Part shown: in pieces, positions 1 through 64,000 of the stretch
How positions within the stretch are numbered: position 1 is the stretch's first letter
How the letters are laid out: every line of letters starts with the position of its first letter
Assembly: GCA_021798745.1 (NCBI GenBank)
Contig: JAJZBW010000001.1
Coordinates: 1,188-65,187, forward strand
DNA: 64,000 nucleotides
Direction of reading: 5' to 3'
Source: Actinomycetes bacterium
Lineage (GTDB): Bacteria > Actinomycetota > Acidimicrobiia > Acidimicrobiales > Bog-793
Notes under the pieces: model-generated
Told to the model about the DNA's origin: nothing
The model's database searches: none
What the model saw: the letters and a program-made list of their open reading frames with translations, nothing else
Made by a program: the position numbers and the translations under genes

Positions 1-181
1 AGCGCTTCTCGCGATCGAGGAGCTCGAGCTCGCACAGTCGCAGCAGGTAGGTGAGGTGATCCGCGTTGTCCGTGGCCGCCTGGGCGGCCACCTTTTCGGC
101 CTCTTGACCCATGGTCGGGAGGCGGAGCGCCTTCAGATGGTGCCGCAGCAGCAGCATCTGCTTGGTCTCGAGTGCGTTCAT
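1..181 (-). CDS. istB: IS21-family helper ATPase IstB, N-terminal part only (continues off the left edge)
   Basis: A minus-strand ATG at 181..179 lies 3 nt after the istA stop. It translates to MNALETKQMLLLRHHLKALRLPTMGQEAEKVAAQAATDNADHLTYLLRLCELELLDREKR, a typical IstB N-terminus. Confidence 0.8.
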   Translation of the reverse strand, partial: MNALETKQMLLLRHHLKALRLPTMGQEAEKVAAQAATDNADHLTYLLRLCELELLDREKR

Positions 182-184
182 TGG

Positions 185-1687
185 TCATGCGCCTTTCTCG
201 GTGAGGGCCGCGTACGCAGTGAGGTCGGGTGCTTCGATGGCGACGGAGCGGAGGTGCGGGTGGCCGTCCAGGCTGAACAGTCCGACGGGACGCTCGGCCC
301 GATGCGCGAGGACGAGCCCGATCGCGTCCGCTCCCGTTGCGCCGATCGAAAGCGCGACCTCGATGGCCGCGGTGAGCTCGGCGAGCGTCGCATGCTCCAT
401 GAAGCGGAGCACCTTGATGAACTCGCGCGTGCCGGACGACCCGAGATCGGCCTCGAGCCGCCGGCGCAACAGCGCGAAGCAGCTCGGCAGCTCCCATCCC
501 TCGAGGGGCCGGGCGAAGTCGAATGCACCGGGCTTTCGTTCGAGAAGCGCCAGGTAGTGGCGCGGGTCGTAGGTGATGTGCTCACGGCCCCACCATCGGG
601 GGTGGGTGGCGACGAGCTCTGGTCCGAGAGAGATCGCGACCTCCTCGATCCCGCCGGCGACCGTCACCTCGTGGTGCGCGTAGGCGGTCGGGACCGAGTA
701 GTCGTTCTGGTCGAAGCGGACGAGGCTGAGCGAGCTCGCCCTCCGGTGCTCGATCCGACGCGGCTCGAAGACGGCACCGGGCAGGGCGAGCATCGCGGCC
801 CGGTCGTCTTCCAGGCGCTCAGCCTTGGTCTGTGCGTTGCCGCGGGTCCTGCGTGAGAGGTCGGCGAGGCACCGCTCGGCGAGGTGGACGTTCAGCTCGG
901 AGAACGACGAGAAGGACGGGACCGGGACGAGGAAGTTCCTCCGTCCATACCCGACGAGGTTCTCGACGTGGCCCTTCTCGTTTCCTCGCGCCACCCGGCA
1001 GAAGCGGTGGGTGAACAGGTAGTGGCTTTCCAGGCGGAGGAACTCCCGCGTGAGGTTCCGCTCTCTTCCGACGATCTTCGACACCGCGATCGAGGTGTTG
1101 TCATACGCGGTCTTTCTGGGGACGCCGCCGCAAAAGGAGAACGCGGCGACATGGCCGGCCTGGAAGGTCTCGGTGCACTCTCTCGGATAGGCCGAGACCG
1201 AGAACGCGTCGGAGTGCGGAAGCGTCATCACCGCGAGCGCGGCCTTCACCCGGTCACCTCCGATCTCGACGGTCGCCTCGCCGAAGTCGAACTGGGCCTC
1301 GCCGGGCGGCTGTGAGAGCGGGACGAAGACTTCGGCACTGTGGCGCCGGTACTCGGCGACGTAACGACGGACCGTCACCTCGCTGCCCACATAGCCGTGC
1401 TCGTCGCGCAGCCGGTCGAAGATCCGCCGAGCGGTGTGGCGCTGCTTCCTTGGTGTCGTGGGATCGGCGTCGCCGATGAGGATCTCGTCGATGTTCGCGA
1501 TGAACGGGCCGAGCTTGGGCTGGGTCTGGTGGGATCGGGCCGAATAGCCCGGCGGCTCGGGGTGGGCAAGCATCTTCTCGAGCGTCCACCAGCCGACGCC
1601 GTAATCCCTACAGATCGCCCGCTTCGAGACGCCCTCGACGAGCACCTTTCGCCGGATCTCGTTCCACTGCTCCATGTCGGTATGCAC
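185..1687 (-). CDS. istA: IS21-family transposase IstA
   Basis: This is a 500-aa ORF. It has an N-terminal HTH (VSKRAICRDYGVGWWTLEKML), a DDE-type core and the canonical istA-istB gene order. Confidence 0.9.
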   Translation of the reverse strand: MHTDMEQWNEIRRKVLVEGVSKRAICRDYGVGWWTLEKMLAHPEPPGYSARSHQTQPKLGPFIANIDEILIGDADPTTPRKQRHTARRIFDRLRDEHGYVGSEVTVRRYVAEYRRHSAEVFVPLSQPPGEAQFDFGEATVEIGGDRVKAALAVMTLPHSDAFSVSAYPRECTETFQAGHVAAFSFCGGVPRKTAYDNTSIAVSKIVGRERNLTREFLRLESHYLFTHRFCRVARGNEKGHVENLVGYGRRNFLVPVPSFSSFSELNVHLAERCLADLSRRTRGNAQTKAERLEDDRAAMLALPGAVFEPRRIEHRRASSLSLVRFDQNDYSVPTAYAHHEVTVAGGIEEVAISLGPELVATHPRWWGREHITYDPRHYLALLERKPGAFDFARPLEGWELPSCFALLRRRLEADLGSSGTREFIKVLRFMEHATLAELTAAIEVALSIGATGADAIGLVLAHRAERPVGLFSLDGHPHLRSVAIEAPDLTAYAALTEKGA

Positions 1688-1759
1688 CCTTCTCCCGTCC
1701 TGTTCGCTGGTCCTTCGAGGGAGCCTCGGGGATCGGTGAGGAACAGACGGGGATGGTCA

Positions 1760-1815
1760 GGTGCTGCCGTTTTCGATGATCACAAACCGGTCACGGGTGC
1801 TGCCGTTTTCGATGA
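1760..1815. repeat. Two perfect 20-nt direct repeats, GGTGCTGCCGTTTTCGATGA, with a 36-nt period; a degenerate third copy lies at about 1829-1839
   Basis: Read directly from the sequence (1760-1779 and 1796-1815). The position upstream of istA fits the multiple transposase-binding repeats known at IS21-family ends. Confidence 0.7.
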
Positions 1816-1964
1816 GCGTTTACAGAAGCTTCTCGATGACCGAGCCCGGCTCCGGGGATACGTCGGTCGAAGATCCCTCAGGCGTCATCAGACGCCCTCA
1901 ACCTCGGGCTGTCGTCGGACGTGCGGCCGTGAGCCGTCGGCAAACCCAACGCTGACGCTTGAAG

Positions 1965-2567
1965 TCATCCTCCTGACCTGCCGCTGTCGGGGAGTCCCGC
2001 GGGGATGAGTTGCTGGCAGATCTGCTGGGCGTGCATGAACTTCGCCGACTGGGTGTCAATGCTGGAGGGGACGTCGAAGTGGACAGTTCCGCCGGAGAAG
2101 GTGGGGTCAGGGAAGTTGGGGAAGCCGTGTGAGCGCAAGCAGGAAGCGGCCTTGAGGTAGTCCTGCTGGTCTTGGGCGGTGATCGTCTCGGCAGGCTGTC
2201 CACTCAGCCCGCCGGCGGGCATCAGGTTGTTGCAGGCATTCTGGGCCGCCTTCGCCTGCGAGCTGCTTACCGCCTGGAGCGCGTTGATCAAAGCTTGCTT
2301 CGGGATCCCTCCGCTGCCATCGGGGTCGGGGAAGTTCGGGACGCCGTGGGAGCGCATGCAGGAGGCGTAGGCCAAGAGTCCCGTTCCTTGCGTCCCGTGG
2401 CTACTGCCACCGGTCGAGCCGGTGGCTGCGCCAGGCGTCGGCGACCCACCACCGCAGGCAGCAAAAGTGACGCCAACCGCGAGGATTCCGGCCGCCATCA
2501 ACGCGGCGCGGCCCACCCGGGTCCGTCGTATCGGCCTGGGGTGGGTGGGGGCATCCAGATCGCCCAT
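1965..2567 (-). CDS. Secreted lipoprotein with an internally duplicated C-x-RSHG-x-P-x-FPDP module, function unknown (copy 1)
   Basis: It has a signal peptide and lipobox (RRTRVGRAALMAAGILAVGVTFAAC). Two repeats (SCMRSHGVPNFPDP and SCLRSHGFPNFPDP) are each followed by a second Cys. The start at M55 of the ORF is uncertain; an alternative ATG lies at 2615. Confidence 0.75.
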   Translation of the reverse strand: MGDLDAPTHPRPIRRTRVGRAALMAAGILAVGVTFAACGGGSPTPGAATGSTGGSSHGTQGTGLLAYASCMRSHGVPNFPDPDGSGGIPKQALINALQAVSSSQAKAAQNACNNLMPAGGLSGQPAETITAQDQQDYLKAASCLRSHGFPNFPDPTFSGGTVHFDVPSSIDTQSAKFMHAQQICQQLIPAGLPDSGRSGG

Positions 2568-2713
2568 CGACGGATCGGCCGGATGGTCGTGGCGAGTGCG
2601 AATCAGGGGAAGCATGTCGGCCAGTGTGTGCGGCCGGGGCGGCGTGACATATCGGCCACCGGAGCGGTTTGTAGACCCCTCGTTGGAGGGACTGCGACTC
2701 CCTCTTTGGAGGG

Positions 2714-4264
2714 ATGTCGTGGCAGCCAACCGGAGGTAGCGTCCGAAGCGTGTTGGAGCAGGTCGGACGCAGACTGTGGGGCATCTTCCGTCGGTTGATC
2801 GCGTCCTATGTCCTGGTCACGGTCGTGGTCGTGGTGCTGGTCGAGGCCTTCGTGCTCGGCTACCAGGTGCCCCGAATGGTGAGCGACACCCAGCTACACA
2901 CCCAGGTCCAGGAAACCGCGGCAAGCTACTGGGGCCAGCTCGTCCAGCGTTACCCCAGCGGCGTGCCGACCGGGGCCCTGCTCGGCGAGACCGGTCAGCG
3001 CCCGGAACCGGGCACCGCCCAGACGGCACCCGACGCCAGCACGCTCATCGTCCCGGCTGTCGCCGGCACGGTCAACAGCGACAAGGCGTTGACCGCGGTC
3101 GTAGCAATCGGGCAAGACGGCACGATCGTCGCTTCGTCGGCCCCGTCTCGCTACCCGCCCGGGCAACCTGCGGCAAGGTATCTGCCCGGCGGCGCCTCGG
3201 CGGCGATCCACGCCGGGCTCCTCAAGGGCGTTGGCGGCGGCATCGGATCGACTCCCTACGGCAGCGTCGCATGGACGCTGTACGGAGGGCGGAACCCTGT
3301 CAAATCTTCAGCCAGCGGCCCGGGCGGGACCTACCTCTATGTCCAGGCCCCTCACTCGACCGGGCTCGTCAACCCGATCCGAGCCTGGGACGAATTGGGC
3401 CAAGTTTCCGGCAACAGCCTGCTGTCCACCATCCTCTACGTTCTGCTGCTCGTCATCGTCCCCGTCGGCGTGCTGTTCGGGGTGCTCGCCTCTCGCCGGG
3501 TGGTGCGCCGGGTCCGCCGCTTGGAGCGAGCAACGGTGGCGGTCGCCGATGGCGACTACACCGTCGCCCTGCCTACCTCCGGTCGGGACGAGGTGGGGCG
3601 GCTCGAAGCGAACGTCGCCACGATGGCCCACCAGCTCAACTCCGCCCTCGCTGCCGAGCGCGAACGCGTCACTAGCGAAGCGCGTGCTGCCGAGCGGTCC
3701 CGGATCGCCCGGGAGATCCACGACGCCATCTCCCAACACCTCTTCGGCCTGCGCATGATCGCCTCGGGGATGCGCCGGGCCGACCCGCAGAACGAGCAGG
3801 TCCAGGCCATCGAACGCATCACCGAGGAGGCACTGCGCGACATGCAGATGCTGCTGCTCGAACTACGCCCCGCCGGCCTCGACGGTGCCGGCCTCGGCCC
3901 TGCCTTGGAGCAGATCTGCGCGGCTTACCACGACCGCCTCGGCGTGACCGTCGACGCCGACCTCGCCGACATCACCCTCCCCGAACCGGTCGAGGACGCC
4001 CTGTTGCGTGTCACGCAGGAGGCATGCACCAACGCCATCCGCCACGGCAACGCCCACCGGCTCGCCGTGTCCATGACCCGCCAGAACGGGCAGGTCGAGC
4101 TGGCCGTACGCGACAACGGGACTGGCTTCGACCCAGCCGCCTTGCACACCGGCTCCGGGCTGCGACACATCCACGACCGGGTCACCGAGCTCGGCGGCAC
4201 GGTGGACATCGACAGCGCACCGGGAGCGGGCGCCGCGGTCACCGTGCGCGTGCCAGCACCATGA
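2714..4264 (+). CDS. Sensor histidine kinase, NarL/HisKA_3 type, with HAMP
   Basis: It has two TM segments and a HAMP-like linker (DEVGRLEANVATMAHQLN). The H-box is REIHDAISQHLFGL and a HATPase_c C-terminus is present (DNGTGF...GSGLRHI). Confidence 0.9.
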   Translation: MSWQPTGGSVRSVLEQVGRRLWGIFRRLIASYVLVTVVVVVLVEAFVLGYQVPRMVSDTQLHTQVQETAASYWGQLVQRYPSGVPTGALLGETGQRPEPGTAQTAPDASTLIVPAVAGTVNSDKALTAVVAIGQDGTIVASSAPSRYPPGQPAARYLPGGASAAIHAGLLKGVGGGIGSTPYGSVAWTLYGGRNPVKSSASGPGGTYLYVQAPHSTGLVNPIRAWDELGQVSGNSLLSTILYVLLLVIVPVGVLFGVLASRRVVRRVRRLERATVAVADGDYTVALPTSGRDEVGRLEANVATMAHQLNSALAAERERVTSEARAAERSRIAREIHDAISQHLFGLRMIASGMRRADPQNEQVQAIERITEEALRDMQMLLLELRPAGLDGAGLGPALEQICAAYHDRLGVTVDADLADITLPEPVEDALLRVTQEACTNAIRHGNAHRLAVSMTRQNGQVELAVRDNGTGFDPAALHTGSGLRHIHDRVTELGGTVDIDSAPGAGAAVTVRVPAP

Positions 4265-4926
4265 CGATCCGGGTCGTGATCGCCGACGACCACCGCGTCG
4301 TCCGTGACGGACTGCACTACCTGCTCAGCCAAGAATCCGACGTCGAGGTAGTCGGGGAAGCCGAGGACGGCACGCAAACGCTGCGCGTCGCGGCCGCAAC
4401 CAACCCCGACGTGCTGCTGCTCGACCTCTACATGCCCAAGCTCGACGGGCACGGGGTCCTCGCCGCGCTACGCGACGCGGCGCACCAGCCGGCGGTCGTG
4501 GTGCTCACCTCGGCCACCGACGACGAGCACCTCGTCCGTGCCGTCCAGGCCGGCGCGACGTCCTACCTGGTCAAGACCGCTGCCGCCGAGGACGTCGTCG
4601 CTGCCGTGCGCGGCGCCGCCACCGGCGAAGCGAATCTCAGCCCCGATCTGGTGACTCGGCTCACCCGCGCCCTCCGCCGCCCACCGCCACCAAACCCGCT
4701 CCAACCCCTCTCGGCGCGCGAACGCGAAGTCCTCGACCTCATCGCCAGCGGTCACAGCAACCGCCAAATCGCCCGTGAGCTCATCATCAGCGAGCAAACC
4801 GTCAAGACCCACGTCAGCAGTATCCTCGCCAAACTCGATCTCCAAGACCGCGTCCAGGCTGCGATCTTCGCCCTCCGACATCGAGCAGACGAGGTCCAGT
4901 ACCGACCGCCGCACTCGTCGAAGTAA
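4261..4926 (+). CDS. Response regulator, NarL/LuxR family
   Basis: It begins MTIRVVIADDHRVVRDGL. A REC domain and a LuxR HTH (LSAREREVLDLIASGHSNRQIARELIISEQTVKTHV) are present. An ATGA overlap joins it to the kinase stop. Confidence 0.92.
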   Translation: MTIRVVIADDHRVVRDGLHYLLSQESDVEVVGEAEDGTQTLRVAAATNPDVLLLDLYMPKLDGHGVLAALRDAAHQPAVVVLTSATDDEHLVRAVQAGATSYLVKTAAAEDVVAAVRGAATGEANLSPDLVTRLTRALRRPPPPNPLQPLSAREREVLDLIASGHSNRQIARELIISEQTVKTHVSSILAKLDLQDRVQAAIFALRHRADEVQYRPPHSSK

Positions 4927-5089
4927 AGCGCTTTGACCAAGGGGCGAGGAGACCTCCGATCCGCTACACGACCAGCCCCTTCATCCGTTCCCGCAGGTCA
5001 GGGAAGTTTGAATAGGAGATCGTCTTCTCCACTCCGAGGTCTTCACGTTTGGACCTCACCCATCTTCGCTCGTCGGCGTGACACCGCCC

Positions 5090-5114
5090 GAACGGCCCCC
5101 GCAGGGGGCCGTTC
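5090..5114 (+). terminator. GC-rich hairpin (GAACGGCCCCC-gca-GGGGGCCGTTC), a possible terminator downstream of the response regulator
   Basis: A perfect 11-bp inverted repeat was read from the sequence. It has no U-tract and lies about 165 nt after the stop at 4926. Confidence 0.4.
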
Positions 5115-5601
5115 GTCGCGTTCCGCCCCCTTTCGAGGCGCGTGGCGATCCGAGCCGGCCAGGACGCGCACGGGCCCGGCGGGCGACTGCGGCGGCGCGT
5201 GTGCGCCGGAAGCGGCGAGGTCCGCGAGAGTGCTCCGGCGTCGAGGCCGGGGTCGCGGCACCGGTGCTGTGCTTCGGCGGGGGTCCTCGGTCCCGCGTGC
5301 GACGAAAGCGTCGACGAGGCCGAAGTCCACGACGGCGCACGAGCAGGCGAGGAACGGGCCGAACGGTGTGACGCCCGTTCCGACCTTTGGGGGTGCCGTG
5401 TGCCCATCATCTGCGGAGGTCCGGCCCGGCGCGCATGGCATATCCGGAGGCACCCCTTGGCCTGCCAGACGACCGGAGGGACCGGATCGTGCCTCGGCGG
5501 CTGCGCGCGCGCCGGCCCCGACGCCTCTGCGACGGCCGCAGGATCTAGCCTGCGGCGTGGCGACCAGCGCTCTGTCCACGTCGTCCCCGAAGGGAGTGTT
5601 C

Positions 5602-5991
5602 ATGATCGGCGAGAAGGTGCAGCACTTCCAGAACAAGGGCACGGATCTCGGCGAGCTCGAAGGGAAGATCGAGAGCTACCTCACGTCCGAAGGCTTCTCC
5701 GTCCAGACCTCGTCGCCCAGCACGCAAGGCCTCGTCCTCCAGGCGAAGAAGGGCGGGTTTCTCCGGGGCGTGGTCGACGCGGATCGCGCGCTTTCTATCG
5801 TCATCTCGGGCAATCCGAGTGATTTCACGGTCCGCATCGGGATCGGCAAGTGGCTGCAGGACTTCGGCGTCGCGGTGCTCGAGACGTTGCTCCTGTCGGA
5901 TCTCTTCCTCGTCGTCGACGTCGCCGAGTCCGCGTGGAACATCGAGATCGAGGACAAGCTCGCCAAGAAGATCGAGTCCTTCATCGAGTAG
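5602..5991 (+). CDS. Hypothetical protein (129 aa)
   Basis: An ATG is preceded by GAAGGGAG. The composition looks protein-like (MIGEKVQHFQNKGTDLGELEGKIESYLTSEGF...), unlike the Arg/Pro-rich upstream part of the 352-aa ORF. I recognise no family. Confidence 0.6.
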   Translation: MIGEKVQHFQNKGTDLGELEGKIESYLTSEGFSVQTSSPSTQGLVLQAKKGGFLRGVVDADRALSIVISGNPSDFTVRIGIGKWLQDFGVAVLETLLLSDLFLVVDVAESAWNIEIEDKLAKKIESFIE

Positions 5992-6471
5992 GGGGCCGGT
6001 AGGTCCGAGCCTCTGCCGAGAGGTGCCCGGCGCCCCTCGCATCTCACCGCAGGCACGTCGGAAGCCGCCGGTCCCCGCGCCGGTCCCGCCCAGGAGCACG
6101 ACGGCCCCGGACGGTGTCGACCAACGCGGCACCCGCACGTCGTACCCGGCGGGCACGTTCGGCTGCGTGATGCGCTCGGAAGACGCTTCGGAGCCGGCAC
6201 TCCCGAAGGATCCTGGCCGGGAGGTCCCGGCCGTGGGCGGTCCGGATCCGCCTGGGCTCGACGGAGACCCGGGCTATCGGAGTCCAACGAGTCGCTGATG
6301 CACCTCGACAGTGCCTGCATCCGCTCGCCAGAGAGCGACTCGGGCAGCGTATGCGCCTCGAAGGCGCGGAGACAGTCCTCGGTCGACGCCTCGGACTTCG
6401 CGACGTCGGCTCCGACCGGGGAGAGCTGTTCCTCGACGACCGGGTGTTGCCGCGGAGCCGAGGGATCTTCC

Positions 6472-6951
6472 TCAGGGCTGCGGGTCGGTGAAGCGCTCTT
6501 CGGAGTCGGCGGCGGCGATCTCGCAGTGGAAGCGCTGATGGACCCAGTGCCGCTCGTCGAGCAGCGCCAACTCGGCCCGTCGACCGGACACCGGGCCGAG
6601 CCGGGTGTGCCGGGGCAAGGTGCCCACCAACGAGACGGGTCTGCCACCCCCGGACAGCTTGGTGCTGTTCACGACGTAGACGGCGTCGTGGGTGACCGCC
6701 ACGCAGCGGTGCTTGATCCAGGACATGGTGAGGCCGGTTGCATACGTGATCAGGAAGGAGGCGAAGTTGGGCGCGCTCGGGCCGATGAACGCGTGCCGGA
6801 TCTCGCTGCCCGGTGGCAGGGACGGCGCCGCTCTTGCCACGAAGTCAGGTCGTGGCGTCACGTCAGCCGCCCGTCCAAGCGCACGGGTCACCGTAGGTCG
6901 GACACGTCGACGCGCCGCGCCACACGCATGGCCGCCGGACAAGCCCATCAC
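6472..6951 (-). CDS. Hypothetical protein (up to 159 aa; start uncertain)
   Basis: The central and C-terminal sequence looks genuinely protein-like (FASFLITYATGLTMSWIKHRCVAVTHDAVYVVNSTKLSGGGRPVSLVGTLP). Local GC is lower. No family assigned. Confidence 0.5.
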   Translation of the reverse strand: MMGLSGGHACGAARRRVRPTVTRALGRAADVTPRPDFVARAAPSLPPGSEIRHAFIGPSAPNFASFLITYATGLTMSWIKHRCVAVTHDAVYVVNSTKLSGGGRPVSLVGTLPRHTRLGPVSGRRAELALLDERHWVHQRFHCEIAAADSEERFTDPQP

Positions 6952-7118
6952 GCGCCCGTCGTCACGTGGGGCACCCTCGGTGCGACAGCGACGACTCGTC
7001 GAAGACGTGCTCGTAGACGCCCTCCAACTCGGTCGTGCCGACGAGCTCGGCGAGCCGGTGGATCGCCGCGGGCGCGAGCCGACGACGAGCGGGGCGAGGT
7101 CCCGTCTCGCGCTCCCTG

Positions 7119-7551
7119 ATGAGCCGAGCGCACCACGAAGCGAAGATCGCCATCGAGGACCTTCGCGGTACCGTGCGCGGCATCCGTCCCTCCGTGCTCG
7201 ACGGGCGGGGAGTCGACGCCTCCCTGTCCGCCCTCGCGGGTAGCTGCCCGATCCCGGTGAGCCTGCGCCTTGACCCCACCGAGAGACCCGGTCCCATCCG
7301 CGAATCCACCGCGTGCTACGTCGTCGCCGAGTCCGTTCCCGACGCCCACAAGCGTGCCGCGGCCAGCAACGTCGCCGGCGAGGTGCGACTGGACGAAGGC
7401 CGGCTCGTCGTCCTGGTCGAAGACGACGGGAACGGCGGCGCGCAGCTCGAAGCTGGAGGCGGACTGCCCGGAATCGCCGCCCGCGTCCAGTCCATGGACG
7501 GCGCCTTTGCCGTCTGGGGCCCGTCCGGAGGACCTACGCGGATCGAGACGT
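7119..7551 (+). pseudogene. Relic of a HisKA_3-type histidine kinase (C-terminal catalytic part only, degenerate N-box)
   Basis: The frame reads ...AIEDLRGTVRGIRPSVLDGRGVDASLSALA...YVVAESVPDAHKRA...VLVEDDGNGG...GLPGIAARVQSMDGAFAVWGPSGGPTRIE. This matches the post-H-box through HATPase_c layout. No sensor, TM or H-box lies upstream, and there is no partner regulator. Confidence 0.5.
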
Positions 7552-8063
7552 ACGGGCCCGACGAGGAACGCTGTGTACCCGAGCTGCTCGCCGATAGCAC
7601 CGAGAAGGTCGGCTGCCTCCCCAAGCACCGAATCTCCGACGTTGCCGACTTCACCGAAGCAGCTCACCGTCTTCGATCCGCTCGCCTCCCGGGCGCGACG
7701 ACTCGCCGCCTGCACCGGGGCCGACGGTCTCGCCGAGGTCCGGCGGCTCGACCGGGCGACCTGACGGCTGTCGCCGTTGCACCTGCGAGCCCGGCCGACA
7801 ATGTCCACCGGTCGCCGCGTGGGGCTGCTCGTGGTCCGCATCTACCTCGTGGCGTCCGCGCTCCTCGCGGAGGTCGAGGTCGTCAGCGCCTTCGTGCACC
7901 GAGCCCGGGGGTCTCCTGCTCTGCGTCGGCTGTCCCGAAGCGTCGTAGATGGCGGGCAACGGTGGCCACCGGCTCGTGCGGACGGCAGAGAGGAGTGACG
8001 GCGGCGCGCGGCGGAGCGCGTCCTGCCGGGAGACGGGCGTCGCGCTCGGTGTCGTGCGGAGCC

Positions 8064-9431
8064 TCAGCGGACGCCGGATGGTCGGTCGGCTGGCGGCGCG
8101 CCCGGCGAGTGGTGGGCACGCCACCACCCGGCAGCGGTGTAGAGGGACGCGGGAACGAGGGCCCGGGAGACTGCGGTCGCGCCTGCCGCGGCGAGGGCGA
8201 TCGGCACGAGGAGGGAGAGGCCGCTGTGGGTGAGCTCGACCACGAGCGCCACCGAGGCGATCGGGCTCTGCATCGCCCCGGCGAGGAGCGCCGCCGCGCC
8301 GATGAGCGCGAACCCGGCAACCGGTCCGGCCGGGAGGATCACCGCCCAGGCTCGCCCGGCGAGGGTCCCCACGAGGGCGCCGACGGCGAGCGTCGGGGTG
8401 AACAGCCCGCCGACTGCCCCCGCGCGCAGGCAGGCGGCGGTGGCAAGGGGCCGTGCCACCACGATGACGGCGACGAGGGGGAGGCTGAGCGCTCCGGAGA
8501 AGGCCAGCTGGGCCACGTCCTTGCCGTTGCCGAGCACCTCGGGGAGACCGATCGCGACCACGCCGAGCGCACCGAAGGCGACCGCGACCGTGCCCGCGGC
8601 CCGCGTCCCCGTGGTCGCCCTCGCCTTTGCCCACCCGACGGCCACGACGAGGCCCGCGCCGATCAGCCCGGCAAGCAGGCCGAGGAGCACGGCCCACAAG
8701 GTGAGCGAGGCGCTGACCGGGAGGTGGCCGACGTCGTAGGTGGGGCGGTCGGGGAGCAGCAGCCAGGAGACTCCGGTCGCCACGCCTGCGGTGGCGAGGG
8801 CGGGGAGGACCGCCGGAAGCGCCAAGGTTCCGAGCAGCACCTCGGCCGCGAACAGGGCGCCGCCGAAGGGGACGTTGTAGACGGCGGCCATGCCGGCTCC
8901 GGCCCCGCAGGCGACGAGGACCTGGCGCTCCGTCGCGCTGAGCCCGGCCCGATCGCACAGGCTGCTCGCCAGCCCGGCGCCGAGCTCTTTGGGGGCGCCT
9001 TCCCGGCCCAGGGTCGCACCGACTCCGACCGCCACGATCTGCAGGAGTGCGTTCGCCGCGGTGTCGAGGGGCCGTAGCCGTCCCTCGTGCTCCCAGACCG
9101 CCTCGTCGAGCCCCCGTACCGGGCCGCCGAGCTTGCGCAGCAGGACCCACGCCGTGCCGAGGGCGATCCCGGCGCCGGCCAGCACCGCGAGGGGGCGCCA
9201 GGGTGGCGCGTGGCGGACGCCGGTCTGGAAGTCGCCGTGGCGGTAGCCGTACGCGAGGTGCTGGACGGCGTGGAGGATCGCCATGAGAACCCCGGCGCCG
9301 AGCCCCGCCCCGACGCCAGCAAGGACGACGACCAGCCAGAGCCGCCACGAGCGCAGGGAGAGGTCCGACGCGTCGCCATCGAGCGGCAGGTTGGGCTGGC
9401 GCGGCCCCCGCCCGCGTGCGGCGGCCGCCAC
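8064..9431 (-). CDS. ClC-family voltage-gated chloride channel / H+-Cl- antiporter
   Basis: It is polytopic and carries the ClC signatures GREGP (GATLGREGAPKE), GAGMAAVYNVPFGGALF and GGLFTPTL. I chose the GTG at 9431, just after the upstream stop. The ORF itself extends to 9566. Confidence 0.85.
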   Translation of the reverse strand: MAAAARGRGPRQPNLPLDGDASDLSLRSWRLWLVVVLAGVGAGLGAGVLMAILHAVQHLAYGYRHGDFQTGVRHAPPWRPLAVLAGAGIALGTAWVLLRKLGGPVRGLDEAVWEHEGRLRPLDTAANALLQIVAVGVGATLGREGAPKELGAGLASSLCDRAGLSATERQVLVACGAGAGMAAVYNVPFGGALFAAEVLLGTLALPAVLPALATAGVATGVSWLLLPDRPTYDVGHLPVSASLTLWAVLLGLLAGLIGAGLVVAVGWAKARATTGTRAAGTVAVAFGALGVVAIGLPEVLGNGKDVAQLAFSGALSLPLVAVIVVARPLATAACLRAGAVGGLFTPTLAVGALVGTLAGRAWAVILPAGPVAGFALIGAAALLAGAMQSPIASVALVVELTHSGLSLLVPIALAAAGATAVSRALVPASLYTAAGWWRAHHSPGAPPADRPSGVR

Positions 9432-9435
9432 GACG

Positions 9436-9750
9436 CTAGCGGGCGAGCTGTCGCCGGGAGAGGTGCCGTTGCCCGTGCAGCGCGGTGACGAGCATCGCCG
9501 AGCCGGCGACGGCGACGGCGGACCGGACCACGAGCCCCGCGCCGACGGCGAGACCGGCTGCCCCACCGATGAAGGACCCCACGATGCGGACCATCATCGT
9601 CGCAGCGAGGTCCATCCCCGCGTGGTCGGGCGCCACGAGACGTCCGGGGCCGCCGATGGCGAGGGCGCCGAGAGCCGCGAAGACCGGCGAGCCGAGCACC
9701 ATGGAGCAAGCGTAGGCCCGATGTCTCCCCGCCCGGCGGTCGGCGGCCAC
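9436..9750 (-). CDS. Small hydrophobic ORF, possibly the last piece of a decayed transporter gene
   Basis: It reads MVLGSPVFAALGALAIGGPGRLV...IVGSFIGGAAGLAVGAGLVV, which looks like a TM segment. Neighbouring frames upstream also carry plausible fragments (see findings). Confidence 0.3.
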   Translation of the reverse strand: MAADRRAGRHRAYACSMVLGSPVFAALGALAIGGPGRLVAPDHAGMDLAATMMVRIVGSFIGGAAGLAVGAGLVVRSAVAVAGSAMLVTALHGQRHLSRRQLAR

Positions 9751-10379
9751 CCGGGGCGGTTCGGGCCGATGACCTCGTCACCGGTGCCGACCGGCACGCC
9801 CCGCGAGCGCCTGCCGGCCGCGGTGGCGAGCGCGTTCTGGCCGACGACGCTGGCCGACAGCAAGACGAGCTGGAGGAAGTCCCGGGAGACCCGCGAGGCG
9901 AGCGTGAGCACGCTGTGTGGGGTGGACGCCTCGGGGAGCCCCACGAGGGCAGGTGCGGCGAAGGCGAGGCGTGCGCGCACCACATGGTGCCCACCCCGTT
10001 GGTCACGTTCGTGGCGAGCCATGAGTTGAACCGGGCGGCGGCGCCGTCCCGCGGCAGAGGATCGCTCGCCCTCACGGGTCGAGGCGTGTGCCCGAGCGTC
10101 TCGTTCGTGACGTGGTGCGGAGCGTGGTCGTAGATGCGTGGTCGTAGATGGAGCGACGATCCGTCGAATGCTCCTCCCGGTGGGACGGCGGCGGGGCCAC
10201 GTCGTGCCCGCTCCTGTCGCGGGCGCGCCACCGCGGGGCGGTCACGAGCGGACGCCGACCCGACGCGTCGAGCCTTGCGGGATCGGAGCCGACGGCGTGA
10301 CCCCGACCGACGCTCCTGTGCTGGCAAGATCGACGGCGACCCCCGACCCGGCCGTTGCCGACCGCGAGGAGCCCGCCCG

Positions 10380-12218
10380 ATGGACCACGCCGACTCGACG
10401 AGCGACACGAGCGCGCCGGCCTCCAGCGCCGGGACGGGAGCCGGGGCCGGCGGCGAGCTCGCCGAGGAGATCACCAGCCTCGAGGGGATCCCTGCGCTCT
10501 CGCTCGACGCGATCAGCTCGGTGGCCTACGGGCCCGAGGCGATGCTGGCGGTGCTGGCGACCGCCGGGGCGGGGGCGCTGGCCAAGATCGAGCCGATCAC
10601 CGTGGCCATCGTGCTGCTGCTCGTGATCCTGGTGCTCTCCTACCGCCAGGTGATCCGGGCCTATCCCGACGGTGGCGGCTGCTACGCCGTGTCCAAGGCC
10701 AACCTCGGCCATCGGGCCAGCCTGCTGGCGGGGGCGTCGCTCATCGTCGACTACGTGCTCACCGTGGCGGTGTCGATCGCGGCGGGCGTCGCCGCGTTGG
10801 TGTCGGCCTTCCCGGGCCTCGCCCCCGACAGCCTGCCCATCTCCCTCGGCGTCCTGGCAGTGCTGACCGCGCTCAACCTGCGGGGGTTGGCGACGAGCGC
10901 CCGGGCGCTGTTGTTGCCGACCGCCGTGTTCATCGTGGGGATCTACGTCGTCATCGTGGCCGGGCTGTTCCGTTCGCATCCGCTTCCCGGGGCGGAGATC
11001 CACGTCTCGGTCCCCACCGCGGCGGCTGCGGTCGGCGTGCTGTTGCTCTTGAAGGCGTTCGCGGCGGGCTGCAGCGCGCTGACCGGGGTGGAGGCCATCG
11101 CCAACGACGTGCCCATCTTCCGGGCACCCAAGGTGCGCCGGGCCATGCGCACCGAGGTGCTCCTGGGGGGGATCCTCGGCACGATGCTGCTCGGCCTGTC
11201 GGTGCTCACCGTCCGCTTCCACATCGCTCCGGAGGCCTCGCAGACGGTGCTCAGCCAGATAACCGGCGCGTCGGTCGGGCGGGGGGCCATCTACTACGTG
11301 GTCGACCTCTCGACCACCGCCATCCTGGCCATCGCCGCCAACACCTCCTTCGGCGGCCTGCCGGTGCTCGCCAGCCTGCTCGCCCGGGACAACCTGCTCC
11401 CGCACGTCTTCGGCCTGCGCGGGGATCGCCCCGTCTACCGCTACGGAGTGGTGGTGCTCGCCGCGCTCGCCGGTGTGCTGCTCGTCGCTGTCGATGCCAA
11501 CACCAACGCCCTCATCCCCCTCTTCGCCATCGGGGTGTTCACCGGCTTCACCCTCTCCCAGACCGGCCTCGTGCGCCACTGGCTCCACGAGCGGCCGGGG
11601 CGCTGGTGGGCCCGGGCCGGCCTCAACGGTCTCGGGGCGGCGATGACCGCGGTCGCGACCGTCATCTTCGTCGTCACCAAGTTCGCGGCCGGCGCCTGGG
11701 TGGTGGTGATAGCGATCCCTGCCCTGATCGTGCTCTTCTCCCGCATCGACGCCTACTACCGAGGCGTCGCCGACGAGATCGGCCTCGGCACGCTGCCTCC
11801 CGCCCCGGTGGCGGAGAGGAGCCTCGTAGTGGTCGCCGTCACCGCCGTCTCGAAGATGACCGCGGCCGCCCTCACGGCGGCGCTCTCGCTCGCCGACGAG
11901 GTTGTGGCAGTCAGCGTGCAGTTCGACGACCAACGAGCGGCATCGCTCCGATCCGACTGGGACAGATGGAACCCCGGGGTGCCGCTCACGGTCCTGCGCC
12001 CACCCACTCGCTCGATCACCAAGCCCATGCTTGCCCACCTGGACGACCTGATGCACCAGGACTGCTCCCAGGTGCTCGTGCTCATCCCCGAGGTGGAGCC
12101 GAGGAAGTGGCGCCACCAGCTCCTCCAGAACCAGCGCGGCATCCTCCTCGCCAATGACCTGCGCCGACACTGCGACGTCAACGTCGCCCGGATGCCGTTC
12201 CGCCTCGCCAAGATGTAG
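10380..12218 (+). CDS. APC-superfamily amino acid/cation permease with a C-terminal cytoplasmic domain
   Basis: It starts at MDHADST and is 612 aa. About 12 TM segments are present (SLDAISSVAYGPEAML..., AANTSFGGLPVLASLLARD), followed by a soluble tail. Confidence 0.85.
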   Translation: MDHADSTSDTSAPASSAGTGAGAGGELAEEITSLEGIPALSLDAISSVAYGPEAMLAVLATAGAGALAKIEPITVAIVLLLVILVLSYRQVIRAYPDGGGCYAVSKANLGHRASLLAGASLIVDYVLTVAVSIAAGVAALVSAFPGLAPDSLPISLGVLAVLTALNLRGLATSARALLLPTAVFIVGIYVVIVAGLFRSHPLPGAEIHVSVPTAAAAVGVLLLLKAFAAGCSALTGVEAIANDVPIFRAPKVRRAMRTEVLLGGILGTMLLGLSVLTVRFHIAPEASQTVLSQITGASVGRGAIYYVVDLSTTAILAIAANTSFGGLPVLASLLARDNLLPHVFGLRGDRPVYRYGVVVLAALAGVLLVAVDANTNALIPLFAIGVFTGFTLSQTGLVRHWLHERPGRWWARAGLNGLGAAMTAVATVIFVVTKFAAGAWVVVIAIPALIVLFSRIDAYYRGVADEIGLGTLPPAPVAERSLVVVAVTAVSKMTAAALTAALSLADEVVAVSVQFDDQRAASLRSDWDRWNPGVPLTVLRPPTRSITKPMLAHLDDLMHQDCSQVLVLIPEVEPRKWRHQLLQNQRGILLANDLRRHCDVNVARMPFRLAKM

Positions 12219-12236
12219 CAACGAAGATGTAGCAAC
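12210..12236. repeat. Tandem duplication AAGATGTAGCAAC-g-AAGATGTAGCAAC spanning the permease stop codon
   Basis: Read directly from the sequence. The TAG stop at 12216-12218 lies inside copy 1. Confidence 0.8.
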
Positions 12237-12419
12237 AGGGCCGAACCGTCAACCCCGGGCATCGAGCACGGCCCGGAGCCGCGTCGACGCCGAGCCCGTG
12301 CGACGGCGCGTCATGCAGGTGGGCAGCGCCCGACTGGCGGGAGCGCGAGACGAGGAGACCCTCGCCACAGACCTCGGCGACGTCGAGCGGGCGCAGGACC
12401 GTGGCCCGAGCGACCGCGC

Positions 12420-13232
12420 TCAGGGCCGACAGACGATCTCGCCGTGGGGGATCGTGATCCAACCGGTGTCCGAGCGCGCCCAGCGGAGCCACGCGTCGGC
12501 CATTGCCGCGAGCTCGGCGTCCGTCGCACCGCCCTGGGAGCGCGCACCGTCGGCGAACGCCGAGCGGGTGACGCGCTCGCTCCAGGAGGCCCCCCACCAC
12601 CGGCGCTCCTCCGCGCTCGCGTAGACCCACGAGCTCGCCGAGGCGGTGATCTCCGAGAATCCCGCCTCCCGCGCCCACGGGACGAGCCACCGCCCGCCGC
12701 GCGGCTCGCCTCCGTCGGTTCGCGCGACCGTGAGGTACAGCTCGAGCCACCGGTCGAGCACGGGGTCGGGTGGCGTCCAGAGGAACCCTCCGTAGTCCCC
12801 GTCCCGCGCCGCGACGACGCCCCCCGCACGGCACACGCGGCGCATCTCGCGAAGAGCGGCCACCGGGTCGGCCAGGTGCTGGAGCACCTGGTGGGCGTGG
12901 ACCACGTCGAAGGACCCGTCCTCGTACGGCAGCGCGAGCACGTCGGCCTGCTCGATCAGGACCGTCTCTGCCCCCTGCGCGGCGACCGTGGCACGGGCCT
13001 CTGCGAGGATGCCCCCTGCGGCGTCGACGCCGACGACCGTGCCCGGAGCGACGAGAGACGCGAGACCGGCCGTGATCGTGCCCGGACCGCAGCCGACGTC
13101 GAGGACCCGCTGGCCGGGGACGAGGTGGGGGATCAGGTAGGCGCACGAGTTCGCCGCGGTCCGCCACCGGTGGGACTGGAGGACGCTCTCGTGGTGCCCG
13201 TGGGTGTAGCGCCTCCCCGAAGTGTCGGTCAT
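12420..13232 (-). CDS. Class I SAM-dependent methyltransferase (UbiE/COQ5-like)
   Basis: The SAM motif VLDVGCGPGTIT is present, with motif II DGSFDVVHAHQVLQHL. The start is MTDTSGRRYTHGHHESV. Confidence 0.85.
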   Translation of the reverse strand: MTDTSGRRYTHGHHESVLQSHRWRTAANSCAYLIPHLVPGQRVLDVGCGPGTITAGLASLVAPGTVVGVDAAGGILAEARATVAAQGAETVLIEQADVLALPYEDGSFDVVHAHQVLQHLADPVAALREMRRVCRAGGVVAARDGDYGGFLWTPPDPVLDRWLELYLTVARTDGGEPRGGRWLVPWAREAGFSEITASASSWVYASAEERRWWGASWSERVTRSAFADGARSQGGATDAELAAMADAWLRWARSDTGWITIPHGEIVCRP

Positions 13233-13324
13233 CGCGACATCATTGGCCTCGCCGGCGCGATCCACAAACAGATAATCCGTACGTAGCTCATAAGCTTTTC
13301 GGATGTCGCCGGGTAGCATCGCAG

Positions 13325-14320
13325 GTGATGGCGCGGTCGGAGTGGCTTCGGACGTTCGTCGCGGTGTACCGCGCCGGGTCCGTGACCGCCGGCGCGCGCC
13401 AGCGCGGCCTCTCCCAGCCGGCCGCGAGCCAGCAGCTCGCGGCGCTGCAGCAGCGAGCGGGAGGCCCGTTGTTCACGCGAACTCCCGCCGGGGTCGAGGC
13501 GACCTCACGCGGGCGCGAGCTCTACGGACGGGTCGCGGACGCCCTCGACCGCCTCGAGGGCGTGCTCGCGGCGCTCGACGGCGGCAGCATCCTCGAGCCG
13601 GCCGTCGTCCGCGTCGGGGCCTCCGCAGAGTACGCGGCGCTCCGGCTCGTTCCCGCGCTCGCCGGCACCGCGGCAACCGTCCGGCTGCGGTTCGGGGACG
13701 ACTCGGACCTCCTCGGTCTCCTCGTCTCGGGAGAGCTGGAGGTGGCGTGCCTCTCGCGCGTCCCGGAACGCCGCGACCTCTCCGTCGTCCCGCTCCCGAC
13801 GGAGCCCTTCGTCCTCGTGTCCGCCCCGGAGCTGGCCCCGTCCGCCCGTGTGGCCGCGGACCCGCTCCGGCTCGGCGCGTGGCTCGCCGGGCGCCCGTGG
13901 GTGGCCGTCACGGTCGAGCTCCCGCGCACGCGACGACTCTGGTCGGAGGTGCTCGGCCGACCGTTCGCGGGTGACCTCCGGCTCGTGGCGCCCGACCGAC
14001 GCGTCGTCTCCGCCGCGGTCGCCGCGGGCATGGGGACCAGCCTCCTCCCGCGCTACGCATGCGAGGTGGCGCTCGCGACGGGTGCGGTCGTCCCCCTCGG
14101 GACGGTCGGAGACCGCGTCCCGCCCGAGCCCTGGTTCGCCTCGACGCGCGCGCCTCGGAGCGAGACGGTCGCGACCGTCGTCGACGCGGTGCGTGCCCGT
14201 GCGGGCGCCGCGCCGCGGCCCCGGGCGGGCCCGGGGCACGGGACGGGCGGTGGGGACGCTGCAGACGGGCGGGCGGAGCAGAGGAGCGGAGCGACATGGC
14301 CGACGAGTACTCGCTGGTGA
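13325..14320 (+). CDS. LysR-family transcriptional regulator
   Basis: The N-terminal wHTH reads LRTFVAVYRAGSVTAGARQRGLSQPAASQQLAALQ. It is divergent from the methyltransferase. The 3' end overlaps the cutA start by 25 nt. Confidence 0.85.
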   Translation: MMARSEWLRTFVAVYRAGSVTAGARQRGLSQPAASQQLAALQQRAGGPLFTRTPAGVEATSRGRELYGRVADALDRLEGVLAALDGGSILEPAVVRVGASAEYAALRLVPALAGTAATVRLRFGDDSDLLGLLVSGELEVACLSRVPERRDLSVVPLPTEPFVLVSAPELAPSARVAADPLRLGAWLAGRPWVAVTVELPRTRRLWSEVLGRPFAGDLRLVAPDRRVVSAAVAAGMGTSLLPRYACEVALATGAVVPLGTVGDRVPPEPWFASTRAPRSETVATVVDAVRARAGAAPRPRAGPGHGTGGGDAADGRAEQRSGATWPTSTRW

Positions 14321-14610
14321 CCATCGCGGCGCCGGACGGGGAGTCCGCCCGGCGCATGGCGGACGATCTCCTCGCGGGCAGGCTCGCGGCGTCCGTCCAA
14401 CTGCTCCCGATCGAGAGCCACTACGTGTGGAAGGGCGAGGTCGTCCACCGGGAGGAGGTGCTCCTCCTCGTGACCACGCGGACGGCGCTCTACCCGGCCC
14501 TCGAGACCGCCGTCGCCGGGTCCCACGAGTACGAGGTCCCCGAGATCGTGCGCATCCCCGTCGCGGCGGGGCTCCCCGCGTACCTGGACTGGATATCGGC
14601 GGTCACCTGA
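14296..14610 (+). CDS. cutA: Divalent-cation tolerance protein CutA
   Basis: It begins MADEYSLVTIAAPDGESARRMADDLLAGRLAASVQLLPIESHYVWKGEV, which is typical of CutA1. A GAGGAG RBS lies upstream. Confidence 0.85.
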   Translation: MADEYSLVTIAAPDGESARRMADDLLAGRLAASVQLLPIESHYVWKGEVVHREEVLLLVTTRTALYPALETAVAGSHEYEVPEIVRIPVAAGLPAYLDWISAVT

Positions 14611-15307
14611 GGGGCGCCTGTGCCTGCGACTGGCCGAGCGGGCGGTCGTCCCGTGCGATCCGGTAGCCGACGTTCGCGACGGTCTCTACGACGGTCGGCT
14701 CCCCGAGCTTGCGCCTGAGGCGGCTGATCGTCACGAGGACCGCGTTCGTGAAGGGGTCGGCGTGCTCGTCCCAGACCTGCTCGAGCAGGTCCTCCGCGCT
14801 GAGCACCGACTCGCCCGCGTGGAGGAGCGCCTCGAGGACGGCGAACTCCTTGGCGGACAGCTCGACGACCCGGCCCGCGCGAGTGACGCGGTGGGCGACC
14901 GTGTCGAACTCGACGTCCGAGGAGCGGAGCACGCACGGGCGCACGCCGGGCTGCCGTCGCGCGAGCGCCCGGACGCGAAGGACGAGCTCGGGGAAGTGGA
15001 AGGGCTTCGCGAGGTAGTCGTCGGCCCCCGCACCGAGCCCGCTGACCCGGTCCTCGGGGGACCCCGAGGCGGTGAGCATGAGCACCATCGCGCGTCCCTC
15101 GGAACCGGTGATCGCCCGGCACAAGACGTCACCGTGGGTCCCCGGCAGGTCGCGGTCGAGCACGACGACGTCGTAGGAGCTGATCGCGAGCTTGCGTGCC
15201 GCCTCGTCACCGTCGCGCGCGACGTCGACGGCCATGGCCTGGTCCCGCAGGCCCTCCGCGACGACCTCGGCGAGCCGGGTCGAGTCCTCCACGACGAGCA
15301 CCCTCAC
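14603..15307 (-). CDS. Response regulator, OmpR/PhoB family
   Basis: It begins VRVLVVEDSTRLAEVV. A REC domain and a winged-helix output (LSAKEFAVLEALL...VANVGYRI) are present. The GTG start overlaps the kinase stop (GTGA). Confidence 0.9.
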   Translation of the reverse strand: MRVLVVEDSTRLAEVVAEGLRDQAMAVDVARDGDEAARKLAISSYDVVVLDRDLPGTHGDVLCRAITGSEGRAMVLMLTASGSPEDRVSGLGAGADDYLAKPFHFPELVLRVRALARRQPGVRPCVLRSSDVEFDTVAHRVTRAGRVVELSAKEFAVLEALLHAGESVLSAEDLLEQVWDEHADPFTNAVLVTISRLRRKLGEPTVVETVANVGYRIARDDRPLGQSQAQAPLR

Positions 15308-16629
15308 GGCCGCGCCGCCCCTCCGGTGCCCTCCGGGAGAGCGCGCGCGGGGCGCGCCGCGAGCGGGAGGTCGACCTCGACTCGCAGCCCGCCCTCCGCG
15401 ATCGCCGTGAGAGCGAGCGACCCGCCGTGCGCGTCGGCGACGGCCGCGACGATCGAGAGCCCGAGCCCGAACCCCCCGTCCGACCCCGTGCGCTCCGTCC
15501 CCGCCCTCCGGAACGGCTGGACGAGGTCGACGACGCCGTTCCCGTCGAGCACCTGGCCGGAGTTCTCGACCACGAGCACGGCGGTGGAGCCGCGGGTGCC
15601 CGTGCGCACGCGCACGAATCCGCCGGGCTCGTTGTGCCGAACCGCGTTGTCGAGGAGGTTCTCGACCAGCTGGGTGAGAAGCGTCGCGTTGCCCGAGACC
15701 CAGGCGTCCGCGCAACCGGGCGCGTCCACGGCGAGCCCGAGCCTCGTGACCGGGCGCTCACGACGCGCGATCGCGGACGCCACGAGCTGGTCGAGCGCGA
15801 GGGGGGTGTCGAGGCCGGCGGGCCCCCTCTCGGCCCGTGCGAGCACGAGGAGCCCCTCGAGCAGGCGGTCGACCCCGTCGAGCTCGACGCGGAACCGCTC
15901 GGCGAGGGTCGCGAGAGGAGGGGGGACCGGTCCGGGCTTCGCGACCGCGACGTCGAGAGCCGCCCGCATCGTCGCAAGCGGGGTGCGGAGCTCGTGGGAG
16001 GCGTTCGCGACGAAGAGGCGCTGGGCCTGGAACGACCTCTCGAGCCGTTCGAGCAGCCCGTCGAAGGTGTCGCCGAGCTGCTTCAGCTCGTCGTCGGGAC
16101 CGGCGAGCGCGAGGCGCTCGTGGAGGTTGCTCGCGGAGATGTCGCGCACGCTGTTCGTGATCGCGCGCAGTGGTCGCAGCACCCGCCCCGCCGAGACCCA
16201 CCCGAGCGCGGCTGCGAGGACGACCGTCAGCGCGAGCGCGATCCCCGAGTAGAGGAGCAGCTGGTGGAGGTCCGAGCTCTGTTGGCCTGCGGCAACGATC
16301 CGGAGCTGCTCGGTGACCTTCCGGAGGACCTCGACGGGCGGGACACGCGGCAGTCCTGCCCGAGCCGGCCCGCCGAGCGCCGGGCTGACGCCTCCCGGCG
16401 GCACGAGCCCGAGCGCGACCGCCCCGGCCGCGGTGATGTCGATGATCCGCGCCGGCACCCTTGCGGAGACGGCGACACGCGTGCTCGTCGCACGCCCCCA
16501 CAGCAGGGCCGTCAGGACGACCAGGGCGGCTACCGACCCGAGGAACAGCGCCCCGTAGGAGGTCGCGAGCCGAGCGCGGACCGTCCGTCGGGAGCCTTCG
16601 CGCCCGTGTGCCGCTCCCTTGCGTCCCAT
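15304..16629 (-). CDS. Sensor histidine kinase (HAMP-HisKA-HATPase_c)
   Basis: The H-box is FVANASHELRTPLATM. The N, G1 and G2 regions are present (LLDNAVRHN, GFGLGLSIV). It has two TM segments and HAMP. Confidence 0.9.
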   Translation of the reverse strand: MGRKGAAHGREGSRRTVRARLATSYGALFLGSVAALVVLTALLWGRATSTRVAVSARVPARIIDITAAGAVALGLVPPGGVSPALGGPARAGLPRVPPVEVLRKVTEQLRIVAAGQQSSDLHQLLLYSGIALALTVVLAAALGWVSAGRVLRPLRAITNSVRDISASNLHERLALAGPDDELKQLGDTFDGLLERLERSFQAQRLFVANASHELRTPLATMRAALDVAVAKPGPVPPPLATLAERFRVELDGVDRLLEGLLVLARAERGPAGLDTPLALDQLVASAIARRERPVTRLGLAVDAPGCADAWVSGNATLLTQLVENLLDNAVRHNEPGGFVRVRTGTRGSTAVLVVENSGQVLDGNGVVDLVQPFRRAGTERTGSDGGFGLGLSIVAAVADAHGGSLALTAIAEGGLRVEVDLPLAARPARALPEGTGGAARP

Positions 16630-16808
16630 GGGTCACCTCGTGTGGCTCGTGCCCGCCGGCGTGCCAGGAGCCGGGACCCCCTGTCGCTCTCCGGTCGCGG
16701 CCGCGAGCGGACGCCCGAGCGCTCGGCCTTCCGGGCGTCGCCGCGCGAGCCTCGCCCGGCCGTGCGTCGCGCGCGCCGTCGCTCCGCCAACGGCGAACCA
16801 TAGGCGCG

Positions 16809-16838
16809 CGCCCGTTCTCGTGACGCCCGTTCCCGTGA
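16809..16838. promoter_or_regulatory. Tandem 15-nt direct repeat CGCCCGTTC(T/C)CGTGA x2, about 180-210 nt upstream of the OmpR-type HK/RR operon
   Basis: Read directly from the sequence; the two units differ at one position. OmpR-family regulators bind direct repeats, so function here is inferred only. Confidence 0.3.
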
Positions 16839-16981
16839 GGCCCATCTCCTCCGGAGCCGCGGGTGCGCGAGGTCCGGGTGGGCGCGGGGGCCGGATGCGC
16901 CTCGGGCGCGCGATCCGCGTCCCCTCGCGGCGTTGCACCCGGGAGCCGACGTGTCGCCCTCCTCGTCTCGCGCCCCCGCGC

Positions 16982-18190
16982 TCAGATCGACCACAGGGCT
17001 TCCGTCGGCGAGAGGCGCGCGGCCCGGAGCGCCGGGAGGAGCCCCGCGACCGCGCCGATCACGAGCGCCGCTCCGAGCCCTCCGCCCCAGGCGAGAGGCG
17101 GGACGACGATCGTCCATCTCTTCGTCGAGGCGTACACGGCCGTCGAGACCGTGCCGAGGACCACCCCCGTCGCGCCGCCGAGGAGGGAGAGCAGGACCGC
17201 CTCCGCGAGGAACTGGGTCCGGATGTGGCTCTTCGTCGCGCCGAGCGCGCGCCGCAGCCCGATCTCCGAGCGCCGTTCGAGCACGGAGATCACCATGATG
17301 TTCGCGACACCGACGGCCCCGACGAGCAGAGCGACGCCTCCGAGCCCGAGGAACAGCCCGTTGAGAGCGGCCTGCGCGTCGGCTTCCGCGACGAGGGCGG
17401 ACGAGGGCTGGGACACGTTGACCTGGTTCGGAGCTTCCGGGTTCGCGGTCGCCCCGAGGACCGCGTCGACCGCGTCGACCTCGCTCGTCGCGGCGCGGAC
17501 GTAGATCTCGGACGGGTGCCCGTCGAACCCGAGGTAGGTCTCCGCGGCGGGGAACCCGACGAGCACGGAGCTGTCGATCTCCGGGGTGAGGGGCGCGGGG
17601 TTCAGGATCCCCGTTACGTAGAACCACATGTTCCCGAGCCAGATCCTCTCTCCCGGGAAGACCCGGTCTATTCCGAGCCGCTGCGCCGCGGCAGCGCCGA
17701 GGACCGCGACGGGCTCGGTCGCCGTCGCGGGGTTCAGGTAGCGCCCGGAGGCGAGGGACGTCCCGACGTCCGACGGGAGGGCGAGGCTCGAGGCGGCCAC
17801 GCTGAGGGCGTTCGTGTCGATGCTCGGCACGAGCGGGCTCCTGTAGACGTTCACGTTGCCCACCGCACCCGTGTACTGGACCTCGGTCACGGGCCCGATC
17901 CGGCCGATCATCCCGGGCGCGGCGACCGGGAGTTCCGCGGGCTGACCGAACAGGCTCTCGCCGTTCGTGACCGTGAGGAGGTTCGTCCCGAGCCGGTTGA
18001 TCTCGGCGAGAAGGCCCGCCTCCGACGAGGAGGAGAGACCGAGGACGGCGACGATCGCCGCGACCCCGATCGCGATCCCGAGAGCGGAGAGCCCGGCCCG
18101 GAGCTTGCGGGTCCGGAGCCCGACGACCGCGACCCTCCAGAGGTCGCCCGGAGCGAGGGCGCCCGCGGAGGGCGACGCCTTCCCCGTCAC
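16982..18190 (-). CDS. ABC transporter permease, FtsX/MacB type
   Basis: It has an N-terminal TM, a large extracytoplasmic domain and a C-terminal FtsX region (ERRSEIGLRRALGATKSHI). A GTGA overlap joins it to the ATPase. Confidence 0.9.
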   Translation of the reverse strand: MTGKASPSAGALAPGDLWRVAVVGLRTRKLRAGLSALGIAIGVAAIVAVLGLSSSSEAGLLAEINRLGTNLLTVTNGESLFGQPAELPVAAPGMIGRIGPVTEVQYTGAVGNVNVYRSPLVPSIDTNALSVAASSLALPSDVGTSLASGRYLNPATATEPVAVLGAAAAQRLGIDRVFPGERIWLGNMWFYVTGILNPAPLTPEIDSSVLVGFPAAETYLGFDGHPSEIYVRAATSEVDAVDAVLGATANPEAPNQVNVSQPSSALVAEADAQAALNGLFLGLGGVALLVGAVGVANIMVISVLERRSEIGLRRALGATKSHIRTQFLAEAVLLSLLGGATGVVLGTVSTAVYASTKRWTIVVPPLAWGGGLGAALVIGAVAGLLPALRAARLSPTEALWSI

Positions 18191-18978
18191 CCGGTCACCG
18201 CGTCCCCGCGGTCCCCGTCCGCTCCCCGGGGCGGGGCGGGCGCCCCGCGGACAGGACCTGCCGCGCCGGCGGGCGGACCTCCGGCCGAGGACCTGTCCTC
18301 GACGACCCTGCCGTCCAGGACCTGCACCTGGCGCGGCAGCCGGTCGGCGATGGCCCGCTCGTGGGTGATCACGACGATCGTCGCCCCGCCGTCGTGGAGC
18401 TCCTCGAGGAGCGAGAGGATCGCCTGGCTGTTCGCGCTGTCGAGGTTCCCGGTCGGCTCGTCGGCGAGCACGATCGCGGGCCTCCCGACGAGGGCGCGGG
18501 CGATGGCGACGCGCTGCCGCTCCCCGCCCGACAGCTGGGTCGGCCGCGCGGAGCCACGGTGGCCGAGCCCGACGCGCGTGAGCGCCGCGGCCGCGGCGTC
18601 CCGACGCTCCGCGAGCGCGACGCCCGCGTAGAGGAGCCCGTCGGCGACGTTGTCGAGGGCTCGCTCGTGCTCCGCGAGGAAGAACTGCTGGAACACGAAC
18701 CCGATCCGGGTCGCCCGGAGCGCCGAGAGCTCACGGTCCGACATGTCTGCGACGTCGAGCCCCGTCACGCGCACGGAGCCGGTCGTCGGCCTGTCGAGCG
18801 TCCCCATGAGGTGGAGGAGCGTCGTCTTCCCCGATCCCGACGGGCCCACTATCGCGACGAGCTCGCCCTCGCCGACGACGAAGCTCACGCCCCGGAGCGC
18901 CTCGACGGGCGGCTCGCTCGGATAGGTCTTGGTCACGGACTGGACCTCGAGGACGGGCGTCGCCACGGTCGCGCTCAC
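18187..18978 (-). CDS. ABC transporter ATP-binding protein (MacB/LolD-like)
   Basis: Walker A is GPSGSGKTT, the signature is LSGGERQRVAIARAL and Walker B is VLADEPT. A GTGA overlap joins it to the adaptor stop. Confidence 0.92.
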   Translation of the reverse strand: MSATVATPVLEVQSVTKTYPSEPPVEALRGVSFVVGEGELVAIVGPSGSGKTTLLHLMGTLDRPTTGSVRVTGLDVADMSDRELSALRATRIGFVFQQFFLAEHERALDNVADGLLYAGVALAERRDAAAAALTRVGLGHRGSARPTQLSGGERQRVAIARALVGRPAIVLADEPTGNLDSANSQAILSLLEELHDGGATIVVITHERAIADRLPRQVQVLDGRVVEDRSSAGGPPAGAAGPVRGAPAPPRGADGDRGDAVTG

Positions 18979-20966
18979 GTGCCTGGCGTCACGACGCGGT
19001 CCCCCGCGGCGATCCCCGAGCCGGAGACCTGCACGAGCCCGTCCGCGTCGTCGAACAGCCCGAGAGAGACCGCGGCGAGATGATGCACACCATGTGATAT
19101 GAGCTCGAGAGCGTACCCTCCGTCGGCGAGCGCGAGGAGCGCGTCGACGGGGACCACCAGGACGTCCGAGACCGTCGCGGTCGTGATCGAGACGTTCACG
19201 GGCGCCTGGTCGAGGCCCGCGGTCGCGCGCAGGTGCGTCGGGGCGACGAGCACCGTGATCGTCGGCGAGGAGCTCCCGCCCCCCGCGGAGCTGCTCGGCA
19301 CCGTCGCGACCGTCCCGACCGAGGTCACGGTCCCGGGCGTCGTCGAGTTGTCCGGGAGCGTGATCGTCACGGGGTCGCCGACCTTCACGTCGGACTGGAG
19401 GGACGCGTCGAGCCCGATCGTCACGACGAGCGACGTCGACGTCGCCGTCAGGATCGCGAGGCCGGGGGTGGCAGCGACCCCGTCGGCGGCCGACACGGAG
19501 GCGACGGCGATCGGCCCCGGCTCGACGACCACGTCTCCGAGCGCGACGATCCCGGTCGGCGGCGCGCCGGTGGACCGCTGCCACGCCTCGACCGCCGCCT
19601 TCGTCGAGGGGCCGAAGTGGCCGTTCGGGACCAGTCCCCGTCCGAACCCGAGAGCGACGAGGTTCCTCTGGAGCTGCGCGACGTCGGCGCCGTCTCCGAC
19701 TCCCTCGGAGAGAGCGCGGTACGGGGTGACGGACCCGTAGAGGAGCGGAACCTCTCGGCCGTCGAGCCCGTACACGGCGCCGCCGCGGCGGACGACCTGG
19801 CCGGCGGTCGGCAGGGCGGTCACGCGCGCCCCGGGGTTCACCGCCTGCTCGGCGTCCGCCGCGAACGTGCTCTGCGCCACGCGGAGGGCGCTCTCGTCCC
19901 CTGCGAGGGTCTGCGCGTCCTGCGCGACCGCCGCCCCCGACCCCGCACGGTCCGCGGCGACCGAGTCGCTCGCGACCGCCAGCGCCTCGGTGTCCGCTGC
20001 GACGACGACCGCCTCCGCCGTGCACGACGACGTCGGGATCTGGAACGTCTGGATCGCACCCGTCGCGGTCCCTCCCGCGTTCGTCGCGACGAGGGTGAAG
20101 TCGTACGTCGTTCCCGGGACGAGACCGGTCACGGTCGCGCCGACGGGCACCGATGTCGCGCCCGATCCCGCGCTCTCGACGGTCGTGCTGCCTCCGTACG
20201 CCGCGCTCACGCCGTACTCGAACCTGTAGCTTGTGTCCGACCCGTTCGGATCGACGCTGCCCGAGAGGGAGACGCTCTCCGACGCGCTCACCGCCGCGGA
20301 CCCCGTCGTGACCGTCGGACGCAGCGGGGTCGGCACGGTGCTCGCCCCCGGGACGACCCTCCGTACGTGCGCCGCGGCGCCCGCGGCGCCGGATCCCGCG
20401 TTCCCGGCGCCTGCCCCGGTCCCGGTCCCGGTCCCCGTCCCCGTCCCCGTCCCCGTCCCCGTGGCCGTCGTGACCGTCGCGGCGGAGGAGGACGGGCAGC
20501 CGAGCCGCTCGTCCGTCGCGAGCTGCGTGTTGGCCTGCGAGAGAGCCGTCGTGTCGGCGCTCTCGGCCGCGAGCGCTCCGAGAATCGTCGCGGCGTCCTG
20601 GGCTCGTCCTGTCGCCCGCGCGCGCCCGAGGGCGGCCGTGTCGGCAGCGACCTTCGCGCGGTCGGCCTGGAGCGCCGTCCGGTCCGCGGCCATCGTGGCG
20701 GCGGAGGTGCCCGTCGGGAGCGACACCGAGTAGCTCCCCTCGTATCCGAGGGTCGCGCTCACCTCCGTCTCGGAGGAGAGGTTCTGTCGCGTGACGGTCG
20801 CCGTCGACGTCGGGTACGCGTTGTCGAGGGCGCTCCCCGGTGCTCCCGTCGAGGCGAACGGGTCGGTCGCGGCGAGCGCGGCCCCCGCTGCGGCGACGAC
20901 GGCCACGCCCGCCGCGGCGAGGCGTCGACGGCGCGTGCCGAGCAGGCGCGCCGCGTGCGGGCTCAC
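18975..20966 (-). CDS. Membrane-anchored periplasmic-adaptor-like protein (HlyD/MacA-like) with a peptidoglycan-binding domain and an inserted FN3-like domain
   Basis: It starts VSPHAARLLGTRRRRLAAAGVAVVAAAG (TM anchor). Ala-rich coiled-coil arms flank a (TG)n linker and an FN3-like segment (VDPNGSDTSYRFEYGVSAAYGG...GTTYDF). The PG_binding_1 motif is GADVAQLQRNLVALGF...GPSTKAAVEAWQ. A C-terminal beta-barrel region follows. Confidence 0.8.
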   Translation of the reverse strand: MSPHAARLLGTRRRRLAAAGVAVVAAAGAALAATDPFASTGAPGSALDNAYPTSTATVTRQNLSSETEVSATLGYEGSYSVSLPTGTSAATMAADRTALQADRAKVAADTAALGRARATGRAQDAATILGALAAESADTTALSQANTQLATDERLGCPSSSAATVTTATGTGTGTGTGTGTGTGAGAGNAGSGAAGAAAHVRRVVPGASTVPTPLRPTVTTGSAAVSASESVSLSGSVDPNGSDTSYRFEYGVSAAYGGSTTVESAGSGATSVPVGATVTGLVPGTTYDFTLVATNAGGTATGAIQTFQIPTSSCTAEAVVVAADTEALAVASDSVAADRAGSGAAVAQDAQTLAGDESALRVAQSTFAADAEQAVNPGARVTALPTAGQVVRRGGAVYGLDGREVPLLYGSVTPYRALSEGVGDGADVAQLQRNLVALGFGRGLVPNGHFGPSTKAAVEAWQRSTGAPPTGIVALGDVVVEPGPIAVASVSAADGVAATPGLAILTATSTSLVVTIGLDASLQSDVKVGDPVTITLPDNSTTPGTVTSVGTVATVPSSSAGGGSSSPTITVLVAPTHLRATAGLDQAPVNVSITTATVSDVLVVPVDALLALADGGYALELISHGVHHLAAVSLGLFDDADGLVQVSGSGIAAGDRVVTPGT
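20412..20464. repeat. Hexanucleotide tandem repeats (CCGGTC/CCCGTC units) encoding TGTGTGTGTGTGTGAGAG within the adaptor gene
   Basis: Read directly from the sequence. About 8 in-frame 6-nt units are present. Confidence 0.8.
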
Positions 20967-21610
20967 CCCCCGCCCTCGGCCTGCTTCGAGTAGGGGAGAC
21001 CCGCGGGGATGAGCGCCTCGCAGATCTGGCGCGCCCGGAGGAACGACGTCGAGCTCGGGCTCATCCCCGTCGGGATCGGGAAGCTCACCTGGCCGCCGTT
21101 GAAGACCGGGTCGGGGAAGCCGACGATCCCGTGGGACCGCATGCACGCCGCCGCCTTCAAGTAGTCCGCCTGCTGCGCCGGCGTGATGGTCGCGGCGTGC
21201 GCGCCGCCGCCCGCAGGGAGGTACTTGCGGCACTCGCCCTGCGCGGACACGAAGGACTTCGAGCCGGGGTCGACGCCGCTGCCCGGAGCGATCTTGATCC
21301 CGACGCCCTTCCCGTTGCTCGAGATCGTGGGCTGCGGGAAGCCGGGCACCCCGTGCGAGCGCATGCAGGCGGCGAACCTGAGCACGTCTGAGTAGACGGC
21401 GCCCGGGCTCCCCGCGGGCGCGGGAGCCCCGCTCGGTGCGGGAGCGGTCGTCGAGGTCGTCGTGGAGCCGAGGCTCGCGACGCCGGCGGACGGGCTGCCC
21501 CCGCACGCGGCCGCGAAGGCGACGACGCCCGTCAGGGCCGCCCCGACCGCGAGACGCCGCGCCGCGCTCCGGGGAGGCCGCTCCTTTCCTGCATGCTCAG
21601 TGACCGTCAC
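20963..21610 (-). CDS. Secreted lipoprotein with duplicated C-x-RSHG-x-x-FP-x-P module (copy 2; paralog of 1965..2567)
   Basis: It has a lipobox (LTGVVAFAAAC) and repeats ACMRSHGVPGFPQP and ACMRSHGIVGFPDP, each followed by a second Cys. The GTG start at 21610 is tentative. The stop overlaps the adaptor start (GTGA). Confidence 0.75.
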   Translation of the reverse strand: MTVTEHAGKERPPRSAARRLAVGAALTGVVAFAAACGGSPSAGVASLGSTTTSTTAPAPSGAPAPAGSPGAVYSDVLRFAACMRSHGVPGFPQPTISSNGKGVGIKIAPGSGVDPGSKSFVSAQGECRKYLPAGGGAHAATITPAQQADYLKAAACMRSHGIVGFPDPVFNGGQVSFPIPTGMSPSSTSFLRARQICEALIPAGLPYSKQAEGGG

Positions 21611-21941
21611 CGTCGTACCGTCCCCACCATCCGACCGCGGCCGGAGAGCTCGCACTGGTCGCCAACTAGATACGGAGTATCCTACTCGAGCGCCGCCTCC
21701 CGCGCCGACGCCGTCCCTTCGCGTGACAGAAGTACCCGGACGGGGGTAACAGGGGCCTAACAGGCGCGCCCGGGTGGACCGCGCCGGAGGTGCGTGCACG
21801 GGGCCGTCCGGCCGCCAGCGGCCGGGCCACCCGCCCGTGACGCCGCGCACCGCGACCGGGTCCCTACACTTCACGGCGTCTGGGGCGCCGGGCCCCGGAT
21901 CCGCCCGGGGAGGCGGGCGCGCTCGGGAGGTCGTCGGGAGA

Positions 21942-23063
21942 ATGGGACAGCGCGGCCGGCTCCCGATGCCCGAGCGCCGCCGGCCTCCGGTCGCCGTGCT
22001 CGCCCGGCGCTGGGCGGTGCTCGTCGCAGTCGTCGTCGTGGTGGTCGTCGGAGTCCGGGTCGCGACCGGCGGCCGTGCGCCGGCGCGCGCCACGACCCGT
22101 GCGGCGGGGGCCGGCACGTCCGCCCCGCGTCCGCGCCCTGCGGCCGGGCACCTCGTGGTCTCTCTCGCACCGTGGCGGCTCGGCGCACCGGTGTCCCGTT
22201 CGGCGGTCGTCCCGTACGGGTCGGACTTCCTCGTCCTCGGCGGGCTCGCGACGGGCGACACCTCGACGGCCGACGTGTGGAAGGTGGACCCGGCGCGCGG
22301 GACCGCGACGCTCGTCGGGTCGCTCCCCTCCGCCGTGCACGACGCGGCCGGTGGGTTCCTCTCCGGGCGCGCCGTCGTGTTCGGGGGGGGATCCTTCTCG
22401 ACGGTCGCGGCGGTGCAGGCGTGGTCGCCGAGCTCGGGGACCGCCTCGGTCCCGGGCGCGCTCCCGGCGCCACGCTCGGACCTGTCGGCCGCGGTGCTCG
22501 GCGGGACGGCGTACGTGCTCGGCGGGTACGACGGGACGTCGCTCTCCCCGACGATCCTCGCGACCTCCGACGGGGTCCACTTCCGCACCGTGGGTCGTCT
22601 CGTGCAGCCCGTCCGATACGCCGCGGTCGCCGCGGTCGGCGGATCGGTGCTCGTCGTGGGAGGGGACCTCGGGGCCGGCACGGCGAGCGCCGCGAGCAGG
22701 CAGACCAGCGAGATCCAGCGCTTCGACCCGCGCACGGGCAGGACCACCGTCGTCGGCCACCTGCCCGTCGTCCTCGGGGACGCCTTCGCGGTCGCGCTCG
22801 GGGGCGAGCTGTACGTGCTCGGCGGGCGGACCGGGAACGTGCTGTCCCGTGCGATGTGGCGCGTCGACCCGGCGACCGGAGCGGTGTCTCCCGCGGGGAC
22901 GCTCACGTACCCGAGGAGCGACGCGGGGGTCGTCGTCGTCGCAGGTCGCGCCTACGTCGTCGGCGGCGAGACGACCGGGCCCCTCGCCCCGCTCGACTCG
23001 GTGCTCGAGGTCCGGCTCGCGACCGGACGGCCGCGGACCGCGACGCGTGGGACCGCCGCCTGA
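21942..23063 (+). CDS. Membrane-anchored Kelch-repeat protein
   Basis: The start MGQRGRLPMPERRR is followed by a TM (WAVLVAVVVVVVVG). Repeated Kelch-like blades follow (LVLGG, AVVFGGG, AYVLGGYDG, VLVVGG, LYVLGGR, AYVVGG). Confidence 0.8.
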   Translation: MGQRGRLPMPERRRPPVAVLARRWAVLVAVVVVVVVGVRVATGGRAPARATTRAAGAGTSAPRPRPAAGHLVVSLAPWRLGAPVSRSAVVPYGSDFLVLGGLATGDTSTADVWKVDPARGTATLVGSLPSAVHDAAGGFLSGRAVVFGGGSFSTVAAVQAWSPSSGTASVPGALPAPRSDLSAAVLGGTAYVLGGYDGTSLSPTILATSDGVHFRTVGRLVQPVRYAAVAAVGGSVLVVGGDLGAGTASAASRQTSEIQRFDPRTGRTTVVGHLPVVLGDAFAVALGGELYVLGGRTGNVLSRAMWRVDPATGAVSPAGTLTYPRSDAGVVVVAGRAYVVGGETTGPLAPLDSVLEVRLATGRPRTATRGTAA

Positions 23064-23254
23064 ACGAGCCGCCCGCGTCGGCCTCGAGAAGGCCGCGCCC
23101 GTCCGGGGCGGACCCGGCCCGGAGACGCCGCCGACCGGCCCGGTCGAACCACGGCGGCAGAGATGGGCCCTCCGGCCGAGTCGTTCGCCCCTGTTGCGAT
23201 CGAGCCGCGCGCGGCATCGTGTCCCCAGATCGTTATCTACGAGAGGAGCACGAG

Positions 23255-23860
23255 ATGCGACGCAAGGTATTCGATCTCCTGGCAAGCGCAGTGGGGGCAG
23301 TGATCGTGGTGGTGCTTCTCGTCGCCGGGTCCTTGCTCTTGTGGGGCAACAGCTTCGCGACGTCGAACGTGCACAACCAGCTCGCGCAGCAGCAGATCTA
23401 CTTCCCGACCAAGGCGGCGTTCGCGCACGCGAAGCCCGGGACCGAGATCACGCCCTCGATGAAGCCGTACCTGTTGCAGTACGCGGGCCAGCAGCTCACG
23501 ACGGGCGCGCAGGCCGAGGCGTACGCGGACCACTTCATCGCGGTCCACCTGTCCGAGATGCCCTACGGCGGCGTCTACTCGAAGGTGAGCGCGGCATCGA
23601 TGGCGAACCCGAAGAACGCGGCGCTCGCGGCCGAGGTCCAGACGACCTTCCGCGGCACGACGCTCCGGGGTCTGCTGCTCGAGGCGTACGGGTTCTCGCA
23701 GTTCGCCGAGATCGCCCTCTGGGCAGCCGTCGCCTCGTTCATCCTCGCCGGTGTCATGGCGCTGCTCGTCGGCCTCGGGTTCTGGCACGCTCGCAAGGTG
23801 CCGGAGAGCGTCGAGCTTCTCGCCCATGCCGCGGCGCAGCGGGAGCTGACGACAGTCTGA
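23255..23860 (+). CDS. Hypothetical membrane protein (two TM segments flanking an extracytoplasmic domain)
   Basis: MRRKVFDLLASAVGAVIVVVLLVAGSLLLW is the first TM and AEIALWAAVASFILAGVMALLVGLGFW is the C-terminal TM. A GAGAGGAG RBS precedes the start. Confidence 0.75.
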   Translation: MRRKVFDLLASAVGAVIVVVLLVAGSLLLWGNSFATSNVHNQLAQQQIYFPTKAAFAHAKPGTEITPSMKPYLLQYAGQQLTTGAQAEAYADHFIAVHLSEMPYGGVYSKVSAASMANPKNAALAAEVQTTFRGTTLRGLLLEAYGFSQFAEIALWAAVASFILAGVMALLVGLGFWHARKVPESVELLAHAAAQRELTTV

Positions 23861-23894
23861 CCCCCACCAGGCTCGCCGGCTCCTGGCGAGACCG

Positions 23895-23926
23895 CTGCCC
23901 GGTCCGGAGGTCCTCGGGCCGGGCAG
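23895..23926. terminator. Hairpin between convergent genes (CTGCCCGG.CCG ... CGG.CCGGGCAG)
   Basis: An imperfect inverted repeat was read from the sequence between the stops at 23860 (+) and 23947 (-). Confidence 0.4.
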
Positions 23927-23946
23927 TGGCGCGTCCCGGACCGGGC

Positions 23947-25798
<1,852 letters not shown>

Positions 25799-25807
<9 letters not shown>

Positions 25808-25819
25808 ACCAGTCCCGAG
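25799..25819. promoter_or_regulatory. Candidate DosR-box-like site TTCGGCTAGACCAGTCCCGAG, upstream of the USP gene
   Basis: The right half, AGTCCCGA, matches the published DosR consensus TTSGGGACTWWAGTCCCSAA well. The left half matches only in TTCGG and carries one extra nt. The site lies 74-94 nt upstream of the USP start. Confidence 0.3.
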
Positions 25820-25892
25820 GGGCGAACAGGTCCGAAAGGCCCTACTGCCCTCCTCGGGGCGATGCGAACATCACGCGCGGAGGTGGTCCGCC

Positions 25893-26354
25893 GTGGACGT
25901 GGCAGCGAGACAGCGAGAGGGCAAGGGGCGCGCCGCGGGACCGGTCGTCGTCGGGGTCGACGGTTCGAAGGCGTCCGACGCGGCGCTCGAGTGGGCGGCG
26001 GAGGAGGCGCGCATGCGCGGTGCGACCCTCCGGGTCGTGCACTCGTGGTCGCTCCCGACCTGGAGCTACTCCGCGTACCTCCCTCCCGTCGCGTTCGAGG
26101 AGGTGGAGCCCGCGGCCCGAGAGGACCTCGACCGCCAGGTCGCCCAGGTGCTCGGTCCGAGCCCGGACGTGCGCGTCGAGAAGGAGCTCCGCGAAGGACC
26201 GGCCGCCGAGCAGATCCTCGACGCGGCGGCGGACGCGGCACTCGTCGTCGTCGGCTCCCGTGGGCGCGGGGGATTCGCGGGCCTCCTGCTCGGATCGGTC
26301 AGCGCCCAGGTCGTGCAGCACGCGCACTGTCCCGTGACGATCGTCCGGACCTGA
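25893..26354 (+). CDS. Universal stress protein (UspA family)
   Basis: The motifs VVVGVDGSKASDAALEWAAEEA and the ATP-binding region VVGSRGRGGFAGLLLGSVSAQVVQHAHCPV are present. Confidence 0.9.
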   Translation: MDVAARQREGKGRAAGPVVVGVDGSKASDAALEWAAEEARMRGATLRVVHSWSLPTWSYSAYLPPVAFEEVEPAAREDLDRQVAQVLGPSPDVRVEKELREGPAAEQILDAAADAALVVVGSRGRGGFAGLLLGSVSAQVVQHAHCPVTIVRT

Positions 26355-26361
26355 GCGTCAC

Positions 26362-26847
26362 GTGGCGAGCGAGGGGGGTGGCCCGCACGTGTTCGTCCTC
26401 GACTCCGAGGTCGTCGACCAGGCGTTCGAGACGATCGTCGCGCGTGTGCGGACGGACGCGGACCTCCTTCTCGGCGGCGCTCTCGACTCGGCGCGCGCCG
26501 AGGGCGAGCGGCTCCGGGGGCGCGTCGGACCGCCGGGCTGGCCGGTCGCGTTCGCGAAGGAGGTCGAGATCGAGCGCGGCCCCGTCCGGGTCCTGCACGA
26601 CCACGTGCTCCTCGCCTTCTCCTGGACCGCGACCGCCGCCGCCTCGCTCTTCCCCCAGCTCGACGCGGACCTCGAGATCGCCCCGTACGGGCTCGCGCAG
26701 ACCGAGGTCCTCCTCCGCGCCCGGTACGAGCCGCCCGGCGGGACGATCGGGCGGGGGGTCGACCAGCTCCTCCTCCGGCGGGTCGCGGAGTCGACGCTCC
26801 GGGCGTTCCTCGCGCGGATCTGCGACCAGCTCAATCGGGATGCGTGA
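26362..26847 (+). CDS. Hypothetical protein (161 aa)
   Basis: The composition looks protein-like and the gene is tightly packed after the USP gene. It has a GTG start. I recognise no family. Confidence 0.55.
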   Translation: MASEGGGPHVFVLDSEVVDQAFETIVARVRTDADLLLGGALDSARAEGERLRGRVGPPGWPVAFAKEVEIERGPVRVLHDHVLLAFSWTATAAASLFPQLDADLEIAPYGLAQTEVLLRARYEPPGGTIGRGVDQLLLRRVAESTLRAFLARICDQLNRDA

Positions 26848-26880
26848 CGGTCCGTTAGGAGCGCCCGAGGAGGGCGACCG

Positions 26881-27978
26881 ATGGACCAAAACGACCTGGA
26901 CACCGTTCTCGGCAAGCTCGTGAAGGCCGAGGGGTCCGACCTTCACGTCAAGGCCGGCTCTCCGCCGCGCATGCGCGTGAACGGGATCCTTCGCCGCATG
27001 ACCGACCAGCGCGTCATCGACGGGGGCGACCTCGAGCTCCTCGCACGGGCGATCATGCACGAGCGCGTGTGGCAGCGGTTCGAGACGACCTCCGAGGCGG
27101 ACTTCGCGTACTCGGTGTCCCAGCTCGGCCGGTTCCGAGTGAACGCGTTCCGCCAGCGCGGGACCGTGTCCATGGTCTTCCGGCACGTCCGCCCGGGGAC
27201 GCAGATGCTCGCGGAGCTCGGGCTCCCCGACGCCGTGAGACGGCTCGCCGAGGAGCCGCGGGGGATCGTCCTCGTCACCGGTCCGACCGGGTGCGGCAAG
27301 ACGACGACGCTCGCCGCGATGATCGACCACCTGAACAAGACGCGCGAGTGCCACATCGTGACCATCGAGGACCCGATCGAGGTGCTCCACCGCGACAACC
27401 TCGCCTCGATAAGCCAGCGGGAGGTCGGGTTCGACACGGACAGCTTCAACGTCGCTCTGCGGTCCGCGCTCCGGGAGGACCCGGACGTGATCCTCGTCGG
27501 CGAGATGCGGGACCCGGAGACCGTGGAGACGGCGCTCACCGCGGCGGAGACGGGGCACCTCGTGCTCTCCACGCTCCACACGGGGGACTCGGTCGAGACG
27601 GTGAACCGGATCATCGACTTCTTCCCCCCGAGCCAGCAGCGACAGGCGCGCCTGTCGCTCGCGGGCGCCCTCCGGGGCACGATCTGCCAGCGTCTCGTGA
27701 CGACCGCGGACGGATCGGGTCGGGTGCCCGCGCTCGAGATCATGGTCGTGAACGGGCGGATCCAGCAGTGCATCGTCGAGCCCCAGCACACGAGCAACAT
27801 CGCCGAGATCGTCGCCGAGGGCGACTACTACGGGATGCAGACGTTCGCGCAGTCCCTCATCGGGCTGCTCCGCGAGGGGACGATCGACGTCGAGGCCGCG
27901 ATCGCGTCGGCTCCGAACTCTCACGACCTGCGCATCATGCTCCAGCGCCAGGGGATGGCCCAGTCCGTCCTCGGCTGA
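26881..27978 (+). CDS. PilT/PilU-family type IV pilus ATPase (PilU-like: lacks the AIRNLIRE motif)
   Basis: Walker A is GPTGCGKTT. The Asp/His boxes are present (DPDVILVGEMRD, TGHLVLSTLHT). At the position of the PilT signature it reads GRIQQCIVE. Confidence 0.88.
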   Translation: MDQNDLDTVLGKLVKAEGSDLHVKAGSPPRMRVNGILRRMTDQRVIDGGDLELLARAIMHERVWQRFETTSEADFAYSVSQLGRFRVNAFRQRGTVSMVFRHVRPGTQMLAELGLPDAVRRLAEEPRGIVLVTGPTGCGKTTTLAAMIDHLNKTRECHIVTIEDPIEVLHRDNLASISQREVGFDTDSFNVALRSALREDPDVILVGEMRDPETVETALTAAETGHLVLSTLHTGDSVETVNRIIDFFPPSQQRQARLSLAGALRGTICQRLVTTADGSGRVPALEIMVVNGRIQQCIVEPQHTSNIAEIVAEGDYYGMQTFAQSLIGLLREGTIDVEAAIASAPNSHDLRIMLQRQGMAQSVLG

Positions 27979-28036
27979 CGCCCGGCGGCTCCCGCCGTCT
28001 CGCCGCGGCGACGCGCCCGGCCTCGCGCGCTCGCGC

Positions 28037-28990
28037 TCACCCGAGCCACGCGTGCGCGAGGTCCCGGCCGAACAGGACCGCGGCGAGCGTGCCGAACGCG
28101 AGGAAGGGGCCGAACGCGATCCGCGTCTTGCGCGTGACGCGGCCGGCCGCGATCAGGACCACCGCGACGAGGCCCGCCGCGACGAACCCGACCACGAGAC
28201 CGACCGCCGCGACGCGGTAGCCGAGCCACCCGAGGAAGCTCCCGCAGAGAGCAGCGAGGCGCACGTCGCCGAAGCCGATCCCACGCGGCGACACGAGGAA
28301 CACGAGCCCGAGCAGAGCGAACCCGACCGCTCCGGCGACGGGCACACGGACGAGCCCGGACCAGTCGTGGGTTGCCGCAGCGGCGAGGAGCAGCAGAGGA
28401 AGGCCGACGGCCCCCGTCGTGACGACGATCGGGGTCGGCAGGCGGAAGCGCTCGAGGTCGACGACGGTCAGCGCGACGAGCCCTGCGGCGAGCACGCAGT
28501 ACGAGGGGGCCGCCCAGTGGGTGGGGACGCGTGCGACGACCGCGCCGAAAAGCACCGCCGTGGTCAGCTCCGTCGCCGGGTAGCGCAGGGGGATCGGCTC
28601 CGAGCACGACCGGCATCGGCCCCGGCGGAGCACGTAGGAGACGACGGGGACGTTGTCGACGGCGCGGATCGCCGTCCCGCACGACGGACAGCGCGACCCC
28701 GGTGACACGACGGACCGACCCTCGGGGACGCGGGCCGTCACGACCGTGAGGAACGAACCGACGACCAGCCCGAACACGCCGGCCACGACGACCGCGATCA
28801 CGACCGGGGCTCCGGGCGGGGCCGGGAGGAGATCGTGTTCAACCCGCGGCTCGGGGCTGCCGTCAAGATCACCAGGAGGCGCACCGTGTCCCTTGTTGTC
28901 GACCAGACGCCGAGCGTGCCGCGGCGACGCTACTACGCGTCGCGCCCGCCGGTCCTCACTCTCACGGCTGCTCTCCTGACGAGCGCGCAT
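28037..28990 (-). CDS. pilD: Prepilin peptidase / N-methyltransferase (A24 family)
   Basis: CPSCG...CRSC Zn-finger-like pairs are present. The catalytic Asp motifs are GFGDVRLAA and a C-terminal FGPFLAFG region. It has multiple TM segments, and about 55 aa of N-terminal extension comes from the only ATG. Confidence 0.85.
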   Translation of the reverse strand: MRARQESSRESEDRRARRVVASPRHARRLVDNKGHGAPPGDLDGSPEPRVEHDLLPAPPGAPVVIAVVVAGVFGLVVGSFLTVVTARVPEGRSVVSPGSRCPSCGTAIRAVDNVPVVSYVLRRGRCRSCSEPIPLRYPATELTTAVLFGAVVARVPTHWAAPSYCVLAAGLVALTVVDLERFRLPTPIVVTTGAVGLPLLLLAAAATHDWSGLVRVPVAGAVGFALLGLVFLVSPRGIGFGDVRLAALCGSFLGWLGYRVAAVGLVVGFVAAGLVAVVLIAAGRVTRKTRIAFGPFLAFGTLAAVLFGRDLAHAWLG

Positions 28991-29043
28991 CGGTCGCCCG
29001 CGCCGAGCCCCGGGGGGTCGCGCCGGGACGCGGAGCGCTGACG

Positions 29044-31581
29044 GTGGCGATGGCCGACGGGGACGTCGCGGAGGCGGGCTTCCCGGCGGTGTCGTTCGCG
29101 ACCGACGACGTCGACGCGACGCTGCTCGCCGAGGACATAGCGCGCGCGCGTGAGGCCGCGGTCCAGGCCGGCTTCGACTTCGTCGACCTCGAGCTGTTCG
29201 AGCTCGACCCGACCTCCGCGGACGTGCTGCCGGAGGACCGGGCGCGACGCGACCGTGCGGTCGCGGTCGGGTGGCGGTACGGCCTTCCCGTCGTGGCGGT
29301 CGCGAGCCCGGAGAACCTGTTCCTCCTCGACGACATCTACCTCGCCGCGGGACGTGACGTCCACATCGTCGTCGCGAGCGGCATCCAGATCGACCGGTGG
29401 ATCGAGCGTGTCTACGGGGGCTCGGCGCGCCGGTCCTCGTCGCCCGTCGCGTCCCCGCGTCGAGCCGCTCCCGCCGCGGGCCCCTCCGAGCTCGTCCCGA
29501 CGGGTTCGGACTCGATCGACGAGTGGACCGCCGCGGGGGCGGCCGCGCTCGTCGGGGACCTCACGACCTCCGACGCGGAGGAGCCCGCCCCGGATGACGG
29601 CGTCTCTGCCGGGGCGACGGGCCCGGAGACGGTCGAGGAGGACCTCTCCGACGCGGGCTCCCCCGGCGCGGGCGCTCCGGGCGCCGAGCTCCTCGACGGT
29701 GGCGTGCTCGCGGCGACCCCGCTCGACGCCGCCCCGCTCGACGTGACGCTCTCGATCGGCCTCCCCGTGCGAGGTGAGGGCGACACGGGCACCCCGCTCG
29801 GCCTCCTCGCGGCCTTCCCGGAGGGAGACCTCCCGGCCGCGCTGCTCGAGGAGCCCGAGGACCTCGTCGGGCCCGTCGACCTGAGCGGCCCGAAGCTCGC
29901 GCTCGGCGAGGTCCTCCTCGAGTCCGGGTCCATCAGCCCGGCGGACCTCGAGACCGCCGAGCGGCACCAGCAGTCCTCTGGCCGGGCGCTCCGGGAGATC
30001 ATCGCCGAGCTCGGCGTCGTGAACGAGGTGGACCTCCAGCGCGCCATCGCGAGAGTGGAGGGCGTCGAGTTCCTGGACCTCAACAGCTGGGCGATCGACC
30101 CGTCCGCGGCGAGCCTCCTCCCCGAGTCCCTCGCTCGCCGCTACCGGATCCTCGCGATCGGGTTCCGCGGCGATCGGCCGGTCATCGCGATGGTGAACCC
30201 GACGGACGTGTTCGCGCTGGACGACGTCCGGACGATGCTCGGGCGCGACGTCGTCACGGTCATCTGCACGGCGCGTCAGGTCGAGGAGTACCTGTCGCGC
30301 ACCTACCGGCACAGCGACGAGGCGAACGTCGCGGCTCGCAACGCGGCGCTCTCGGCCGCAGCGTCGGAGGCGACGCAGCTCGGGGAGCTCACGGACCTCC
30401 ACGCGGTCGTCGAGGACGCCCCGATCGTCAAGTTCGTGAACCTCATCTTGCGCCAGGCGCTGAACGAGCGCGCGTCGGACGTGCACATCGAGCCGACCTC
30501 GGACGACCTGCAGGTCCGCTTCCGGATCGACGGCGTCCTCCACGAGGTGACGAGCGCGCCGAAGGCGATCCAGGGCGGGGTCACCTCGCGCCTCAAGATC
30601 ATGGCGGACCTCGACATCGCGGAGCACCGTGTCCCCCAGGACGGGCGCCTCTCGCTCAACGCCGGTGGCCGCGAGATCGACCTTCGCGTCGCGACCCTCC
30701 CGACCGTGCACGGCGAGAAGGTCGTGCTGCGGGTCCTCGACAAGTCGACCGCCCCACTCGACCTCGCGCGCCTCGGCTTCCTCCCCGAGGTGCTCTCGCG
30801 CTACGAGGAGTGCTATCGCAAGCCATCGGGGACCATCCTCGTGACGGGCCCGACCGGGTCGGGCAAGTCCACGACCCTGTACGCGACCCTCAACAAGCTG
30901 AACAGCTCGGAGCGGAACCTCATCACGGTCGAGGACCCCGTCGAGTACCAGCTCCGCGGCGTGAACCAGGTCCAGGTGAACCCTCGCGCCGGGCTGAGCT
31001 TCGCGAGCGCGCTCCGGTCGATCCTGCGCTCGGACCCCGACGTCGTGCTCGTCGGGGAGATCCGGGACCGGGAGACGGCGACGATCGCCGTGGAGGCCGC
31101 CCTCACCGGCCACCTCGTGCTCTCGACGCTGCACACGAACGACGCCGCGAGCACCCCGCTCCGTCTCGTCGAGATGGGCGTCGAGCCGTTCCTCGTGTGC
31201 TCCGCTCTCGACTGCGTCCTCGCGCAGCGACTCGCTCGCCTCCTCTGCGACGTCTGCTCCGATCCCTACGAGCCGACCTCCCAGGAGCTCGTCGCCGCCC
31301 GCTGGGTGGAGGCGGACACCCCCGAGTCGGGCGATGTCCAGTTCCGCCGTGCCGTCGGATGCCAGGCCTGCAGCGGGACCGGGTACCGAGGCCGTCTCGC
31401 GATCCAGGAGGTGCTCCCTGTGACCGAGGAGGTCGAGCGGGCGATCCTCGCGCGGGCCTCGACCGAGGACATCAAGCGCCTTGCGATCTTCGAGGGGATG
31501 ACGACGATGCACCGGGACGGCCTGAGGAAGGCCGCCATGGGGCTCACGAGCCTGGAAGAGATCCTGAGGGTGGTCGTATGA
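29044..31581 (+). CDS. pilB: Type IV pilus assembly (extension) ATPase PilB/GspE family, long form (845 aa)
   Basis: Two T2SSE_N-like N-terminal domains are separated by an acidic, Pro-rich linker. Walker A is GPTGSGKSTT. The tetracysteine motif is CDVC...CQAC. Confidence 0.92.
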   Translation: MAMADGDVAEAGFPAVSFATDDVDATLLAEDIARAREAAVQAGFDFVDLELFELDPTSADVLPEDRARRDRAVAVGWRYGLPVVAVASPENLFLLDDIYLAAGRDVHIVVASGIQIDRWIERVYGGSARRSSSPVASPRRAAPAAGPSELVPTGSDSIDEWTAAGAAALVGDLTTSDAEEPAPDDGVSAGATGPETVEEDLSDAGSPGAGAPGAELLDGGVLAATPLDAAPLDVTLSIGLPVRGEGDTGTPLGLLAAFPEGDLPAALLEEPEDLVGPVDLSGPKLALGEVLLESGSISPADLETAERHQQSSGRALREIIAELGVVNEVDLQRAIARVEGVEFLDLNSWAIDPSAASLLPESLARRYRILAIGFRGDRPVIAMVNPTDVFALDDVRTMLGRDVVTVICTARQVEEYLSRTYRHSDEANVAARNAALSAAASEATQLGELTDLHAVVEDAPIVKFVNLILRQALNERASDVHIEPTSDDLQVRFRIDGVLHEVTSAPKAIQGGVTSRLKIMADLDIAEHRVPQDGRLSLNAGGREIDLRVATLPTVHGEKVVLRVLDKSTAPLDLARLGFLPEVLSRYEECYRKPSGTILVTGPTGSGKSTTLYATLNKLNSSERNLITVEDPVEYQLRGVNQVQVNPRAGLSFASALRSILRSDPDVVLVGEIRDRETATIAVEAALTGHLVLSTLHTNDAASTPLRLVEMGVEPFLVCSALDCVLAQRLARLLCDVCSDPYEPTSQELVAARWVEADTPESGDVQFRRAVGCQACSGTGYRGRLAIQEVLPVTEEVERAILARASTEDIKRLAIFEGMTTMHRDGLRKAAMGLTSLEEILRVVV

Positions 31582-31609
31582 ACCGGAGGGCTTCGGAGAA
31601 GGTGGCTGC

Positions 31610-33394
31610 ATGAGCATTGCAACGACACCGGTGTCGGAGTGGTCGCGGCGCCTCGCGGAGGCGCTCGTGTCGAACGGCCAGCTCGACGCGGAGGCGGCGC
31701 GTGCCGCGCTCGCGCGCTCGGCCTCGAGTGGGACACCCGTCGCCGTGCTGCTCTCTCGCGAGGGCCTCGTCGAGAGCTCCGAGTCGCTCGAGTGCCTCGC
31801 CGCGATCTCCGGGCTTCGCGCGGTGGACCTCGACAGGGACCCCCCGACGCTCGCCGCCGCCGCCGCCGTCCCGCTCGGCGTCGCCCGCTACCACCGGGCG
31901 ATCGGCCAACGGCTCGAGGACGGGTACCTCGTGCTCGCGTGCTCCGAGCCTCTCGCGGCGGACCACCTCCAGTCGATCGCATCGGCCATCGACTGCGGGA
32001 TCGCGGGGTGCGTCCTCGGCGACCCCATCGTGATCGACAGGCTCATCGCACACGCAGGCGCGCCGCCGAGCACGCGTGCCGCCGACGAGGAGGACACCGT
32101 GAAGCTGCTCACGCGCGCGTCGACCCGCGACGCCCCGTCACCGGCTCGTGCCGGATCGTTCGCCTCGGGGTCCGCCGACGACCTCTTCGGGAGCGGGTAC
32201 GTGCTCGCGGACCGTGAGGAGCCGTCCACCCGGGTCGTGCTCGACCTCGGCCCCGCGTCGCCCGAGCGGGCGCTGCCCGACGGGACCTCCCCGACGGACC
32301 GTCGCCCCGGACCGTTCGGACGCCCGTTCGCGAGCGACGTGAACGACCTCTTGACCTTCGCTGTCGAGCACGGCGCGTCCGACCTGCACCTCGCTGCCCG
32401 GTTCGCGCCCGCCGTGCGCATCGACGGTTCGATCCGCCCCATCGAGGACCTCGAGCCGATGGAGCCGCTCGCGCTCCGGGACATGATCTTCCAGATCCTT
32501 CCCCAGTCGGTCCGGGAGCGGTACGAGGCGACGAAGGAGCTCGACACCTCCTACGAGATCCCCGACCTCGGGAGGTTCCGGCTCAGCGTGTTCCAGCAGC
32601 GCGGAGCCGTCGGGGCGGTGTTCCGGACGATCCCCCCGACGATCCCGACGCTCGAGTCGCTCGGCCTGCCGAGAGCGCTCGCGTCCTTCGCGGAGCTCCG
32701 CCGAGGTCTTGTGCTCCTCACGGGCCCGACGGGGTCGGGCAAGTCCACGACCCTCGCCGCCGTCGTCGACCGCATCAACGCGACGAAGCCCCTCCACATC
32801 ATGACCGTCGAGGACCCGATCGAGTACCACCACGAGCACAAGCGCTCGATCGTGAACCAGAGGGAGATCGGCCAGGACACCTCGTCGTTCGCCGAGTGCC
32901 TCCGTCACGTCCTTCGCCAGGACCCCGACGTGATCCTCGTCGGCGAGATGCGCGACCTCGAGACCATCTCGACCGCCCTCACGGCGGCCGAGACGGGCCA
33001 CCTCGTGTTCGCGACTCTCCACACCCAGGACGCGCCGCAGACGATCGACCGGGTGATCGACGCGTTCCCGACGAACCAGCAGGACCAGGTGCGCGTGCAG
33101 CTCGCAGGCGCGCTCGAGGCTGTCGTGACCCAGCAGCTCGTCATCGCCGAGGGGGGCGTCGGGCGCGTGCCGGTCGCCGAGGTGATGGTGTGCACGCCCG
33201 CGATCCGGAACCTCATCCGGTCGGCGAAGACCCACCAGATCTACTCCCTCATGCAGACCGGCGGGTCGAGCGGGATGCAGACGATGGACCAGGCGCTCGC
33301 CGACGCGGTGCGGGACCGCAAGATCAGCGAGAACGTCGCGTTCGACCGGGCGCACGACCCGAAGCAGCTCCTCGACTACCTGAAGGGCTCGTGA
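31610..33394 (+). CDS. pilT: PilT-type retraction ATPase with an about 240-aa N-terminal extension containing a T2SSE_N-like domain
   Basis: The C-terminal 350 aa form a canonical PilT: GPTGSGKSTT, DPDVILVGEMRD and the signature PAIRNLIRS. The N-terminus resembles GspE/PilB N-domains (LAEALVSNGQLDAEAARAAL...VLACSEPL). Confidence 0.88.
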   Translation: MSIATTPVSEWSRRLAEALVSNGQLDAEAARAALARSASSGTPVAVLLSREGLVESSESLECLAAISGLRAVDLDRDPPTLAAAAAVPLGVARYHRAIGQRLEDGYLVLACSEPLAADHLQSIASAIDCGIAGCVLGDPIVIDRLIAHAGAPPSTRAADEEDTVKLLTRASTRDAPSPARAGSFASGSADDLFGSGYVLADREEPSTRVVLDLGPASPERALPDGTSPTDRRPGPFGRPFASDVNDLLTFAVEHGASDLHLAARFAPAVRIDGSIRPIEDLEPMEPLALRDMIFQILPQSVRERYEATKELDTSYEIPDLGRFRLSVFQQRGAVGAVFRTIPPTIPTLESLGLPRALASFAELRRGLVLLTGPTGSGKSTTLAAVVDRINATKPLHIMTVEDPIEYHHEHKRSIVNQREIGQDTSSFAECLRHVLRQDPDVILVGEMRDLETISTALTAAETGHLVFATLHTQDAPQTIDRVIDAFPTNQQDQVRVQLAGALEAVVTQQLVIAEGGVGRVPVAEVMVCTPAIRNLIRSAKTHQIYSLMQTGGSSGMQTMDQALADAVRDRKISENVAFDRAHDPKQLLDYLKGS

Positions 33395-33401
33395 GCGCGC
33401 C

Positions 33402-34634
33402 ATGTCCATGACGACGTACGAGTACCGGGTCCGCGACAACGCGGGCAAGGTCGTGAAGGGCAGGATCGACGCGGACAACAAGTCGCTCGTCGCGACACGG
33501 CTTCGCGAGATGGGGTACCTTCCCATCGAGATCAAGGCGACGTCCGCGCTCGACCTCCACCGGGACATCCGGATCCCGGGCCTGAGCGACCGGGTGAACC
33601 TGAAGGAGATCTCGGTGATGAGCCGCCAGCTCGCGACGATGGTCGCGTCGGGGCTCACTCTCGTGCGGGCGATCGCCGTGCTCTCCGCCCAGGTCGAGTC
33701 CAAGCCGCTCCGCACCGTGCTCGTCGCCGTGCGCAGCGACGTCGAGCACGGAAGCTCGTTCTCCGCCGCCCTCGCGAAGCACCCGAAGGTCTTCGACCGC
33801 CTCTACGTGTCCATGGTGCGCGCGGGCGAGGTCGGTGGGCAGCTCGACGTCGTGCTCTTGAAGCTCGCGTCCTCGATCGAGAAGCGGGTCGAGCTGCGCT
33901 CCAAGGTGCGCTCGGCGTTCACCTACCCGGTCGTCGTCGTGTGCGTCGTCGTGCTCGTGATCACCGCGATGATGCTGTTCGTCGTCCCGACCTTCAAGCA
34001 CCTCTACGGGAGCCTCCACGGCACGCTCCCGCTCCCGACGCGCATCGTCATCGGCATCTCGAGCGTCGTCGCGAGCGTCTGGGCGCTCGCGGTGGTCGCT
34101 GTCGTCGCCGGCGTCGTCCTCGCTGCCCGCTGGTGGGTGTCGACCGAGAAGGGGCGACTCACCTGGGATCGTGTCCGGCTCCGTGCACCCGTGTTCGGCC
34201 CGCTCATGTTGAAGGTCGGCCTCTCCCGCATGCTCGCGACCCTCGCGACCCTTCTCTCCTCGGGCGTCGGCATCATCGAGTCCCTCGAGATGGCCGCGGA
34301 CAACGTGAGCAACCGGATCGTGAGCAACGCGGCCCGCGGGGCGATCGTGGGCGTGCGCGACGGGCGCTCGCTCGCGTCGGCGCTCGCCGAGCACCCGGTC
34401 GTCCCCCCGATGGTCCTCCAGATGGTCGAGACCGGCGAGGAGTCGGGCGCGGTGAGCGACATGCTGGAGAAGGTCGCCCAGTTCTACGACAACGAGATCG
34501 ACGCGACGGTCGGGAGCCTCACGTCGCTCCTCGAGCCCGCGCTCATCGTGTTCATGGGCATCTGCATCGGAGCGATCGTCATCAGCCTCTACCTGCCGAT
34601 GTTCGACTACGTAAAGCTCCTCCAGCCGTCGTAA
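33402..34634 (+). CDS. pilC: Type IV pilus platform protein PilC (GspF family)
   Basis: It has two T2SSF repeats, three TM segments and the typical C-terminus (LLEPALIVFMGICIGAIVISLYLPMF). Confidence 0.92.
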   Translation: MSMTTYEYRVRDNAGKVVKGRIDADNKSLVATRLREMGYLPIEIKATSALDLHRDIRIPGLSDRVNLKEISVMSRQLATMVASGLTLVRAIAVLSAQVESKPLRTVLVAVRSDVEHGSSFSAALAKHPKVFDRLYVSMVRAGEVGGQLDVVLLKLASSIEKRVELRSKVRSAFTYPVVVVCVVVLVITAMMLFVVPTFKHLYGSLHGTLPLPTRIVIGISSVVASVWALAVVAVVAGVVLAARWWVSTEKGRLTWDRVRLRAPVFGPLMLKVGLSRMLATLATLLSSGVGIIESLEMAADNVSNRIVSNAARGAIVGVRDGRSLASALAEHPVVPPMVLQMVETGEESGAVSDMLEKVAQFYDNEIDATVGSLTSLLEPALIVFMGICIGAIVISLYLPMFDYVKLLQPS

Positions 34635-34685
34635 GGAGATGGGTCCGGTGCACCGTTGCGAAGGGCGTGAGAAGGGGCGGGCGAC

Positions 34686-36395
34686 ATGACGCGGCGAATC
34701 GGCATCGAGGTGACCGCCACCTCGGTGCGGGCTGTCGAGGTGGAGAGCGGCGGCGCGCGCTCGAAGGTGCTGTCGTTCGGGGAGGCGGCGCTCCCGAAGG
34801 GCGCGGTCGCCGACGGGGCGATCCTCGACCGCGCGGCCGTGAAGCGGACGGTCGCCTCCTGCCTCAAGAACGCCCACCTCGAGCGGCGGAGGTTCGGTGC
34901 CCCGCCCGAGGTGTGGCTCGCGGTCGCGGGCCTCCGGGCCATCAGCCGGGAGATCGTGATGCCGAGCGTCCCCGACGCGGACCTCGACGCGGCGGTCCGT
35001 CTGCAGGCGCTCGACATCATCCCGTTCCCCGAGGACGAGACCCTCCTGTCGGCACGGACCCTCGGGACCGTGACGTCCCCGGACGGGACCGAGCTCGTGC
35101 GGGTCCACCTCGCGGCTGCGCACCGGGCGCTCGTGGAGCCGTTCGTCGACGTGCTCGCCGAGTCCGGTCTCGTCGTGAAGGGCGTGGACCTCGCGTCGTC
35201 CGCCCTCGTGCGGGCGCTCGCGGGAGCGGACCTCGGGGTGGAGGCGATCGTCGCGATCGGCGCGGACCTCACGACCATCGTGATCCACGAGCACGGCGAG
35301 CCGCACTTCGTCCGGACGATCGCGGGCGGCGGGAACGCCGTGACTCGGGCCATCTCGGCGGCGCTCGACATCCCCGCGCCCGACGCGGAGCAGATAAAGA
35401 TCCGGCTCGGGTGGTCGCCGACCGACGCGGGGAGGCTCCCGGCGGAGGCCGTCGCTGCGGCGCGTGACGGCTCCGCCCCGCTTCTCGGGGAGATCCGGAG
35501 CTCGATCGACTACTTCGCGACGCTGCCCGGGCTCCCGGAGGTGTCACGTGTGCTCGTGACCGGCGGAGGCTCCCGGCTCGCGGGCTTCGTCGAGAGGCTC
35601 GAGTACCAGGTGCGCGTGCCCGTCACGACGGGGAGCTGGCTCGAGAACGTCGACACGGGACGCCTCGGCGTCGACCGCATCCACCTCGACACGGTCGGAG
35701 CGGTCGCCGCGGGCGCCGCCATGACGGAGCCCTCGGGTCGGAAGGCGCTCGACCTCCTCCCGCCCGAGGTCCTCGTCGAGCGACGCCGGGCGCGCACGAC
35801 GCGGGCGATCCAGAGCGCCGCAGTCGTGCTCGTCGTCGCGCTCGTCGCGGGCGGGGCGCTCCGCTTCCTCCAGGTCCGCAACGCCGAGCACGGCGTCGGG
35901 AACATCCAGGGCGAGATCTCGTACCTCGAGAGGCAGCTCCCCGCCTACGACAAGGTCCAGCAGCAGGACAACGCGATCCTCACGGACTCCCACATCGGGA
36001 TGCCGATCGTGAGCCACGAGGTGAACTGGCCTGCCGTGCTCGCCGCTCTCGCGCGGTACACGCCCTCGTCGGTCAGCGCGAGCGGCTTCTCGGGCTCGAC
36101 GACCGTCGCCCCGACGGCGGCGACGAGCGTGACGACCGGCCACCCGGTCGCTCCCCCGTCCGCCCTGCCCGCCGCGACCGACACGGTCGGGACGGTGAAC
36201 CTGTCCTTCTCCGCCCCCCAGTACCCCTCGTTCAAGGAGTGGTTCGACGCGATGGTCGCATCCGCGAGTTTCGAGATCGTCCAGTACTCCGGCGTGTCGA
36301 GCAGCGGGCACGGCGTCGACTTCACCGCGCAGCTCGCGGTGACGGGGAGGATCCACACGGACCGCCTCGCCGAGTTCGAGGTTCCGAAGCGATGA
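34686..36395 (+). CDS. pilM: PilM-PilN fusion protein (actin-like ATPase fold, then a TM and a PilN-like periplasmic domain)
   Basis: The N-terminal 350 aa are PilM-like (IGIEVTATSVRAVEV..., VLVTGGGSRLAGF). Then comes LDLLPPEVLVERRRAR, the TM AAVVLVVALVAGGAL, and about 200 aa beyond it. Confidence 0.85.
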   Translation: MTRRIGIEVTATSVRAVEVESGGARSKVLSFGEAALPKGAVADGAILDRAAVKRTVASCLKNAHLERRRFGAPPEVWLAVAGLRAISREIVMPSVPDADLDAAVRLQALDIIPFPEDETLLSARTLGTVTSPDGTELVRVHLAAAHRALVEPFVDVLAESGLVVKGVDLASSALVRALAGADLGVEAIVAIGADLTTIVIHEHGEPHFVRTIAGGGNAVTRAISAALDIPAPDAEQIKIRLGWSPTDAGRLPAEAVAAARDGSAPLLGEIRSSIDYFATLPGLPEVSRVLVTGGGSRLAGFVERLEYQVRVPVTTGSWLENVDTGRLGVDRIHLDTVGAVAAGAAMTEPSGRKALDLLPPEVLVERRRARTTRAIQSAAVVLVVALVAGGALRFLQVRNAEHGVGNIQGEISYLERQLPAYDKVQQQDNAILTDSHIGMPIVSHEVNWPAVLAALARYTPSSVSASGFSGSTTVAPTAATSVTTGHPVAPPSALPAATDTVGTVNLSFSAPQYPSFKEWFDAMVASASFEIVQYSGVSSSGHGVDFTAQLAVTGRIHTDRLAEFEVPKR

Positions 36396-36982
36396 GCGCC
36401 CCGGCCCGCAGCCTCGTGCAGCGCCCGGCGGTGCTCGTCTCGGTCGTCGGCGTCCTCGTGCTCGCTCTCGCGTGGTGGTTCGCGTGGATGGCGCCGGAGG
36501 GGACGAAGCTCGCGGGGATCCGCCAGCAGCAGGTCACCGCGCAGCAGACCGAGACGCGCCTCGACCTCCGGCTCGTCCAGCTCCGAGCGGAGGCCAAGCA
36601 GGTCCGGGCCGCCGCCCCGTTCCTCGAGCACTTCGCCCAGGCGATCCCGCCGGTCCCCGACGCCCCGGACCTCGTCGTCCAGGTGTACCACCTCGCGGTC
36701 GCGAACGGCGTGAGCCTGCAGAGCGTGACCGACGACTCCGTGCAGACCACGGGGCTCGGGTACTCGACGATCCCCGTCTCGCTCAGCGTCGCGGGGCCCC
36801 ACGACCAGCTCCTCGCGTTCGTCTCCGGCCTGTACAGGCTGACCCGCCTTCTCACGATCCAGTCCGTGAGCCTCTCCGGCAACGGCAACCTGAACGCGTC
36901 GAGCTTCTCGAACTACACGGCCTCGATCAGCGCGACCGCGTACACGACGTCGGCGCCGAAGGCCCCGGCGGGCGCGTCCTGA
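36392..36982 (+). CDS. pilO: PilO-like pilus assembly protein
   Basis: An ATGA overlap joins it to pilMN. It has an N-terminal TM (VLVSVVGVLVLALAWWF), a coiled coil and a PilO-type C-domain (IPVSLSVAGPHDQLLAFVSGLYRLTRLLTI). Confidence 0.8.
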   Translation: MSAPARSLVQRPAVLVSVVGVLVLALAWWFAWMAPEGTKLAGIRQQQVTAQQTETRLDLRLVQLRAEAKQVRAAAPFLEHFAQAIPPVPDAPDLVVQVYHLAVANGVSLQSVTDDSVQTTGLGYSTIPVSLSVAGPHDQLLAFVSGLYRLTRLLTIQSVSLSGNGNLNASSFSNYTASISATAYTTSAPKAPAGAS

Positions 36983-36990
36983 GCGAGACG

Positions 36991-38556
36991 ATGGCCGCGA
37001 CACCGTGGTCTCGTCGCGCTCGCGCCGACGCGCGCCGCGCGTGCGCCGGCGCGCCCCTCGACGACGGGTTCTCCCTCGTCGAGGTGCTCGTCGCGCTCCT
37101 CGTGCTCGCCCTCGTCGTGCTCCCCCTCACGCTCGTGCTCATAACGACGCACAGCTCGGCGAACACCCTGCACCGTAGAGCCGAGGCGGCGGACCTCGCG
37201 ACCCAGGCCCTCGAGACGGCCCAGTACCAGGCGGCCGCGGGCGCGCCGCTCGCGACCGGGGCGACGACGTCGACCCAGATGTCGGGGAGCGACCAGTTCC
37301 GCGTCTCGCTCGACCTCTCGATCCTCCCGCAGTCCGGGGTCGGCACGTTGTGCACGGCCCCTCCCGGGGCGACCTCGACCGAGGTGTGGCAGGCGACCGC
37401 GTCCGTGAGCTGGGGGTCGTCGGGGTCGAGCGGGAGCTCGGTCGTCGAGCGCGCGCTCATCTCGCCCGCGCAGGCCGACCTCGCGAACGTGAGCGCGGGC
37501 GAGATCGCCGTCCCGGTCTACACGACCGTCGCGTCCTCCATGTCGACGACCACGACGACGTCCTCCCCCGGCTCGCCCGCGGCGCTCCCGACGACGCTCG
37601 AGACACAGACCCCGATATCGGTGACCGTGACGGGCCGCTGCACCCTCGCATCCTGCGCGCAGCCCTCGGGCACCCCCCTGCCCGTGACGACGGAGACCGA
37701 GAACACAGGGTCGACCGGGTGCGCGGTCTTCCCGAACCTCTGGGCAGCGACGGGGTGGCTCTACACCGTGACCGTCTCCGGGAACGCGGGATGGGTCGAC
37801 CCGAGCGAGCTCTCGGACTCGGCGACCGCGACGGGCGTCCCGACGCTCGCGCCGATGGCGATCACTCCCGACTCCGTCACCCAGCCGACCGGCCAGATCG
37901 TCCTCGACCAGGGAGCGGCGGTCACGGTCGACTTCTCGGACACCGTGAACAAGTCGGCGGTGCCAGCTCCGTTCCTCCCCGTGACCTTCGTGAGCCCCGG
38001 GGCGTGCGGGAGCGCGGGCCTGTGCGTGCTCGGGAACGCGACGACTGCGTTCGCGACGGTGGCGTCCTCGGCGCAGACCGCCCTGCTCTTCCCGTTCCCC
38101 TCGGCCGGCGCCAACTACACGGTGTACGCGGGAGGGACGTCCGACGCGGACCCGAGCGCCGCGTACTACGGGACGGGCGGGACGGTCACGCGTCTCACGG
38201 CCGGCGCCGCGGGATCGGCGACGGTCACGCTGCCGCTGTACCCGCTCTCGCTGACGGCGACCGTGAAGAGCGACGCGGGCTCCGTCATCCAGCTCCTCGC
38301 GAAGGACTCGGCGGGGAACACGATCGACCTCAACTACGCGGGCGGGACCGGGGCGAGCCTCACGAGCCTTCCGCTCGGGGAGTACGAGATCGGGGCGACC
38401 GTCTCGGGCTCGAACTCGAACGTCACGTACTCGGGTGGGACCGCGTACATGTGGGTCACACCGACGGGAGTCTGCCCCTCCACGTCGCCGCTCTCCCCGG
38501 GGACCTCCGTGTGCTCGTCGCCCTCGACGTCGCAGATCGCGGTGACCGTCGGATGA
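36991..38556 (+). CDS. Large minor pilin (521 aa) with a prepilin N-terminal cleavage/methylation motif
   Basis: The class III signal is ...APLDDG|FSLVEVLVALLVLALVVLPL, with Glu5. A long Ser/Thr-rich beta-rich C-terminal region follows. Confidence 0.85.
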   Translation: MAATPWSRRARADARRACAGAPLDDGFSLVEVLVALLVLALVVLPLTLVLITTHSSANTLHRRAEAADLATQALETAQYQAAAGAPLATGATTSTQMSGSDQFRVSLDLSILPQSGVGTLCTAPPGATSTEVWQATASVSWGSSGSSGSSVVERALISPAQADLANVSAGEIAVPVYTTVASSMSTTTTTSSPGSPAALPTTLETQTPISVTVTGRCTLASCAQPSGTPLPVTTETENTGSTGCAVFPNLWAATGWLYTVTVSGNAGWVDPSELSDSATATGVPTLAPMAITPDSVTQPTGQIVLDQGAAVTVDFSDTVNKSAVPAPFLPVTFVSPGACGSAGLCVLGNATTAFATVASSAQTALLFPFPSAGANYTVYAGGTSDADPSAAYYGTGGTVTRLTAGAAGSATVTLPLYPLSLTATVKSDAGSVIQLLAKDSAGNTIDLNYAGGTGASLTSLPLGEYEIGATVSGSNSNVTYSGGTAYMWVTPTGVCPSTSPLSPGTSVCSSPSTSQIAVTVG

Positions 38557-39605
38557 CCGCTCCGTCGCGCCCGAGCGCCCCGCACCTCGGCCGTCCCCTA
38601 CGCCGCGCACGCAGGGGGGACGGAGGGTTCACGTTCATCGAGCTCCTCGTCGCGATGGCCGTCCTCGCGATCATCGTGCCCGTCATCTACGGGCTCATAG
38701 GGAACCTGAGCCAGCAGAGCGTCGACCTCCACGACACGATGCTCGGGCTGAAGCAGGACCAGACCGCCGGCAACGCGCTCCTCGAGTACCTGCACGGCGC
38801 GGTCACGGTCCTGCCGGGGTCGACCCCGACGACGCTCATCGCCTCGATCGAGGCGGGCTACAACACGACCACCGGGACCCAGGACATCGCGACGCTCGAA
38901 GCCCAGCTCGTGCCGCCGAGCGGCTCGAACGCCGACGCGTCCTTCGTCGTGTCCATCACCCCGCAGGGCGGGACGCCGCACCCCATCGGGACGTACTACG
39001 TCGTGAACGGCGCGAACCCCTTCACGTACTACTACTACGCGGCTGCGGGAACTGCAGCTCCCTCGTGCGGAGCGACGACCCCGACGACCACGACCAACCC
39101 GCCGGACGCGACCGGCCAGGAGCTCGTCGCGGTCCACGACCCGTGCGCCGTGCTCGCGAACGTCGTCGCGGTCGGGGTCGACGTCACGTTCCTCGCCGGG
39201 CCGCAGAAGCCCCTCCAGGGCTTCCAGGCAATCCAGCCGACGACGTTCCAGACGACCGTGTACCTCCAGAACGCGAACGCCCCCGCCCCGACGACCGCGA
39301 CGGCCGTGACCTACCCGAACATCTCGCCGACCTACGGGACCACGGTGGCGTTCACCGTCACGGTCACTCCCGCGCCCGACGGGGGCACGGTCACCGCGGT
39401 CGTCACGTTCGGGGGCTCGACGATCTCGAACTCCTGCTCGGGCGCCACGACGCTCTCGGCGACCGGTCAGGCGTCGTGCTCGTTCTTCGCGTCCTACCGC
39501 GGCACGTACACGGTCACCGCGACCTACTCGGGCGCGACGAGCCCACCCGCTGCCTCGGCCTACACCGCGTCGACCTCGGCGGGCACGCCGGTGAACGCGT
39601 CGTGA
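38553..39605 (+). CDS. Minor pilin (350 aa) with a C-terminal Ig-like domain
   Basis: An ATGA overlap joins it to the upstream gene. The signal is ...RRGDGG|FTFIELLVAMAVLAIIV. The C-terminus resembles a bacterial Ig-like fold (TTVAFTVTVTPAPDGGTVTAVVTFGGSTI...GTYTVTATYSGA). Confidence 0.85.
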   Translation: MTAPSRPSAPHLGRPLRRARRGDGGFTFIELLVAMAVLAIIVPVIYGLIGNLSQQSVDLHDTMLGLKQDQTAGNALLEYLHGAVTVLPGSTPTTLIASIEAGYNTTTGTQDIATLEAQLVPPSGSNADASFVVSITPQGGTPHPIGTYYVVNGANPFTYYYYAAAGTAAPSCGATTPTTTTNPPDATGQELVAVHDPCAVLANVVAVGVDVTFLAGPQKPLQGFQAIQPTTFQTTVYLQNANAPAPTTATAVTYPNISPTYGTTVAFTVTVTPAPDGGTVTAVVTFGGSTISNSCSGATTLSATGQASCSFFASYRGTYTVTATYSGATSPPAASAYTASTSAGTPVNAS

Positions 39606-41980
39606 GCGCGCCCCGCACGCTCCGGCGCCGGGCGCGCCGAGGGGTCGCGTCGGCGCTCCACCGGCGGCTCGAGGCCGTGCGCCACGGCCGGGACGACTCG
39701 GGCCAGATCATCGTGATCATCGTGATCCTCGTCGTGCTCCTCTCGGTCCTCGGCCCGCTCATGGCGTCTCAGATCACGAGCGACGCCCCGCTCGTCGTGC
39801 TCTCCACGAACAAGCACGCTGCTCTCGCCGCGGCGGAGTCCGGGATCGAGTGGTACCGGAACCACCTCGACGCGAACCCGAACTACTACCTCTACAGCGC
39901 CTCGAACCCGCCGTCCCCCGCGGACCCGGCGATGCTGGCGAACGGGTGGTGCTCGTCCGCGTGCGACCTCGGGGGAACGAGCCCGAGCGAGGCGTTCCAC
40001 TACGTCCCGAACGACTCGACCCTGTTCGCGACCTCCGGGACGAACGCGGGGCGCGTCGTGCTGACCGTGACCGGCCGGGGTGGCTCCGCGGGGAGCTACG
40101 TGTACGTGACCGCACGTGCGAGCTTCACCGCGAGCTCGATCCTCGCGAACGCGTACTTCTCGAACACCGAGGTCCTCGACCCCCTCTACCCCGACGAGCA
40201 GCAGACGGGCGTCTCGGTGACCGGGCTGAGCGCTCCCCAGGGGATCACGACGTACCCCGTGACGTACCCCGTGAACGGGACCGACACGACGACCTCGCTC
40301 TGGAACGCGCTCTGCGGCTACCAGACGTACCAGGCCAACACCTTCCTCGACTGGCTCGGCCAGACGCAGAACACGCAGATCGACGCGGAGAGCGCGACGA
40401 ACCCGAGCAACGTCACCGTGCAGGCGTACACGCCCACGCACCCCTACTACGGCCCCTACTACGGGGTCCAGGGGTTCAGCTTCACGAACGGCAACGGCGA
40501 GACCGTGAGCGTCCCGGGCATCGCGTGCGGCGGGACGTTCGACTTCAACACCGGCGAGAGCTTCGCGGGCCCCGTGTACTCGAACGACCAGCTCCACGTG
40601 TGTGGCTCGCCGACGTTCTCGGGGTCGCCCATCTCCTACACCTCGGGGGTCTCCTCGAACGTCGCCTACGCCTACGACTGGCTCGGCTCGGTGGAGGTCA
40701 CGCCGAAGACGGGCTCCCCCTACTACGCACCGGACGGAACGACCGTCGACCCCGTCCAGGGGTACTGCGGGCGGGGCGCGGCGCCGAACTTCGTGCACGG
40801 CTCGAGCCTGAACGGGAGCCTCGTCCTCCCGAGCTGGAACACCCAGCTCGCGTCCGCCGCGGCAGCCGGAGGGTGCCTGTTCACGGGACCGACGATGATC
40901 GCGCTCGTGACCTCGTCGACAGGAACGACGATGAACGTGTGGAGCCCGCTCTCAGGAGGCGCGAACGCCCCGGCCGCCGCGTGCAGCACGGGGAAGAGCC
41001 CGACCGGTGCGTCGCTCACGTCGTTCGGCCAGAGCTTCTCGGGGAGCTCGGGCCCGTACATCACGGGAATCCCGCTCCCCTCGAACGGCGTGGTCTTCGT
41101 CCAGAACGCAGGGGCGGCCGCGAGCGCCCCGACGGTCCAGGACGGCCTCAACAGCACGAACTCCGGGTGCATCAACCCGTACGTGAACCTCACGCAGGCG
41201 AACAACCCGATCCTGCCGACGGTCACGAAGACCTCCGCGACCTGCCTCGAGGGTGACGCCTTCGTGGAGGGAGAGCTGAAGGGCGAGCTCACGATCGGGT
41301 CCGCCGCGAACATCATCATCACCCGCGACCTCACGTACGCGTGCGCAGACGGGACGAGCGGGCCCGCGTCCCGGTCGGACCCGTCCTCCGTCGCCGCGTG
41401 CACGACGGGGACCACCCCGGACGTCCTCGGGCTCGAAGCCTTCGACAACGTCCTCATATCGCACCCCGTGAGCTCCCCCTACTCGGCCGCCCAGATGGCG
41501 AGCGGCACCCTCACGAACAACGGCGTGTCGATGTGCACCTACGACGGCACGGCCGCGACCGCTGCGACGCTCGCGGGGGGGACCTCGGGCGACCCCACGA
41601 GCGGGAAGACGATCGGCGAGCCCGTCGCGGTGTGGCCGAGCTGTGACATCGCGAACCCGATCGTCGACGCCGCCGTGATCTCGCTGAACGGCGCTCTCGG
41701 CGTCGAGTTCTGGGACCAGGGCTCCCCGCAGGCCTCGAACGGGGTGTTCCTGAACGGCGCGGACATAAGCCAGTACCGGGGACCTTTCGGGCTGATGAGC
41801 CCGTACTACGGAACCTGGGGGTACGACAAGCAGTTCAGCTTCGACAGCCGCCTCCAGTTCCTCCAGCCCCCCGACGCGCTCCAGTCGGCCGTGACCTCCT
41901 GGCAGGACCTCGGGTACGTCGTGTGCGGCAACGCGAACATCGCGACCGAGCCGACCCCCGTGTGCCCGCCGCTCGGCTAG
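39602..41980 (+). CDS. PilX-N-like, membrane-anchored large pilus-associated protein (792 aa, Cys-rich), a putative tip or adhesin component
   Basis: A GTGA overlap joins it to the upstream gene. The N-terminus DDSGQIIVIIVILVVLLSVLGPL resembles PilX_N and has no Glu5. I count about 16 Cys. The rest belongs to no family I recognise. Confidence 0.75.
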   Translation: MSAPRTLRRRARRGVASALHRRLEAVRHGRDDSGQIIVIIVILVVLLSVLGPLMASQITSDAPLVVLSTNKHAALAAAESGIEWYRNHLDANPNYYLYSASNPPSPADPAMLANGWCSSACDLGGTSPSEAFHYVPNDSTLFATSGTNAGRVVLTVTGRGGSAGSYVYVTARASFTASSILANAYFSNTEVLDPLYPDEQQTGVSVTGLSAPQGITTYPVTYPVNGTDTTTSLWNALCGYQTYQANTFLDWLGQTQNTQIDAESATNPSNVTVQAYTPTHPYYGPYYGVQGFSFTNGNGETVSVPGIACGGTFDFNTGESFAGPVYSNDQLHVCGSPTFSGSPISYTSGVSSNVAYAYDWLGSVEVTPKTGSPYYAPDGTTVDPVQGYCGRGAAPNFVHGSSLNGSLVLPSWNTQLASAAAAGGCLFTGPTMIALVTSSTGTTMNVWSPLSGGANAPAAACSTGKSPTGASLTSFGQSFSGSSGPYITGIPLPSNGVVFVQNAGAAASAPTVQDGLNSTNSGCINPYVNLTQANNPILPTVTKTSATCLEGDAFVEGELKGELTIGSAANIIITRDLTYACADGTSGPASRSDPSSVAACTTGTTPDVLGLEAFDNVLISHPVSSPYSAAQMASGTLTNNGVSMCTYDGTAATAATLAGGTSGDPTSGKTIGEPVAVWPSCDIANPIVDAAVISLNGALGVEFWDQGSPQASNGVFLNGADISQYRGPFGLMSPYYGTWGYDKQFSFDSRLQFLQPPDALQSAVTSWQDLGYVVCGNANIATEPTPVCPPLG

Positions 41981-42152
41981 CGGTCGCGCGTCCGCGGACG
42001 GAGCCGCCGGCGGCGCCGGCGGGCGCACGCGTGCCACGAGTCGTGGTCGACGAGCGCGCCCGACGGGGGAGGGTCCGGACTTTCGCCTCAAGGAGGTGTC
42101 ACGTCGCGCCGTTGTAACCGAGAGCCGAGCGTCGGCGCGATCCCAAGGAGGA

Positions 42153-42755
42153 ATGGAAGAGTTGCGAACCCATCTCAAGCGGCATCTCTCGAAGATGTCC
42201 GAGGGCGCCGATGAGGGATTCACGCTCATCGAGCTCCTCGTCGTCCTGTTGATCCTCGGCATCCTGCTGGCGATCGCGATCCCCACGTTCCTCACGGTGA
42301 CGAAGAGCGCGACCAACACAGCGGTGACGTCGAACCTTCAGACCGCCCTCACGGGTGCGGACACCTACTACACGCAGAACAACGGGAGCTACACCTCCCT
42401 CGTCGGCGCGACGTCGGTGTCGGACATCACCCAGGAGGGGACGGGTCTCTCGTTCCCGGCCAAGACGGACGGCTCGGCGGCCTCGACCAGCTCGAAGGTC
42501 GTCAGCCTCGACGTCATCGACTCGAACGACCTCGTGCTCGCGGCGTGGAACGGGAGCAACCGCTGCTACGCGATCGCGGACCAGAAGTCGCAGGGGGTCA
42601 TCTCGACGACCTTCACCAGCCTCCCGAAGGCAGTCGGGACCTACTACGGCTGGTACAAGGCGACGACGAACGCGACCTGCACGTCGGCGGGCGCGACGGC
42701 CGTCACGGCGACCGGACCGGGCGCGTGGACGAACACGGGCGGCTTCCCGGCGTAG
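42153..42755 (+). CDS. pilA: Major type IV pilin
   Basis: AAGGAGG lies 5-6 nt upstream of the ATG. The leader MEELRTHLKRHLSKMSEGADEG precedes |FTLIELLVVLLILGILLAIAIPTF. An alternative ATG at 42195 would give an 8-aa leader. A strong hairpin follows the stop. Confidence 0.9.
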   Translation: MEELRTHLKRHLSKMSEGADEGFTLIELLVVLLILGILLAIAIPTFLTVTKSATNTAVTSNLQTALTGADTYYTQNNGSYTSLVGATSVSDITQEGTGLSFPAKTDGSAASTSSKVVSLDVIDSNDLVLAAWNGSNRCYAIADQKSQGVISTTFTSLPKAVGTYYGWYKATTNATCTSAGATAVTATGPGAWTNTGGFPA

Positions 42756-42782
42756 CACCACGAGAGGTGACGTGAATCGAGC

Positions 42783-42819
42783 CCTCGGTCGTGGCGCTCC
42801 TCGAGCGCCACGACCGAGG
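42783..42819. terminator. Strong bidirectional hairpin (15-17 bp stem: CCTCGGTCGTGGCGC...GCGCCACGACCGAGG) after pilA
   Basis: A perfect inverted repeat was read from the sequence between the convergent stops at 42755 (+) and 42918 (-). Confidence 0.7.
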
Positions 42820-42917
42820 CGAGGTGCAGGGGCCCCGGTCGGCGCATCCGGCCGGGGCCCTTCGCCGTCCGGGGCCCGCCCGTCGTGCCCGGTCGCCCGG
42901 GGCCCCGGCCGACCCGC

Positions 42918-44687
42918 TCAGCGCGTCCCGCCGAGCTGGGCCAGGAGCTGGTGCGCGGGACGGTAGCCAGGTGCGGTCGCGAGCGCGCGGCGGAGGAGCA
43001 CGACGGCCTCCGTGCTGTGCCCCTCGTGTGCCTCGACGCGGGCGAGCCCGACGAGCGCCTCGGTCGCGAACCGGTCGAGACGGAGCGCGGTGCCGTACTC
43101 GGCGGTCGCGGCGCGCAGGTTCCCGAGCTCCGCGTCGGCGCCCGCGAGACCCGTCCACATCTGGGTGTCCGTCGGGTTGCGGCTCACTGCGACCGAGTGC
43201 CAGTAGCGGGAGAGACGGAGCCAGTGCGTCCCGTCCGCGAGGGCGACCGAGCGGTTCGTGGCGACCTCGGCGGGCACGAGCGCCGCGTCGGCCCACACCG
43301 CGAGCGCCCGTGCTCCGGCCGTCGCGACCGGGTAGTCGAACCGGAGGAGAGCGACGTTGAGCTCGTAGTCCCCGTAGAGCATGACGGCGGACGCGCCGAG
43401 CGCGACGAGCGTGAGCGCTGCCGTCGCCGCGTGGCGCGCCCGGCCGCGGCTCGGGCCGCCCGAGAGCGCCGTCCCCGCACCGGCCGCTCCGAGCGCGAGG
43501 AACGCGATCGGCGTGACCCCGACGTTGAGGGGCTCGACGAGCTCGACCGCGACCGCCATCACGGCGACGCCGAGGAGCGCTCCGGAGGCGCCCCGGAGCG
43601 CGAGAAGCCCGAACGCGGCGAACGCGAGGATCCCGAGGATCCCGGTCGTGATCGCGACCTCGACGAAGATGTCGTGCGCGTCCGTGAAGTACGTCGCGAC
43701 CGGGAGGCGCCGCGCGAGCGCCGCCGACTCGAACGCGGTCGACGCCTGGAGGGTCTGGCCCGGGCCGAAGCCGATCAGCGGCCGATGCTCGAACGCATGG
43801 AGGAGCACCTTCCACAAGGTGGGACGCGGGTTCGAGACGACGCTCTGCGCGATGCGCTCGTGGACGAGCGCGCTCGAGAGCCCGTAGGTCACGGCGTAGC
43901 CCGCCGCGAGCGACGCGGCGAACAGGGCGGCGAAGCGGTCCCGGTGGACGACGAGCGCCCACGCGGCGAGGAGCGCGAGGAGGGCGATCGCGAACCGCTC
44001 GCCGCTGAGCTCGAGCGACGCGGAGAGCAGGAGGGCGAGGAGCGACCACCTCCACCTCCCGGAGCACGTGCGCACGAGAACGACCGCGAGCGCTCCGAGC
44101 TCGATGCTCTCGAGGAAGATCGGGTTCCCCATGAGCCCGTCCGCCTGCGTGCCCTGGTAGAGGCCGAGGACCGGGCTCGCGAGCTGGAAAGCCTGCTGGA
44201 CGATCGCCACGAGGGCGTTCACGACGGCGCTCGCGACGAGACCGGCCACGACGAGCTCCCGGCCGCGCGGGCCGGTCGAGCGACCGATCGCCCACGCCCC
44301 GACGACGCCGCACCAGAACACCCACCCGGTCCCGGTGAGGTACCCCCCGAAGAACCCCGACAGCACGCTCCCGGAGGACGCGGCCGAGGCGAGCCCGACG
44401 GCGAGGAACGCGGCCGCCGCCCACGCGGCGCGGTCCCGCGCGCGGCATCGACGTGCGAGCTGAGGCAGCCCGACGGCCGCGACGACGAGCAGGACCGCGA
44501 GCTTCGGCGTGAACGTGTAGGAGCCCATGACCGGGGAGATCGCGACGGGGAGGAGGAACGCGACGATCGCCGCGAACACGTCGAGGGCTCCCGCTCCCTC
44601 GAGCCACTCCGGCACGGCGAAGCGCGAGGTCGGCGCGGCACCGGTGATTGAATTGGTCACGGTGGCGAGGTCAGCGCGGTGGCTCAT
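42918..44687 (-). CDS. O-antigen ligase/polymerase-like (Wzy_C) polytopic membrane protein with C-terminal TPR repeats
   Basis: The Wzy_C-type loop reads HRPLIGFGPGQ...DAHDIFVEVAITTGILGIL. It has more than 10 TM segments. The C-terminus looks TPR-like (AELGNLRAATAEYGTALRLD...). The start is uncertain (44687, 44660 or 44615). Confidence 0.8.
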   Translation of the reverse strand: MSHRADLATVTNSITGAAPTSRFAVPEWLEGAGALDVFAAIVAFLLPVAISPVMGSYTFTPKLAVLLVVAAVGLPQLARRCRARDRAAWAAAAFLAVGLASAASSGSVLSGFFGGYLTGTGWVFWCGVVGAWAIGRSTGPRGRELVVAGLVASAVVNALVAIVQQAFQLASPVLGLYQGTQADGLMGNPIFLESIELGALAVVLVRTCSGRWRWSLLALLLSASLELSGERFAIALLALLAAWALVVHRDRFAALFAASLAAGYAVTYGLSSALVHERIAQSVVSNPRPTLWKVLLHAFEHRPLIGFGPGQTLQASTAFESAALARRLPVATYFTDAHDIFVEVAITTGILGILAFAAFGLLALRGASGALLGVAVMAVAVELVEPLNVGVTPIAFLALGAAGAGTALSGGPSRGRARHAATAALTLVALGASAVMLYGDYELNVALLRFDYPVATAGARALAVWADAALVPAEVATNRSVALADGTHWLRLSRYWHSVAVSRNPTDTQMWTGLAGADAELGNLRAATAEYGTALRLDRFATEALVGLARVEAHEGHSTEAVVLLRRALATAPGYRPAHQLLAQLGGTR

Positions 44688-45981
44688 ATCGGGCCTGACG
44701 GTAGCCGTCGTGGTCGCGCTCGGCGAGGCTCACGCACATCTCGTCGGGCACTACCGGTTCACCGCGTTCCCGCGCTTCGGATGGCTCGTCGTGTTCACGG
44801 CCCTCCTTCTCGTGTCCTTCTACGCAGCAGGGCTCCCCGAGTCGGCCCGCCGCTTCTCCGGTGCGCTCGTCCGATCGTTCGCGGCGGCCCTCGTCGCGGC
44901 AGGGACCGTGTCGGTCATGGCGCTCGTCGTCGGGGAGCCCCTCCTCCCGCGCTTCGTGGTGTTCCTCGCCGTGGCGCTCCTCACCCCCCTCGTCGCGCTG
45001 CTCGCGAGGCTGACCTCCGGGGTGGGCGGCCGACGCGACGCGGCCGAACGCGTGCTCGCGGTCGTCGGTCCGGCCGAGGCGGGGGCGCTCGCGGCCGACC
45101 TCAGGGTCGCCCGCGAGCGGCCCGCGTTGCTCGTGGCGAGCGCGCTCGCGCAGGACGTCCGGTCCAGCGCGTCACGCCCGCGGCCGCTCGCGGAGCTCGT
45201 CACGGCGCACCAGGCGACTCTCGTCGTGCTCTCGCGCGAGGCCATCTCGGACGAGGACGTCGTCGTGCAGGCGGCGGAGCTCCACCGTAGGGGGTGCAAG
45301 GTCCGCACGCTCGCCCTGTTCTACGACCAGTGGCTCGGCAAGCTCCCGCTCAGCGAGCTCGAGCGGTCCGCGCTCCTCTTCGACATCCACGAGATCCACA
45401 ACCCCGCGTACGCGCGCACGAAGCGAGCGGTCGACGTGCTCGCCTCGCTGTGCGCGCTCCCTCTCCTCGCGCTCGCCGCGGTCCTCGTCGTGGTCGCGGA
45501 CCTCGCCGGGAACCGCGGTCCGTTGCTCTACCGACAAGAGCGCGTCGGGAAGGACGGGAGGATCTTCACGATCCTCAAGTTCCGGACGATGGCCCCGCTC
45601 TCGGGCGAGCCGACCTGGACGAGCGTGGACGACCGCCGTGTCGGCCGGGTGGGGCGCGCCATGCGCAAGACCCACGTCGACGAGCTCCCCCAGGTCCTGA
45701 ACGTGCTCCGTCGCGAGCTGTCCATAGTCGGCCCCCGTCCCGAGCAGCCCCGATACGTCGCCGAGCTCGCACGGAGGATCGACTACTACGACCTCCGCCA
45801 CCTCGTGCAGCCGGGGATCACCGGCTGGGCACAGGTGAACTTCGACTACGGCTCGAGCGGGTTCGACGCGCTCGAGAAGCTCCAGTACGAGTTCTACTAC
45901 CTGCGCCACCAGAGCCTCCTCCTCGACGCGCGCATCGTGGGGCGGACGCTCCGCTCGATCGTCGGTCGCACGGGCCGTTAG
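44662..45981 (+). CDS. Polyprenyl-phosphate glycosyl-phosphotransferase (bacterial sugar transferase, WbaP/EpsB-like)
   Basis: The motifs are GKDGRIFTILKFRTM, DELPQVLNVLRRELSIVGPRP and GITGWAQV. The start is uncertain (GTG at 44662, or later at about 44710). Confidence 0.88.
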   Translation: MARSARWLISGLTVAVVVALGEAHAHLVGHYRFTAFPRFGWLVVFTALLLVSFYAAGLPESARRFSGALVRSFAAALVAAGTVSVMALVVGEPLLPRFVVFLAVALLTPLVALLARLTSGVGGRRDAAERVLAVVGPAEAGALAADLRVARERPALLVASALAQDVRSSASRPRPLAELVTAHQATLVVLSREAISDEDVVVQAAELHRRGCKVRTLALFYDQWLGKLPLSELERSALLFDIHEIHNPAYARTKRAVDVLASLCALPLLALAAVLVVVADLAGNRGPLLYRQERVGKDGRIFTILKFRTMAPLSGEPTWTSVDDRRVGRVGRAMRKTHVDELPQVLNVLRRELSIVGPRPEQPRYVAELARRIDYYDLRHLVQPGITGWAQVNFDYGSSGFDALEKLQYEFYYLRHQSLLLDARIVGRTLRSIVGRTGR

Positions 45982-45987
45982 CCCCTC

Positions 45988-47463
45988 ATGCGCGCGGCGC
46001 CGCTCGTCGAGCGAGACAGGCTCTCGGGGCGCTCGCTCGTGTCGGGCTCCGCGGTGCAGATGGGCGGGCGGGCCGCAGCCATCGTCCTCCAGGCGGCGAG
46101 CGTCGCGCTTCTCACGCGTCTGCTCGGCCAGGCGCGCTTCGGGGACTTCTCCGCCGGGCTCGCGACGGTCGGGATCGTGGCCGCGGTGGCCGAGTTCGGG
46201 CTCACCGCGATGGCCGTCGTCCGGATGGGGAGAGGGGAGGCGGCGCGCTCCGTCGTCCGCTCGTGCGCGCTCGCGTCGCTCGTGACCGGGCTCGTGGGCC
46301 TCGCGATCGCGGTCCCCACGTCGTTCGCCCTGTTCGACGCGTCGAAGAGGCTCGCGCTCTGGGTGCTCCTCCCGGGGACCGCCGTCGAGCTCGGTGGGAT
46401 CGGGCTCGTCGCGTACTGGCAGCACCGCCTCGCGTTCGCCCGGAACGCCCTCGCGTCCGCGGCCGGGCAGGCCGTCGGGTGCGCGCTGGTCGCCGTCGTC
46501 CTTCTCGACGGGCGTCGGCTCGGCGAGAGCGCGCAGTTCCTCGCGGTCGGCGGTGCGATGCTCGCAGCGTCGGCCACGGTCGTCGCGCTCCTCGTGCCGC
46601 GCGGCCCCGACAGGCTCGCTGGCGCCCCGCGTTCCCCGGCCGCACGTGACGTGCGCTCCCTCCTCCTCGCGGCACTCCCGCTCGGGCTGGCGGGCTCCCT
46701 GTCCCTCATGCACATGCGCGCCGACCAGGTGATCCTCGCGGCCCTCGGCTACAGGAGGAGCCTCGCGAGCTATGCGATCGCCTACCAGGTGCTCCAGGGA
46801 GTCGTCGTCGCGGTCGGGTCGGTCGGCGCGGTCGGGTTCAGCTTCATGGCAGCGAGCAGCTCCGGTGACCGCGCGCGCCACGCGCGACGTTCCGCCGCGC
46901 TCCTGTGCGACCTCGGGGTCGTGGCGTCCGCCGGGGTGGCGCTCCTCGCGCCGGTGGCCGTGTACCTGCTCGGGGGGTCTTCCTACGACGGGGCGCTCCA
47001 CGTGAGCAGGCTGCTCGCGCCCGTCGTGGTGCTGTCCGTCGGCAACACGATGGCAGGGCGCGTCCTCATCGTCGAAGGGCGCGCGCGGTCCCTCGTGTAC
47101 GTCGCGTCCGGCGCGCTCCTCGTGAACGTCGCGCTGTGCCTCCTCCTCATCCCCCGCTACGGGATCGGCGGGGCCGCCGTCGCGACGGTGTCCTCCGAGG
47201 CGCTCGGGGCCGCCCTCGTCGTCGCGATCGCCGAGCGTGCCGTTCCGACGAGCCAGCCGGTCGCGATCCTCGTCGTGGCGGCGGTGGGCTCGACTGCCGC
47301 GGCTCTCACGAGCGCCTCGTCGTCGGGGGGCGTCCCCGTGTCACTCGGCCTGTGGGCCGCGACGCTCGTCGGGTGCCTCCTTCTCTCCCGAGAGGCCTGG
47401 AGCCGACGTGACCCGCTCCGGGCCGGCGCGCCCTGCGCGCTCGAGGAGCCGGACGCGCGCTGA
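45988..47463 (+). CDS. Polysaccharide biosynthesis protein / Wzx-like flippase (MOP superfamily)
   Basis: It is a 491-aa polytopic protein of about 12-14 TM segments, sitting in a glycan cluster. No sharp motif supports the call, only topology and context. Confidence 0.6.
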   Translation: MRAAPLVERDRLSGRSLVSGSAVQMGGRAAAIVLQAASVALLTRLLGQARFGDFSAGLATVGIVAAVAEFGLTAMAVVRMGRGEAARSVVRSCALASLVTGLVGLAIAVPTSFALFDASKRLALWVLLPGTAVELGGIGLVAYWQHRLAFARNALASAAGQAVGCALVAVVLLDGRRLGESAQFLAVGGAMLAASATVVALLVPRGPDRLAGAPRSPAARDVRSLLLAALPLGLAGSLSLMHMRADQVILAALGYRRSLASYAIAYQVLQGVVVAVGSVGAVGFSFMAASSSGDRARHARRSAALLCDLGVVASAGVALLAPVAVYLLGGSSYDGALHVSRLLAPVVVLSVGNTMAGRVLIVEGRARSLVYVASGALLVNVALCLLLIPRYGIGGAAVATVSSEALGAALVVAIAERAVPTSQPVAILVVAAVGSTAAALTSASSSGGVPVSLGLWAATLVGCLLLSREAWSRRDPLRAGAPCALEEPDAR

Positions 47464-48228
47464 GGCCACGAGGTCGAGCGCGATCCCCTCGACGAGCGCC
47501 CTCGGGGTGACGACCTCGGGCCACCGCCTCCTCGCGCCCCGGTGCACCGCGAGCAGCGAACGGACGGGGAGCGAGTTCCGCGAGCCTCCCTCGTGCCGGC
47601 GGTAGCCGAGCCAGGTGTCCGGGACCGGCACCCCCGTCGCCCCGCGCGAGAGGGCGGCGACCCAGAAGGCCCAGTCCTCCATCCCGGTGCGATCGAACCC
47701 CGCGTCGAACCCGCCCACCTGCTCGAAGAGCTCGCGGGTGAACATCGCCGACCCGTTCACGAAGTTCGCCCTCGCGAGCCTCCGGGGGTCGAAGGGCCGC
47801 GCGGGCCAGGACCCGGAGCGGCTCCCGAAGTAGCGGACGCCGCTGTAGGCGAAGGACGCCTCGGTCCCGACGAGCCGCGCCTCGAGCGCCTCGAGGTAGT
47901 TCGGTGCGACGACGTCGTCCGCGGAGAGGATCACGACGAGCTCCCCACCCGTGGCGCGCACCCCGTCGTTGAAGGTCGCGACCGCCCCGCGTGCGGGCGC
48001 GCGGGAGAGCACGCCGCAGGCGGGCCATCGCTCGGCGAAGGCGCGGGCGACGTCGAGCGTCTCGTCGGCGCTCCCGTCGTCGACCACGAGGACCTCGTCG
48101 GCGGGTCGCGTCTGCGCCGCGATGCTCCCGAGCGCGTCCGGGAGGAACCGCCCGTAGTCGTGGCAGGGGACGACCACGCTCAGCGTCCGCACGCCCCCGG
48201 GGATCGCCGCGCGCAGCGGAGCGCTCAC
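47341..48228 (-). CDS. Glycosyltransferase family 2
   Basis: The motifs LSVVVPCHDYGRFLPDALGSIAAQT...VLVVDDGSADET and SADD are present. Its 3' end overlaps the flippase 3' end by 123 nt (convergent). Confidence 0.85.
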   Translation of the reverse strand: MSAPLRAAIPGGVRTLSVVVPCHDYGRFLPDALGSIAAQTRPADEVLVVDDGSADETLDVARAFAERWPACGVLSRAPARGAVATFNDGVRATGGELVVILSADDVVAPNYLEALEARLVGTEASFAYSGVRYFGSRSGSWPARPFDPRRLARANFVNGSAMFTRELFEQVGGFDAGFDRTGMEDWAFWVAALSRGATGVPVPDTWLGYRRHEGGSRNSLPVRSLLAVHRGARRRWPEVVTPRALVEGIALDLVASARVRLLERAGRAGPERVTSAPGLSGEKEAPDERRGPQAE

Positions 48229-48274
48229 GTCACCACGCTACCGACGGGTGCCGGCGGGCCGGTAGCGTCGGTCC

Positions 48275-49141
48275 GTGGCGACGGGAGACGCTCGACGGAC
48301 ATCGGCCGTCGTCGTGAACTTCAACGCCGGCCCCTCTCTCCTCGAGTGCGTCGCGAGCCTGCGGCGCGAGCAGGTCTCCGAGGTCGTCGTCGTGGACAAC
48401 TCCTCGATCGACGGCTCTCCCGCGGCGCTCGCACGCGCCGACCCGGGCGCGGACCTTGTCGCGGCCGGGGGGAACCTCGGGTACGGGGCGGCCGTGAACC
48501 TCGGGGCGGGGAGGACCGCGTCGGAGTTCCTCCTCGTCTGCAACCCCGACACCTCCCTCGAGCCCGGAGCGCTCGCGGCCCTCGAGAGCCGCCTCGTGCA
48601 CGACCCGTCGCTCGCCGTCGTCGGTCCGGCCCTCGTCGCCCCGGACGGGGCGAGCAGTCGCTCGGGCGGGGCGTTCCCCACGGTCCGTGGCTCGCTCCTC
48701 CCGGCCGCGCTCGGGGTCCTCTCCCCACGGGGCCGCTACAGCACGCGCCACCGCGCCGCGAACGCGGCGCGCACCGAGTCCGGGGTCGTGGACTGGGTGA
48801 CCGGCGCGTGCATGCTCATCCGTCGGTGCGCGTTCGACGAGGTGTCGGGCTTCGACCCCGGGTACTTCATGTACGTCGAGGAGGTCGACCTCTGCTGGCG
48901 CCTCGCGCAGCGGGGCTGGCGCACGGGCTACGAGCCTCGAGCACGGGTCGTGCACCTGGCCGGGCTCTCCGCAGGGACCCGCCCGTACCGGATGCTCGTC
49001 GCGCACCATCGGTCCCTGTGGCGCTTCGCCCGTCGATCGGCCCGCGGCCCAGAGGTCGTCCTCCTGCCTGCCGTCGCCGTCGGGGTCGTGCTCCGCTGGG
49101 CGGTCGCGTCGGCCCGCAGGGCCGTGCTCGGGCGGAGCTGA
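48275..49141 (+). CDS. Glycosyltransferase family 2 (rhamnosyltransferase-like)
   Basis: The motifs are AVVVNFNAGPSLLECVASL...VVVVDNSSIDGS, NLGYGAAVN and FMYVEEVDLCWR. Confidence 0.85.
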   Translation: MATGDARRTSAVVVNFNAGPSLLECVASLRREQVSEVVVVDNSSIDGSPAALARADPGADLVAAGGNLGYGAAVNLGAGRTASEFLLVCNPDTSLEPGALAALESRLVHDPSLAVVGPALVAPDGASSRSGGAFPTVRGSLLPAALGVLSPRGRYSTRHRAANAARTESGVVDWVTGACMLIRRCAFDEVSGFDPGYFMYVEEVDLCWRLAQRGWRTGYEPRARVVHLAGLSAGTRPYRMLVAHHRSLWRFARRSARGPEVVLLPAVAVGVVLRWAVASARRAVLGRS

Positions 49142-49183
49142 GCACCTCGGCGACGGCGGGCAGGAGCCGACGTACGGGAGCTC

Positions 49184-50119
49184 TCAGCGCGGGCGACGGG
49201 CGGCGCGAACGAGCCCGCGCACGAACCCCGCACCCCAGGACGCGTGCATCGTCGGGAGCGAGACGGCGAGCCACGGCGCCGCTGCCGGGTCGCGCGCCGT
49301 CTCGAGAGCGGCTCGGCCCGCGACGAGCGAGGAGTACGTGAGCAGCACGGCACGGCGCCACGGGCTCGCGAGGCCGACGAGGAGGAGAGGGACGGCGAGC
49401 TGGCGGGGGGAGAGGGACGCGGGGTGCTTCACGACGGTCCCCGCGCGGGCGCTCCCGTACCGGAAGTACTGGGACGCGAGCTCGCGTGGCCCGCCCCTCA
49501 CGGCGTAGCAGGAGCGTATGGACGGGTCGATCCACACGCCGCCCGCGGCCCGCGCCCGGTGCGCGAGCTCGGCGTCCTCGTTCCCCCCGAACTCCTCGTC
49601 GTAGCCTCCGAGGGCGAGCACGGTCTCGCGGCGGAACGCCCCGAGGTACACGGTGTCCACGAAGCGCGCCGGGCCGGACGCGCGGCGGAACGCCGCCGGG
49701 CCACCGCCGACCCGCGACGTCATCGCGGCGCGGATCCCCCGCTCGCGCGCCGTCTCCGCCCCGAGCCGCATCGGCCCGCCGACGATCGCCGCGCCCGATC
49801 CCGCGAGCGCGTGCACGCACCGTTCGAGGTAGTCCGGCGCGATCGTGGTCCGGACGTCGACGCGGACCACGACCTCTCCTCTCGCCTCGCGAAGTGCGAC
49901 GTTCATCGCCGCGGGACGGCTCCGACGCGGGTTGTCGATCACCCGGACTCGGGGGTGCCGAGCGGCGATCTCGCGGGTGCGGTCCCGGGAGCCCCCGTCG
50001 ACGACGAGCACCTCGACGTCGCCGTCGTAGGCCTGGTCGTCGACTGCGGCGATGCATCGCTCGATCTGGCCCTCCCCGTCGAGCACGGGTATCGCGACCG
50101 TCACGGACGGATGCGGCAC
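49184..50119 (-). CDS. Glycosyltransferase family 2 with a C-terminal membrane segment
   Basis: The motif VTVAIPVLDGEGQIERCIAAV...VLVVDGGSRDRT is present. I chose the GTG at 50119, 10 nt after the upstream stop and preceded by GAGGCGGGG. An alternative start lies at 50140. Confidence 0.8.
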   Translation of the reverse strand: MPHPSVTVAIPVLDGEGQIERCIAAVDDQAYDGDVEVLVVDGGSRDRTREIAARHPRVRVIDNPRRSRPAAMNVALREARGEVVVRVDVRTTIAPDYLERCVHALAGSGAAIVGGPMRLGAETARERGIRAAMTSRVGGGPAAFRRASGPARFVDTVYLGAFRRETVLALGGYDEEFGGNEDAELAHRARAAGGVWIDPSIRSCYAVRGGPRELASQYFRYGSARAGTVVKHPASLSPRQLAVPLLLVGLASPWRRAVLLTYSSLVAGRAALETARDPAAAPWLAVSLPTMHASWGAGFVRGLVRAARRPR

Positions 50120-50129
50120 CGTCCCCGCC

Positions 50130-50636
50130 TCACCCGTCACGGTCGCCGTGCTCCGCGAGCACCCAGCGGTTGTTTCGGCTCGTGCGCGCCTCGGCGGTCG
50201 ACTCGATGGCCCCGTCGGCCTCGAGCATCCGGAGCCACCGGAGCACGCCTTCCCGGCTGATCCCGAACCTGTCGGCGAGCTCCTGAGCGGACGCCGGCCC
50301 CTGTCGGAGCTGCTCGACGATCTCGCCCCGGCGGTCCCTGCGAAGCGGCAGCCGGTCGGCTCCCGGTCGCCTCCCACGCGGGCCGCGGCCGCGTCCTCCG
50401 GGCGCAGCGCCCGTACGGTCCCCGTCCGCCCTCGCGGGCGGCTCCCCGCCGGCGCGCCCCGGCACCTCCGGCACCTCCGGCACGTCGCGCGCCCCGTCGG
50501 CGTCGCGTGCGGAGGCGGCACGCGCGGCGGCGTCACGCCGGGAGGAGTCGAGCCGCGCGTACCCGTCGAGGAAGTCCGGGCGCACGAGCTGGTGGAGGAG
50601 GTCGTCGTGCGACCCGCCGCTCAACTCCTCGCTCAT
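50130..50636 (-). CDS. Winged-helix DNA-binding protein (ArsR/MarR-like HTH) with a disordered N-terminal half
   Basis: The C-terminal part reads EIVEQLRQGPASAQELADRFGISREGVLRWLRMLEADGAI. Confidence 0.65.
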   Translation of the reverse strand: MSEELSGGSHDDLLHQLVRPDFLDGYARLDSSRRDAAARAASARDADGARDVPEVPEVPGRAGGEPPARADGDRTGAAPGGRGRGPRGRRPGADRLPLRRDRRGEIVEQLRQGPASAQELADRFGISREGVLRWLRMLEADGAIESTAEARTSRNNRWVLAEHGDRDG

Positions 50637-50740
50637 CGGCTCGCCTTCCCCGGACCGGCCGGCATCGCGCGCCCGATCCTACAAGCGGGCCGTCCCGCCG
50701 AGCCGCCTCGCCCGCCGGCCAGTGGCCCGACGGCGAGCGG

Positions 50741-51592
50741 TCAGCCACGGTGCGCAGCGGGCCGGAGCGACTCGAGCTCCGCGACGACCTCGTCGGGCAC
50801 GGCGAGGTCGCCCGTCCCGGTCCCGACGGAGAGGTCGGGCTTGTAGCTCCCGTGGAAGTCCGACCCCCCGGTCGCCACGAGCCCACATCGCCGAGCGGCC
50901 GCGGCGAGGTCCGCGCGTGTCGCGGGGTCGTAGCGCCCGTAGTGGCACTCGACGCCTGCGAGCCCGAGCTCGGCGAGCCTGCGGAGCTCGGGCTCGAGGC
51001 CCGCGGGGGACAGGCCGAGCGAGAGCGGGTGCGCGAGGACCGCGACGGCCCCGGACCTGCGGGCGAGGTCGACGACGGAGGCGACCTCGACGCGAGCCTT
51101 GCTCACGTACCCGGGCGCTCCCTTGCCGAGGTAGGAGCCGAATGCCTCCTCGACGCTCGAGACGACGCCCTTTCGCACGAGCACGGACGCGAAGTGGGGA
51201 CGGCCGACCCCGAGGCCGCCGGCCTCCGCGACGACCTCCTCGTACGTCACGGGGAGCCCGAGGTGCGCGAGCGTGCGTGCCATCTCCTCGTTGCGACGGT
51301 CCCGGTCGTCCCGGAGCCGCGCGAGCTCCTCCTGGAGGAGCCCTCCCGACGTCGGCACGAAGTAGCAGAGCACGTGCATAGTTCCCGGCTCGTAGGCGCA
51401 GGAGACCTCGCATCCAGGAACGAGCCGGATCCCGAGCGACGCGGCGCGCGCACCCGCACGGTCGAGGCCGCCGGTCGTGTCGTGGTCGGTGAGCGCGACG
51501 GTCGAGCACCCGGCGTCCGCGGCCAGCTCCACGACCCGCTCGGGGCTCTCCGAGCCGTCCGAGACGTCCGAGTGGCTGTGGAGGTCGATCAT
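50741..51592 (-). CDS. PHP-domain phosphoesterase (TrpH/YciV-like)
   Basis: It begins MIDLHSHSDVSDG. The motifs VALTDHDT and GGSDFHG are present. Confidence 0.88.
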   Translation of the reverse strand: MIDLHSHSDVSDGSESPERVVELAADAGCSTVALTDHDTTGGLDRAGARAASLGIRLVPGCEVSCAYEPGTMHVLCYFVPTSGGLLQEELARLRDDRDRRNEEMARTLAHLGLPVTYEEVVAEAGGLGVGRPHFASVLVRKGVVSSVEEAFGSYLGKGAPGYVSKARVEVASVVDLARRSGAVAVLAHPLSLGLSPAGLEPELRRLAELGLAGVECHYGRYDPATRADLAAAARRCGLVATGGSDFHGSYKPDLSVGTGTGDLAVPDEVVAELESLRPAAHRG

Positions 51593-51650
51593 CCGCCCCA
51601 GGGTAACTGCCGGGGCGGGGGGGCCACGGTGCGTCGCGGACGATGGCACA

Positions 51651-53096
51651 ATGGGCCAGGTGAAAGAGGCGTGCGGCGTTTTCGGCGTGTACGCGCGCGA
51701 CGTGGACGTCCCCCACCTCGTGTTCGACGGGCTGTTCGCCCTCCAGCACCGCGGGCAGGAGTCCGCGGGGATGGCCGTGAGCGACGGGGACACGGTCACG
51801 GTCGTGAAGGACATGGGCCTCGTCACGTCCGTGTTCGACCAGCGGACGCTCTCCTCGCTCCAGGGGCACGTCGCCCTCGGGCACGTGCGCTACTCGACGA
51901 CGGGGCCGAGCACGTGGCAGAACTCGCAGCCCGTGTACCGCTCGGTCGGGAACGCGGGCTTCGCGCTCGGCCACAACGGGAACCTCACGAACGTCGAGGA
52001 GCTCGCGGAGGCCGCCGGGATGCTCCCCGGGATCGTCGCGTCGGACAGCGAGCTCGTCGGAGAGCTCCTCGCGCGCGCCTACCCTGCAGTCGACCGAGTC
52101 GGCGGCGAGGCGGACACGGACCTCGAGCAGGCGCTCCTCGAGGTCCTCCCGAGGCTCGAGGGCGCGTTCGCGTTCGGGCTCCTCGACGCGACGCACCTCG
52201 TCGGGGTGCGTGACCCGAACGGTTTCCGCCCCCTGTGCCTGGGCCGGATCGACCCGACTCCCGGGGCGCCCGAGGGGGGCTGGGTGGTCGCCTCGGAGAC
52301 CCCCGCCCTCGACATCGTCGGAGCGGAGCTCGTCCGGGAGATCGAGCCGGGCGAGATGGTCGTGATCGACTCGGATGGCCCCCGGTCCTACCGTCCGTTC
52401 GCGCCGGAGCGCATCGACCCGAGGCTGTGCGTCTTCGAGTTCGTCTACTTCGCCCGCCCGGACTCCCGCCTCCTCGGGCGCGAGGTCCACGCGGCGCGCC
52501 ACCGCATGGGGGAGCGTCTCGCGCTCGAGTCCCCCGCGGACGCGGACCTCGTGATCGGGGTGCCCGACTCCGGCGTGCCCGCCGCGGAGGGGTTCGCGGC
52601 GCGCAGCGGGCTCCCGTTCGGCCAGGGGCTCGTGAAGAACCGGTACATCGGGAGGACCTTCATCGCCCCGACCCACGAGGCCCGAGTCGACGGGGTGAGG
52701 CGCAAGCTCAACCCGCTGCGGGAGAGCGTCTCGGGACGGCGGCTCGTCGTCGTTGACGACTCCATCGTGCGCGGCACGACGACGCGCCAGATCGTGCGGA
52801 TGCTGCGCGACGCGGGAGCCCGCGAGGTCCACCTCAGGATCTCGTCCCCGCCGTTCCGCTGGCCCTGCTACTACGGGATCGCCACCCCCGACCGGAGCGA
52901 GCTCGTCGCCGCGGGGATGCCCGTCGACGAGATCGCGGGGCACCTCGGCGCGGACTCCGTCGGGTACCTGTCCCTCGACGGTCTCGTCGGCTCCGTCGGG
53001 GCGGGGGACGCAGGGTTCTGCACCGCGTGCCTCACGGGTCGGTACCCGACCCGTGTTCCCTCGGCGCGCGAGCCCGTCGCCTCCGCCCACCGCTGA
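51651..53096 (+). CDS. purF: Amidophosphoribosyltransferase
   Basis: A short propeptide precedes the Cys nucleophile (MGQVKEACGVFGVY). The PRTase motif is VVVDDSIVRGTT. Cys ligands fit the Fe-S type (CVFEFVYF, WPCYYG, CTAC). Confidence 0.93.
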   Translation: MGQVKEACGVFGVYARDVDVPHLVFDGLFALQHRGQESAGMAVSDGDTVTVVKDMGLVTSVFDQRTLSSLQGHVALGHVRYSTTGPSTWQNSQPVYRSVGNAGFALGHNGNLTNVEELAEAAGMLPGIVASDSELVGELLARAYPAVDRVGGEADTDLEQALLEVLPRLEGAFAFGLLDATHLVGVRDPNGFRPLCLGRIDPTPGAPEGGWVVASETPALDIVGAELVREIEPGEMVVIDSDGPRSYRPFAPERIDPRLCVFEFVYFARPDSRLLGREVHAARHRMGERLALESPADADLVIGVPDSGVPAAEGFAARSGLPFGQGLVKNRYIGRTFIAPTHEARVDGVRRKLNPLRESVSGRRLVVVDDSIVRGTTTRQIVRMLRDAGAREVHLRISSPPFRWPCYYGIATPDRSELVAAGMPVDEIAGHLGADSVGYLSLDGLVGSVGAGDAGFCTACLTGRYPTRVPSAREPVASAHR

Positions 53097-53140
53097 GGCC
53101 GCCGGGGCGGGCGTCGCTCCGGTCGGGCGTCATCTCGACG

Positions 53141-53180
53141 AGAGATCTTACATATTGGTATTTTCTATTTTACAGATGTC
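53141..53180 (+). promoter_or_regulatory. Isolated AT-rich tract with a promoter-like arrangement TTACAT-N17-TACAGA
   Basis: AGAGATCTTACATATTGGTATTTTCTATTTTACAGATGTC stands out against the GC-rich background. It lies 30-70 nt upstream of the 53210 ORF. Confidence 0.35.
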
Positions 53181-53209
53181 TCCTGCATGCCGATACTGGA
53201 GGTGAGGAA

Positions 53210-53680
53210 GTGCCCGGGGCAGGACCACCGGGCAGGAGCGAGGAGGCGACCGTGAGCATCTCCGCAGACGAGCTCGAGCGCACGCAGGGCGTCAGCTGGT
53301 ACGTGTCGCGGCGGGTCGACGTCGAGTCGTCGGACCTGTCCGAGGTCTCGCTCCCGTCGGAGGTCTCCGGCGGCGGAGGGGTGACGCTCGTGATCCTCGG
53401 CCCGCGCTACGTCGACGACGAGAGGTACCGGAGCTTCTCGGGCGTGCTCACCCTGCCCGGGATAGTCGGGGCGCGCATGCGGGTCGAGGTCGACCTCAAC
53501 CCGTACAGCTCGCGGCACGCGGAGATCGGGCTGCGCCCGGCGGGACGCGCGCCCCGCTACCGGGTGGCTCCGGAGCGCTACTTCGACGCCGCGTGGAGAG
53601 CGCTCGACGCGCTCGCCGAGGCCGTCTCGCCGGCGTCCCGCGCCGAGCGGGCGAACGACGAAGGGGGCGCGGCGGCCTGA
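53210..53680 (+). CDS. Hypothetical protein (about 142-156 aa)
   Basis: The GTG at 53210 follows GGAGGTGAGGAA. An alternative GTG at 53252 follows GAGGAGG. The sequence looks protein-like, but I recognise no family. Confidence 0.55.
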   Translation: MPGAGPPGRSEEATVSISADELERTQGVSWYVSRRVDVESSDLSEVSLPSEVSGGGGVTLVILGPRYVDDERYRSFSGVLTLPGIVGARMRVEVDLNPYSSRHAEIGLRPAGRAPRYRVAPERYFDAAWRALDALAEAVSPASRAERANDEGGAAA

Positions 53681-53739
53681 CGGCGCGAGCCGTCTGCGCT
53701 CGACGTGTCCGGGGCGCGTCGTCTCGCGGGACGCGTCGG

Positions 53740-54843
53740 TCAGGAGCGGAGCAGGACCCGCGTGCCGACGGGGACGAGCTCGACCCACGTCCGGCCCGGG
53801 GCGAGCGCCACGGCGGCGCCGGACGCGTCCGTGAACGTCGTCGGGTCCGACGCGGCGGGGCGGTGCCAGGTCACCGCGACGGACCTCTCGTCGCGGAGCA
53901 CGTAGCCCGTCCCGCTGCCGGTCGTCTGGCTCTCCACGTCGCCCGTGCTTCCCGGGCTCTCCACGTACGGGCCGAAGCTGTAGTGGACGACCTCCACGAC
54001 GACGTTCGTCGCGGTGACCGGCTTGCCCGTCGCGGCGTCGACGTCGGGTACGCCGGAGTACGTGTGGAGCCACCCGTGCGCAGCGGAGTCCCACTTCCAC
54101 ACGACGTCGGTCCCGTAGGAGAAGTCGATCTCGACGGACGTCGTCGGTCGCGCCGAGCGCGGCGGCGAGCTCGAGAAGGTGAACACCGGCTTCGGCGGTC
54201 CAGTCGCCGTGCGGAACATCGAGTAGAGCGCGGACGTGCTCGTGTAGAGGTTGTCCGGAGGGACCCGGTCCGTCGTGCGCACGGCGGCCGCCTGGGCCCC
54301 CTCGAGGAGGTTCGCGGGGTGGAGCCACCCGAGCGACGTCACGGTCGCGACGTCGGGCTCGATCCCCCCGGCGAACGCGAGGATCGGGTGCCCGAACTCC
54401 GCCATGACGTGCCAGTCGACCCACCGGAGCGAGCGGGTCGGGCCGACGCTCGCGGCGTCGTCGCACTGGTACACGGCTATGTAGCGCATGACGAACCCCT
54501 CGGCCGGCGTGTCGAACACGACGTCGGCCGCGTCGAGCCCGCTCTGTGGGCGCGCCCCTTCGGGCTCGTTCCCCACCTTGATCGCGAGAGCCGGTCGGTC
54601 GGGGACGCCCCCGGGGGCCGGGAGGTCCGTGAGGGGGCAGCGCGGCACGGGCGGAGACGTCGTGGACGTCGTCGAGGTGGTCGTCGTCGGCGCGGGCTCA
54701 GGTGTGGCTCGCGGCGCTCCTGCCACGAGCGAGAGCGCGACGCCCGTCCCGGCGAGGATCGCGCCCCCGGCCAGCGTGGAGACCGCGCGACGCCGTCGTG
54801 CCTCGGGCGAGACCGTCCTCCGGTGCGCGCTCCGCCGAGCCAT
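53740..54843 (-). CDS. DUF3048-family secreted protein/lipoprotein (YerB-like)
   Basis: It has a signal/TM, a Thr/Pro-rich linker and then a DUF3048-type core (PALAIKVGNEPEGARPQSGLDAADVVFDTPAEGFVMRYIAVYQ). Confidence 0.8.
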   Translation of the reverse strand: MARRSAHRRTVSPEARRRRAVSTLAGGAILAGTGVALSLVAGAPRATPEPAPTTTTSTTSTTSPPVPRCPLTDLPAPGGVPDRPALAIKVGNEPEGARPQSGLDAADVVFDTPAEGFVMRYIAVYQCDDAASVGPTRSLRWVDWHVMAEFGHPILAFAGGIEPDVATVTSLGWLHPANLLEGAQAAAVRTTDRVPPDNLYTSTSALYSMFRTATGPPKPVFTFSSSPPRSARPTTSVEIDFSYGTDVVWKWDSAAHGWLHTYSGVPDVDAATGKPVTATNVVVEVVHYSFGPYVESPGSTGDVESQTTGSGTGYVLRDERSVAVTWHRPAASDPTTFTDASGAAVALAPGRTWVELVPVGTRVLLRS

Positions 54844-56590
54844 CCGGGTCAGGGTAGCCGGGGGCCAGCTGGCGGCGGCGCTCCGCCGCGAGGAAGCGGC
54901 CGATCACGGGAAGCTCCCAGAACGACTCGGCGCGTGCGATCGCGATCGCGATCGCGGGGAGGTGCGCCGGAGAGCGGTACACGACGTGCCGGGGGAGCCA
55001 GCGGGGGTGGTACTTCGCGGTGAACCGCCAGAGGGACTCGATCTGCATGGAGCGGGAGAGGCGGCGGAGCGCCGACCGGGCGAGGCGGTGCGCGAGCCCC
55101 TCGCCGTCCTCGCCCGCGACGACCGCGCGCAGGGCCGCGAAGTTGAGCGCGAGCGACTCCATACCTTCGGAGCGGAGGCGGTCGATCGTCGAGACGATCA
55201 CGAAGTCGACGAGCCCGTTCGGGTGGTCGCCGTCGTCGCGTCGCATGAGGTCGAGCGAGTACCCGCCGACGCCCGGAGCGGGGACGAACTGGCAGAAGGC
55301 GACGGGCTCGCCGTCGGGAGCGTGCGCGACCGCGAGGAGGAGACCCGTGTCCTCGGGGTCGAGGACGCGTCCGAGCGTCATCGAGAAGCCGCGCTCGCGC
55401 TCGCCGCGCCGGCTCTTCGCCATCACCCGGACGAGCGCAGACGAGAGCGAGGGGTCGCAGTCCCGAGGGTCGTGGAACGTGACCGTGTACCCGTGCCGTG
55501 CGATCCGGTTCACGGCCTGCCGGAGCCCCTTGCTCCTCCCGCCCCGCAGGTCGAAGTCCGCGAGGTCGACGATCGCCTCGTCTCCCACGTAGAGGTCGCG
55601 CAGCCCGGCCTCCCGGTAGGTGGCGAGCCACTCCTGTCCTGCGCCGAGCACCGCGACCGTCCAGCCCCGCGAGTCCGCGAACCGGGAGAAGCGCGCCCAG
55701 GCCCGCGCCCGGTCGCACGCGGGCCCGATCGGGTCCGGGGAGACGAGGCACACCCCTCCGTAGACCGCGTAGGTCACGAGCGTCTCGCCGTCGAAGAAGT
55801 GCTGCTTGTCGTCGCGGAGCGCGAAGTAGTCGAGCGTCCCGACCCCGTGCCGGGACACGAGGTCCCGCGCGCGGCGCCTCGACCCGTTCCCCGCGCCGCG
55901 CCGGCGCACGACGACCGGCCGCGACACGAGCGCGAGCGTGAGCGCCGCTAGCGCGAGCCCGGAGGCGAGAAGGCTCGGGGAGAGGAACTCGTCGAGGCGC
56001 TCGGGGAGGGGGATCGAGCGCACGCCGACGAGACGCTCGGTGACCGCCGCGATCGCCCGGGCGGGCGGGATCGGGAAGCGGTCGGGGTCTAGCGCCAGCC
56101 ACACCTCCACCGCGAGAGTCGCGAGAGCGGTCGTGAGCGCGAGGCCTGCGACGAGAGCGCGCGCGGCGAGCGCCTGCGAGGGACGGTCGACGGCCGTCGC
56201 GAAGGACCTCCGGTGCGCGACGAGCCAGGCGAGCGCCGCGGCGCAGAGGAGCGACCCGGCGACCTCCACGCCCTTCACGAGGTGGAGCACCGCCGCACCT
56301 CCGAGCAGCACGTTCGAGACGAGCCACGCCTGTCGCTGCCCGCGACGCACCCCGTGGGCGAGCGCGAGGAGCACGAGCGCGGCGAGCGCGCCGAGCGCGG
56401 CGGCGGCCTGGGACACGACGAGGGGCTCGAGCTCGAGCACCAGGTGGAGGCCGGTCCCGGTCGGAGGGGTCGTGGCGGACACGAGGTTCGCCGCACCCGC
56501 GACGAACACGAGCGCGGACGCGACCCGCCGGGTGCGCCGCAGGCGCGCGGCGTCGGCGATCCCCGCGGGTGCGTCGGACACGGCCGCCAA
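54698..56590 (-). CDS. MprF-like protein: N-terminal membrane domain plus a DUF2156/lysyl-PG-synthase-type C-terminal domain
   Basis: The C-terminal domain motifs are TLDYFALRDDKQHFF, GYSLDLMRR and ESLWRFTAKYHPRW. TTG or GTG starts lie at 56590/56581. The open frame runs 146 nt into the next gene. Confidence 0.8.
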   Translation of the reverse strand: MAAVSDAPAGIADAARLRRTRRVASALVFVAGAANLVSATTPPTGTGLHLVLELEPLVVSQAAAALGALAALVLLALAHGVRRGQRQAWLVSNVLLGGAAVLHLVKGVEVAGSLLCAAALAWLVAHRRSFATAVDRPSQALAARALVAGLALTTALATLAVEVWLALDPDRFPIPPARAIAAVTERLVGVRSIPLPERLDEFLSPSLLASGLALAALTLALVSRPVVVRRRGAGNGSRRRARDLVSRHGVGTLDYFALRDDKQHFFDGETLVTYAVYGGVCLVSPDPIGPACDRARAWARFSRFADSRGWTVAVLGAGQEWLATYREAGLRDLYVGDEAIVDLADFDLRGGRSKGLRQAVNRIARHGYTVTFHDPRDCDPSLSSALVRVMAKSRRGERERGFSMTLGRVLDPEDTGLLLAVAHAPDGEPVAFCQFVPAPGVGGYSLDLMRRDDGDHPNGLVDFVIVSTIDRLRSEGMESLALNFAALRAVVAGEDGEGLAHRLARSALRRLSRSMQIESLWRFTAKYHPRWLPRHVVYRSPAHLPAIAIAIARAESFWELPVIGRFLAAERRRQLAPGYPDPDGSAERAPEDGLARGTTASRGLHAGRGRDPRRDGRRALARGRSAASHT

Positions 56591-56685
56591 TCATCGCAGG
56601 TGCGCGGGCGCTCCGCGGGGCGGCGGTCGGCGTGCCGCGTCGGCCGAGGGTGGACGGGTCCGCCGCGGTCGGTCGCGCGCGGGCC

Positions 56686-57300
56686 ATGATCGTTCCCGTG
56701 CGCTCCGTATGTGTGTACTGCGGGTCCAACCCCGGCGGGCGTCCCGAGTACGCGCAGGGGGCCGTCGAGCTCGCGCGGGCGATCGTCGGTCGCGGGGCGC
56801 GCGTCGTCTACGGAGGTGCCCGGGTCGGGATGATGGGAGCGCTCGCGGACGCCGCGCTCGACGCGGGCGGAGAGGTCGTCGGGGTCATCCCCGACCACCT
56901 CGTCGGCGCGGAGGTCGCGCACGGGGGGTTGAGCGAGCTCCACGTCGTGCGGTCGATGCACGAGCGCAAGGCCCTCATGGCCGAGCTGTCCGACGGGTTC
57001 GTGGCCCCCCCGGGGGGGATCGGAACGCTCGAGGAGTTCGCCGAGGTAGCGACGTGGTCGAAGCTCGGGATCCACGCGAAGCCCACCGGGCTGCTGAACG
57101 TGCTCGGCTACTACGACCGCCTGCTCGGCTTCCTCGACCATGCGGTCTCGGAGCGGTTCCTGCGCGACGAGCACCGCCGGATGGTGATCTCGGAGCCTCG
57201 CCCCGACGCTCTCCTCGACGCGATGGACCGGTGGGTCCCGCCGACGGGCGCGCGCTGGCTCGACTCCGACGGTCGCGCCTACGACCCCGGGAGGCCGTGA
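56686..57300 (+). CDS. LOG-family (TIGR00730) nucleotide phosphoribohydrolase
   Basis: The motifs are VCVYCGS, YGGARVGMMGA and PGGIGTLEEF. Confidence 0.88.
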   Translation: MIVPVRSVCVYCGSNPGGRPEYAQGAVELARAIVGRGARVVYGGARVGMMGALADAALDAGGEVVGVIPDHLVGAEVAHGGLSELHVVRSMHERKALMAELSDGFVAPPGGIGTLEEFAEVATWSKLGIHAKPTGLLNVLGYYDRLLGFLDHAVSERFLRDEHRRMVISEPRPDALLDAMDRWVPPTGARWLDSDGRAYDPGRP

Positions 57301-58892
57301 GCCCGCGCGGACGTGGAGCGCGCGACGACCTCGTCGAGGTCGATCCCGAGGTCGCGGAGGATCACCCTCGCGGCGTTGCGTCCCGGGGCGCCCGACACCG
57401 ACCCCCCGGGGTGCGTGGTCGATCCCGTCTGGTACAGGCCCGGGATCGGCATCCGGTGCGTCGCCCATCCGGCGGCGGGTCGGAGCGCTCCGGACTGGGC
57501 GGGTCCCGAGTCCCCTCCGTGGCACGATCCGTGCCAGTTGTGCGCGTTCGCGCGCTCGAGGTCGAGCGGGCTGTGCACGCTCCTCGCGAGGATCGTCTCG
57601 TCCGTGAGGTCCGGGGAGTAGCGACGGAGGTGACGGAGGTGCGCGTCGGAGACCTCCTCGGCGATGTCGTCCCAGCGCGCGGCCCCTCCCTCGACGTCGT
57701 AGGGATGGAAGCCGACGACCTTGAGCACGTGCCTGGCCTCGGGCGCGCGGCTCGCGTCCACGGCCGTCGGGCAGAGGACGAGCAACGGCGGGTCGTCGAG
57801 GGCGACCCGGCCGCGACGGACGTCGACCTCGACGTCGCGCAGGCGCGACGTCGAGACGGGGATCCCGGACGCGAGCGGCCGCAGGGCGCCGCCCTCGCCC
57901 GGGTACTCGAGCGGGGCGGAGAGCGCGTAGTGGGTCACGAACATCCCGATCCCGGGCTTCCAGGAGTCGACCGAGTAGCGGAACGACTCGTCCCACAGCT
58001 CGGACGGTGCCATCTCGACGAGGTGCTTCACGTGGATCGTCGAGAGGACGGCCCGCGTCGCGTCGTAGCGGGCGCCGTGACCGGTCTCCACCCCGACGCA
58101 GCGCCCGTGCTCGAGCCGGAGCGCCACGACCGTCTCGCCCGTGCGGACCTCGCCTCCTGCGGCCTCGACGACCCGGACGAGCGCGGCGGGGAGCGCGCCC
58201 GACCCCCCGCGCGGGACGACCCAGCTGTGCTGCTGGCGACCGTAAACGAGGGAGTACGCGTTGAGCCCCGTCCCGGGCTGCTCGAGCGGCTGGACGGTCG
58301 TGAAGGCCATCCAGGCCATGAAGGCGCGGACGTGCTCCTCCTCGAAGGTCGCCGCGATCTCGTCCCACGCGCTCGCCGCCGCACGGCGCACCCACTTTGC
58401 CCCGTCGGGGGCCGCGAGGAGCGCGTCGGCGAGAGCGGGCCCCCATCCGATCGGCGTGTAGCGCCAGGCGCCGACCACCGGAGCGACCGCGGAGTACCGG
58501 TCGACGAGGTCACGGTACGCGTCGGCGTCCCGGCGCGAGAAGCGCGCGAGCTCCGCGCACGTGCGATCGAGCTCCCTCCACTGGGTGATCGAGGACCCGT
58601 CGGGGAACGGCACGTGCACGACGGGGTCCGGATAGAGGTACTCGAGCCCGAGGGCCGAGAGCCCGAGCTCGTCGCGGCGAAGCGTCGGGGAGGACTGGAT
58701 GAGGTTGTGGGACGTCGAGCAGCTGTCGTGGAGGAAGCCCGGGAGCGTGAGCTCCTCGGTCGCCGTGTCCCCGCCGGCGACGGCCCGCGCGTCCACGACC
58801 AGGCAGCGCATGCCCGCGGTCGAGAGATAGGCGGCGGCGATCAGGCTGTTGTGGCCGGCGCCTGCGACGACGACGTCGAACGCCTCGCTCAC
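57279..58892 (-). CDS. FAD/NAD(P)-dependent oxidoreductase, phytoene-desaturase (CrtI)-like family
   Basis: The start VSEAFDVVVAGAGHNSLIAAAYLSTAG carries a GxGxxG dinucleotide fold. A GTGA overlap joins it to the decarboxylase stop. It is 537 aa. Confidence 0.8.
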   Translation of the reverse strand: MSEAFDVVVAGAGHNSLIAAAYLSTAGMRCLVVDARAVAGGDTATEELTLPGFLHDSCSTSHNLIQSSPTLRRDELGLSALGLEYLYPDPVVHVPFPDGSSITQWRELDRTCAELARFSRRDADAYRDLVDRYSAVAPVVGAWRYTPIGWGPALADALLAAPDGAKWVRRAAASAWDEIAATFEEEHVRAFMAWMAFTTVQPLEQPGTGLNAYSLVYGRQQHSWVVPRGGSGALPAALVRVVEAAGGEVRTGETVVALRLEHGRCVGVETGHGARYDATRAVLSTIHVKHLVEMAPSELWDESFRYSVDSWKPGIGMFVTHYALSAPLEYPGEGGALRPLASGIPVSTSRLRDVEVDVRRGRVALDDPPLLVLCPTAVDASRAPEARHVLKVVGFHPYDVEGGAARWDDIAEEVSDAHLRHLRRYSPDLTDETILARSVHSPLDLERANAHNWHGSCHGGDSGPAQSGALRPAAGWATHRMPIPGLYQTGSTTHPGGSVSGAPGRNAARVILRDLGIDLDEVVARSTSARAHGLPGS

Positions 58893-60304
58893 CGGCCACC
58901 CTCGCGCGCGCCGCCGGAGCGGCGCACGGACGCGGCCGCTCGCGCGACCGCGTCGAGGGAGCGAGCGACGTCGCGGTCGTCCGTCGTCCAGTTGCTGACC
59001 GAGACGCGAAGCACCCGACGACCGCGCCAGAGGGACCCGGACATCCAGGTGATCCCGTCCGAGAGGATCCGGTCGGTCACCGCACGGGTCGTGTCGTCGT
59101 CGTCGAACGCGACGCACACCTGGGTGTAGACGACCTCGTTCTGCACCGCGGCCCCCTCGACGCGGCCGAGCCCCTCGGCGAGGGCGCGCGCGTTGCGGGC
59201 GAGCCCCTCGACGAGCCCCGCGACCCCGGAGCGACCGAGCGCGCGGAGGGCGGCCCACACCGGGACGCCCCGCGCGCGGCGCGAGAGCTCCGGGACGTGG
59301 TCGAGCGGGTCGCCGACGCCTGCGTCGTCCGCCACGAGGTAGCTCGCGTGCACCCCGAGGGCGCTGCGCATGACCGCCGGGTCCGCGACGATGGCGATCC
59401 CGCAGTCGTACGGGACGTTGAGGGTCTTGTGCGCGTCCGTGGCCCAGGAGTCGGCCCGCTCCATCCCGTCCGTGAGCGGGGCGAGCGAGGGGGAGGCGGC
59501 CGCCCACAGCCCGAACGCGCCGTCGACGTGGACCCACGCGTCCCGGGCGTGCGCGAGCTCGACCGCCTCGCGGAACGGGTCGAACGCGCCGGAGTGCAGG
59601 TTGCCCGCCTGGAGGCAAACGATCGTCGGGCCGTCTCCCGACGACAGAGCATCGTCGAGCGCGTCGAGTCGGATCCTTCCCTCCTCGTCGGCGGCGACGG
59701 CCGTCGGGGCGCCGAGTCCGAGGTAGCGGAGGGCGACGTCCACCGAGTCGTGCCGCTCCTCCCCGACGAGGACGCGGACCGCCGGTCCGCCCACGAGACC
59801 GTCGCGTGCCACGTCCCGGCCGGCACGCGCGAGGACGGCCGTCCTCGCCGACGCGAGGCACGAGAAGTTCGCCATCGTGGCTCCCGTGACGAACCCGACG
59901 CCCGACCCGGCGGGGAGACCGAGGAGCTCGAGCACCCATGCGCCTGCGGCCTCCTCCGCGGCAGCGCACGCCGGCGTCGCGTACCGCATGGCCGCGTTCT
60001 GGTCCCACGCGCTCACGAGCCAGTCGGCGGCGAGCGCCGCGGGGAGGGTCCCCCCGATGACCCATCCGAAGAACCGTCCCGAACCGAACGCCATGAGCCC
60101 GGGCTCGGCGAGCGCGGCCAGGAGGTCGACGACGTCCGACGCAGCGCTCGGGCCGTCGGGGAGCGGGCCCGCGAAGCCCGCCCGGAGGGCGTCCGCCGTC
60201 TCGCGAGGCGGGAGCGGGCGAGTGCCGACGGTCCCGAGCCAGGAGCGCGCGTGGGCGACCGCGCGTGCGAGCGCCTCGTCGTACGCGTCACGCTGCACCG
60301 ACAT
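58889..60304 (-). CDS. PLP-dependent group II (aromatic-amino-acid/glutamate-type) decarboxylase-like enzyme
   Basis: It starts MSVQRDAYDEAL. The PLP-lysine motif is SWATDAHKTLNVPYDCG. It is 471 aa. Confidence 0.8.
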   Translation of the reverse strand: MSVQRDAYDEALARAVAHARSWLGTVGTRPLPPRETADALRAGFAGPLPDGPSAASDVVDLLAALAEPGLMAFGSGRFFGWVIGGTLPAALAADWLVSAWDQNAAMRYATPACAAAEEAAGAWVLELLGLPAGSGVGFVTGATMANFSCLASARTAVLARAGRDVARDGLVGGPAVRVLVGEERHDSVDVALRYLGLGAPTAVAADEEGRIRLDALDDALSSGDGPTIVCLQAGNLHSGAFDPFREAVELAHARDAWVHVDGAFGLWAAASPSLAPLTDGMERADSWATDAHKTLNVPYDCGIAIVADPAVMRSALGVHASYLVADDAGVGDPLDHVPELSRRARGVPVWAALRALGRSGVAGLVEGLARNARALAEGLGRVEGAAVQNEVVYTQVCVAFDDDDTTRAVTDRILSDGITWMSGSLWRGRRVLRVSVSNWTTDDRDVARSLDAVARAAASVRRSGGAREGGR

Positions 60305-60603
60305 GTCCGACCCCCTCGTCGTGTCGTCGGGCGTGAGCCTTGCATCCGCCGTGCGCGTACGCCAGCGCGACGAGCGCCCTCGAGGGGTCGGCGAGCCCCG
60401 TGGGCCCGCGACCGCCCCGGCGGCCCGCTCGGAGCCGCGCGCCGGCAGGACGAGGTGGTCGTGCCCGAACGCGGCGGGCACGTCGCAGCGACGGCCTCGG
60501 AGACGAACCTCCCGCGTCGCATCCGGGGCGCGGGGGTCGGCCACTAGGGTCCTCCGGAGTCGCGTCCGTCACGCCCGCCCCCCCGGAGAGCACCCGACCG
60601 AGC

Positions 60604-61800
60604 ATGCCCGACCATCTCGCGACCGTCGACCCTCGGGTGCTCCGAAGATGGCGGAGGACGGTCACCGGAGCGTTCGCGCTCGGGGGGATCGCGACGTCCG
60701 CGTGGGGCCCCCGTCTCCCTGCGGTGAAGGCGGACCTTCGAATCGGGACCGCCACGATCGGGGTCGTCCTCGCCGGGGCGACCGCGGGCGCGCTCGGAGG
60801 ACTTCTCGCCGCGAGCCCGCTTCTCGGGCGATTCGGGAGCCGGCGGAGCGTCGCGGGCGCGCTCGTCGCCGTCGCGGCCTCCCTCGCGCTCGTCGGCGCC
60901 GGGCTCACGCTCGGCTCCCTCCCGCTCGTCGCCGCTGCCTTCGTCGTGGTGGGTGCGGGCATCGGGACGCTCGACGTCGCGATCAACGTGGAGGGGGCGG
61001 CCATCGAGCGCGCCTCGGGCCGCACTCGGATGCCGATGATGCACGCCGCATGGTCGATCGGGGTCGGAGTGGGCTCGGGGATCGGCGCCGCGTGCGCGGC
61101 GGCGGGCGTCGACCCCGCGGCGCAGTTCGCGGCAGAGGCGGCCGCCATCGCCCTCGTCGCGCTCGTGACTGCGTCGGGGATCCCGGCGGGGCGCCGAGCG
61201 GTGGCGGAGCTCGCCGTGCGGCGCTCCGCCCGTGTGCGACGCTGGCTGCGCGGCTGGCTGGACGGCCGGCTTCTCCTCATCGGGCTCGTCCTGTTCGGGG
61301 TGGAGCTCGGCGAGGGCTCCGCGAACAGCTGGCTCGCCCTCGCGGCGCGGGCCGGTCACGGCGAGCCCGTGGCGGTCGCGGCGGCGTTCCTCACGGTGTT
61401 CGCGGCCGGGGAGGCCCTCTCGCGGCTGTTCGGGGGGCCGGTCGTGGACCGGCTCGGACGGGTCGCGACCATCCGCGTCACGACCGCGCTCGGTGCCGTC
61501 GGGGTCGTGCTCTTCGTCGAGGGGAGCGGCCTCGTGGTCGCCCTCACCGGGGTCGTGCTGTGGTCGGTCGGGGTGTCGATGGGCTTCCCGCTCGGGATGT
61601 CCGCCGCGGCGGAGAGCGGGCCCGATCCCGCCTCACGAGTGAGCGTGGTCGCGTCCGTCGGCTACTTCGCGGGCCTGGCGGGCCCGCCGGTGGTCGGCGC
61701 CCTCGCGCAGGAGACGAGCCTGCTCCACGCGCTGCTCCTCGTCGCCGCGTCCCTGCTCGCGGCGTTCGCCGTCGCGGGCTCGCTGCGCACGCGCCGCTGA
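60604..61800 (+). CDS. MFS transporter
   Basis: It is 398 aa with about 12 TM segments. An MFS-like loop (GRFGSRR) is present. It is divergent from the decarboxylase operon. Confidence 0.8.
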   Translation: MPDHLATVDPRVLRRWRRTVTGAFALGGIATSAWGPRLPAVKADLRIGTATIGVVLAGATAGALGGLLAASPLLGRFGSRRSVAGALVAVAASLALVGAGLTLGSLPLVAAAFVVVGAGIGTLDVAINVEGAAIERASGRTRMPMMHAAWSIGVGVGSGIGAACAAAGVDPAAQFAAEAAAIALVALVTASGIPAGRRAVAELAVRRSARVRRWLRGWLDGRLLLIGLVLFGVELGEGSANSWLALAARAGHGEPVAVAAAFLTVFAAGEALSRLFGGPVVDRLGRVATIRVTTALGAVGVVLFVEGSGLVVALTGVVLWSVGVSMGFPLGMSAAAESGPDPASRVSVVASVGYFAGLAGPPVVGALAQETSLLHALLLVAASLLAAFAVAGSLRTRR

Positions 61801-61828
61801 GGGGCGGTGGGCGCCCGAGCGGGCCCTG

Positions 61829-61880
61829 CGGTGGTCGGGACCGGCGTCGATCCGGTGACCTCGCGCTTCTCATTCGCGCT
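61829..61880 (-). repeat. Duplicated 3' part of tRNA-Phe (att-type direct repeat); not a functional tRNA
   Basis: Positions 61829-61868 are identical to 63377-63416, covering the acceptor 3' strand, the T-arm and part of the anticodon stem. Similarity continues with mismatches to about 61880. No D-arm or 5' acceptor strand lies upstream. Confidence 0.85.
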
Positions 61881-61986
61881 GGGGTCGCGTCGCGCCGGCT
61901 CCTCGTGGACCATCAGGGACGTGCCATCGCAGGTGAAAGGCCATTCTTGAGGTGATGGACACGACCGAGAGCTGCCGGGATTGACC

Positions 61987-62022
61987 GTGGCGTGCCACCC
62001 GATGTGGCACGAAAGTGGCACG
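61987..62022. promoter_or_regulatory. Cluster of GTGGCACG-type motifs (GTGGCGTGCCAC inverted pair, then GTGGCACG twice)
   Basis: Read directly from the sequence, about 120-190 nt inside the left att repeat. They are candidate recombinase arm-type or Xis sites. Confidence 0.35.
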
Positions 62023-62134
62023 GTGCTCGGAGTCGGCGGCATGGCCTGCGAGCCCTCATGAGGGGCCTGCCCGCTTGCGGCCCGTTGCCAGGCCATCCGC
62101 GGGCGCGGTCGGATGAGCACAGCAACGTGCTCCT

Positions 62135-62545
62135 GTGAGCTCCGTCGAGCGGGCCTTCACCTCCGACGAGGTGACCCGGTTCACGAGCGTCAGCCGTCGG
62201 CGGCTGGCGCACTGGCTGGACAAGGGGGTCCTCAGCGCCGACGTCGACGAGGCGCGCGGTCGTGGGCGTGCGCGCCTCTGCTCCTTCGCCAACCTGGTGG
62301 AGGTTCGGGTTGCCCTCTGGCTGCGAGCGCACGTCTCCGTGCAGCTCCTCCGTGAGGTCGTTGCCGCCCTTCGACGGCGTGGCCTCGCCTATCCGCTCGC
62401 CGAGGTCAGCGCGGCCGTCGTCGACGGGCCGATTCGCTCCCGTGTGCCTGTCCTCATGGCGGACGGGTCGTGGGAGGAGCCGCTCACGGGACAGATCGTG
62501 ATGGAGCTCGTCGTCCCGGTCGGACAGCTGTCGGCGTTCAAGTAA
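62135..62545 (+). CDS. MerR-family/excisionase-like HTH DNA-binding protein
   Basis: It has a GTG start. The N-terminal HTH reads FTSDEVTRFTSVSRRRLAHWLDKGVL. It is 136 aa and lies inside the element relic. Confidence 0.6.
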   Translation: MSSVERAFTSDEVTRFTSVSRRRLAHWLDKGVLSADVDEARGRGRARLCSFANLVEVRVALWLRAHVSVQLLREVVAALRRRGLAYPLAEVSAAVVDGPIRSRVPVLMADGSWEEPLTGQIVMELVVPVGQLSAFK

Positions 62546-62704
62546 TCCCGCAGCTCAGCGGGTCGGCGTTCAAGCTATCCAGCACCTCGACGTTCACGTA
62601 ATCCCGCACTTTCGAGGCGGGGCATCCACCACCTCGGCTCCTTGATCAAGTAGCTGCTTCTCGTTCCCAAGCGAGAGGCACCGATGACAAGGAGAAGCTT
62701 CACC

Positions 62705-62912
62705 ATGATCGACATCGTCGAGATCCTCACGCACTGGCACGCCGGACGGAACAAGGCCGAGGTCGCCCGAAGCCTCGGGGTGGACCGGGGCACCGTCGCC
62801 AAGTACATCGCGAAGGCCGAGGCCGAGGGCTACGTGCCCGGCAGCGAGCCGCTCAGCCCCGAACGGTGGTCAACGCTCGTGCACGGCTGGTTCCCCGAGC
62901 TCGTCGACCTGT
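62705..62912 (+). pseudogene. Truncated IS21-family istA (N-terminal about 70 codons only)
   Basis: MIDIVEILTHWHAGRNKAEVARSLGVDRGTVAKYIAKAEAEGYVPG...WFPELVD is an IstA-type N-terminal HTH. Recognisable sequence stops at about 62912. Confidence 0.7.
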
Positions 62913-62928
62913 CCCGATGTCGGCATAG

Positions 62929-63063
62929 GTCGACGATGACGAGCTCGAAGCGGAGCAGCTGCTCGATCGTTCTTCCGACCGAGCTGTCGGCCGTCGCGCG
63001 ATAGAGCGTCTCGACGAGCTCGGCCGCGCAGAAGTAGCGGACGCGGATGCCCGCCTCGACCGC
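62929..63063 (-). pseudogene. Internal fragment of IS21-family istB (about 45 codons), inverted relative to the istA stub
   Basis: AVEAGIRVRYFCAAELVETLYRATADSSVGRTIEQLLRFELVIVD matches the IstB region between Walker A and Walker B. Confidence 0.65.
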
Positions 63064-63204
63064 GCGAGCCCGAGGGCGGCGATGATCTACCAGCACGCCG
63101 CCGACGACCGGGACCGGCTGATCGCCGACGGGCTCGATGCGATGGCGGCCGAGGCCGACCTCGCTCCGGTGGTCTCGCTGGAGGAGCGGTCGACACGCCG
63201 CTGA
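63064..63204 (+). pseudogene. C-terminal stub (about 47 codons) of a tyrosine recombinase/integrase
   Basis: ASPRAAMIYQHAADDRDRLIADGLDAM... matches the conserved integrase tail (the catalytic Tyr context ..IYQHA..DRD..IA). It ends at the TGA at 63202-63204, about 175 nt from the tRNA-Phe 3' end. Confidence 0.65.
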
Positions 63205-63300
63205 GGCGGCGGGGGCACCTGCCCGGGCCCCGACACCGACCGGCCGCTGGCCCGTGCGTGCCCTCAGAGGCCGCCGGCGACCGTGGCTGCCCGTTGCGCT

Positions 63301-63319
63301 GTGGCACGCTCGTGGCACG
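63301..63319. promoter_or_regulatory. Two further GTGGCACG motifs (11-nt spacing) between the integrase stub and tRNA-Phe
   Basis: GTGGCACGCTCGTGGCACG was read directly from the sequence, 60-80 nt from the tRNA 3' end. Confidence 0.35.
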
Positions 63320-63379
63320 CCGATCGGGGCTCGACGGGGGTCCTCGCGGGAACACCCCGCCTGAGCTGGGGAGATTCGG

Positions 63380-63452
63380 TGGTCGGGACCGGCGTCGATC
63401 CGGTGACCTCGCGCTTTTCAGGCGCGCGCTCTGCCAACTGAGCTACCCGACC
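63380..63452 (-). tRNA. tRNA-Phe (anticodon GAA)
   Basis: The reverse complement is GGTCGGGTAGCTCAGTTGGCAGAGCGCGCGCCTGAAAAGCGCGAGGTCACCGGATCGACGCCGGTCCCGACCA, which folds as a cloverleaf. The anticodon loop is CTGAAAA. Only the CC of CCA is encoded. Confidence 0.93.
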
Positions 63453-63531
63453 TCGCCGGCTACCGCCGACCGACCGAATATACGAGCCGGAGACGGAACT
63501 CGCGGCACGCCGGCCGGCCGGCGCTCGCCGG

Positions 63532-63609
63532 TGGCGGACCTGACGGGATTTGAACCCGCGACCTCCGGCTTGACAGGCCGGCGTGCACTCCGAGCTGCAC
63601 CACAGGTCC
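63532..63609 (-). tRNA. tRNA-Asp (anticodon GTC), CCA encoded
   Basis: The reverse complement is GGACCTGTGGTGCAGCTCGGAGTGCACGCCGGCCTGTCAAGCCGGAGGTCGCGGGTTCAAATCCCGTCAGGTCCGCCA. The anticodon loop is CTGTCAA. Confidence 0.93.
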
Positions 63610-63801
63610 TCGCAGGGGCCGACGTCCACGCGGCGCCCGTCGGCGCGACACCGGCCCGGTGAGGCGACCACGGATACTAGGCGATCGACGGCCGAGCCGT
63701 GACCAGGGACGCTGCCGACGACGCGCTCCGGCGTCGGCCCCGGGTCGCTGCGGAGCGTCTCCGCTACGATCGTCCGGAGCGGCGGGCACCCGCGCGGTCC
63801 G

Positions 63802-63874
63802 CACCCCCAACGGGATTCGAACCCGTGTTACCGCCTTGAAAGGGCGGCGTCCTCGGCCGCTGGACGATGGGGGC
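63802..63874 (-). tRNA. tRNA-Glu (anticodon TTC)
   Basis: The reverse complement is GCCCCCATCGTCCAGCGGCCGAGGACGCCGCCCTTTCAAGGCGGTAACACGGGTTCGAATCCCGTTGGGGGTG. The anticodon loop is CTTTCAA. The first acceptor pair is G1-U72, and no CCA is encoded. Confidence 0.88.
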
Positions 63875-64000
63875 TCGGGGCGCGCCCGGAGCCCGACACT
63901 ACCAGCGGCGCGATCGGCGACCGCCGGGAACGCGAGGAGGACACGTGACGGTCGACTCGACGCGCCAAGGAGACGGGGAGGCGCGCGGCGCCCCGCAGGA

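Follow-up and report, generated by a model that had tools for sequence, protein, structure and literature searches.

Does the pil locus in this window (the whole stretch of DNA analyzed, 64,000 nucleotides) encode a retraction motor that has taken on a domain of the extension motors, and, if so, what would that domain do there? Published accounts describe PilT and PilU as lacking the N1D domain (PMC4624772, PMC11656802, 10.1101/2021.10.23.465551); the presence of N1D/MshEN is used to tell extension from retraction motors and to argue that PilT and PilU are not direct c-di-GMP targets. A preliminary description of the locus proposed that a 594-aa PilT carries about 240 extra N-terminal residues resembling T2SSE_N, that these form a regulatory or anchoring domain, and that a second, shorter ATPase is PilU-like. 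The genes concerned are as follows:

26881..27978, plus strand: short PilT-family paralog, 365 aa (TIGR01420, 436 bits; position conserved in related loci)
28037..28990, minus strand: PilD prepilin peptidase (Pfam A24_N_bact and Peptidase_A24)
29044..31581, plus strand: PilB extension ATPase, 845 aa, directly 5′ of the long pilT (Pfam and NCBIfam matches)
31610..33394, plus strand: long pilT, 594 aa plus stop, encoding an N1D/MshEN domain, a disordered linker, and a PilT core
33402..34634, plus strand: PilC platform protein (two Pfam T2SSF matches)
34686..36395, plus strand: PilM with C-terminal extension, 569 aa (Pfam PilM_2, 3e-31, aa 6 to 315)
36392..36982, plus strand: PilO (Pfam PilO, 4.1e-10, on the longer ORF 36239..36982)

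The order pilB–pilT(long)–pilC–pilM is conserved in related loci, and the product of the long pilT is identical to NCBI MDA8291335.1. PilB of this locus has MshEN twice, along with a zinc tetracysteine made up of C735, C738, C773, and C776. The true PilD start is probably internal, since relatives are 254 to 264 aa. Downstream, the C-terminal part of the PilM translation consists of LDLLPPEV and a hydrophobic helix, with some 170 more residues behind them; there is no PilN Pfam match in this 569-aa protein, which looks like a PilM-PilN fusion and has relatives of the same length (569 to 572 aa). The PilO start likely overlaps the pilM stop, as it does in relatives (196 aa).

The first matter is the identity of the motor itself, which occupies the C-terminal part of the long PilT:

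32333..33391, plus strand: PilT motor core (N2D plus CTD), aa 242 to 594 (TIGR01420, PDB match, motifs, tree)

This region, earlier called a canonical PilT over its last ~350 residues, deserves the name. TIGR01420 matches at 470.2 bits (cutoff, 319.1), with aa 244 to 585 spanning model positions 2 to 342 of 343, and the best PDB match is the PilT 6ojx (E 2.4e-112, aa 242 to 591). All four ATPase boxes are present: Walker A (GPTGSGKST, aa 372 to 380, nt 32723-32749), the Asp box (EDPIE, aa 401), Walker B (DPDVILVGEMRD, aa 438), and the His box (TGHLVFATLHT, aa 462). They are followed by AIRNLIRS (aa 531 to 538, nt 33200-33223), which retains seven of the eight residues of AIRNLIRE and whose N534, L535, and R537 are invariant among 61 aligned relatives. 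Set against PilT, PilU, and PilB references, the core sides with the PilTs: its best PDB matches are PilTs at 357 to 380 bits versus 268 bits for PilU, it reaches 163.6 bits with the PilB model TIGR02538, below the cutoff of 675.65, and a neighbor-joining tree of 116 cores, built without bootstrap, places it inside the actinobacterial PilT clade. A zinc tetracysteine (CxxC...CxxC) is absent from the long PilT, in which the only core cysteines are C430 and C528. Judged by sequence, then, the core has every hallmark of PilT and none of PilB. At 594 aa and with a PF05157 domain, the protein falls outside the usual description of PilT (about 340 to 370 aa, without N1D); that description is a generalization about known proteins and not a mechanistic criterion.

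Could such a core nevertheless act as an extension motor, either exclusively or in addition to retraction? Elsewhere, the N1D belongs to extension ATPases only (PMC11656802), and PilT of V. cholerae is reported to be able to promote extension of the MSHA pilus (PMC9815625). Against this stand the complete PilB, with its zinc tetracysteine, encoded directly upstream, the low score with the PilB model and lack of a tetracysteine in the long PilT, and the nesting of its core within the PilT clade, and we consider an extension role very unlikely.

Whether the N-terminal residues belong to the protein at all turns on the start codon, for which one further feature is relevant:

31599..31605, plus strand: Shine-Dalgarno-like AAGGTGG, 4 nt 5′ of the long pilT ATG (direct sequence reading)

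The 594-aa reading frame is as first described, with 241 residues preceding the core. High-GC genomes yield long spurious open frames, and there is a GTG codon at residue 243, near the internal start that the preliminary description had allowed for; the extension could therefore be an annotation artifact or a decaying remnant, the functional protein being a PilT of the normal ~350 aa. Several observations make this extremely improbable. Met1 is nearly invariant among the 61 relatives, whose alignment is nearly gap-free over ~155 aa of the N-domain and in which W11, P79, A83, G99, P114, and L136 do not vary. Ratios of dN/dS are 0.06 to 0.14 in the N-domain, versus 0.03 to 0.085 in the core and 0.37 to 0.43 in the linker, and GC3 is similarly high throughout (0.91 in the N-domain, 0.90 in the linker, and 0.96 in the core). 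On inspection, the annotated ATG has a Shine-Dalgarno-like site and the residue-243 GTG has none 5′ of it; in related loci, moreover, the start of the long pilT overlaps the pilB stop by 4 nt. Because Met1 and the N-domain are conserved in the best 120 database clusters, and because the N-domain dN/dS is 0.06 to 0.14, the annotated start codon is, by conservation, genuine. A handful of apparent stand-alone N-domain genes (P0122, P0273, P0274, P0172, and a split gene in locus L003), which might have been read as a "Rosetta stone" for the fusion, we reject as frameshift artifacts: on the P0122 and P0274 long-read contigs, the neighboring pilC, pilM, and pilB are likewise fragmented, a verdict that was checked on those two contigs and is assumed for the other three cases. 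The confident structural prediction of the N-domain (pLDDT >90) points the same way.

That prediction concerns the following segment:

31622..32059, plus strand: MshEN/GSPII/N1D domain, aa 5 to 150 (PF05157, AlphaFold2 model, Foldseek, dN/dS)

It divides into a four-helix subdomain (aa 10 to 67) and an α/β subdomain (aa 68 to 150). The resemblance to T2SSE_N initially noticed by eye is upheld by Pfam MshEN (PF05157), which matches aa 68 to 151 at 26.6 bits, above the gathering cutoff of 23.1, and by sequence matches of aa 13 to 119 to the N-domains of Thermus PilF, XpsE, and MshE. An AlphaFold2 model of aa 1 to 155 (pLDDT 92.4, pTM 0.83; 91 to 98 pLDDT over the N-domain) shows the four helices and α/β subdomain of the MshEN fold, and the best 20 Foldseek matches in the PDB are all GSPII/MshEN/N1D domains of PilB, PilF, MshE, or XpsE. 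The best of these is 9g1w, the GSPII-A domain of PilF (TM 0.72, E 5e-8), followed by 7lko (X. citri PilB); MshE and XpsE-N each give a TM of 0.64, and 2bh1 and 4pht (the complex of GspE-N1 with the GspL cytoplasmic domain) are among the weak fold matches. An unstructured N terminus without a T2SSE_N match, which would have undone the original claim, is thus contradicted by both the Pfam score and the model. From conservation and the predicted structure, we conclude that the N-domain is genuine: it folds, it is translated with the rest of the protein, and strong purifying selection maintains it. Its origin as a recent duplicate of the neighboring PilB N1D was considered and rejected: the motor-proximal MshEN of PilB (aa 287 to 375) is only 27% identical to it (E 2e-4).

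The best-studied property of such domains is c-di-GMP binding, and the corresponding site can be located in the long PilT, its motif register being taken from the MshE match (query residues 7 to 115 against chain residues 2 to 110):

31649..31807, plus strand: equivalent of the MshE c-di-GMP site, 53 residues (motif I, aa 14 to 37; spacer; motif II, aa 43 to 66), degenerate

The two 24-residue half-sites begin RLA... and PVA... where RLG... is expected. Glycine at position 3 occurs in 0 of the 61 relatives in either motif, as do Gln24 of motif I and Arg1 of motif II (a Pro in 49 relatives), and the family columns show Gly or Ala in place of Leu17 of motif I. Even the relaxed motif that Wang et al. 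used for searching (PMC5013675) matches no family member, failing at position 3. In MshE, the Hoogsteen edge of the guanine is recognized by the backbone amide of this glycine, binding is lost in the G11L and G40I variants, and XpsE lost c-di-GMP binding through G11V, R38G, G40L, and Q61V (PMC5013675); alone among the PilF domains, GSPII-A, whose fold is closest to ours, does not bind the ligand (PMC11731258). Because no family member retains the guanine-bonding glycines, which XpsE has lost as well, we infer that the N1D of the long PilT has lost c-di-GMP binding. Of the "regulatory or anchoring" role first suggested, the part that would be MshE-like sensing of c-di-GMP is hence disfavored, and an anchoring or docking role is plausible. 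Pro43 was dropped as a disqualifier of motif II, for PilF GSPII-C has a Pro at that point and still binds (PMC11731258). Motif rules of this kind are not absolute, and a noncanonical ligand of the N-domain is conceivable.

A second-messenger sensor that gates retraction, responding to c-di-GMP in a noncanonical manner or to cGAMP or another dinucleotide, would mirror, on the retraction side, the activation of extension by c-di-GMP in MshE/PilB. The domain shares its fold with a family of proven c-di-GMP receptors (PMC5013675); the family keeps Arg14, Leu15, the helix-turn glycines Gly23 and Gly52, Leu34, and Leu63; the invariant Trp11 lies directly before the site; PilF GSPII-C tolerates the Pro noted above; and the homologous locus L002 has a GGDEF gene nearby. 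The missing position-3 glycines, whose counterparts are indispensable in MshE, the changes at Gln24 and Leu17, the failure of the relaxed motif, and the correspondence with the changes cited for loss of binding in XpsE all count against such a sensor, as does the degeneration, relative to MshE, of PilB of the same locus (R9A, L29E, R38A, G40R, Q61V), and we regard it as unlikely.

What remains to be accounted for is the segment that separates the N-domain from the motor:

32060..32332, plus strand: disordered Pro/Ala/Gly/Ser-rich linker, aa 151 to 241 (low pLDDT, unconserved, in frame)

AlphaFold pLDDT falls below 50 over aa 152 to 241, and among the 61 relatives the linker ranges from 46 to 200 aa (median, 105) with 29% column identity; it nonetheless stays in frame, with the GC3 and dN/dS values given above. 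In PilB of the same locus, the gap from MshEN to motor is only about 25 aa. We propose that a true PilT-type retraction ATPase, as its core is assigned from sequence, permanently acquired a PilB-type N1D (MshEN/GSPII) and that this N1D would serve as a protein-protein docking module in place of c-di-GMP binding. Its target would be the platform protein PilM(-N), more precisely its cytoplasmic PilM domain, perhaps through the same socket thought to be used by the N1D of PilB, PilF, or GspE. Six tethers per hexamer could concentrate the retraction motor at its own machine and allow fast exchange with PilB, and the motor ring, on its floppy linker, would still be free to engage PilC. A flexible tether is favored because the c-di-GMP motif is degenerate; for the full reading, that is, a PilT whose N1D tethers it flexibly to PilM(-N) and does not bind c-di-GMP, we would put the case for and against at about even. 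Published accounts presume that the N1D touches PilM in the stator complex (PMC11656802; 10.1101/2021.10.23.465551), and PilF binds PilMN through PilM, with GSPII-C being required for stimulation by PilMN (PMC6325625). The solved complex of GspE-N1 with the GspL cytoplasmic domain, mentioned above, is a further precedent for docking. No single GSPII domain of Thermus is essential for PilMN binding, however, and N1D-PilM docking is for that reason not firmly established even for PilB (PMC6325625).

The partner might instead be the N1D or hexamer of PilB (a motor hand-over), a PilZ-like adaptor, or the PilT ring itself, with the N-domain as an autoinhibitory lid. The X. citri PilB N1D is a PilZ-binding surface, the PilB-PilZ-FimX complex being a precedent for an adaptor (PMC8389850), and the structure 7lko was the second-best fold match; pilB lies next to the long pilT, and their 4-nt overlap in related loci would fit a link between the motors; and the long flexible linker would permit back-folding. 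Because pilB adjoins and, in related loci, overlaps the pilT start, the gene arrangement suggests coupled translation of the two. The full-length AlphaFold model has a pTM of 0.58. A disordered linker of 90 aa would equally fit an autoinhibitory or a partner-recruiting role. Given that the Pfam scan of the locus genes reveals none that is PilZ-like, and that the data favor none of these candidates over PilM, a partner other than PilM seems possible but somewhat doubtful.

The locus also encodes the 365-aa paralog, described earlier as lacking AIRNLIRE and as PilU-like. The former holds, GRIQQCIVE standing in its place; the latter does not. The paralog is 45% identical to the core of the long PilT, its best PDB match is Thermus PilT 5fl3 (341 bits), PilT 5zfq reaches 318 bits versus 266 bits for PilU 9n32, and in the tree of 116 cores it groups with its counterparts in two related loci, L002_5046 and L003_2911, apart from 28 proteobacterial PilUs. 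Identification as PilU is rejected on both grounds, and by its sequence the protein is a second, clade-specific PilT-family motor with its own Acidimicrobiales clade.

How widespread is the long form? The best 120 database clusters are all 411 to 707 aa, and 118 of them combine PF05157 with PF00437 at 542 to 707 aa; the remaining two are P0011, which has 573 aa, is covered over its full length, and has no recorded PF05157, and P0012, which has 411 aa and is encoded on a contig of 1,982 bp. As read from these sequences, a pilT next to pilB normally encodes N1D-linker-PilT in a large clade; those of its members that carry a name belong to the Acidimicrobiales. When only the 241 N-terminal residues or an N-domain alignment served as the query, one and five matches, respectively, were returned, Ala-rich words swamping the prefilter, and spread is not readable from these counts. 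A profile of the N-domain against a representative library finds 8038, 524, and 14 representatives at E values of 1e-3, 1e-10, and 1e-30, although the size of the family is hard to read from a library clustered at 50% identity with many fragments; the N-domain is combined with a PilT-type core in only a handful of its representatives. A scan of GTDB with the full-length alignment, for which PilT-core peptides served as the key, gives a sample and no census: among the matches listed (80 loci), MshEN-PilT fusions occur in L003 and L014 only. The latter is from Egicoccus sp., and its N-domain matches PilB MshEN domains at 31% identity (E 1e-16) and the Acidimicrobiales PilT N-domain at E 0.69; because it is closer to the former, the Egicoccus protein is probably an independent fusion. 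REC-PilT fusions occur in several Actinomycetota and Coriobacteriia MAGs (L021, L023, L024, and L028). Long upstream frames of other actinobacterial pilT genes (Cellulomonas and others) have no Pfam domain, may be high-GC artifacts, and were not counted.

Since the literature makes the N1D what separates extension from retraction motors, the N1D-bearing PilT clade is an undescribed exception, in the literature searched that addresses the point, to the rule that this domain is for extension only. Databases already list proteins of the clade under the generic PilT name. A domain-based rule of the form "MshEN + T2SSE = PilB/GspE" will misassign them. The function of the N1D is acknowledged to be poorly understood, and a natural PilT clade that carries one on a flexible linker puts it to a clear test: docking of the N-domain to PilM would make the N1D a machine-address module and not part of the extension mechanism, and binding of a ligand would mean that signals can gate retraction directly. 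More speculatively, the N1D might be a portable address label of the pilus machine for either motor, with the N1Ds of PilB and PilT competing for one PilM socket and their affinities, or a new ligand, setting the balance of extension and retraction, an idea that we hold to be rather doubtful. Were it true, another ligand of the PilT N1D could replace c-di-GMP in these monoderm Actinomycetota, and, with the Egicoccus and REC-PilT fusions, Actinomycetota would appear to control pilus dynamics mainly at the retraction motor.

Compared with known systems, the core of the long PilT aligns end to end with the solved PilTs of Geobacter metallireducens (6ojx), Pseudomonas aeruginosa (3jvu/3jvv), and Aquifex (2ewv) at E values of 1e-105 to 1e-112, and, like PilT, it is encoded in a pil operon beside pilB and pilC; unlike them, it is preceded by 241 residues that form a predicted folded N1D/MshEN domain and disordered linker, and the last residue of its AIRNLIRE motif is Ser and not Glu. 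The N-domain has the two-subdomain fold common to the N1D/MshEN/GSPII domains of PilB, MshE, PilF, and GspE/XpsE and, like the N1D of extension and secretion ATPases, sits at the N terminus of a PilT/VirB11-class ATPase, whereas it is joined to a retraction-type core through a far longer disordered linker. It constitutes a distinct sequence subfamily, 27 to 33% identical to PilB N1Ds of the same or related loci, and its half-sites, without the essential glycines, resemble those of the nonbinding XpsE-N and PilF GSPII-A, not those of MshE. The short paralog recalls the proteobacterial PilU as a PilT-family ATPase without AIRNLIRE beside a bona fide PilT, but it has GRIQQCIVE in contrast to the PilU motif PLxxDLI(R/F)KG, and it is not in tandem with pilT, lying upstream, beyond the divergently oriented pilD. 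Finally, the Egicoccus and REC-PilT fusions share with the long PilT the plan of a signaling or docking domain and a low-complexity linker placed before a PilT core, although the REC fusions use an unrelated domain.

The window (GC content, ~72%) holds a complete type IVa pilus locus, ordered as follows:

26881..27978, plus strand: short PilT-family paralog of 365 aa, which opens the locus
28037..28990, minus strand: prepilin peptidase
29044..31581, plus strand: PilB, 845 aa
31610..33394, plus strand: long PilT, 594 codons
33402..34634, plus strand: PilC
34686..36395, plus strand: PilM, 569 aa, with a C-terminal membrane-spanning extension
ending at 36982, plus strand: PilO
downstream of PilO: pilin-like genes

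Six related loci from other genomes share this order (L001, L002, L083, L084, L085, and L086; gene calls in L084 are fragmented), and the short pilT gene lies upstream in all of these except L001. Directly upstream of the short pilT, positions 23947-26847 contain a four-gene block encoding a GAF-HisKA_3 histidine kinase (minus strand), a LuxR/GerE-type response regulator, a Usp protein, and a protein of 152-161 aa with no Pfam match. L085 and L086, which are the closest relatives, retain the block, including the kinase, regulator, and Usp genes; it may be a regulatory module devoted to the pilus locus. Within the locus, PilM consists of a PilM_2 domain (aa 6-315), the motif LDLLPPEV, a hydrophobic helix, and ~170 further residues; it reads as a PilM-PilN fusion with a GspL-like layout, its relatives are of the same length, and no PilN Pfam match was found in it. 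Ahead of its complete MshEN domain, PilB (29044-31581) carries an extra, partial one that has just the C-subdomain (aa ~36-120), together with ~160 aa of low complexity.

Two very large pilin-like or uncharacterized proteins are encoded downstream of pilO, and relatives have genes of 518-1169 aa at the same positions. The first (36472-38556) is a 694-aa open reading frame that probably starts near 37.0 kb, because its N_methyl motif sits at aa 199-219; the second (39065-41980; 971 aa) has no Pfam match. Farther on are a 219-aa pilin candidate (42096-42755; N_methyl motif at aa 41-62) and, divergent from it, a Wzy_C/O-antigen-ligase-like protein with C-terminal TPR repeats (42918-44687), followed by a sugar transferase and a flippase-like gene: the combination suggests a pilin O-glycosylation module.

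The long PilT is identical to MDA8291335.1 (NCBI; MAG labelled Actinomycetota bacterium), and every named close relative is an Acidimicrobiales MAG. As the preliminary description proposed, its last ~350 aa are a canonical PilT: residues 242-594 score 470 bits against TIGR01420 (cutoff, 319), align end to end with solved PilTs (E 1e-105 to 1e-112), and contain all four ATPase boxes (Walker A, Asp, Walker B, and His) along with AIRNLIRS. The zinc tetracysteine of PilB is absent, and an extension role for the long PilT is very unlikely. The T2SSE_N-like N terminus proposed at the same time was borne out by domain scan: residues ~5-150 are an MshEN/GSPII/N1D domain (PF05157, 26.6 bits versus a gathering score of 23.1), of the kind usual in extension ATPases. 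Searched against PDB sequences, the N-terminal 241 aa have only the N-domains of Thermus PilF, XpsE, and MshE as meaningful matches. AlphaFold2 models the domain as four helices and then an alpha/beta subdomain of three strands (pLDDT 91-98, in the full-length model and alone), and all of the top 20 Foldseek matches in the PDB are N-domains of extension or secretion ATPases, led by PilF GSPII-A (TM 0.72).

An internal start near residue 240, which would make the extension an artefact, is much less likely and is contradicted by several features. The best-scoring 120 clusters (90% identity) from a collection of 5.8 billion proteins are all long, and 118 combine Pfam domains PF05157 and PF00437 within 542-707 aa; of the other two, one is 573 aa long but has no PF05157 call, and the other, of 411 aa, comes from a 2-kb contig. 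When 61 sequences are aligned, Met1 hardly varies, six residues of the N-domain do not vary at all, and that domain aligns over ~155 aa with almost no gaps. GC3 stays at 0.90-0.96 through N-domain, linker, and core, and dN/dS against two relatives at 85-87% identity is 0.06-0.14 in the N-domain, 0.03-0.085 in the core, and 0.37-0.43 in the linker. AAGGTGG precedes the ATG by 4 nt, and in related loci the start overlaps the pilB stop by 4 nt.

The c-di-GMP site of MshE, formed by two 24-residue half-sites (motifs I and II), is degenerate in this family. Twelve key positions were scored, with the register set from a phmmer match. All 61 members lack the position-3 Gly in both half-sites, the Gln that closes motif I, and the Arg that opens motif II, where 49 have Pro; motif I also has Gly or Ala in place of Leu17. 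Binding is abolished in MshE by G11L and by G40I, and reportedly lost in XpsE via G11V, R38G, G40L, and Q61V (PMC5013675). Since PilF GSPII-C tolerates Pro at the start of motif II (PMC11731258), the argument for lost binding rests mainly on the glycines. GSPII-A, the closest fold to our N-domain, is the sole PilF domain that does not bind c-di-GMP (PMC11731258). The window's PilB is also degenerate relative to MshE (R9A, L29E, R38A, G40R, and Q61V) and despite this narrowly passes the NCBIfam c-di-GMP motif model (39.4 versus 38 bits). From the lost site residues, the nonbinding GSPII-A, and the degenerate PilB, we predict that the N1D of the long PilT is blind to c-di-GMP. Scaffold leucines and helix-turn glycines are retained in the family; that the domain is a sensor of some noncanonical ligand is quite improbable.

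The short paralog had been called PilU-like. It belongs to the PilT/PilU family of ATPases (436 bits) and shares 45% identity with the core of the long PilT. Its AIRNLIRE motif is indeed replaced, by GRIQQCIVE, whereas proteobacterial PilU has PLxxDLI(R/F)KG; it scores higher against solved PilTs than against PilU, and in a neighbor-joining tree of 116 cores (no bootstrap) it groups with its counterparts from L002 and L003, far from the proteobacterial PilU clade. "PilU-like" is thus at most a functional analogy.

The MshEN-PilT fusion is old: a recent duplication from PilB was rejected because the N-domain shares just 27% identity with the motor-proximal MshEN of the adjoining PilB and 33% with that of a related locus. 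A GTDB genome sample adds at least one further Acidimicrobiaceae case and, among the matches listed, an MshEN-PilT in an Egicoccus sp. MAG (L014:7281-9056; PF05157, 53.7 bits; PilT core, 514 bits). The N-domain of the latter is far nearer to PilB MshEN domains (E 1e-16) than to its counterpart in the Acidimicrobiales PilT (E 0.69), so a second fusion probably arose independently. In at least four MAGs of this sample, labelled uncultured actinobacterium, Coriobacteriia, Actinobacteria UBA6100, and Eubacteriales, a response-regulator receiver domain and Pro/Ala-rich linker precede the PilT core (L023:7377-9170, L021:7320-9065, L024:7257-9056, and L028:7050-9056). They have the appearance of REC-PilT fusions, with PF00072 scoring 54-57 bits in both of the two scanned, and we found no published description of them. 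Long-read metagenome assemblies also split long pilT into one gene with just the N-domain and another resembling an ordinary pilT (L003:7953-9618, L083:5001-6815, and L084:5001-6824); stand-alone N-domain genes were rejected as assembly frameshifts because neighboring pil genes are broken too, and such splits could mislead domain-architecture surveys.

N1D/T2SSE_N is held to be absent from PilT and PilU, or to distinguish extension from retraction ATPases (PMC4624772, 10.1101/2021.10.23.465551, PMC11656802). The MshEN survey paper gives many partner domains, and its text contains no occurrence of "PilT"; nor did we find an N1D-bearing PilT described in the literature searched, which leaves out most subscription journals. 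Public databases already contain these proteins under the generic label "PilT/PilU family type 4a pilus ATPase" and list precomputed matches to both Pfam domains. The N1D-bearing PilT therefore breaks a rule of the whole field. The exception is real and conserved, has apparently not been described, would mildly to moderately surprise a pilus specialist, and makes N1D function more directly testable.

We infer that the N1D of the long PilT would serve as a protein-docking module on a flexible tether. Residues 152-241 are predicted to be disordered (pLDDT <50), and across relatives the linker is rich in Pro/Ala/Gly/Ser, with 29% column identity and a length of 46-200 aa (median, 105), whereas only ~25 aa separate MshEN from the motor in the window's PilB. 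It is doubtful that this N1D instead binds a different partner, either PilB or a PilZ-like adaptor such as that in 7lko, or is autoinhibitory. The most likely docking partner would be the PilM domain of the PilM(-N) protein, in view of three precedents. GspE-N1 binds the cytoplasmic domain of GspL, which is PilM-like, in 2bh1 and 4pht, both weak fold matches of the N-domain. Extension ATPases are believed to touch PilM, the stator complex, with their N1D (PMC11656802; 10.1101/2021.10.23.465551), and PilF binds PilMN through PilM, with GSPII-C needed for stimulation (PMC6325625).

Follow-up and report, generated by a model that had tools for sequence, protein, structure and literature searches.

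More than 1,200 modular pilins with 264 architectures have already been catalogued, on the criterion that InterPro signature IPR012902 occurs together with another domain (Raynaud et al. 2021, PMC8179133; Dataset S1). In Streptococcus sanguinis, the GspI-like PilA, PilB (with a vWA domain), and PilC (with an Ig-like and a ConA-like lectin module) form a tip complex (PMC8179133, PMC9934059). These proteins provide the precedent for tip-located modular pilins acting as adhesins in a monoderm and for a Glu5-less member at the top of the complex (PMC8179133, PMC9934059); PilY1 is absent from monoderms (PMC9934059). Three-gene sets with an I-like gene, a middle gene, and a K/X-like gene are also found in the type II secretion system (T2SS; GspI-GspJ-GspK) and in type IVa pili (T4aP; PilV-PilW-PilX). 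Large single minor pilins occur in type IVb pili (T4bP): CofB of ETEC and TcpB of Vibrio cholerae have approximately 500 aa, divided among pilin, beta-repeat, and beta-sandwich domains. CofB is tip-located and initiates assembly (PMC8179133), and TcpB has the same location and role (PMC5207764).

The window analysed here, a 64,000-nucleotide stretch of DNA from the Acidimicrobiales MAG of an uncultured soil actinobacterium, holds a complete type IV pilus operon in the order PilD, PilB, PilT, PilC, PilM/N, PilO, P1, P2, P3, PilA, in which P1 and P2 are the genes of primary interest. To our knowledge, type IV pili of Actinomycetota, and especially those of the abundant soil and peat Acidimicrobiales, are essentially unstudied; literature searches for type IV pili of Acidimicrobiia returned metagenomic mentions only, and no paper that treats their minor pilins. 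The PilD prepilin peptidase gene (28037..28990, minus strand) is divergent from pilB, and its product matches the Pfam families A24_N_bact (E = 4e-32) and Peptidase_A24 (E = 1e-7), both above the cut-offs. PilD is the enzyme expected to cleave the leaders of P1, P2, and PilA. On the plus strand, the machinery block (29044..36982), recognized from ORFs and their translations, Pfam PilM_2 and PilO matches, and TIGR01175 (pilM), consists of PilB (29044-31581), PilT (31610-33394), and PilC (33402-34634), each named from its translation and T2SSE-type similarity, followed by a PilM/N-like gene (34686-36395; PilM_2 and TIGR01175) and PilO (36392-36982; Pfam PilO). The machinery genes have GC3 values of 0.94-0.98 and keep the same order in three relatives, and the ATPases at the locus are PilB and two of the PilT type. 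A cognate prepilin peptidase and assembly machinery are therefore present, with PilB, PilT, PilC, PilM, and PilO directly upstream of P1. PilA, the presumed major pilin (42096..42755, plus strand), scores 29.9 bits against N_methyl and has N-terminal matches to GspG, PilA, and ComGC; the mature protein begins at Phe (nt 42219) and has 178 aa (18.2 kDa). A search of the window for the GFxxxE motif recovered P1, P2, PilA, and one irrelevant match at 5866, with no GspH/FimU-like fourth minor pilin, and no PilY1 equivalent was found in the window.

P1 (36991-38556, 521 aa) and P2 (38553-39605, 350 aa) are both on the plus strand and start with ATG, the P2 start overlapping the P1 stop codon in an ATGA. 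The preliminary description of this locus had reported two ORFs of these lengths, each with a canonical class III signal and Glu5; the ORFs lie exactly where it placed them, and the motifs are present. With a slash between positions -1 and +1, the signals read LDDG/FSLVEVLVALLVLALVV in P1 and GDGG/FTFIELLVAMAVLAII in P2, with Gly-1, Phe+1, and Glu+5 in each. Both proteins exceed the gathering score of the Pfam N_methyl family (PF07963; 24.0 bits for P1 and 28.2 bits for P2, against 21.2), and in an NCBIfam scan both are over the cut-off of TIGR02532. The three signal residues are conserved across the P1 and P2 families: Gly-1 of P1 is kept in all 24 homologues that cover the leader region, and G25 and E30 of P2 are nearly invariant in the family alignment. 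Taken with structure prediction, family conservation, and operon context, the HMM matches support P1 and P2 as prepilin-type minor pilins enlarged by extra modules. P2 falls under the definition of a modular pilin through its Big_3_5 Ig-like domain, and P1 through approximately 360 extra residues that are predicted to form separate beta-sandwich modules.

The Arg-rich leader peptide of P1 (36991..37068, residues 1-26) ends at Gly26 and is followed by the pilin module (37069..37470). In this module the alpha-1 helix spans residues 27-82 and contains Phe1 and Glu5, and residues 83-160 form a small beta-sheet head that is GspI/PilV-like. In the AlphaFold model of this module, the helix extends over residues 29-82 and strands over residues 90-157 (pLDDT ~65-84), and Foldseek matched the head to one chain, 116 residues long, of a model of the XcpGHIJK pseudopilus (TM 0.67, probability 1.0, rank 38). 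Residues 26-145 align with profile positions 3-115 of 132 of the NCBIfam model XpsI (GspI) with an E-value of 6e-6, and the NCBIfam PilV model is matched with an E-value of 5e-7, under its cut-off. Indeed, P1 reaches no family cut-off among PilV (TIGR02523; 30.2 vs 52.2), XpsI (NF047828; 26.4 vs 150), and GspI (TIGR01707; 16.6 vs 44.35). With an XpsI alignment that spans 113 of the 132 positions, P1 is I/V-like in form, and is not a family member by score. One P1 relative is labelled 'PilV family' in RefSeq.

Beyond the pilin module, the P1 model contains only beta structure from residue 169 onward. The middle beta-rich modules (37471..38175, residues 161-395; strands 169-380, pLDDT mostly 70-87) include a Ser/Thr-rich clade-specific insert (nt 37522-37599, residues ~178-203; pLDDT below 50 at 182-198), which is found only in the four closest relatives (columns 229-250 of the family alignment). 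The C-terminal beta-sandwich module (38176..38556 with the stop codon, residues 396-521; strands 400-520) is the best-predicted part of the AlphaFold model (pLDDT ~85-94 over residues 400-520). Its conservation extends across the family, and W488, G493, and C495 are invariant or almost so. Searched as a whole, the model finds its best Foldseek matches among adhesin stalks built of several Ig-like domains, headed by the TIE protein (6fwv, E = 4e-11) and followed by SdrD, UafA, and a streptococcal ancillary pilin; full-length TM-scores are low (~0.17), because only individual domains match. Residues 164-521, whole and as two halves, match no Pfam family at E <= 10, and so the modules can be called beta-sandwich from the predicted structure only. 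We dropped a CarboxypepD_reg-like or Big_ assignment for P1 on the same result. The three beta modules of P1 were also considered as repeats of each other or of the P2 Ig domain, and hmmsearch and hhalign detected no relation (probabilities below 2 per cent). The extra region of P1 (~360 residues) is predicted, from the model, to consist of beta-sandwich modules that resemble the Ig-like stalks of Gram-positive adhesins.

In P2, 38553..38798 encodes the leader (residues 1-25) and the alpha-1 helix, which covers residues 26-82 and includes Phe1 and Glu5; AlphaFold predicts a helix over residues 28-82. The globular pilin region (38799..39287, residues 83-245) contains conserved motifs such as VAVGVDVTFLAGP and YLQNA and, between Cys172 and Cys198, a loop specific to the clade. 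Its AlphaFold pLDDT is below 50 and the model is unreliable for residues 52-245, and because of this low pLDDT of the pilin head the GspJ/PilW-like identity of P2 is taken from gene order only. The remainder of P2 (39288..39605, stop codon included) encodes an Ig-like module of the Big_3_5 type at the C-terminus (residues ~246-335) and a short tail. Big_3_5 (PF16640) matches residues 257-344 with an E-value of 1.5e-7 and 32.3 bits, just below the gathering score of 35.5; a precomputed PF16640 match is listed for P2 (marked 'weak') and for most of its homologues, and distant homologues have two Big_3_5-type domains. Residues 250-330 are modelled with a pLDDT of ~90, and the module is matched by Foldseek to Ig V-set, complement MG, and intimin D00-D0 domains.

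The C-terminus of P2 is therefore confidently predicted to be a bacterial Ig-like domain, as the preliminary description had read it. The same description had seen in P1 a long beta-rich region with a beta-sandwich-like end and had proposed AlphaFold and Foldseek as a check on both proteins; the models bear it out, with an Ig-like fold at the P2 C-terminus and an all-beta extra region in P1. The CarboxypepD_reg-like domain that it had suggested looking for by HMM scan is not among the Pfam matches of P1 residues 164-521.

The pair is followed by P3 (39602..41980, plus strand; 792 aa, GTG start, GTGA overlap, GC3 0.96), a PilX/GspK-like gene. Its pilin-like N-terminus, RDDSG/QIIVIIVILVV, has Q-I-I-V-I at positions +1 to +5 and hence no Glu5; it is in register with the P1 signal (hhalign, probability 92 per cent, E = 5e-7) and is conserved in 12 homologues. 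A Gln at +1 is unusual for a prepilin peptidase substrate. P3 is the largest and most conserved of the three proteins, with 49 per cent mean column identity and many invariant residues in its alignment. There are weak matches to PilX_N and DUF4900: PilX_N (PF14341) is found in 2 of the 12 homologues (best E = 0.014) and not in the P3 of the window, and P3 matches no NCBIfam model, GspK models included. Several P3 relatives are called PilX by JGI, and the COG-based names of relatives are PilV and PilX. Searched against all PDB sequences, the P1, P2, and P3 family profiles matched the N-terminal pilin helix or noise only. Cysteine counts of the mature proteins are even (8, 4, and 16, respectively) and the pI is ~4.1, in keeping with an extracellular location.

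We found 14 related loci, all in MAGs of Acidimicrobiales, Acidimicrobiaceae, or unclassified Actinomycetota, and the P1-P2-P3 order is fixed in every one that is long enough to show all three genes. The cassette is sometimes in tandem duplicate and sometimes apart from the machinery genes. P2 relatives have one or two Ig domains, and modules of approximately 65 aa are inserted at different sites between lineages. The P1 family comprises 184 representative clusters and the P3 family ~50, and a distant P1 relative occurs in cultured Acidiferrimicrobium. The conservation that the preliminary description had wanted examined is thus present, P1 and P2 both belonging to conserved families with fixed order. 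Its recognition of two modular minor pilins stands, and what it missed is the third gene: the pair is two-thirds of a conserved cassette.

The closest parallel in organization is with S. sanguinis. In both systems, a monoderm host has a retractile T4aP and no PilY1, and the genes of three minor pilins lie together; one of the proteins is GspI-like, and one has no Glu5. In both, a class III signal and a small pilin module precede grafted C-terminal module(s) that include an Ig-like fold, and the modules are so bulky that they would fit at the tip only. In contrast to S. sanguinis, the GspI-like protein here (P1) is the multi-module member and keeps Glu5, and the Glu5-less member is the 792-aa P3. 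No sequence similarity extends past alpha-1N, there is no vWA or lectin domain, and the proteins come from Acidimicrobiales of soil and peat metagenomes. The GspI-GspJ-GspK and PilV-PilW-PilX sets share the gene order; the head of P1 is similar to GspI/PilV profiles and to one chain of a pseudopilus model, and P3 lacks Glu5 as GspK does. However, P1, P2, and P3 have two to four times the size, scores stay below the family HMM cut-offs, P2 would correspond to J/W by gene order, and neither a GspH/FimU equivalent nor PilY1 is in the window. CofB and TcpB resemble P1 as single minor pilins of approximately 500 residues in which a pilin domain is followed by beta-rich domains, but they are type IVb proteins that form homotrimers without an I-J-K-like set, and no sequence relation was detected.

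The accessions in the modular-pilin catalogue include IPR003343, IPR003344, IPR003961, PF05345, PF17957, and PF17963 (Raynaud et al. 2021, PMC8179133; Dataset S1). Like P1 and P2, the catalogued proteins have N_methyl followed by Ig-like or beta-sandwich domains. We take the six accessions to be Big_2, Big_1, FN3, He_PIG, Big_7, and Big_9, respectively. PF16640 (IPR032109) is absent from Dataset S1, and only the exact N_methyl-Big_3_5 combination is missing there (Raynaud et al. 2021); P1 would escape the approach of the catalogue because its modules have no signature. The novelty claimed in the preliminary description was nonetheless overstated, as modular pilins with Ig-like fusions had been catalogued (PMC8179133) and PilC itself carries an Ig-like module (PMC9934059). 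Since such pilins are documented as widespread, P1 and P2 represent a further example rather than a new principle. They leave the view of type IV pili unchanged, extend a known principle, and add unannotated beta-sandwich modules to the catalogue. The 'graft a module onto a pilin' strategy, put forward on the basis of S. sanguinis, is cleanly illustrated by the locus, here in a distant monoderm phylum and simultaneously in each of the three members of the putative tip complex. The P1 and P3 clusters also provide defined families for structural and adhesion studies, and Acidiferrimicrobium sp. IK, with WP_262321907.1 as its P1 homologue, offers a relative in culture.

We consider it probable that P1 and P2 are true minor pilins, of the prepilin type, belonging to a retractile type IV pilus of a monoderm Acidimicrobiales bacterium and that, with P3, they form a priming, adhesive tip cap; processing, tip location, interaction among the three proteins, and the adhesive role are inferred. 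PilD would remove the Arg-rich leaders after Gly26 of P1 and Gly25 of P2, and the hydrophobic alpha-1 helices with Glu5 would serve first as membrane anchors and later in the filament core. A complex of P1, P2, and P3 would prime filament assembly and end at the pilus tip, in the I-J-K order of GspI-GspJ-GspK, PilV-W-X, and S. sanguinis PilA-B-C. P3, being PilX/GspK-like and without Glu5, would be expected at the very top. The cap would contain the ~360 beta-sandwich residues of P1, one Big_3_5 Ig-like domain of P2, and ~700 further residues of P3; at ~160 kDa, it would be acidic and probably disulfide-bonded, and would most likely attach to a surface or polymer in place of a PilY1 adhesin.

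Ig-like modules are often mere spacers. P1 and P2 might accordingly prime assembly only, their modules forming a passive stalk that spans the thick actinobacterial wall or projects P3, with any binding or enzymatic activity in P3 or elsewhere. The Ig-like and CnaB-type domains of the best structural matches (SdrD B repeats, the TIE protein, and UafA) are indeed stalks, Pfam scans recognized no ligand-binding domain (lectin, vWA, and so on) in P1 or P2, and the high conservation and size of P3 would fit such a division of labour. However, the number of modules differs by lineage, both in the P2 Ig domains and in the ~65-aa inserts, and cassettes are duplicated; variation of this kind is seen more typically in surface-exposed adhesins that diversify than in a spacer of fixed length, and we regard a purely passive stalk as unlikely. 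An adhesive cap thus remains the preferred reading. More tentatively, Acidimicrobiales may possess a self-contained, duplicable P1-P2-P3 'tip cassette' in which all I-J-K-type members are modular, the ~160 kDa cap functions without PilY1, and diversity arises by tandem duplication and by the insertion of a small ~65-residue module without known signature at different sites in all three proteins; we offer this as a speculation with a modest chance of being correct. If it is true, one pilus machine could show alternative adhesive tips.

It is considerably less plausible that P1-P3 serve a different filament, either a Com-like pilus for DNA uptake or a short pseudopilus for secretion, and not adhesion. 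Large minor pilins do bind DNA in some systems (ComZ, PMC8179133), and N-terminal HMM matches to ComGE, ComGF, and the pseudopilins GspI, GspH, and GspJ point in this direction, but these matches cover the generic alpha-1 segment only and are far under the family cut-offs. In addition, the PilB and two PilT-type ATPases, PilM/N/O, and a normal PilA are T4aP-like, and no ComEA, ComEC, or secretin genes are among the ORFs examined, which cover part of the window.

Finally, the window DNA is 72 per cent GC and has chance long ORFs in every frame, including a 565-aa minus-strand shadow ORF (36913-38610) opposite P1. The idea that P1 and P2 are themselves chance high-GC ORFs, or two genes joined by frameshift or misassembly, as the preliminary description had cautioned, draws on the presence here of such ORFs longer than 500 aa in several frames and has practically no chance of being right: we rejected it because in-frame GC3 is 0.95 over the full length of both genes (equal to that of the neighbouring pil genes), because identical copies of the P1 protein are present on seven contigs (the three shown are from different public assemblies), and because there are ~30 clusters of homologues for each protein, and dozens of full-length homologues with 30-85 per cent identity and conserved termini. 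P1 and P2 are thereby confirmed as real genes of the operon. Near-full-length P1 relatives have ~470-610 aa, and P2 relatives mostly have 350-500 aa.

P1 (36991-38556, + strand), the first of the two large proteins, is encoded by an ORF of 521 aa, and P2 (38553-39605, + strand) by an ORF of 350 aa whose start overlaps the P1 stop (ATGA). The GC content of the window is ~72%, and several frames across this region hold long ORFs. GC3 is 0.95 for each gene and high over the full length (flanking pil genes, 0.94-0.98). Seven contigs carry an identical P1 protein, and three of them, from different public sources (a Logan SRA assembly, an assembly in ENA, and a MAG in NCBI), have the same neighbors. 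Homologs of each protein form ~30 clusters, in which near-full-length P1 relatives measure ~470-610 aa and P2 relatives mostly 350-500 aa. In a search of 1.84 billion representative proteins, the P1 profile matched 184 clusters at E <= 1e-10, mostly end to end. Therefore, the ORFs and coding frames of the preliminary description hold, and its caveat of a frameshift or assembly artifact joining two genes is excluded.

The N-termini of P1 and P2 have the form of class III signal peptides, in which an Arg-rich leader and Gly precede a hydrophobic stretch that begins F-S-L-V-E or F-T-F-I-E. Both proteins exceed the gathering threshold of Pfam N_methyl (24.0 bits for P1 and 28.2 bits for P2; threshold 21.2) and the TIGR02532 cut-off, and Gly-1, Phe+1, and Glu+5, numbered from the predicted prepilin cleavage site, are kept throughout both families, in agreement with the signals originally proposed. 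Only P1, P2, and a normal-sized pilin have the GFxxxE motif in the 64 kb window. The gene for PilD (28037-28990), a prepilin peptidase with the domains A24_N_bact and Peptidase_A24, lies in divergent orientation immediately before an operon with the order PilB, PilT, PilC, PilM/N-like, PilO, P1, P2, P3, and the normal-sized pilin (178 aa when mature). Another PilT-type ATPase is encoded upstream. Given the signals, PilD, and the operon setting, "minor pilins" is a reasonable name for P1 and P2. Their leaders (36991-37068 and 38553-38627) are long and Arg-rich, with 25-45 residues (columns 1-50 of family alignments A1 and A2), and are partly conserved across the family (e.g. MSLCAR..KWAI.RRLDAAGLR...). 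T4a-type pilin leaders usually have 5-10 residues.

In an AlphaFold2 model of P1 built with 28 homologs (mean pLDDT 73), a helix (residues 29-82) and a four-stranded sheet (90-157) are followed by beta structure only, to the C-terminus, as had been anticipated for this region; residues 400-520 are modeled best (pLDDT ~85-94). The pilin head resembles GspI/PilV: two NCBIfam models, XpsI (113/132 positions, E 6e-6) and PilV (E 5e-7), match it, both below their family cut-offs; a 116-residue chain of the XcpGHIJK pseudopilus model, judging by its length probably XcpV/GspI, matches it in Foldseek (TM 0.67); and a relative from Acidiferrimicrobium sp. IK is named "PilV family" in RefSeq. The remaining ~360 residues match no Pfam family even at E <= 10, so the suggested Pfam scan yielded no assignment, and no sequence relatives were found in the PDB. 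The P1 modules show no sequence-repeat relationship to one another or to the P2 Ig domain. In Foldseek, the whole model best matches multi-domain adhesin stalks of the Ig-like or CnaB type, led by the Bacillus anthracis TIE protein (E 4e-11) and followed by SdrD, UafA, and a streptococcal ancillary pilin; the TM-scores are low (~0.17), as expected, because only individual domains superpose. Residues 182-198 (SSMSTTTTTSSPGSP) are predicted to be disordered and belong to an insert that is confined to the clade of the window and missing from distant homologs. This Ser/Thr-rich linker spans residues 178-203 (37522-37599).

The P2 model is confident only for the alpha-1 helix and the C-terminal domain (pLDDT ~90 at residues 250-330). 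The middle region is strongly conserved in the family and poorly modeled (pLDDT <50 at residues 52-245). The C-terminal domain, previously described as Ig-like, indeed resembles Ig-like folds in Foldseek and matches Pfam Big_3_5 (PF16640) at E 1.5e-7 and 32.3 bits, just below the gathering score of 35.5. Precomputed PF16640 matches are present in nearly all P2 homologs, and more distant ones (430-450 aa) have two such domains in tandem. From gene order, P2 would be GspJ/PilW-like. Between Cys172 and Cys198, P2 has a Thr/Pro-rich clade-specific loop (residues ~165-200; 39050-39150) that distant homologs lack.

P3 (39602-41980, + strand), the next ORF, overlaps P2 (GTGA), has GC3 of 0.96, and encodes a 792-aa protein annotated as "hypothetical" in NCBI. 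Its N-terminus, R-D-D-S-G|Q-I-I-V-I-I-V-I-L-V-V, is conserved, aligns in register with the class III signal of P1 (hhalign probability 92%), and lacks Glu5. Subunits of the GspK/PilX type, which sit on top of the complex, characteristically lack Glu5 (PMC9934059). PilX_N and DUF4900 matches in the P3 family are weak, and several relatives are named PilX by JGI. P3 is probably the PilX/GspK-like cap and possibly the real effector. Its homologs form ~50 clusters, mostly of 700-880 aa. P3 has many invariant motifs (including PYYGP, GPVYTNDQLHVCG, and CLEGDxYVEGEL) and no detected match among Pfam and PDB sequences.

By analogy with GspI-J-K/PilV-W-X and Streptococcus sanguinis PilABC, we infer that PilD would cleave P1, P2, and possibly P3, which would then join through their alpha-1 helices into a priming complex with P3, lacking Glu5, on top. 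The complex would end at the pilus tip and display ~160 kDa of extra modules there, acidic and probably disulfide-bonded; the mature proteins have pI ~4.1 and even cysteine counts (8, 4, and 16). Since PilY1 is absent from monoderms (PMC9934059), these modules are likely adhesive effectors by the same analogy. As the main alternative, the Ig-like modules might serve only as spacers or stalks.

Modular pilins are well established, with >1,200 proteins in 264 architectures (Raynaud et al. 2021, PMC8179133), and PilC of S. sanguinis has an Ig-like module (PMC9934059). Beta-rich domains also form the C-terminal part of the ~500-aa pilins CofB and TcpB. As we read its accessions, the Raynaud et al. 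list includes fusions to Big_1, Big_2, FN3, and He_PIG. In public databases, P1- and P2-type proteins already carry the labels prepilin-type, PilV-family, or Ig-like repeat protein, and P1 and P2 therefore extend an established concept. Their novelty is limited to the N_methyl-Big_3_5 architecture, the exact form of which is absent from the 2021 catalog (PMC8179133), P1 modules without a signature, a different host lineage, and the joint enlargement of all three I/J/K-type members.

Scanning one genome for each GTDB species identified 14 related loci, all in MAGs labeled Acidimicrobiales, Acidimicrobiaceae or, in one case, only Actinomycetota, which answers the earlier question of conservation. 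Wherever a locus is of sufficient length to reveal the gene order, that order is P1-P2-P3. In two close relatives (L006 and L007), the trio lies between PilO and PilA, as in the window; in L017, PilO is followed by P1 before the contig ends; in others, the trio is away from machinery genes. In some Acidimicrobiaceae MAGs, the cassette is tandemly duplicated away from pilB/T/C/M/O genes (L002/L010 10001-20757, L008 2980-15125, and L015 4206-14937). The second P1 copy of L002 is longer (601 vs 529 aa) because of an inserted module. A ~65-residue module (consensus ..SVTV.SGGFPGV..GM.VSGTGI..GTTV.SISGNTLTLS.AATATGTVTLTF) is inserted, sometimes twice in one protein, at two different sites in P1 relatives (P0014, P0016, P0021-P0025, and P0028), at one in P2 relatives (P0050, P0053, and P0057), and in one P3 homolog (L012 11856-15410). 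It has no Pfam match, is absent from the proteins of the window, and has the appearance of a small domain exchanged among tip proteins.

On the strand opposite to the presumed major pilin gene (pilA), and adjoining it, is a gene for a Wzy_C O-antigen-ligase-type protein (589 aa, C-terminal TPR repeats), followed by genes for a Bac_transf initiating sugar transferase, a Polysacc_synt flippase, and two GT2 glycosyltransferases (42918-49141 in all). Wzy_C/TPR and sugar transferase genes also adjoin pilA in L006 and L007. The region is a candidate locus for pilin O-glycosylation (TfpO/PglL-like), consistent with Ser/Thr-rich pilins, and could equally be a general exopolysaccharide cluster.

In the PilM-like protein (34686-36395; 569 aa), a PilM_2 domain (residues 6-315) and then a transmembrane segment precede a C-terminal extension of ~200 aa, which is possibly a fused PilN. 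The N-terminal extension of PilB (29044-31581; 845 aa) is long. PilB residues ~30-227 and ~327-421 both match one stretch of the L017 PilB N-terminus (tblastn), suggesting an internal duplication. GC3 is high and GC at the second codon position unusually high (0.66-0.70) in three small consecutive ORFs (19099-20733, + strand; 213, 120, and 166 aa), none of which matches Pfam; a Kelch-repeat beta-propeller protein (21774-23063, + strand) comes after them. At 23947-25807, the ORF called for a LuxR-type response regulator (plus strand) is overlapped by a GAF-HisKA_3 histidine kinase on the minus strand, and the ORF starts therefore have to be revised; this pair may regulate the pil operon. A universal stress protein gene (25893-26354) is next, ~2 kb upstream of that operon.

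Follow-up and report, generated by a model that had tools for sequence, protein, structure and literature searches.

A large, cysteine-rich, probable minor pilin of the PilX/GspK class: candidate tip protein of an Acidimicrobiia type IV pilus

What kind of protein is encoded between the minor pilins and the major pilin of the pilus cluster described here, and what might it do there? The DNA comes from an uncultured soil or peat actinobacterium of the class Acidimicrobiia, and the stretch that was analysed (the window) is 64,000 nucleotides long. The protein has 792 amino acids (aa), and it is identical to NCBI MAG protein M0Z33_06625, which is annotated as 'hypothetical protein'. Its gene (39602..41980, + strand) is an open frame with homologues, and its GTG start codon (39602-39604) overlaps the TGA stop codon (39603-39605) of the minor pilin gene upstream, as GTGA. 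Both the frame and the overlap, from which the original prediction had set out, are confirmed, and third-position GC, 0.96 across the 792 codons, is what a true gene should show at a genomic GC of ~72%. An antisense frame at 40723-41457 is a third-position shadow of this high-GC gene, and not a gene. Scanning 36000-43200 for promoters and terminators yielded nothing informative, and a six-frame hmmsearch of the window found no second member of the family.

The type IV pilus cluster around the gene is complete. A PilT-like protein (26881-27978), PilB (29044-31581), a second T2SSE ATPase (31610-33394), PilC (33402-34634), PilM, perhaps with PilN (34686-36395), and PilO (36392-36982) are encoded on the + strand and recognizable by Pfam; with PilB, PilC, PilM, PilO and PilT, the locus is T4aP-like. 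The gene for the prepilin peptidase, PilD (28037..28990; A24_N_bact 110 bits, Peptidase_A24), lies on the minus strand inside this assembly-gene span (26881..36982), and its product is 50% identical to PilD of a related locus, L005. Two minor pilins with Glu5 follow on the + strand. The first (36991..38556; 521 aa; DDG/FSLVEVLVAL; N_methyl 24 bits) is PilV/GspI-like by sub-threshold NCBIfam matches (PilV, E 5e-7; XpsI, E 6e-6). The second (38553..39605; 350 aa; GDGG/FTFIELLVAM; Pfam N_methyl 28.2 bits) has an Ig-like Big_3_5 tail and overlaps its neighbors by 4 nt at both ends, linking the first minor pilin, the second, and the large protein directly behind them. The major pilin, PilA (42153..42755, +; 200 aa; prepilin motif ADEG/FTLIELLV), begins ~170 nt further on and has its own ribosome-binding site, AAGGAGG.

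This arrangement is not peculiar to one genome. Of 45 related loci, 43 have at least one prepilin motif on the same strand upstream, and about half have two; the three-gene module of two minor pilins and the large protein recurs in the gene tables of these loci, and orthologues of the second minor pilin precede the homologues in L001, L004 and L005. The overlaps of start and stop codons are found in relatives, too, and distant homologues in Omnitrophota also follow N_methyl minor pilins. That the protein belongs to a minor-pilin priming or tip module, as originally proposed, is backed comparatively, by the motif upstream in 43 of the 45 loci and by the 4-nt overlaps. Its place just upstream of pilA, part of the same proposal, holds in the window, but among relatives only the closest keep this adjacency. 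For most of its length the protein is of no recognized family or fold, and it could, on that account, be a secreted or surface protein with no tie to the pilus beyond its seat in the operon; with prepilin genes upstream in so many loci, as far afield as Omnitrophota, and with overlapping codons in relatives as well, we consider this very improbable.

The N-terminus of the protein resembles that of a pilin of a particular sort. The Arg-rich leader (residues 1-34; 39602..39703, +) ends in RDDSG, with acidic residues before the conserved Gly, a feature shared with the cluster's three pilins, and a putative prepilin-peptidase site follows Gly34. Leader and helix start read RRRARR...RDDSG/QIIVIIVILVVLLSVLGPLMA, and the junction ...RDDSG/QIIVIIVILVVLL; Gly is at -1, Glu5 is absent, and a hydrophobic run of 21 residues comes after RDDSG. 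A basic leader, Gly at -1, and a hydrophobic helix of ~20 residues make up the class III signal peptide of the PilX/PilK/GspK capping pilins, and these, too, have no Glu at +5. Among relatives, Gly occupies -1 in 126 of the 127 that are ungapped there, and +5 is never Glu in 135, the six commonest residues being I, L, T, M, S and V. The alpha-1 helix (residues 35-91; 39704..39874, +), which the AF2 model draws as a single unbroken helix of 57 residues, has a hydrophobic N-terminal half without Glu5 and then the motif AALAAAE(S/A)GI. PilX_N matches the N-terminus of 7 of 51 close relatives below threshold (best E 5.5e-4), and T2SS_GspK that of nine. The near-invariant Gly, the missing Glu and these sub-threshold matches uphold the original description of a PilX_N-type anchor without Glu5. 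Judged by the leader, PilD probably cuts after Gly34.

The residue at +1, Gln, is not one that PilD substrates usually carry there, and curated pilin models do not match the protein. It might be, instead, a membrane-anchored accessory factor or enzyme outside the fibre, with an uncleaved signal-anchor, whose ectodomain acts at the envelope—in the remodelling of wall polymers for passage of the pilus, for example, or in the regulation of assembly. A beta-helix-like passage pointed out in the original prediction, and a non-significant Beta_helix match in one relative (E 0.6), would suit such a protein. Yet its leader motif is that of the co-encoded pilins, gene order and homology indicate PilX/GspK, and Foldseek returned no match to lyases, hydrolases or tailspikes. 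Similarity to an enzyme family was found in none of Pfam, NCBIfam or PDB; homology to a well-known but unrelated enzyme family is what the original prediction had staked itself against, and an enzyme as such we reject. An accessory role outside the fibre is, in our estimation, unlikely.

To which family does the protein belong? It has 51 close homologues, and its relatives at large amount to 3550 cluster representatives at 50% identity. One of these relatives carries four FN3 domains C-terminal to the family region. In direct searches of Pfam and NCBIfam the protein gave no match at E <= 0.1, and PDB sequences searched with phmmer and two family profiles gave matches at chance level, to ribosomal protein S24e and a cupin, for example. 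No family member that was scanned reached the threshold of a curated model. Pfam sets its gathering cut-offs at 25.5 bits for PilX_N (PF14341), of which the protein has no match at E <= 0.1, and at 29.4 bits for DUF4900 (PF16241), against which it scores 13.4 bits (E 0.1) over residues 309-342. Nowhere is the family better conserved than in this segment (40526..40627, +), CGGTFDFNTGESFAGPVYSNDQLHVCGSPTFSG, and DUF4900 matches 26 of the 51 relatives as well, again below threshold. Profile-profile comparison does establish homology to genuine DUF4900 members: hhalign aligns the family with an Omnitrophota DUF4900 alignment at 98.5% probability (E 3e-15; residues 560-760), and an Omnitrophota protein that is itself a genuine DUF4900 member (P0203; 42.7 bits) aligns with family profile positions 10-531 of 564, at E 4e-15 against 5.8 billion proteins. 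P0203 has no match in PDB, and a few of its relatives also bear PilX_N. A word-indexed search with the broad family alignment added little beyond P0203 and one other protein, P0202.

These sequence comparisons make the protein a diverged offshoot of the DUF4900/PilX_N superfamily. The original prediction had recognized no family for its bulk; this stands insofar as no curated model reaches threshold, but not insofar as DUF4900/PilX_N proteins are its homologues. The sub-threshold matches of its relatives, the homology to DUF4900, and a weak match to ComZ, discussed below, together place it among the PilX/GspK-type minor pilins. It is a new instance of a familiar class of pilus-tip protein, and not a new kind of system.

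In the full-length AF2 model (pLDDT 78.5) the alpha-1 helix leads into a sheet of three long beta-strands (residues 130-178; 39989..40135, +), the putative pilin-domain sheet. Next comes the central ectodomain (residues 180-760; 40139..41881, +), which is beta-rich and contains 12 of the protein's 16 Cys. The chain ends with a conserved beta-strand (residues 766-776, SWQDLGYVVCG; 41897..41929, +) and the pair C775-C788; W767, C775 and C788 are each conserved at at least 90%. By analogy with GspK and CpaL (PMC13533445), the terminal strand may return to the pilin sheet. Modelled alone, the central ~580 residues are predicted with confidence (pLDDT 80.5, pTM 0.87), and Foldseek finds them no neighbor in PDB or BFVD, which fits the earlier impression of an unrecognized fold.

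The full-length model has one near-significant PDB match, also its top match, and this is ComZ, the match being weak (E 1.3e-3, probability 0.57, TM-score 0.19/0.25); it is lost once residues 1-179 and 761-792 are cut away. Could the protein be a ComZ-like receptor for DNA, sited on the tip of a pilus used in competence? ComZ is the closest solved structure, the cluster includes a PilT-like retraction ATPase, and large PilX proteins serve the competence pili of Thermus and cyanobacteria (PMC6561018; 10.64898/2026.02.12.705559). The central domain by itself, however, does not match the ComZ solenoid, and the mature part of the protein is strongly acidic, with a pI of 4.1 and only 7 Lys and 9 Arg (16 together) in 759 residues. 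Families of the comEA/comEC type, moreover, were not found among the window ORFs scanned, which covered part of the window. Such a receptor seems to us a poor prospect, less probable even than the accessory factor. Membership of the ComZ-type triangular beta-solenoids, inserted in a pilin fold, was considered separately and dropped, the central-domain model matching neither ComZ nor ice-binding proteins in PDB or BFVD.

Four residues, Ser, Gly, Ala and Thr, account for 43% of the mature protein, and Asn for 5.8%. There are exactly 16 Cys, the number originally estimated, or 2.0% of all residues, against a mean of 0.86% in 29 other genes of the window. A conserved Cys pattern was looked for in the homologues, and found: at each of 13 of these positions, Cys is kept in no fewer than 47 of the 51 homologues, proteins that are themselves only 32-84% identical to this one. 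This is conservation far beyond chance. Cys lost together among the homologues predict the pairs C117-C121, C334-C389, C581-C600 and C775-C788, and the ectodomain is probably disulfide-bonded. The original prediction had gone astray in calling such richness in Cys unusual for an exported protein of a GC-rich Gram-positive: ~60% of exported proteins in Actinobacteria have even numbers of Cys, and Cys-rich exported proteins are normal there (PMC9974433).

We regard it as likely that the protein caps the priming complex of minor pilins in the type IV pilus of a monoderm (Acidimicrobiia), as the counterpart of PilX/PilK/GspK. To judge by its sequence, the Arg-rich leader and hydrophobic alpha-1 helix insert it into the membrane with its N-terminus inside, where PilD could process it. 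Homology and gene order suggest that, lacking Glu5, it would occupy only the very tip, and that with its two co-translated, Glu5-bearing minor pilins it would form the seed on which PilA polymerizes. The acidic ectodomain between the pilin sheet and the terminal strand, stapled by up to eight disulfides if all 16 Cys pair, might then ride the tip of the pilus and do the job of the separate PilY1/PilC proteins of Proteobacteria, as a plug of the tip and a binder of some surface ligand, a glycan or a solid surface sooner than DNA. The ectodomain is best read as adhesin-like, a putative tip adhesin, as originally proposed. In a bolder version, which we hold to be possible, though doubtful, the central ~580 residues with their conserved Cys would be a new fold and would act as tip adhesin for the type IV pili of monoderm actinobacteria. 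Fused in cis, with a PilK-like sheet before them and its terminal strand behind, they would make a PilK and a PilY1 of a single chain, and would define a large family without curated annotation.

Type IV pili have hardly been studied in Actinomycetota, least of all in Acidimicrobiia, for which a full-text literature search turned up a single paper. If the proposal is right, abundant bacteria of peat and soil build pili tipped by one large protein that is PilK cap and PilY1-like adhesin together. They would also supply a monoderm case, probably disulfide-stapled, of a generalization now taking shape, that tip function falls to PilX-class pilins in systems lacking PilY1; its present basis is Thermus ComZ, cyanobacterial PilX and Caulobacter CpaL. 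Nothing that pilus specialists believe is overturned. With a family so large, labelled 'hypothetical protein' in the source annotations examined, the gain is rather a rule for annotation and, in an ectodomain that Foldseek can place beside nothing in PDB or BFVD, a candidate for structure determination.

How does the protein compare with systems already known? With PilX/PilK/GspK (PF14341; NCBIfam T2SS_GspK, NF037980) it shares Gly at -1, the lack of Glu5, an AAEAG-type motif in alpha-1, and the last place in the order pilV-pilW-pilX or gspI-gspJ-gspK; it differs in being three to four times longer, in having Gln at +1, and in falling below curated thresholds. With the Omnitrophota DUF4900 (PF16241) proteins, for which we know of no assigned function, it shares the motifs GPVH/YSND, LGL, xAA(I/V)xAL and YDxRL...PP, but P0203, from Candidatus Omnitrophota, has 569 aa and no Cys, against 792 aa and 16 Cys here. 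ComZ of Thermus thermophilus (PDB 6QVI; PMC6561018) is, likewise, a large protein, in which a GspK-like pilin module, putative in the present one, bears a big, extra, beta-rich domain, and it is encoded beside a minor pilin and proposed to reside at the pilus tip. ComZ is shorter (~550 aa) and binds DNA, whereas the present protein is rich in Cys and very acidic, and sequence similarity between the two is not detectable. Thermus is, besides, a diderm, and its pilus crosses a secretin. In Proteobacteria, PilY1/PilC stand apart from the pilins as proteins of their own, end in a beta-propeller, and donate a strand in trans. They resemble our protein as large tip adhesins encoded directly after minor pilins, a role that is only proposed for the latter; unlike them, it has a pilin-like anchor of its own, and no match to a PilY1/PilC domain in Pfam. 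The TadG/CpaL proteins of Tad pili have a TadE/G-like N-terminus, often a vWA domain, and a tad locus, and the protein has none of these, Pfam giving no match at E <= 0.1. For CpaL, loss of the middle domain has been shown to spare the pili but to remove adhesion (PMC13533445). In architecture alone, it would be like CpaL/TadG (PMC13533445) and the cyanobacterial PilX1-3/HpsA-type PilX proteins (10.64898/2026.02.12.705559), capping proteins of the minor-pilin kind that have a bulky domain set between the pilin sheet and the terminal beta-strand, and that have been proposed to replace PilY1 as tip plug and adhesin where PilY1 is absent.

The window has a GC content of about 72%, and long spurious ORFs are therefore common in it, but the frame at 39602–41980 (+) is a genuine gene. 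Its GC3 is 0.96 over the entire length, and its 792-aa translation has 51 close full-length homologues and is identical to an NCBI MAG protein, ‘hypothetical protein M0Z33_06625 [Actinomycetota bacterium]’. The 244-aa antisense ORF within it (40723–41457, −; GC3 0.93) is a mirror-frame shadow of the high-GC coding strand rather than a gene.

The gene is embedded in a complete type IV pilus cluster. This begins with a PilT-like ATPase (26881–27978, +) and the prepilin peptidase PilD (28037–28990, −), and continues through PilB (29044–31581, +); a second T2SSE-type ATPase of 594 aa with an MshEN domain (31610–33394, +), directly 3′ of PilB and additional to the PilT-like one; PilC (33402–34634, +); PilM with a possible PilN-like tail (34686–36395, +); PilO (36392–36982, +); minor pilin 1 (36991–38556, +; DDG/FSLVEVL); minor pilin 2 (38553–39605, +; GDGG/FTFIELL); our gene; and PilA (42153–42755, +; ADEG/FTLIELL). 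No secretin family was found among the window ORFs scanned, which fits a monoderm organism. Reading frames overlap by 4 nt at three junctions: between PilM(-N?) and PilO, between the two minor pilins, and between minor pilin 2 and our gene, the last being the GTGA of the original prediction (GTG at 39602 over TGA at 39603–39605). The predicted position just upstream of pilA holds as well: pilA starts after a gap of ~170 nt and is preceded by a separate AAGGAGG ribosome-binding site.

Several neighbors deserve comment. In the 569-aa PilM-domain protein, the PilM_2 match stops near residue 315 and is followed by a hydrophobic segment around residue 380; a PilM–PilN fusion is possible. Minor pilin 2 has a C-terminal Ig-like Big_3_5 domain (residues 255–342; 32.3 bits, just below the 35.5 cut-off), and its orthologues in two related loci (L001 and L004) have Big_3_5 matches on record. 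Convergent to pilA is an O-antigen-ligase-type protein (Wzy_C; 42918–44687, −) whose C-terminus bears TPR repeats, and beyond it (44527–49141) lie a sugar transferase, a flippase-like protein and two GT2 glycosyltransferases. This region may be a pilin O-glycosylation locus; in another related locus, L005, a Wzy_C protein 36% identical to the window's has PilD on one side and a pilin gene on the other.

Scanning species-representative genomes yielded 48 loci, nearly all titled Acidimicrobiia or otherwise unclassified Actinomycetota MAGs, many from peat or soil metagenome projects. A GFxxxE-type prepilin motif occurs within ~3.3 kb upstream, on the same strand, in 43 of 45 loci—two motifs in about half—and gene tables of related loci reveal a three-gene module, two Glu5 pilins and then a family member, either solitary or as a tandem duplicate, and in one locus adjoining PilD, a Wzy_C protein and a pilin. 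On a 4.8-Mb contig (L054, 4911–17974), a short-form relative shares a cluster with pilins, PilD, PilM and a gene that matches PilO faintly, and an Omnitrophota homologue likewise follows an N_methyl pilin. L006 and L007, our gene's two closest relatives, have pilA adjacent, and a downstream prepilin motif occurs in four more distant loci. That the gene is an unrelated passenger we consider very improbable, given this conserved synteny.

Shortly after the L054 pilus cluster come shikimate-pathway genes (chorismate synthase, shikimate kinase, dehydroquinate synthase, dehydroquinase), an arrangement that recalls the pilMNOPQ-aroK-aroB linkage of Proteobacteria. Tandem modules occur in some Acidimicrobiia genomes (L001 1464–12220; L055 769–11615; L004 2930–12280). 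L004 apparently combines two types of module, a short form (185, 199 and 530 aa, the last only a putative family member) and a long form (528, 399 and 759 aa); such a genome would have two specialized tip complexes. A 1204-aa relative in L055 (P0202, 8001–11615) carries four fibronectin type III (FN3) domains beyond the family region, evidence that the C-terminus can accommodate additional extracellular domains.

Evident from the sequence are an N-in membrane anchor ahead of a Cys-rich extracytoplasmic bulk, and the lack of Glu5. The Arg-rich leader ends R-D-D-S-G, much like those of the cluster's three Glu5 pilins, and a 21-residue hydrophobic run follows. Among 135 relatives compared, Gly precedes the putative cleavage site in 126 of the 127 that are ungapped, with acidic residues ahead of it, and +5 is never Glu. 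Such a leader lacking Glu5 is the signature of the capping minor-pilin class (PilX, PilK, GspK), whose members are held to be confined to the filament tip by that absence (10.64898/2026.02.12.705559). Position +1 is Gln (Gln35, 39704–39706) in 38 of 41 close relatives, and V, I, F, M or L in many distant ones. Gln is unusual there, which keeps PilD cleavage putative; the conserved N-terminal Gln could carry a modification other than the usual N-methyl-Phe.

No curated model (Pfam, NCBIfam) matches the protein at threshold, and a PDB sequence search gave no match. When the 51 family members were scanned singly, sub-threshold matches recurred, each at a consistent position: PilX_N in seven members and NCBIfam T2SS_GspK in nine, in line with the predicted PilX_N-type anchor without Glu5, and DUF4900 in 26, over the most conserved block (residues 309–342). 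At E ≤ 1e-3, an exhaustive profile search gathered 3550 cluster representatives, a shorter form (520–620 aa) being common among them. One distant relative, P0203 (569 aa), has a genuine DUF4900 domain (42.7 bits); it was matched at E 4e-15 in a word-indexed profile search, over positions 10–531 of the 564-position family profile. Its own relatives are Candidatus Omnitrophota ‘DUF4900 domain-containing proteins’, a few also with PilX_N, and profile–profile comparison of the two families gave 98.5% probability (E 3e-15; our residues 560–760). From these sub-threshold matches and this homology, we take the protein to be a divergent, elongated, Cys-rich branch of the DUF4900/PilX_N superfamily. 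The original prediction recognized no family for the bulk of the protein; this stands for curated models, but not for profile searches. A full-text literature search for DUF4900 turned up one paper, which mentions it once. An uncleaved envelope enzyme or assembly factor seems unlikely: no enzyme similarity was found, and the pilin-type leader and gene order speak against it.

Cysteines number exactly 16, where the original prediction had counted about 16: 2.0% of residues, against 0.86% in 29 other window genes. At 13 of these positions Cys is shared by at least 47 of the 51 homologues, whose identity to the protein is only 32–84%, and totals in most members are even (16, 18 or 20). The pattern, whose conservation had been proposed as a check, is real and structurally informative, and it is not the anomaly first supposed for a GC-rich Gram-positive. 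Actinobacteria, in contrast to Firmicutes, depend on MdbA-type oxidative folding; among the proteins they export, ~60% have even Cys numbers (PMC9974433). The cluster's other pilins contain Cys too: 9, 4 and 2. Pairs lost jointly in some homologues suggest disulfides C117–C121, C334–C389, C581–C600 and C775–C788.

AlphaFold2, run with the 51-sequence alignment, gave a model (mean pLDDT 78.5, pTM 0.78) with a 57-residue helix (35–91), three long strands (130–178), then an extended beta-rich stretch and a last strand (766–776). Foldseek against the PDB returned a single near-significant match, and a weak one (E 1.3e-3, probability 0.57, TM-score 0.19/0.25), to Thermus thermophilus ComZ (6QVI). 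ComZ is a GspK-like pilin into which a large beta-solenoid is inserted, and it has been argued to act at the tip as a DNA receptor (PMC6561018). A ComZ-like receptor is improbable here, since the mature protein is acidic and has no solenoid match. We favor an adhesin or glycan-binding role over DNA binding as the candidate function, because the mature protein has a pI of 4.1 with only 16 Lys+Arg, indel-rich variable loops are scattered between conserved cores, and one relative is FN3-extended. What is notable is the ectodomain, in which we infer up to eight disulfides and for whose central domain (residues 180–760) Foldseek found no match in the PDB or BFVD.

In its essentials, the predicted membership in a minor-pilin priming or tip module is supported by the Glu5-less leader, the sub-threshold PilX_N/GspK/DUF4900 matches and the upstream prepilins; the evidence supports a new, unannotated protein of an established class, the large tip minor pilins of PilX/GspK type, homologous to PilX_N/DUF4900 proteins and co-encoded with PilD and minor pilins. 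PilD would cleave after Gly34; the protein and the two minor pilins would form a GspI-J-K-like trimer that seeds PilA polymerization, and the ectodomain would be exposed at the tip. The protein would be of wider interest should its central domain turn out to be a new fold, or should experiment bear out a single-chain PilK-plus-PilY1 architecture. In PilK-class sheets the last strand comes in trans from PilY1/PilC, or in cis in GspK and CpaL (PMC13533445), and in cyanobacteria bulky PilX domains have been proposed, in a preprint, to replace the PilY1 plug (10.64898/2026.02.12.705559). By analogy, the conserved C-terminal strand (W767…C775) here probably returns to the N-terminal sheet, which would make the protein a single-chain cap plus adhesin—like GspK and CpaL in supplying its terminal strand in cis, and unlike the PilY1/PilC arrangement, in which that strand is donated by another chain.
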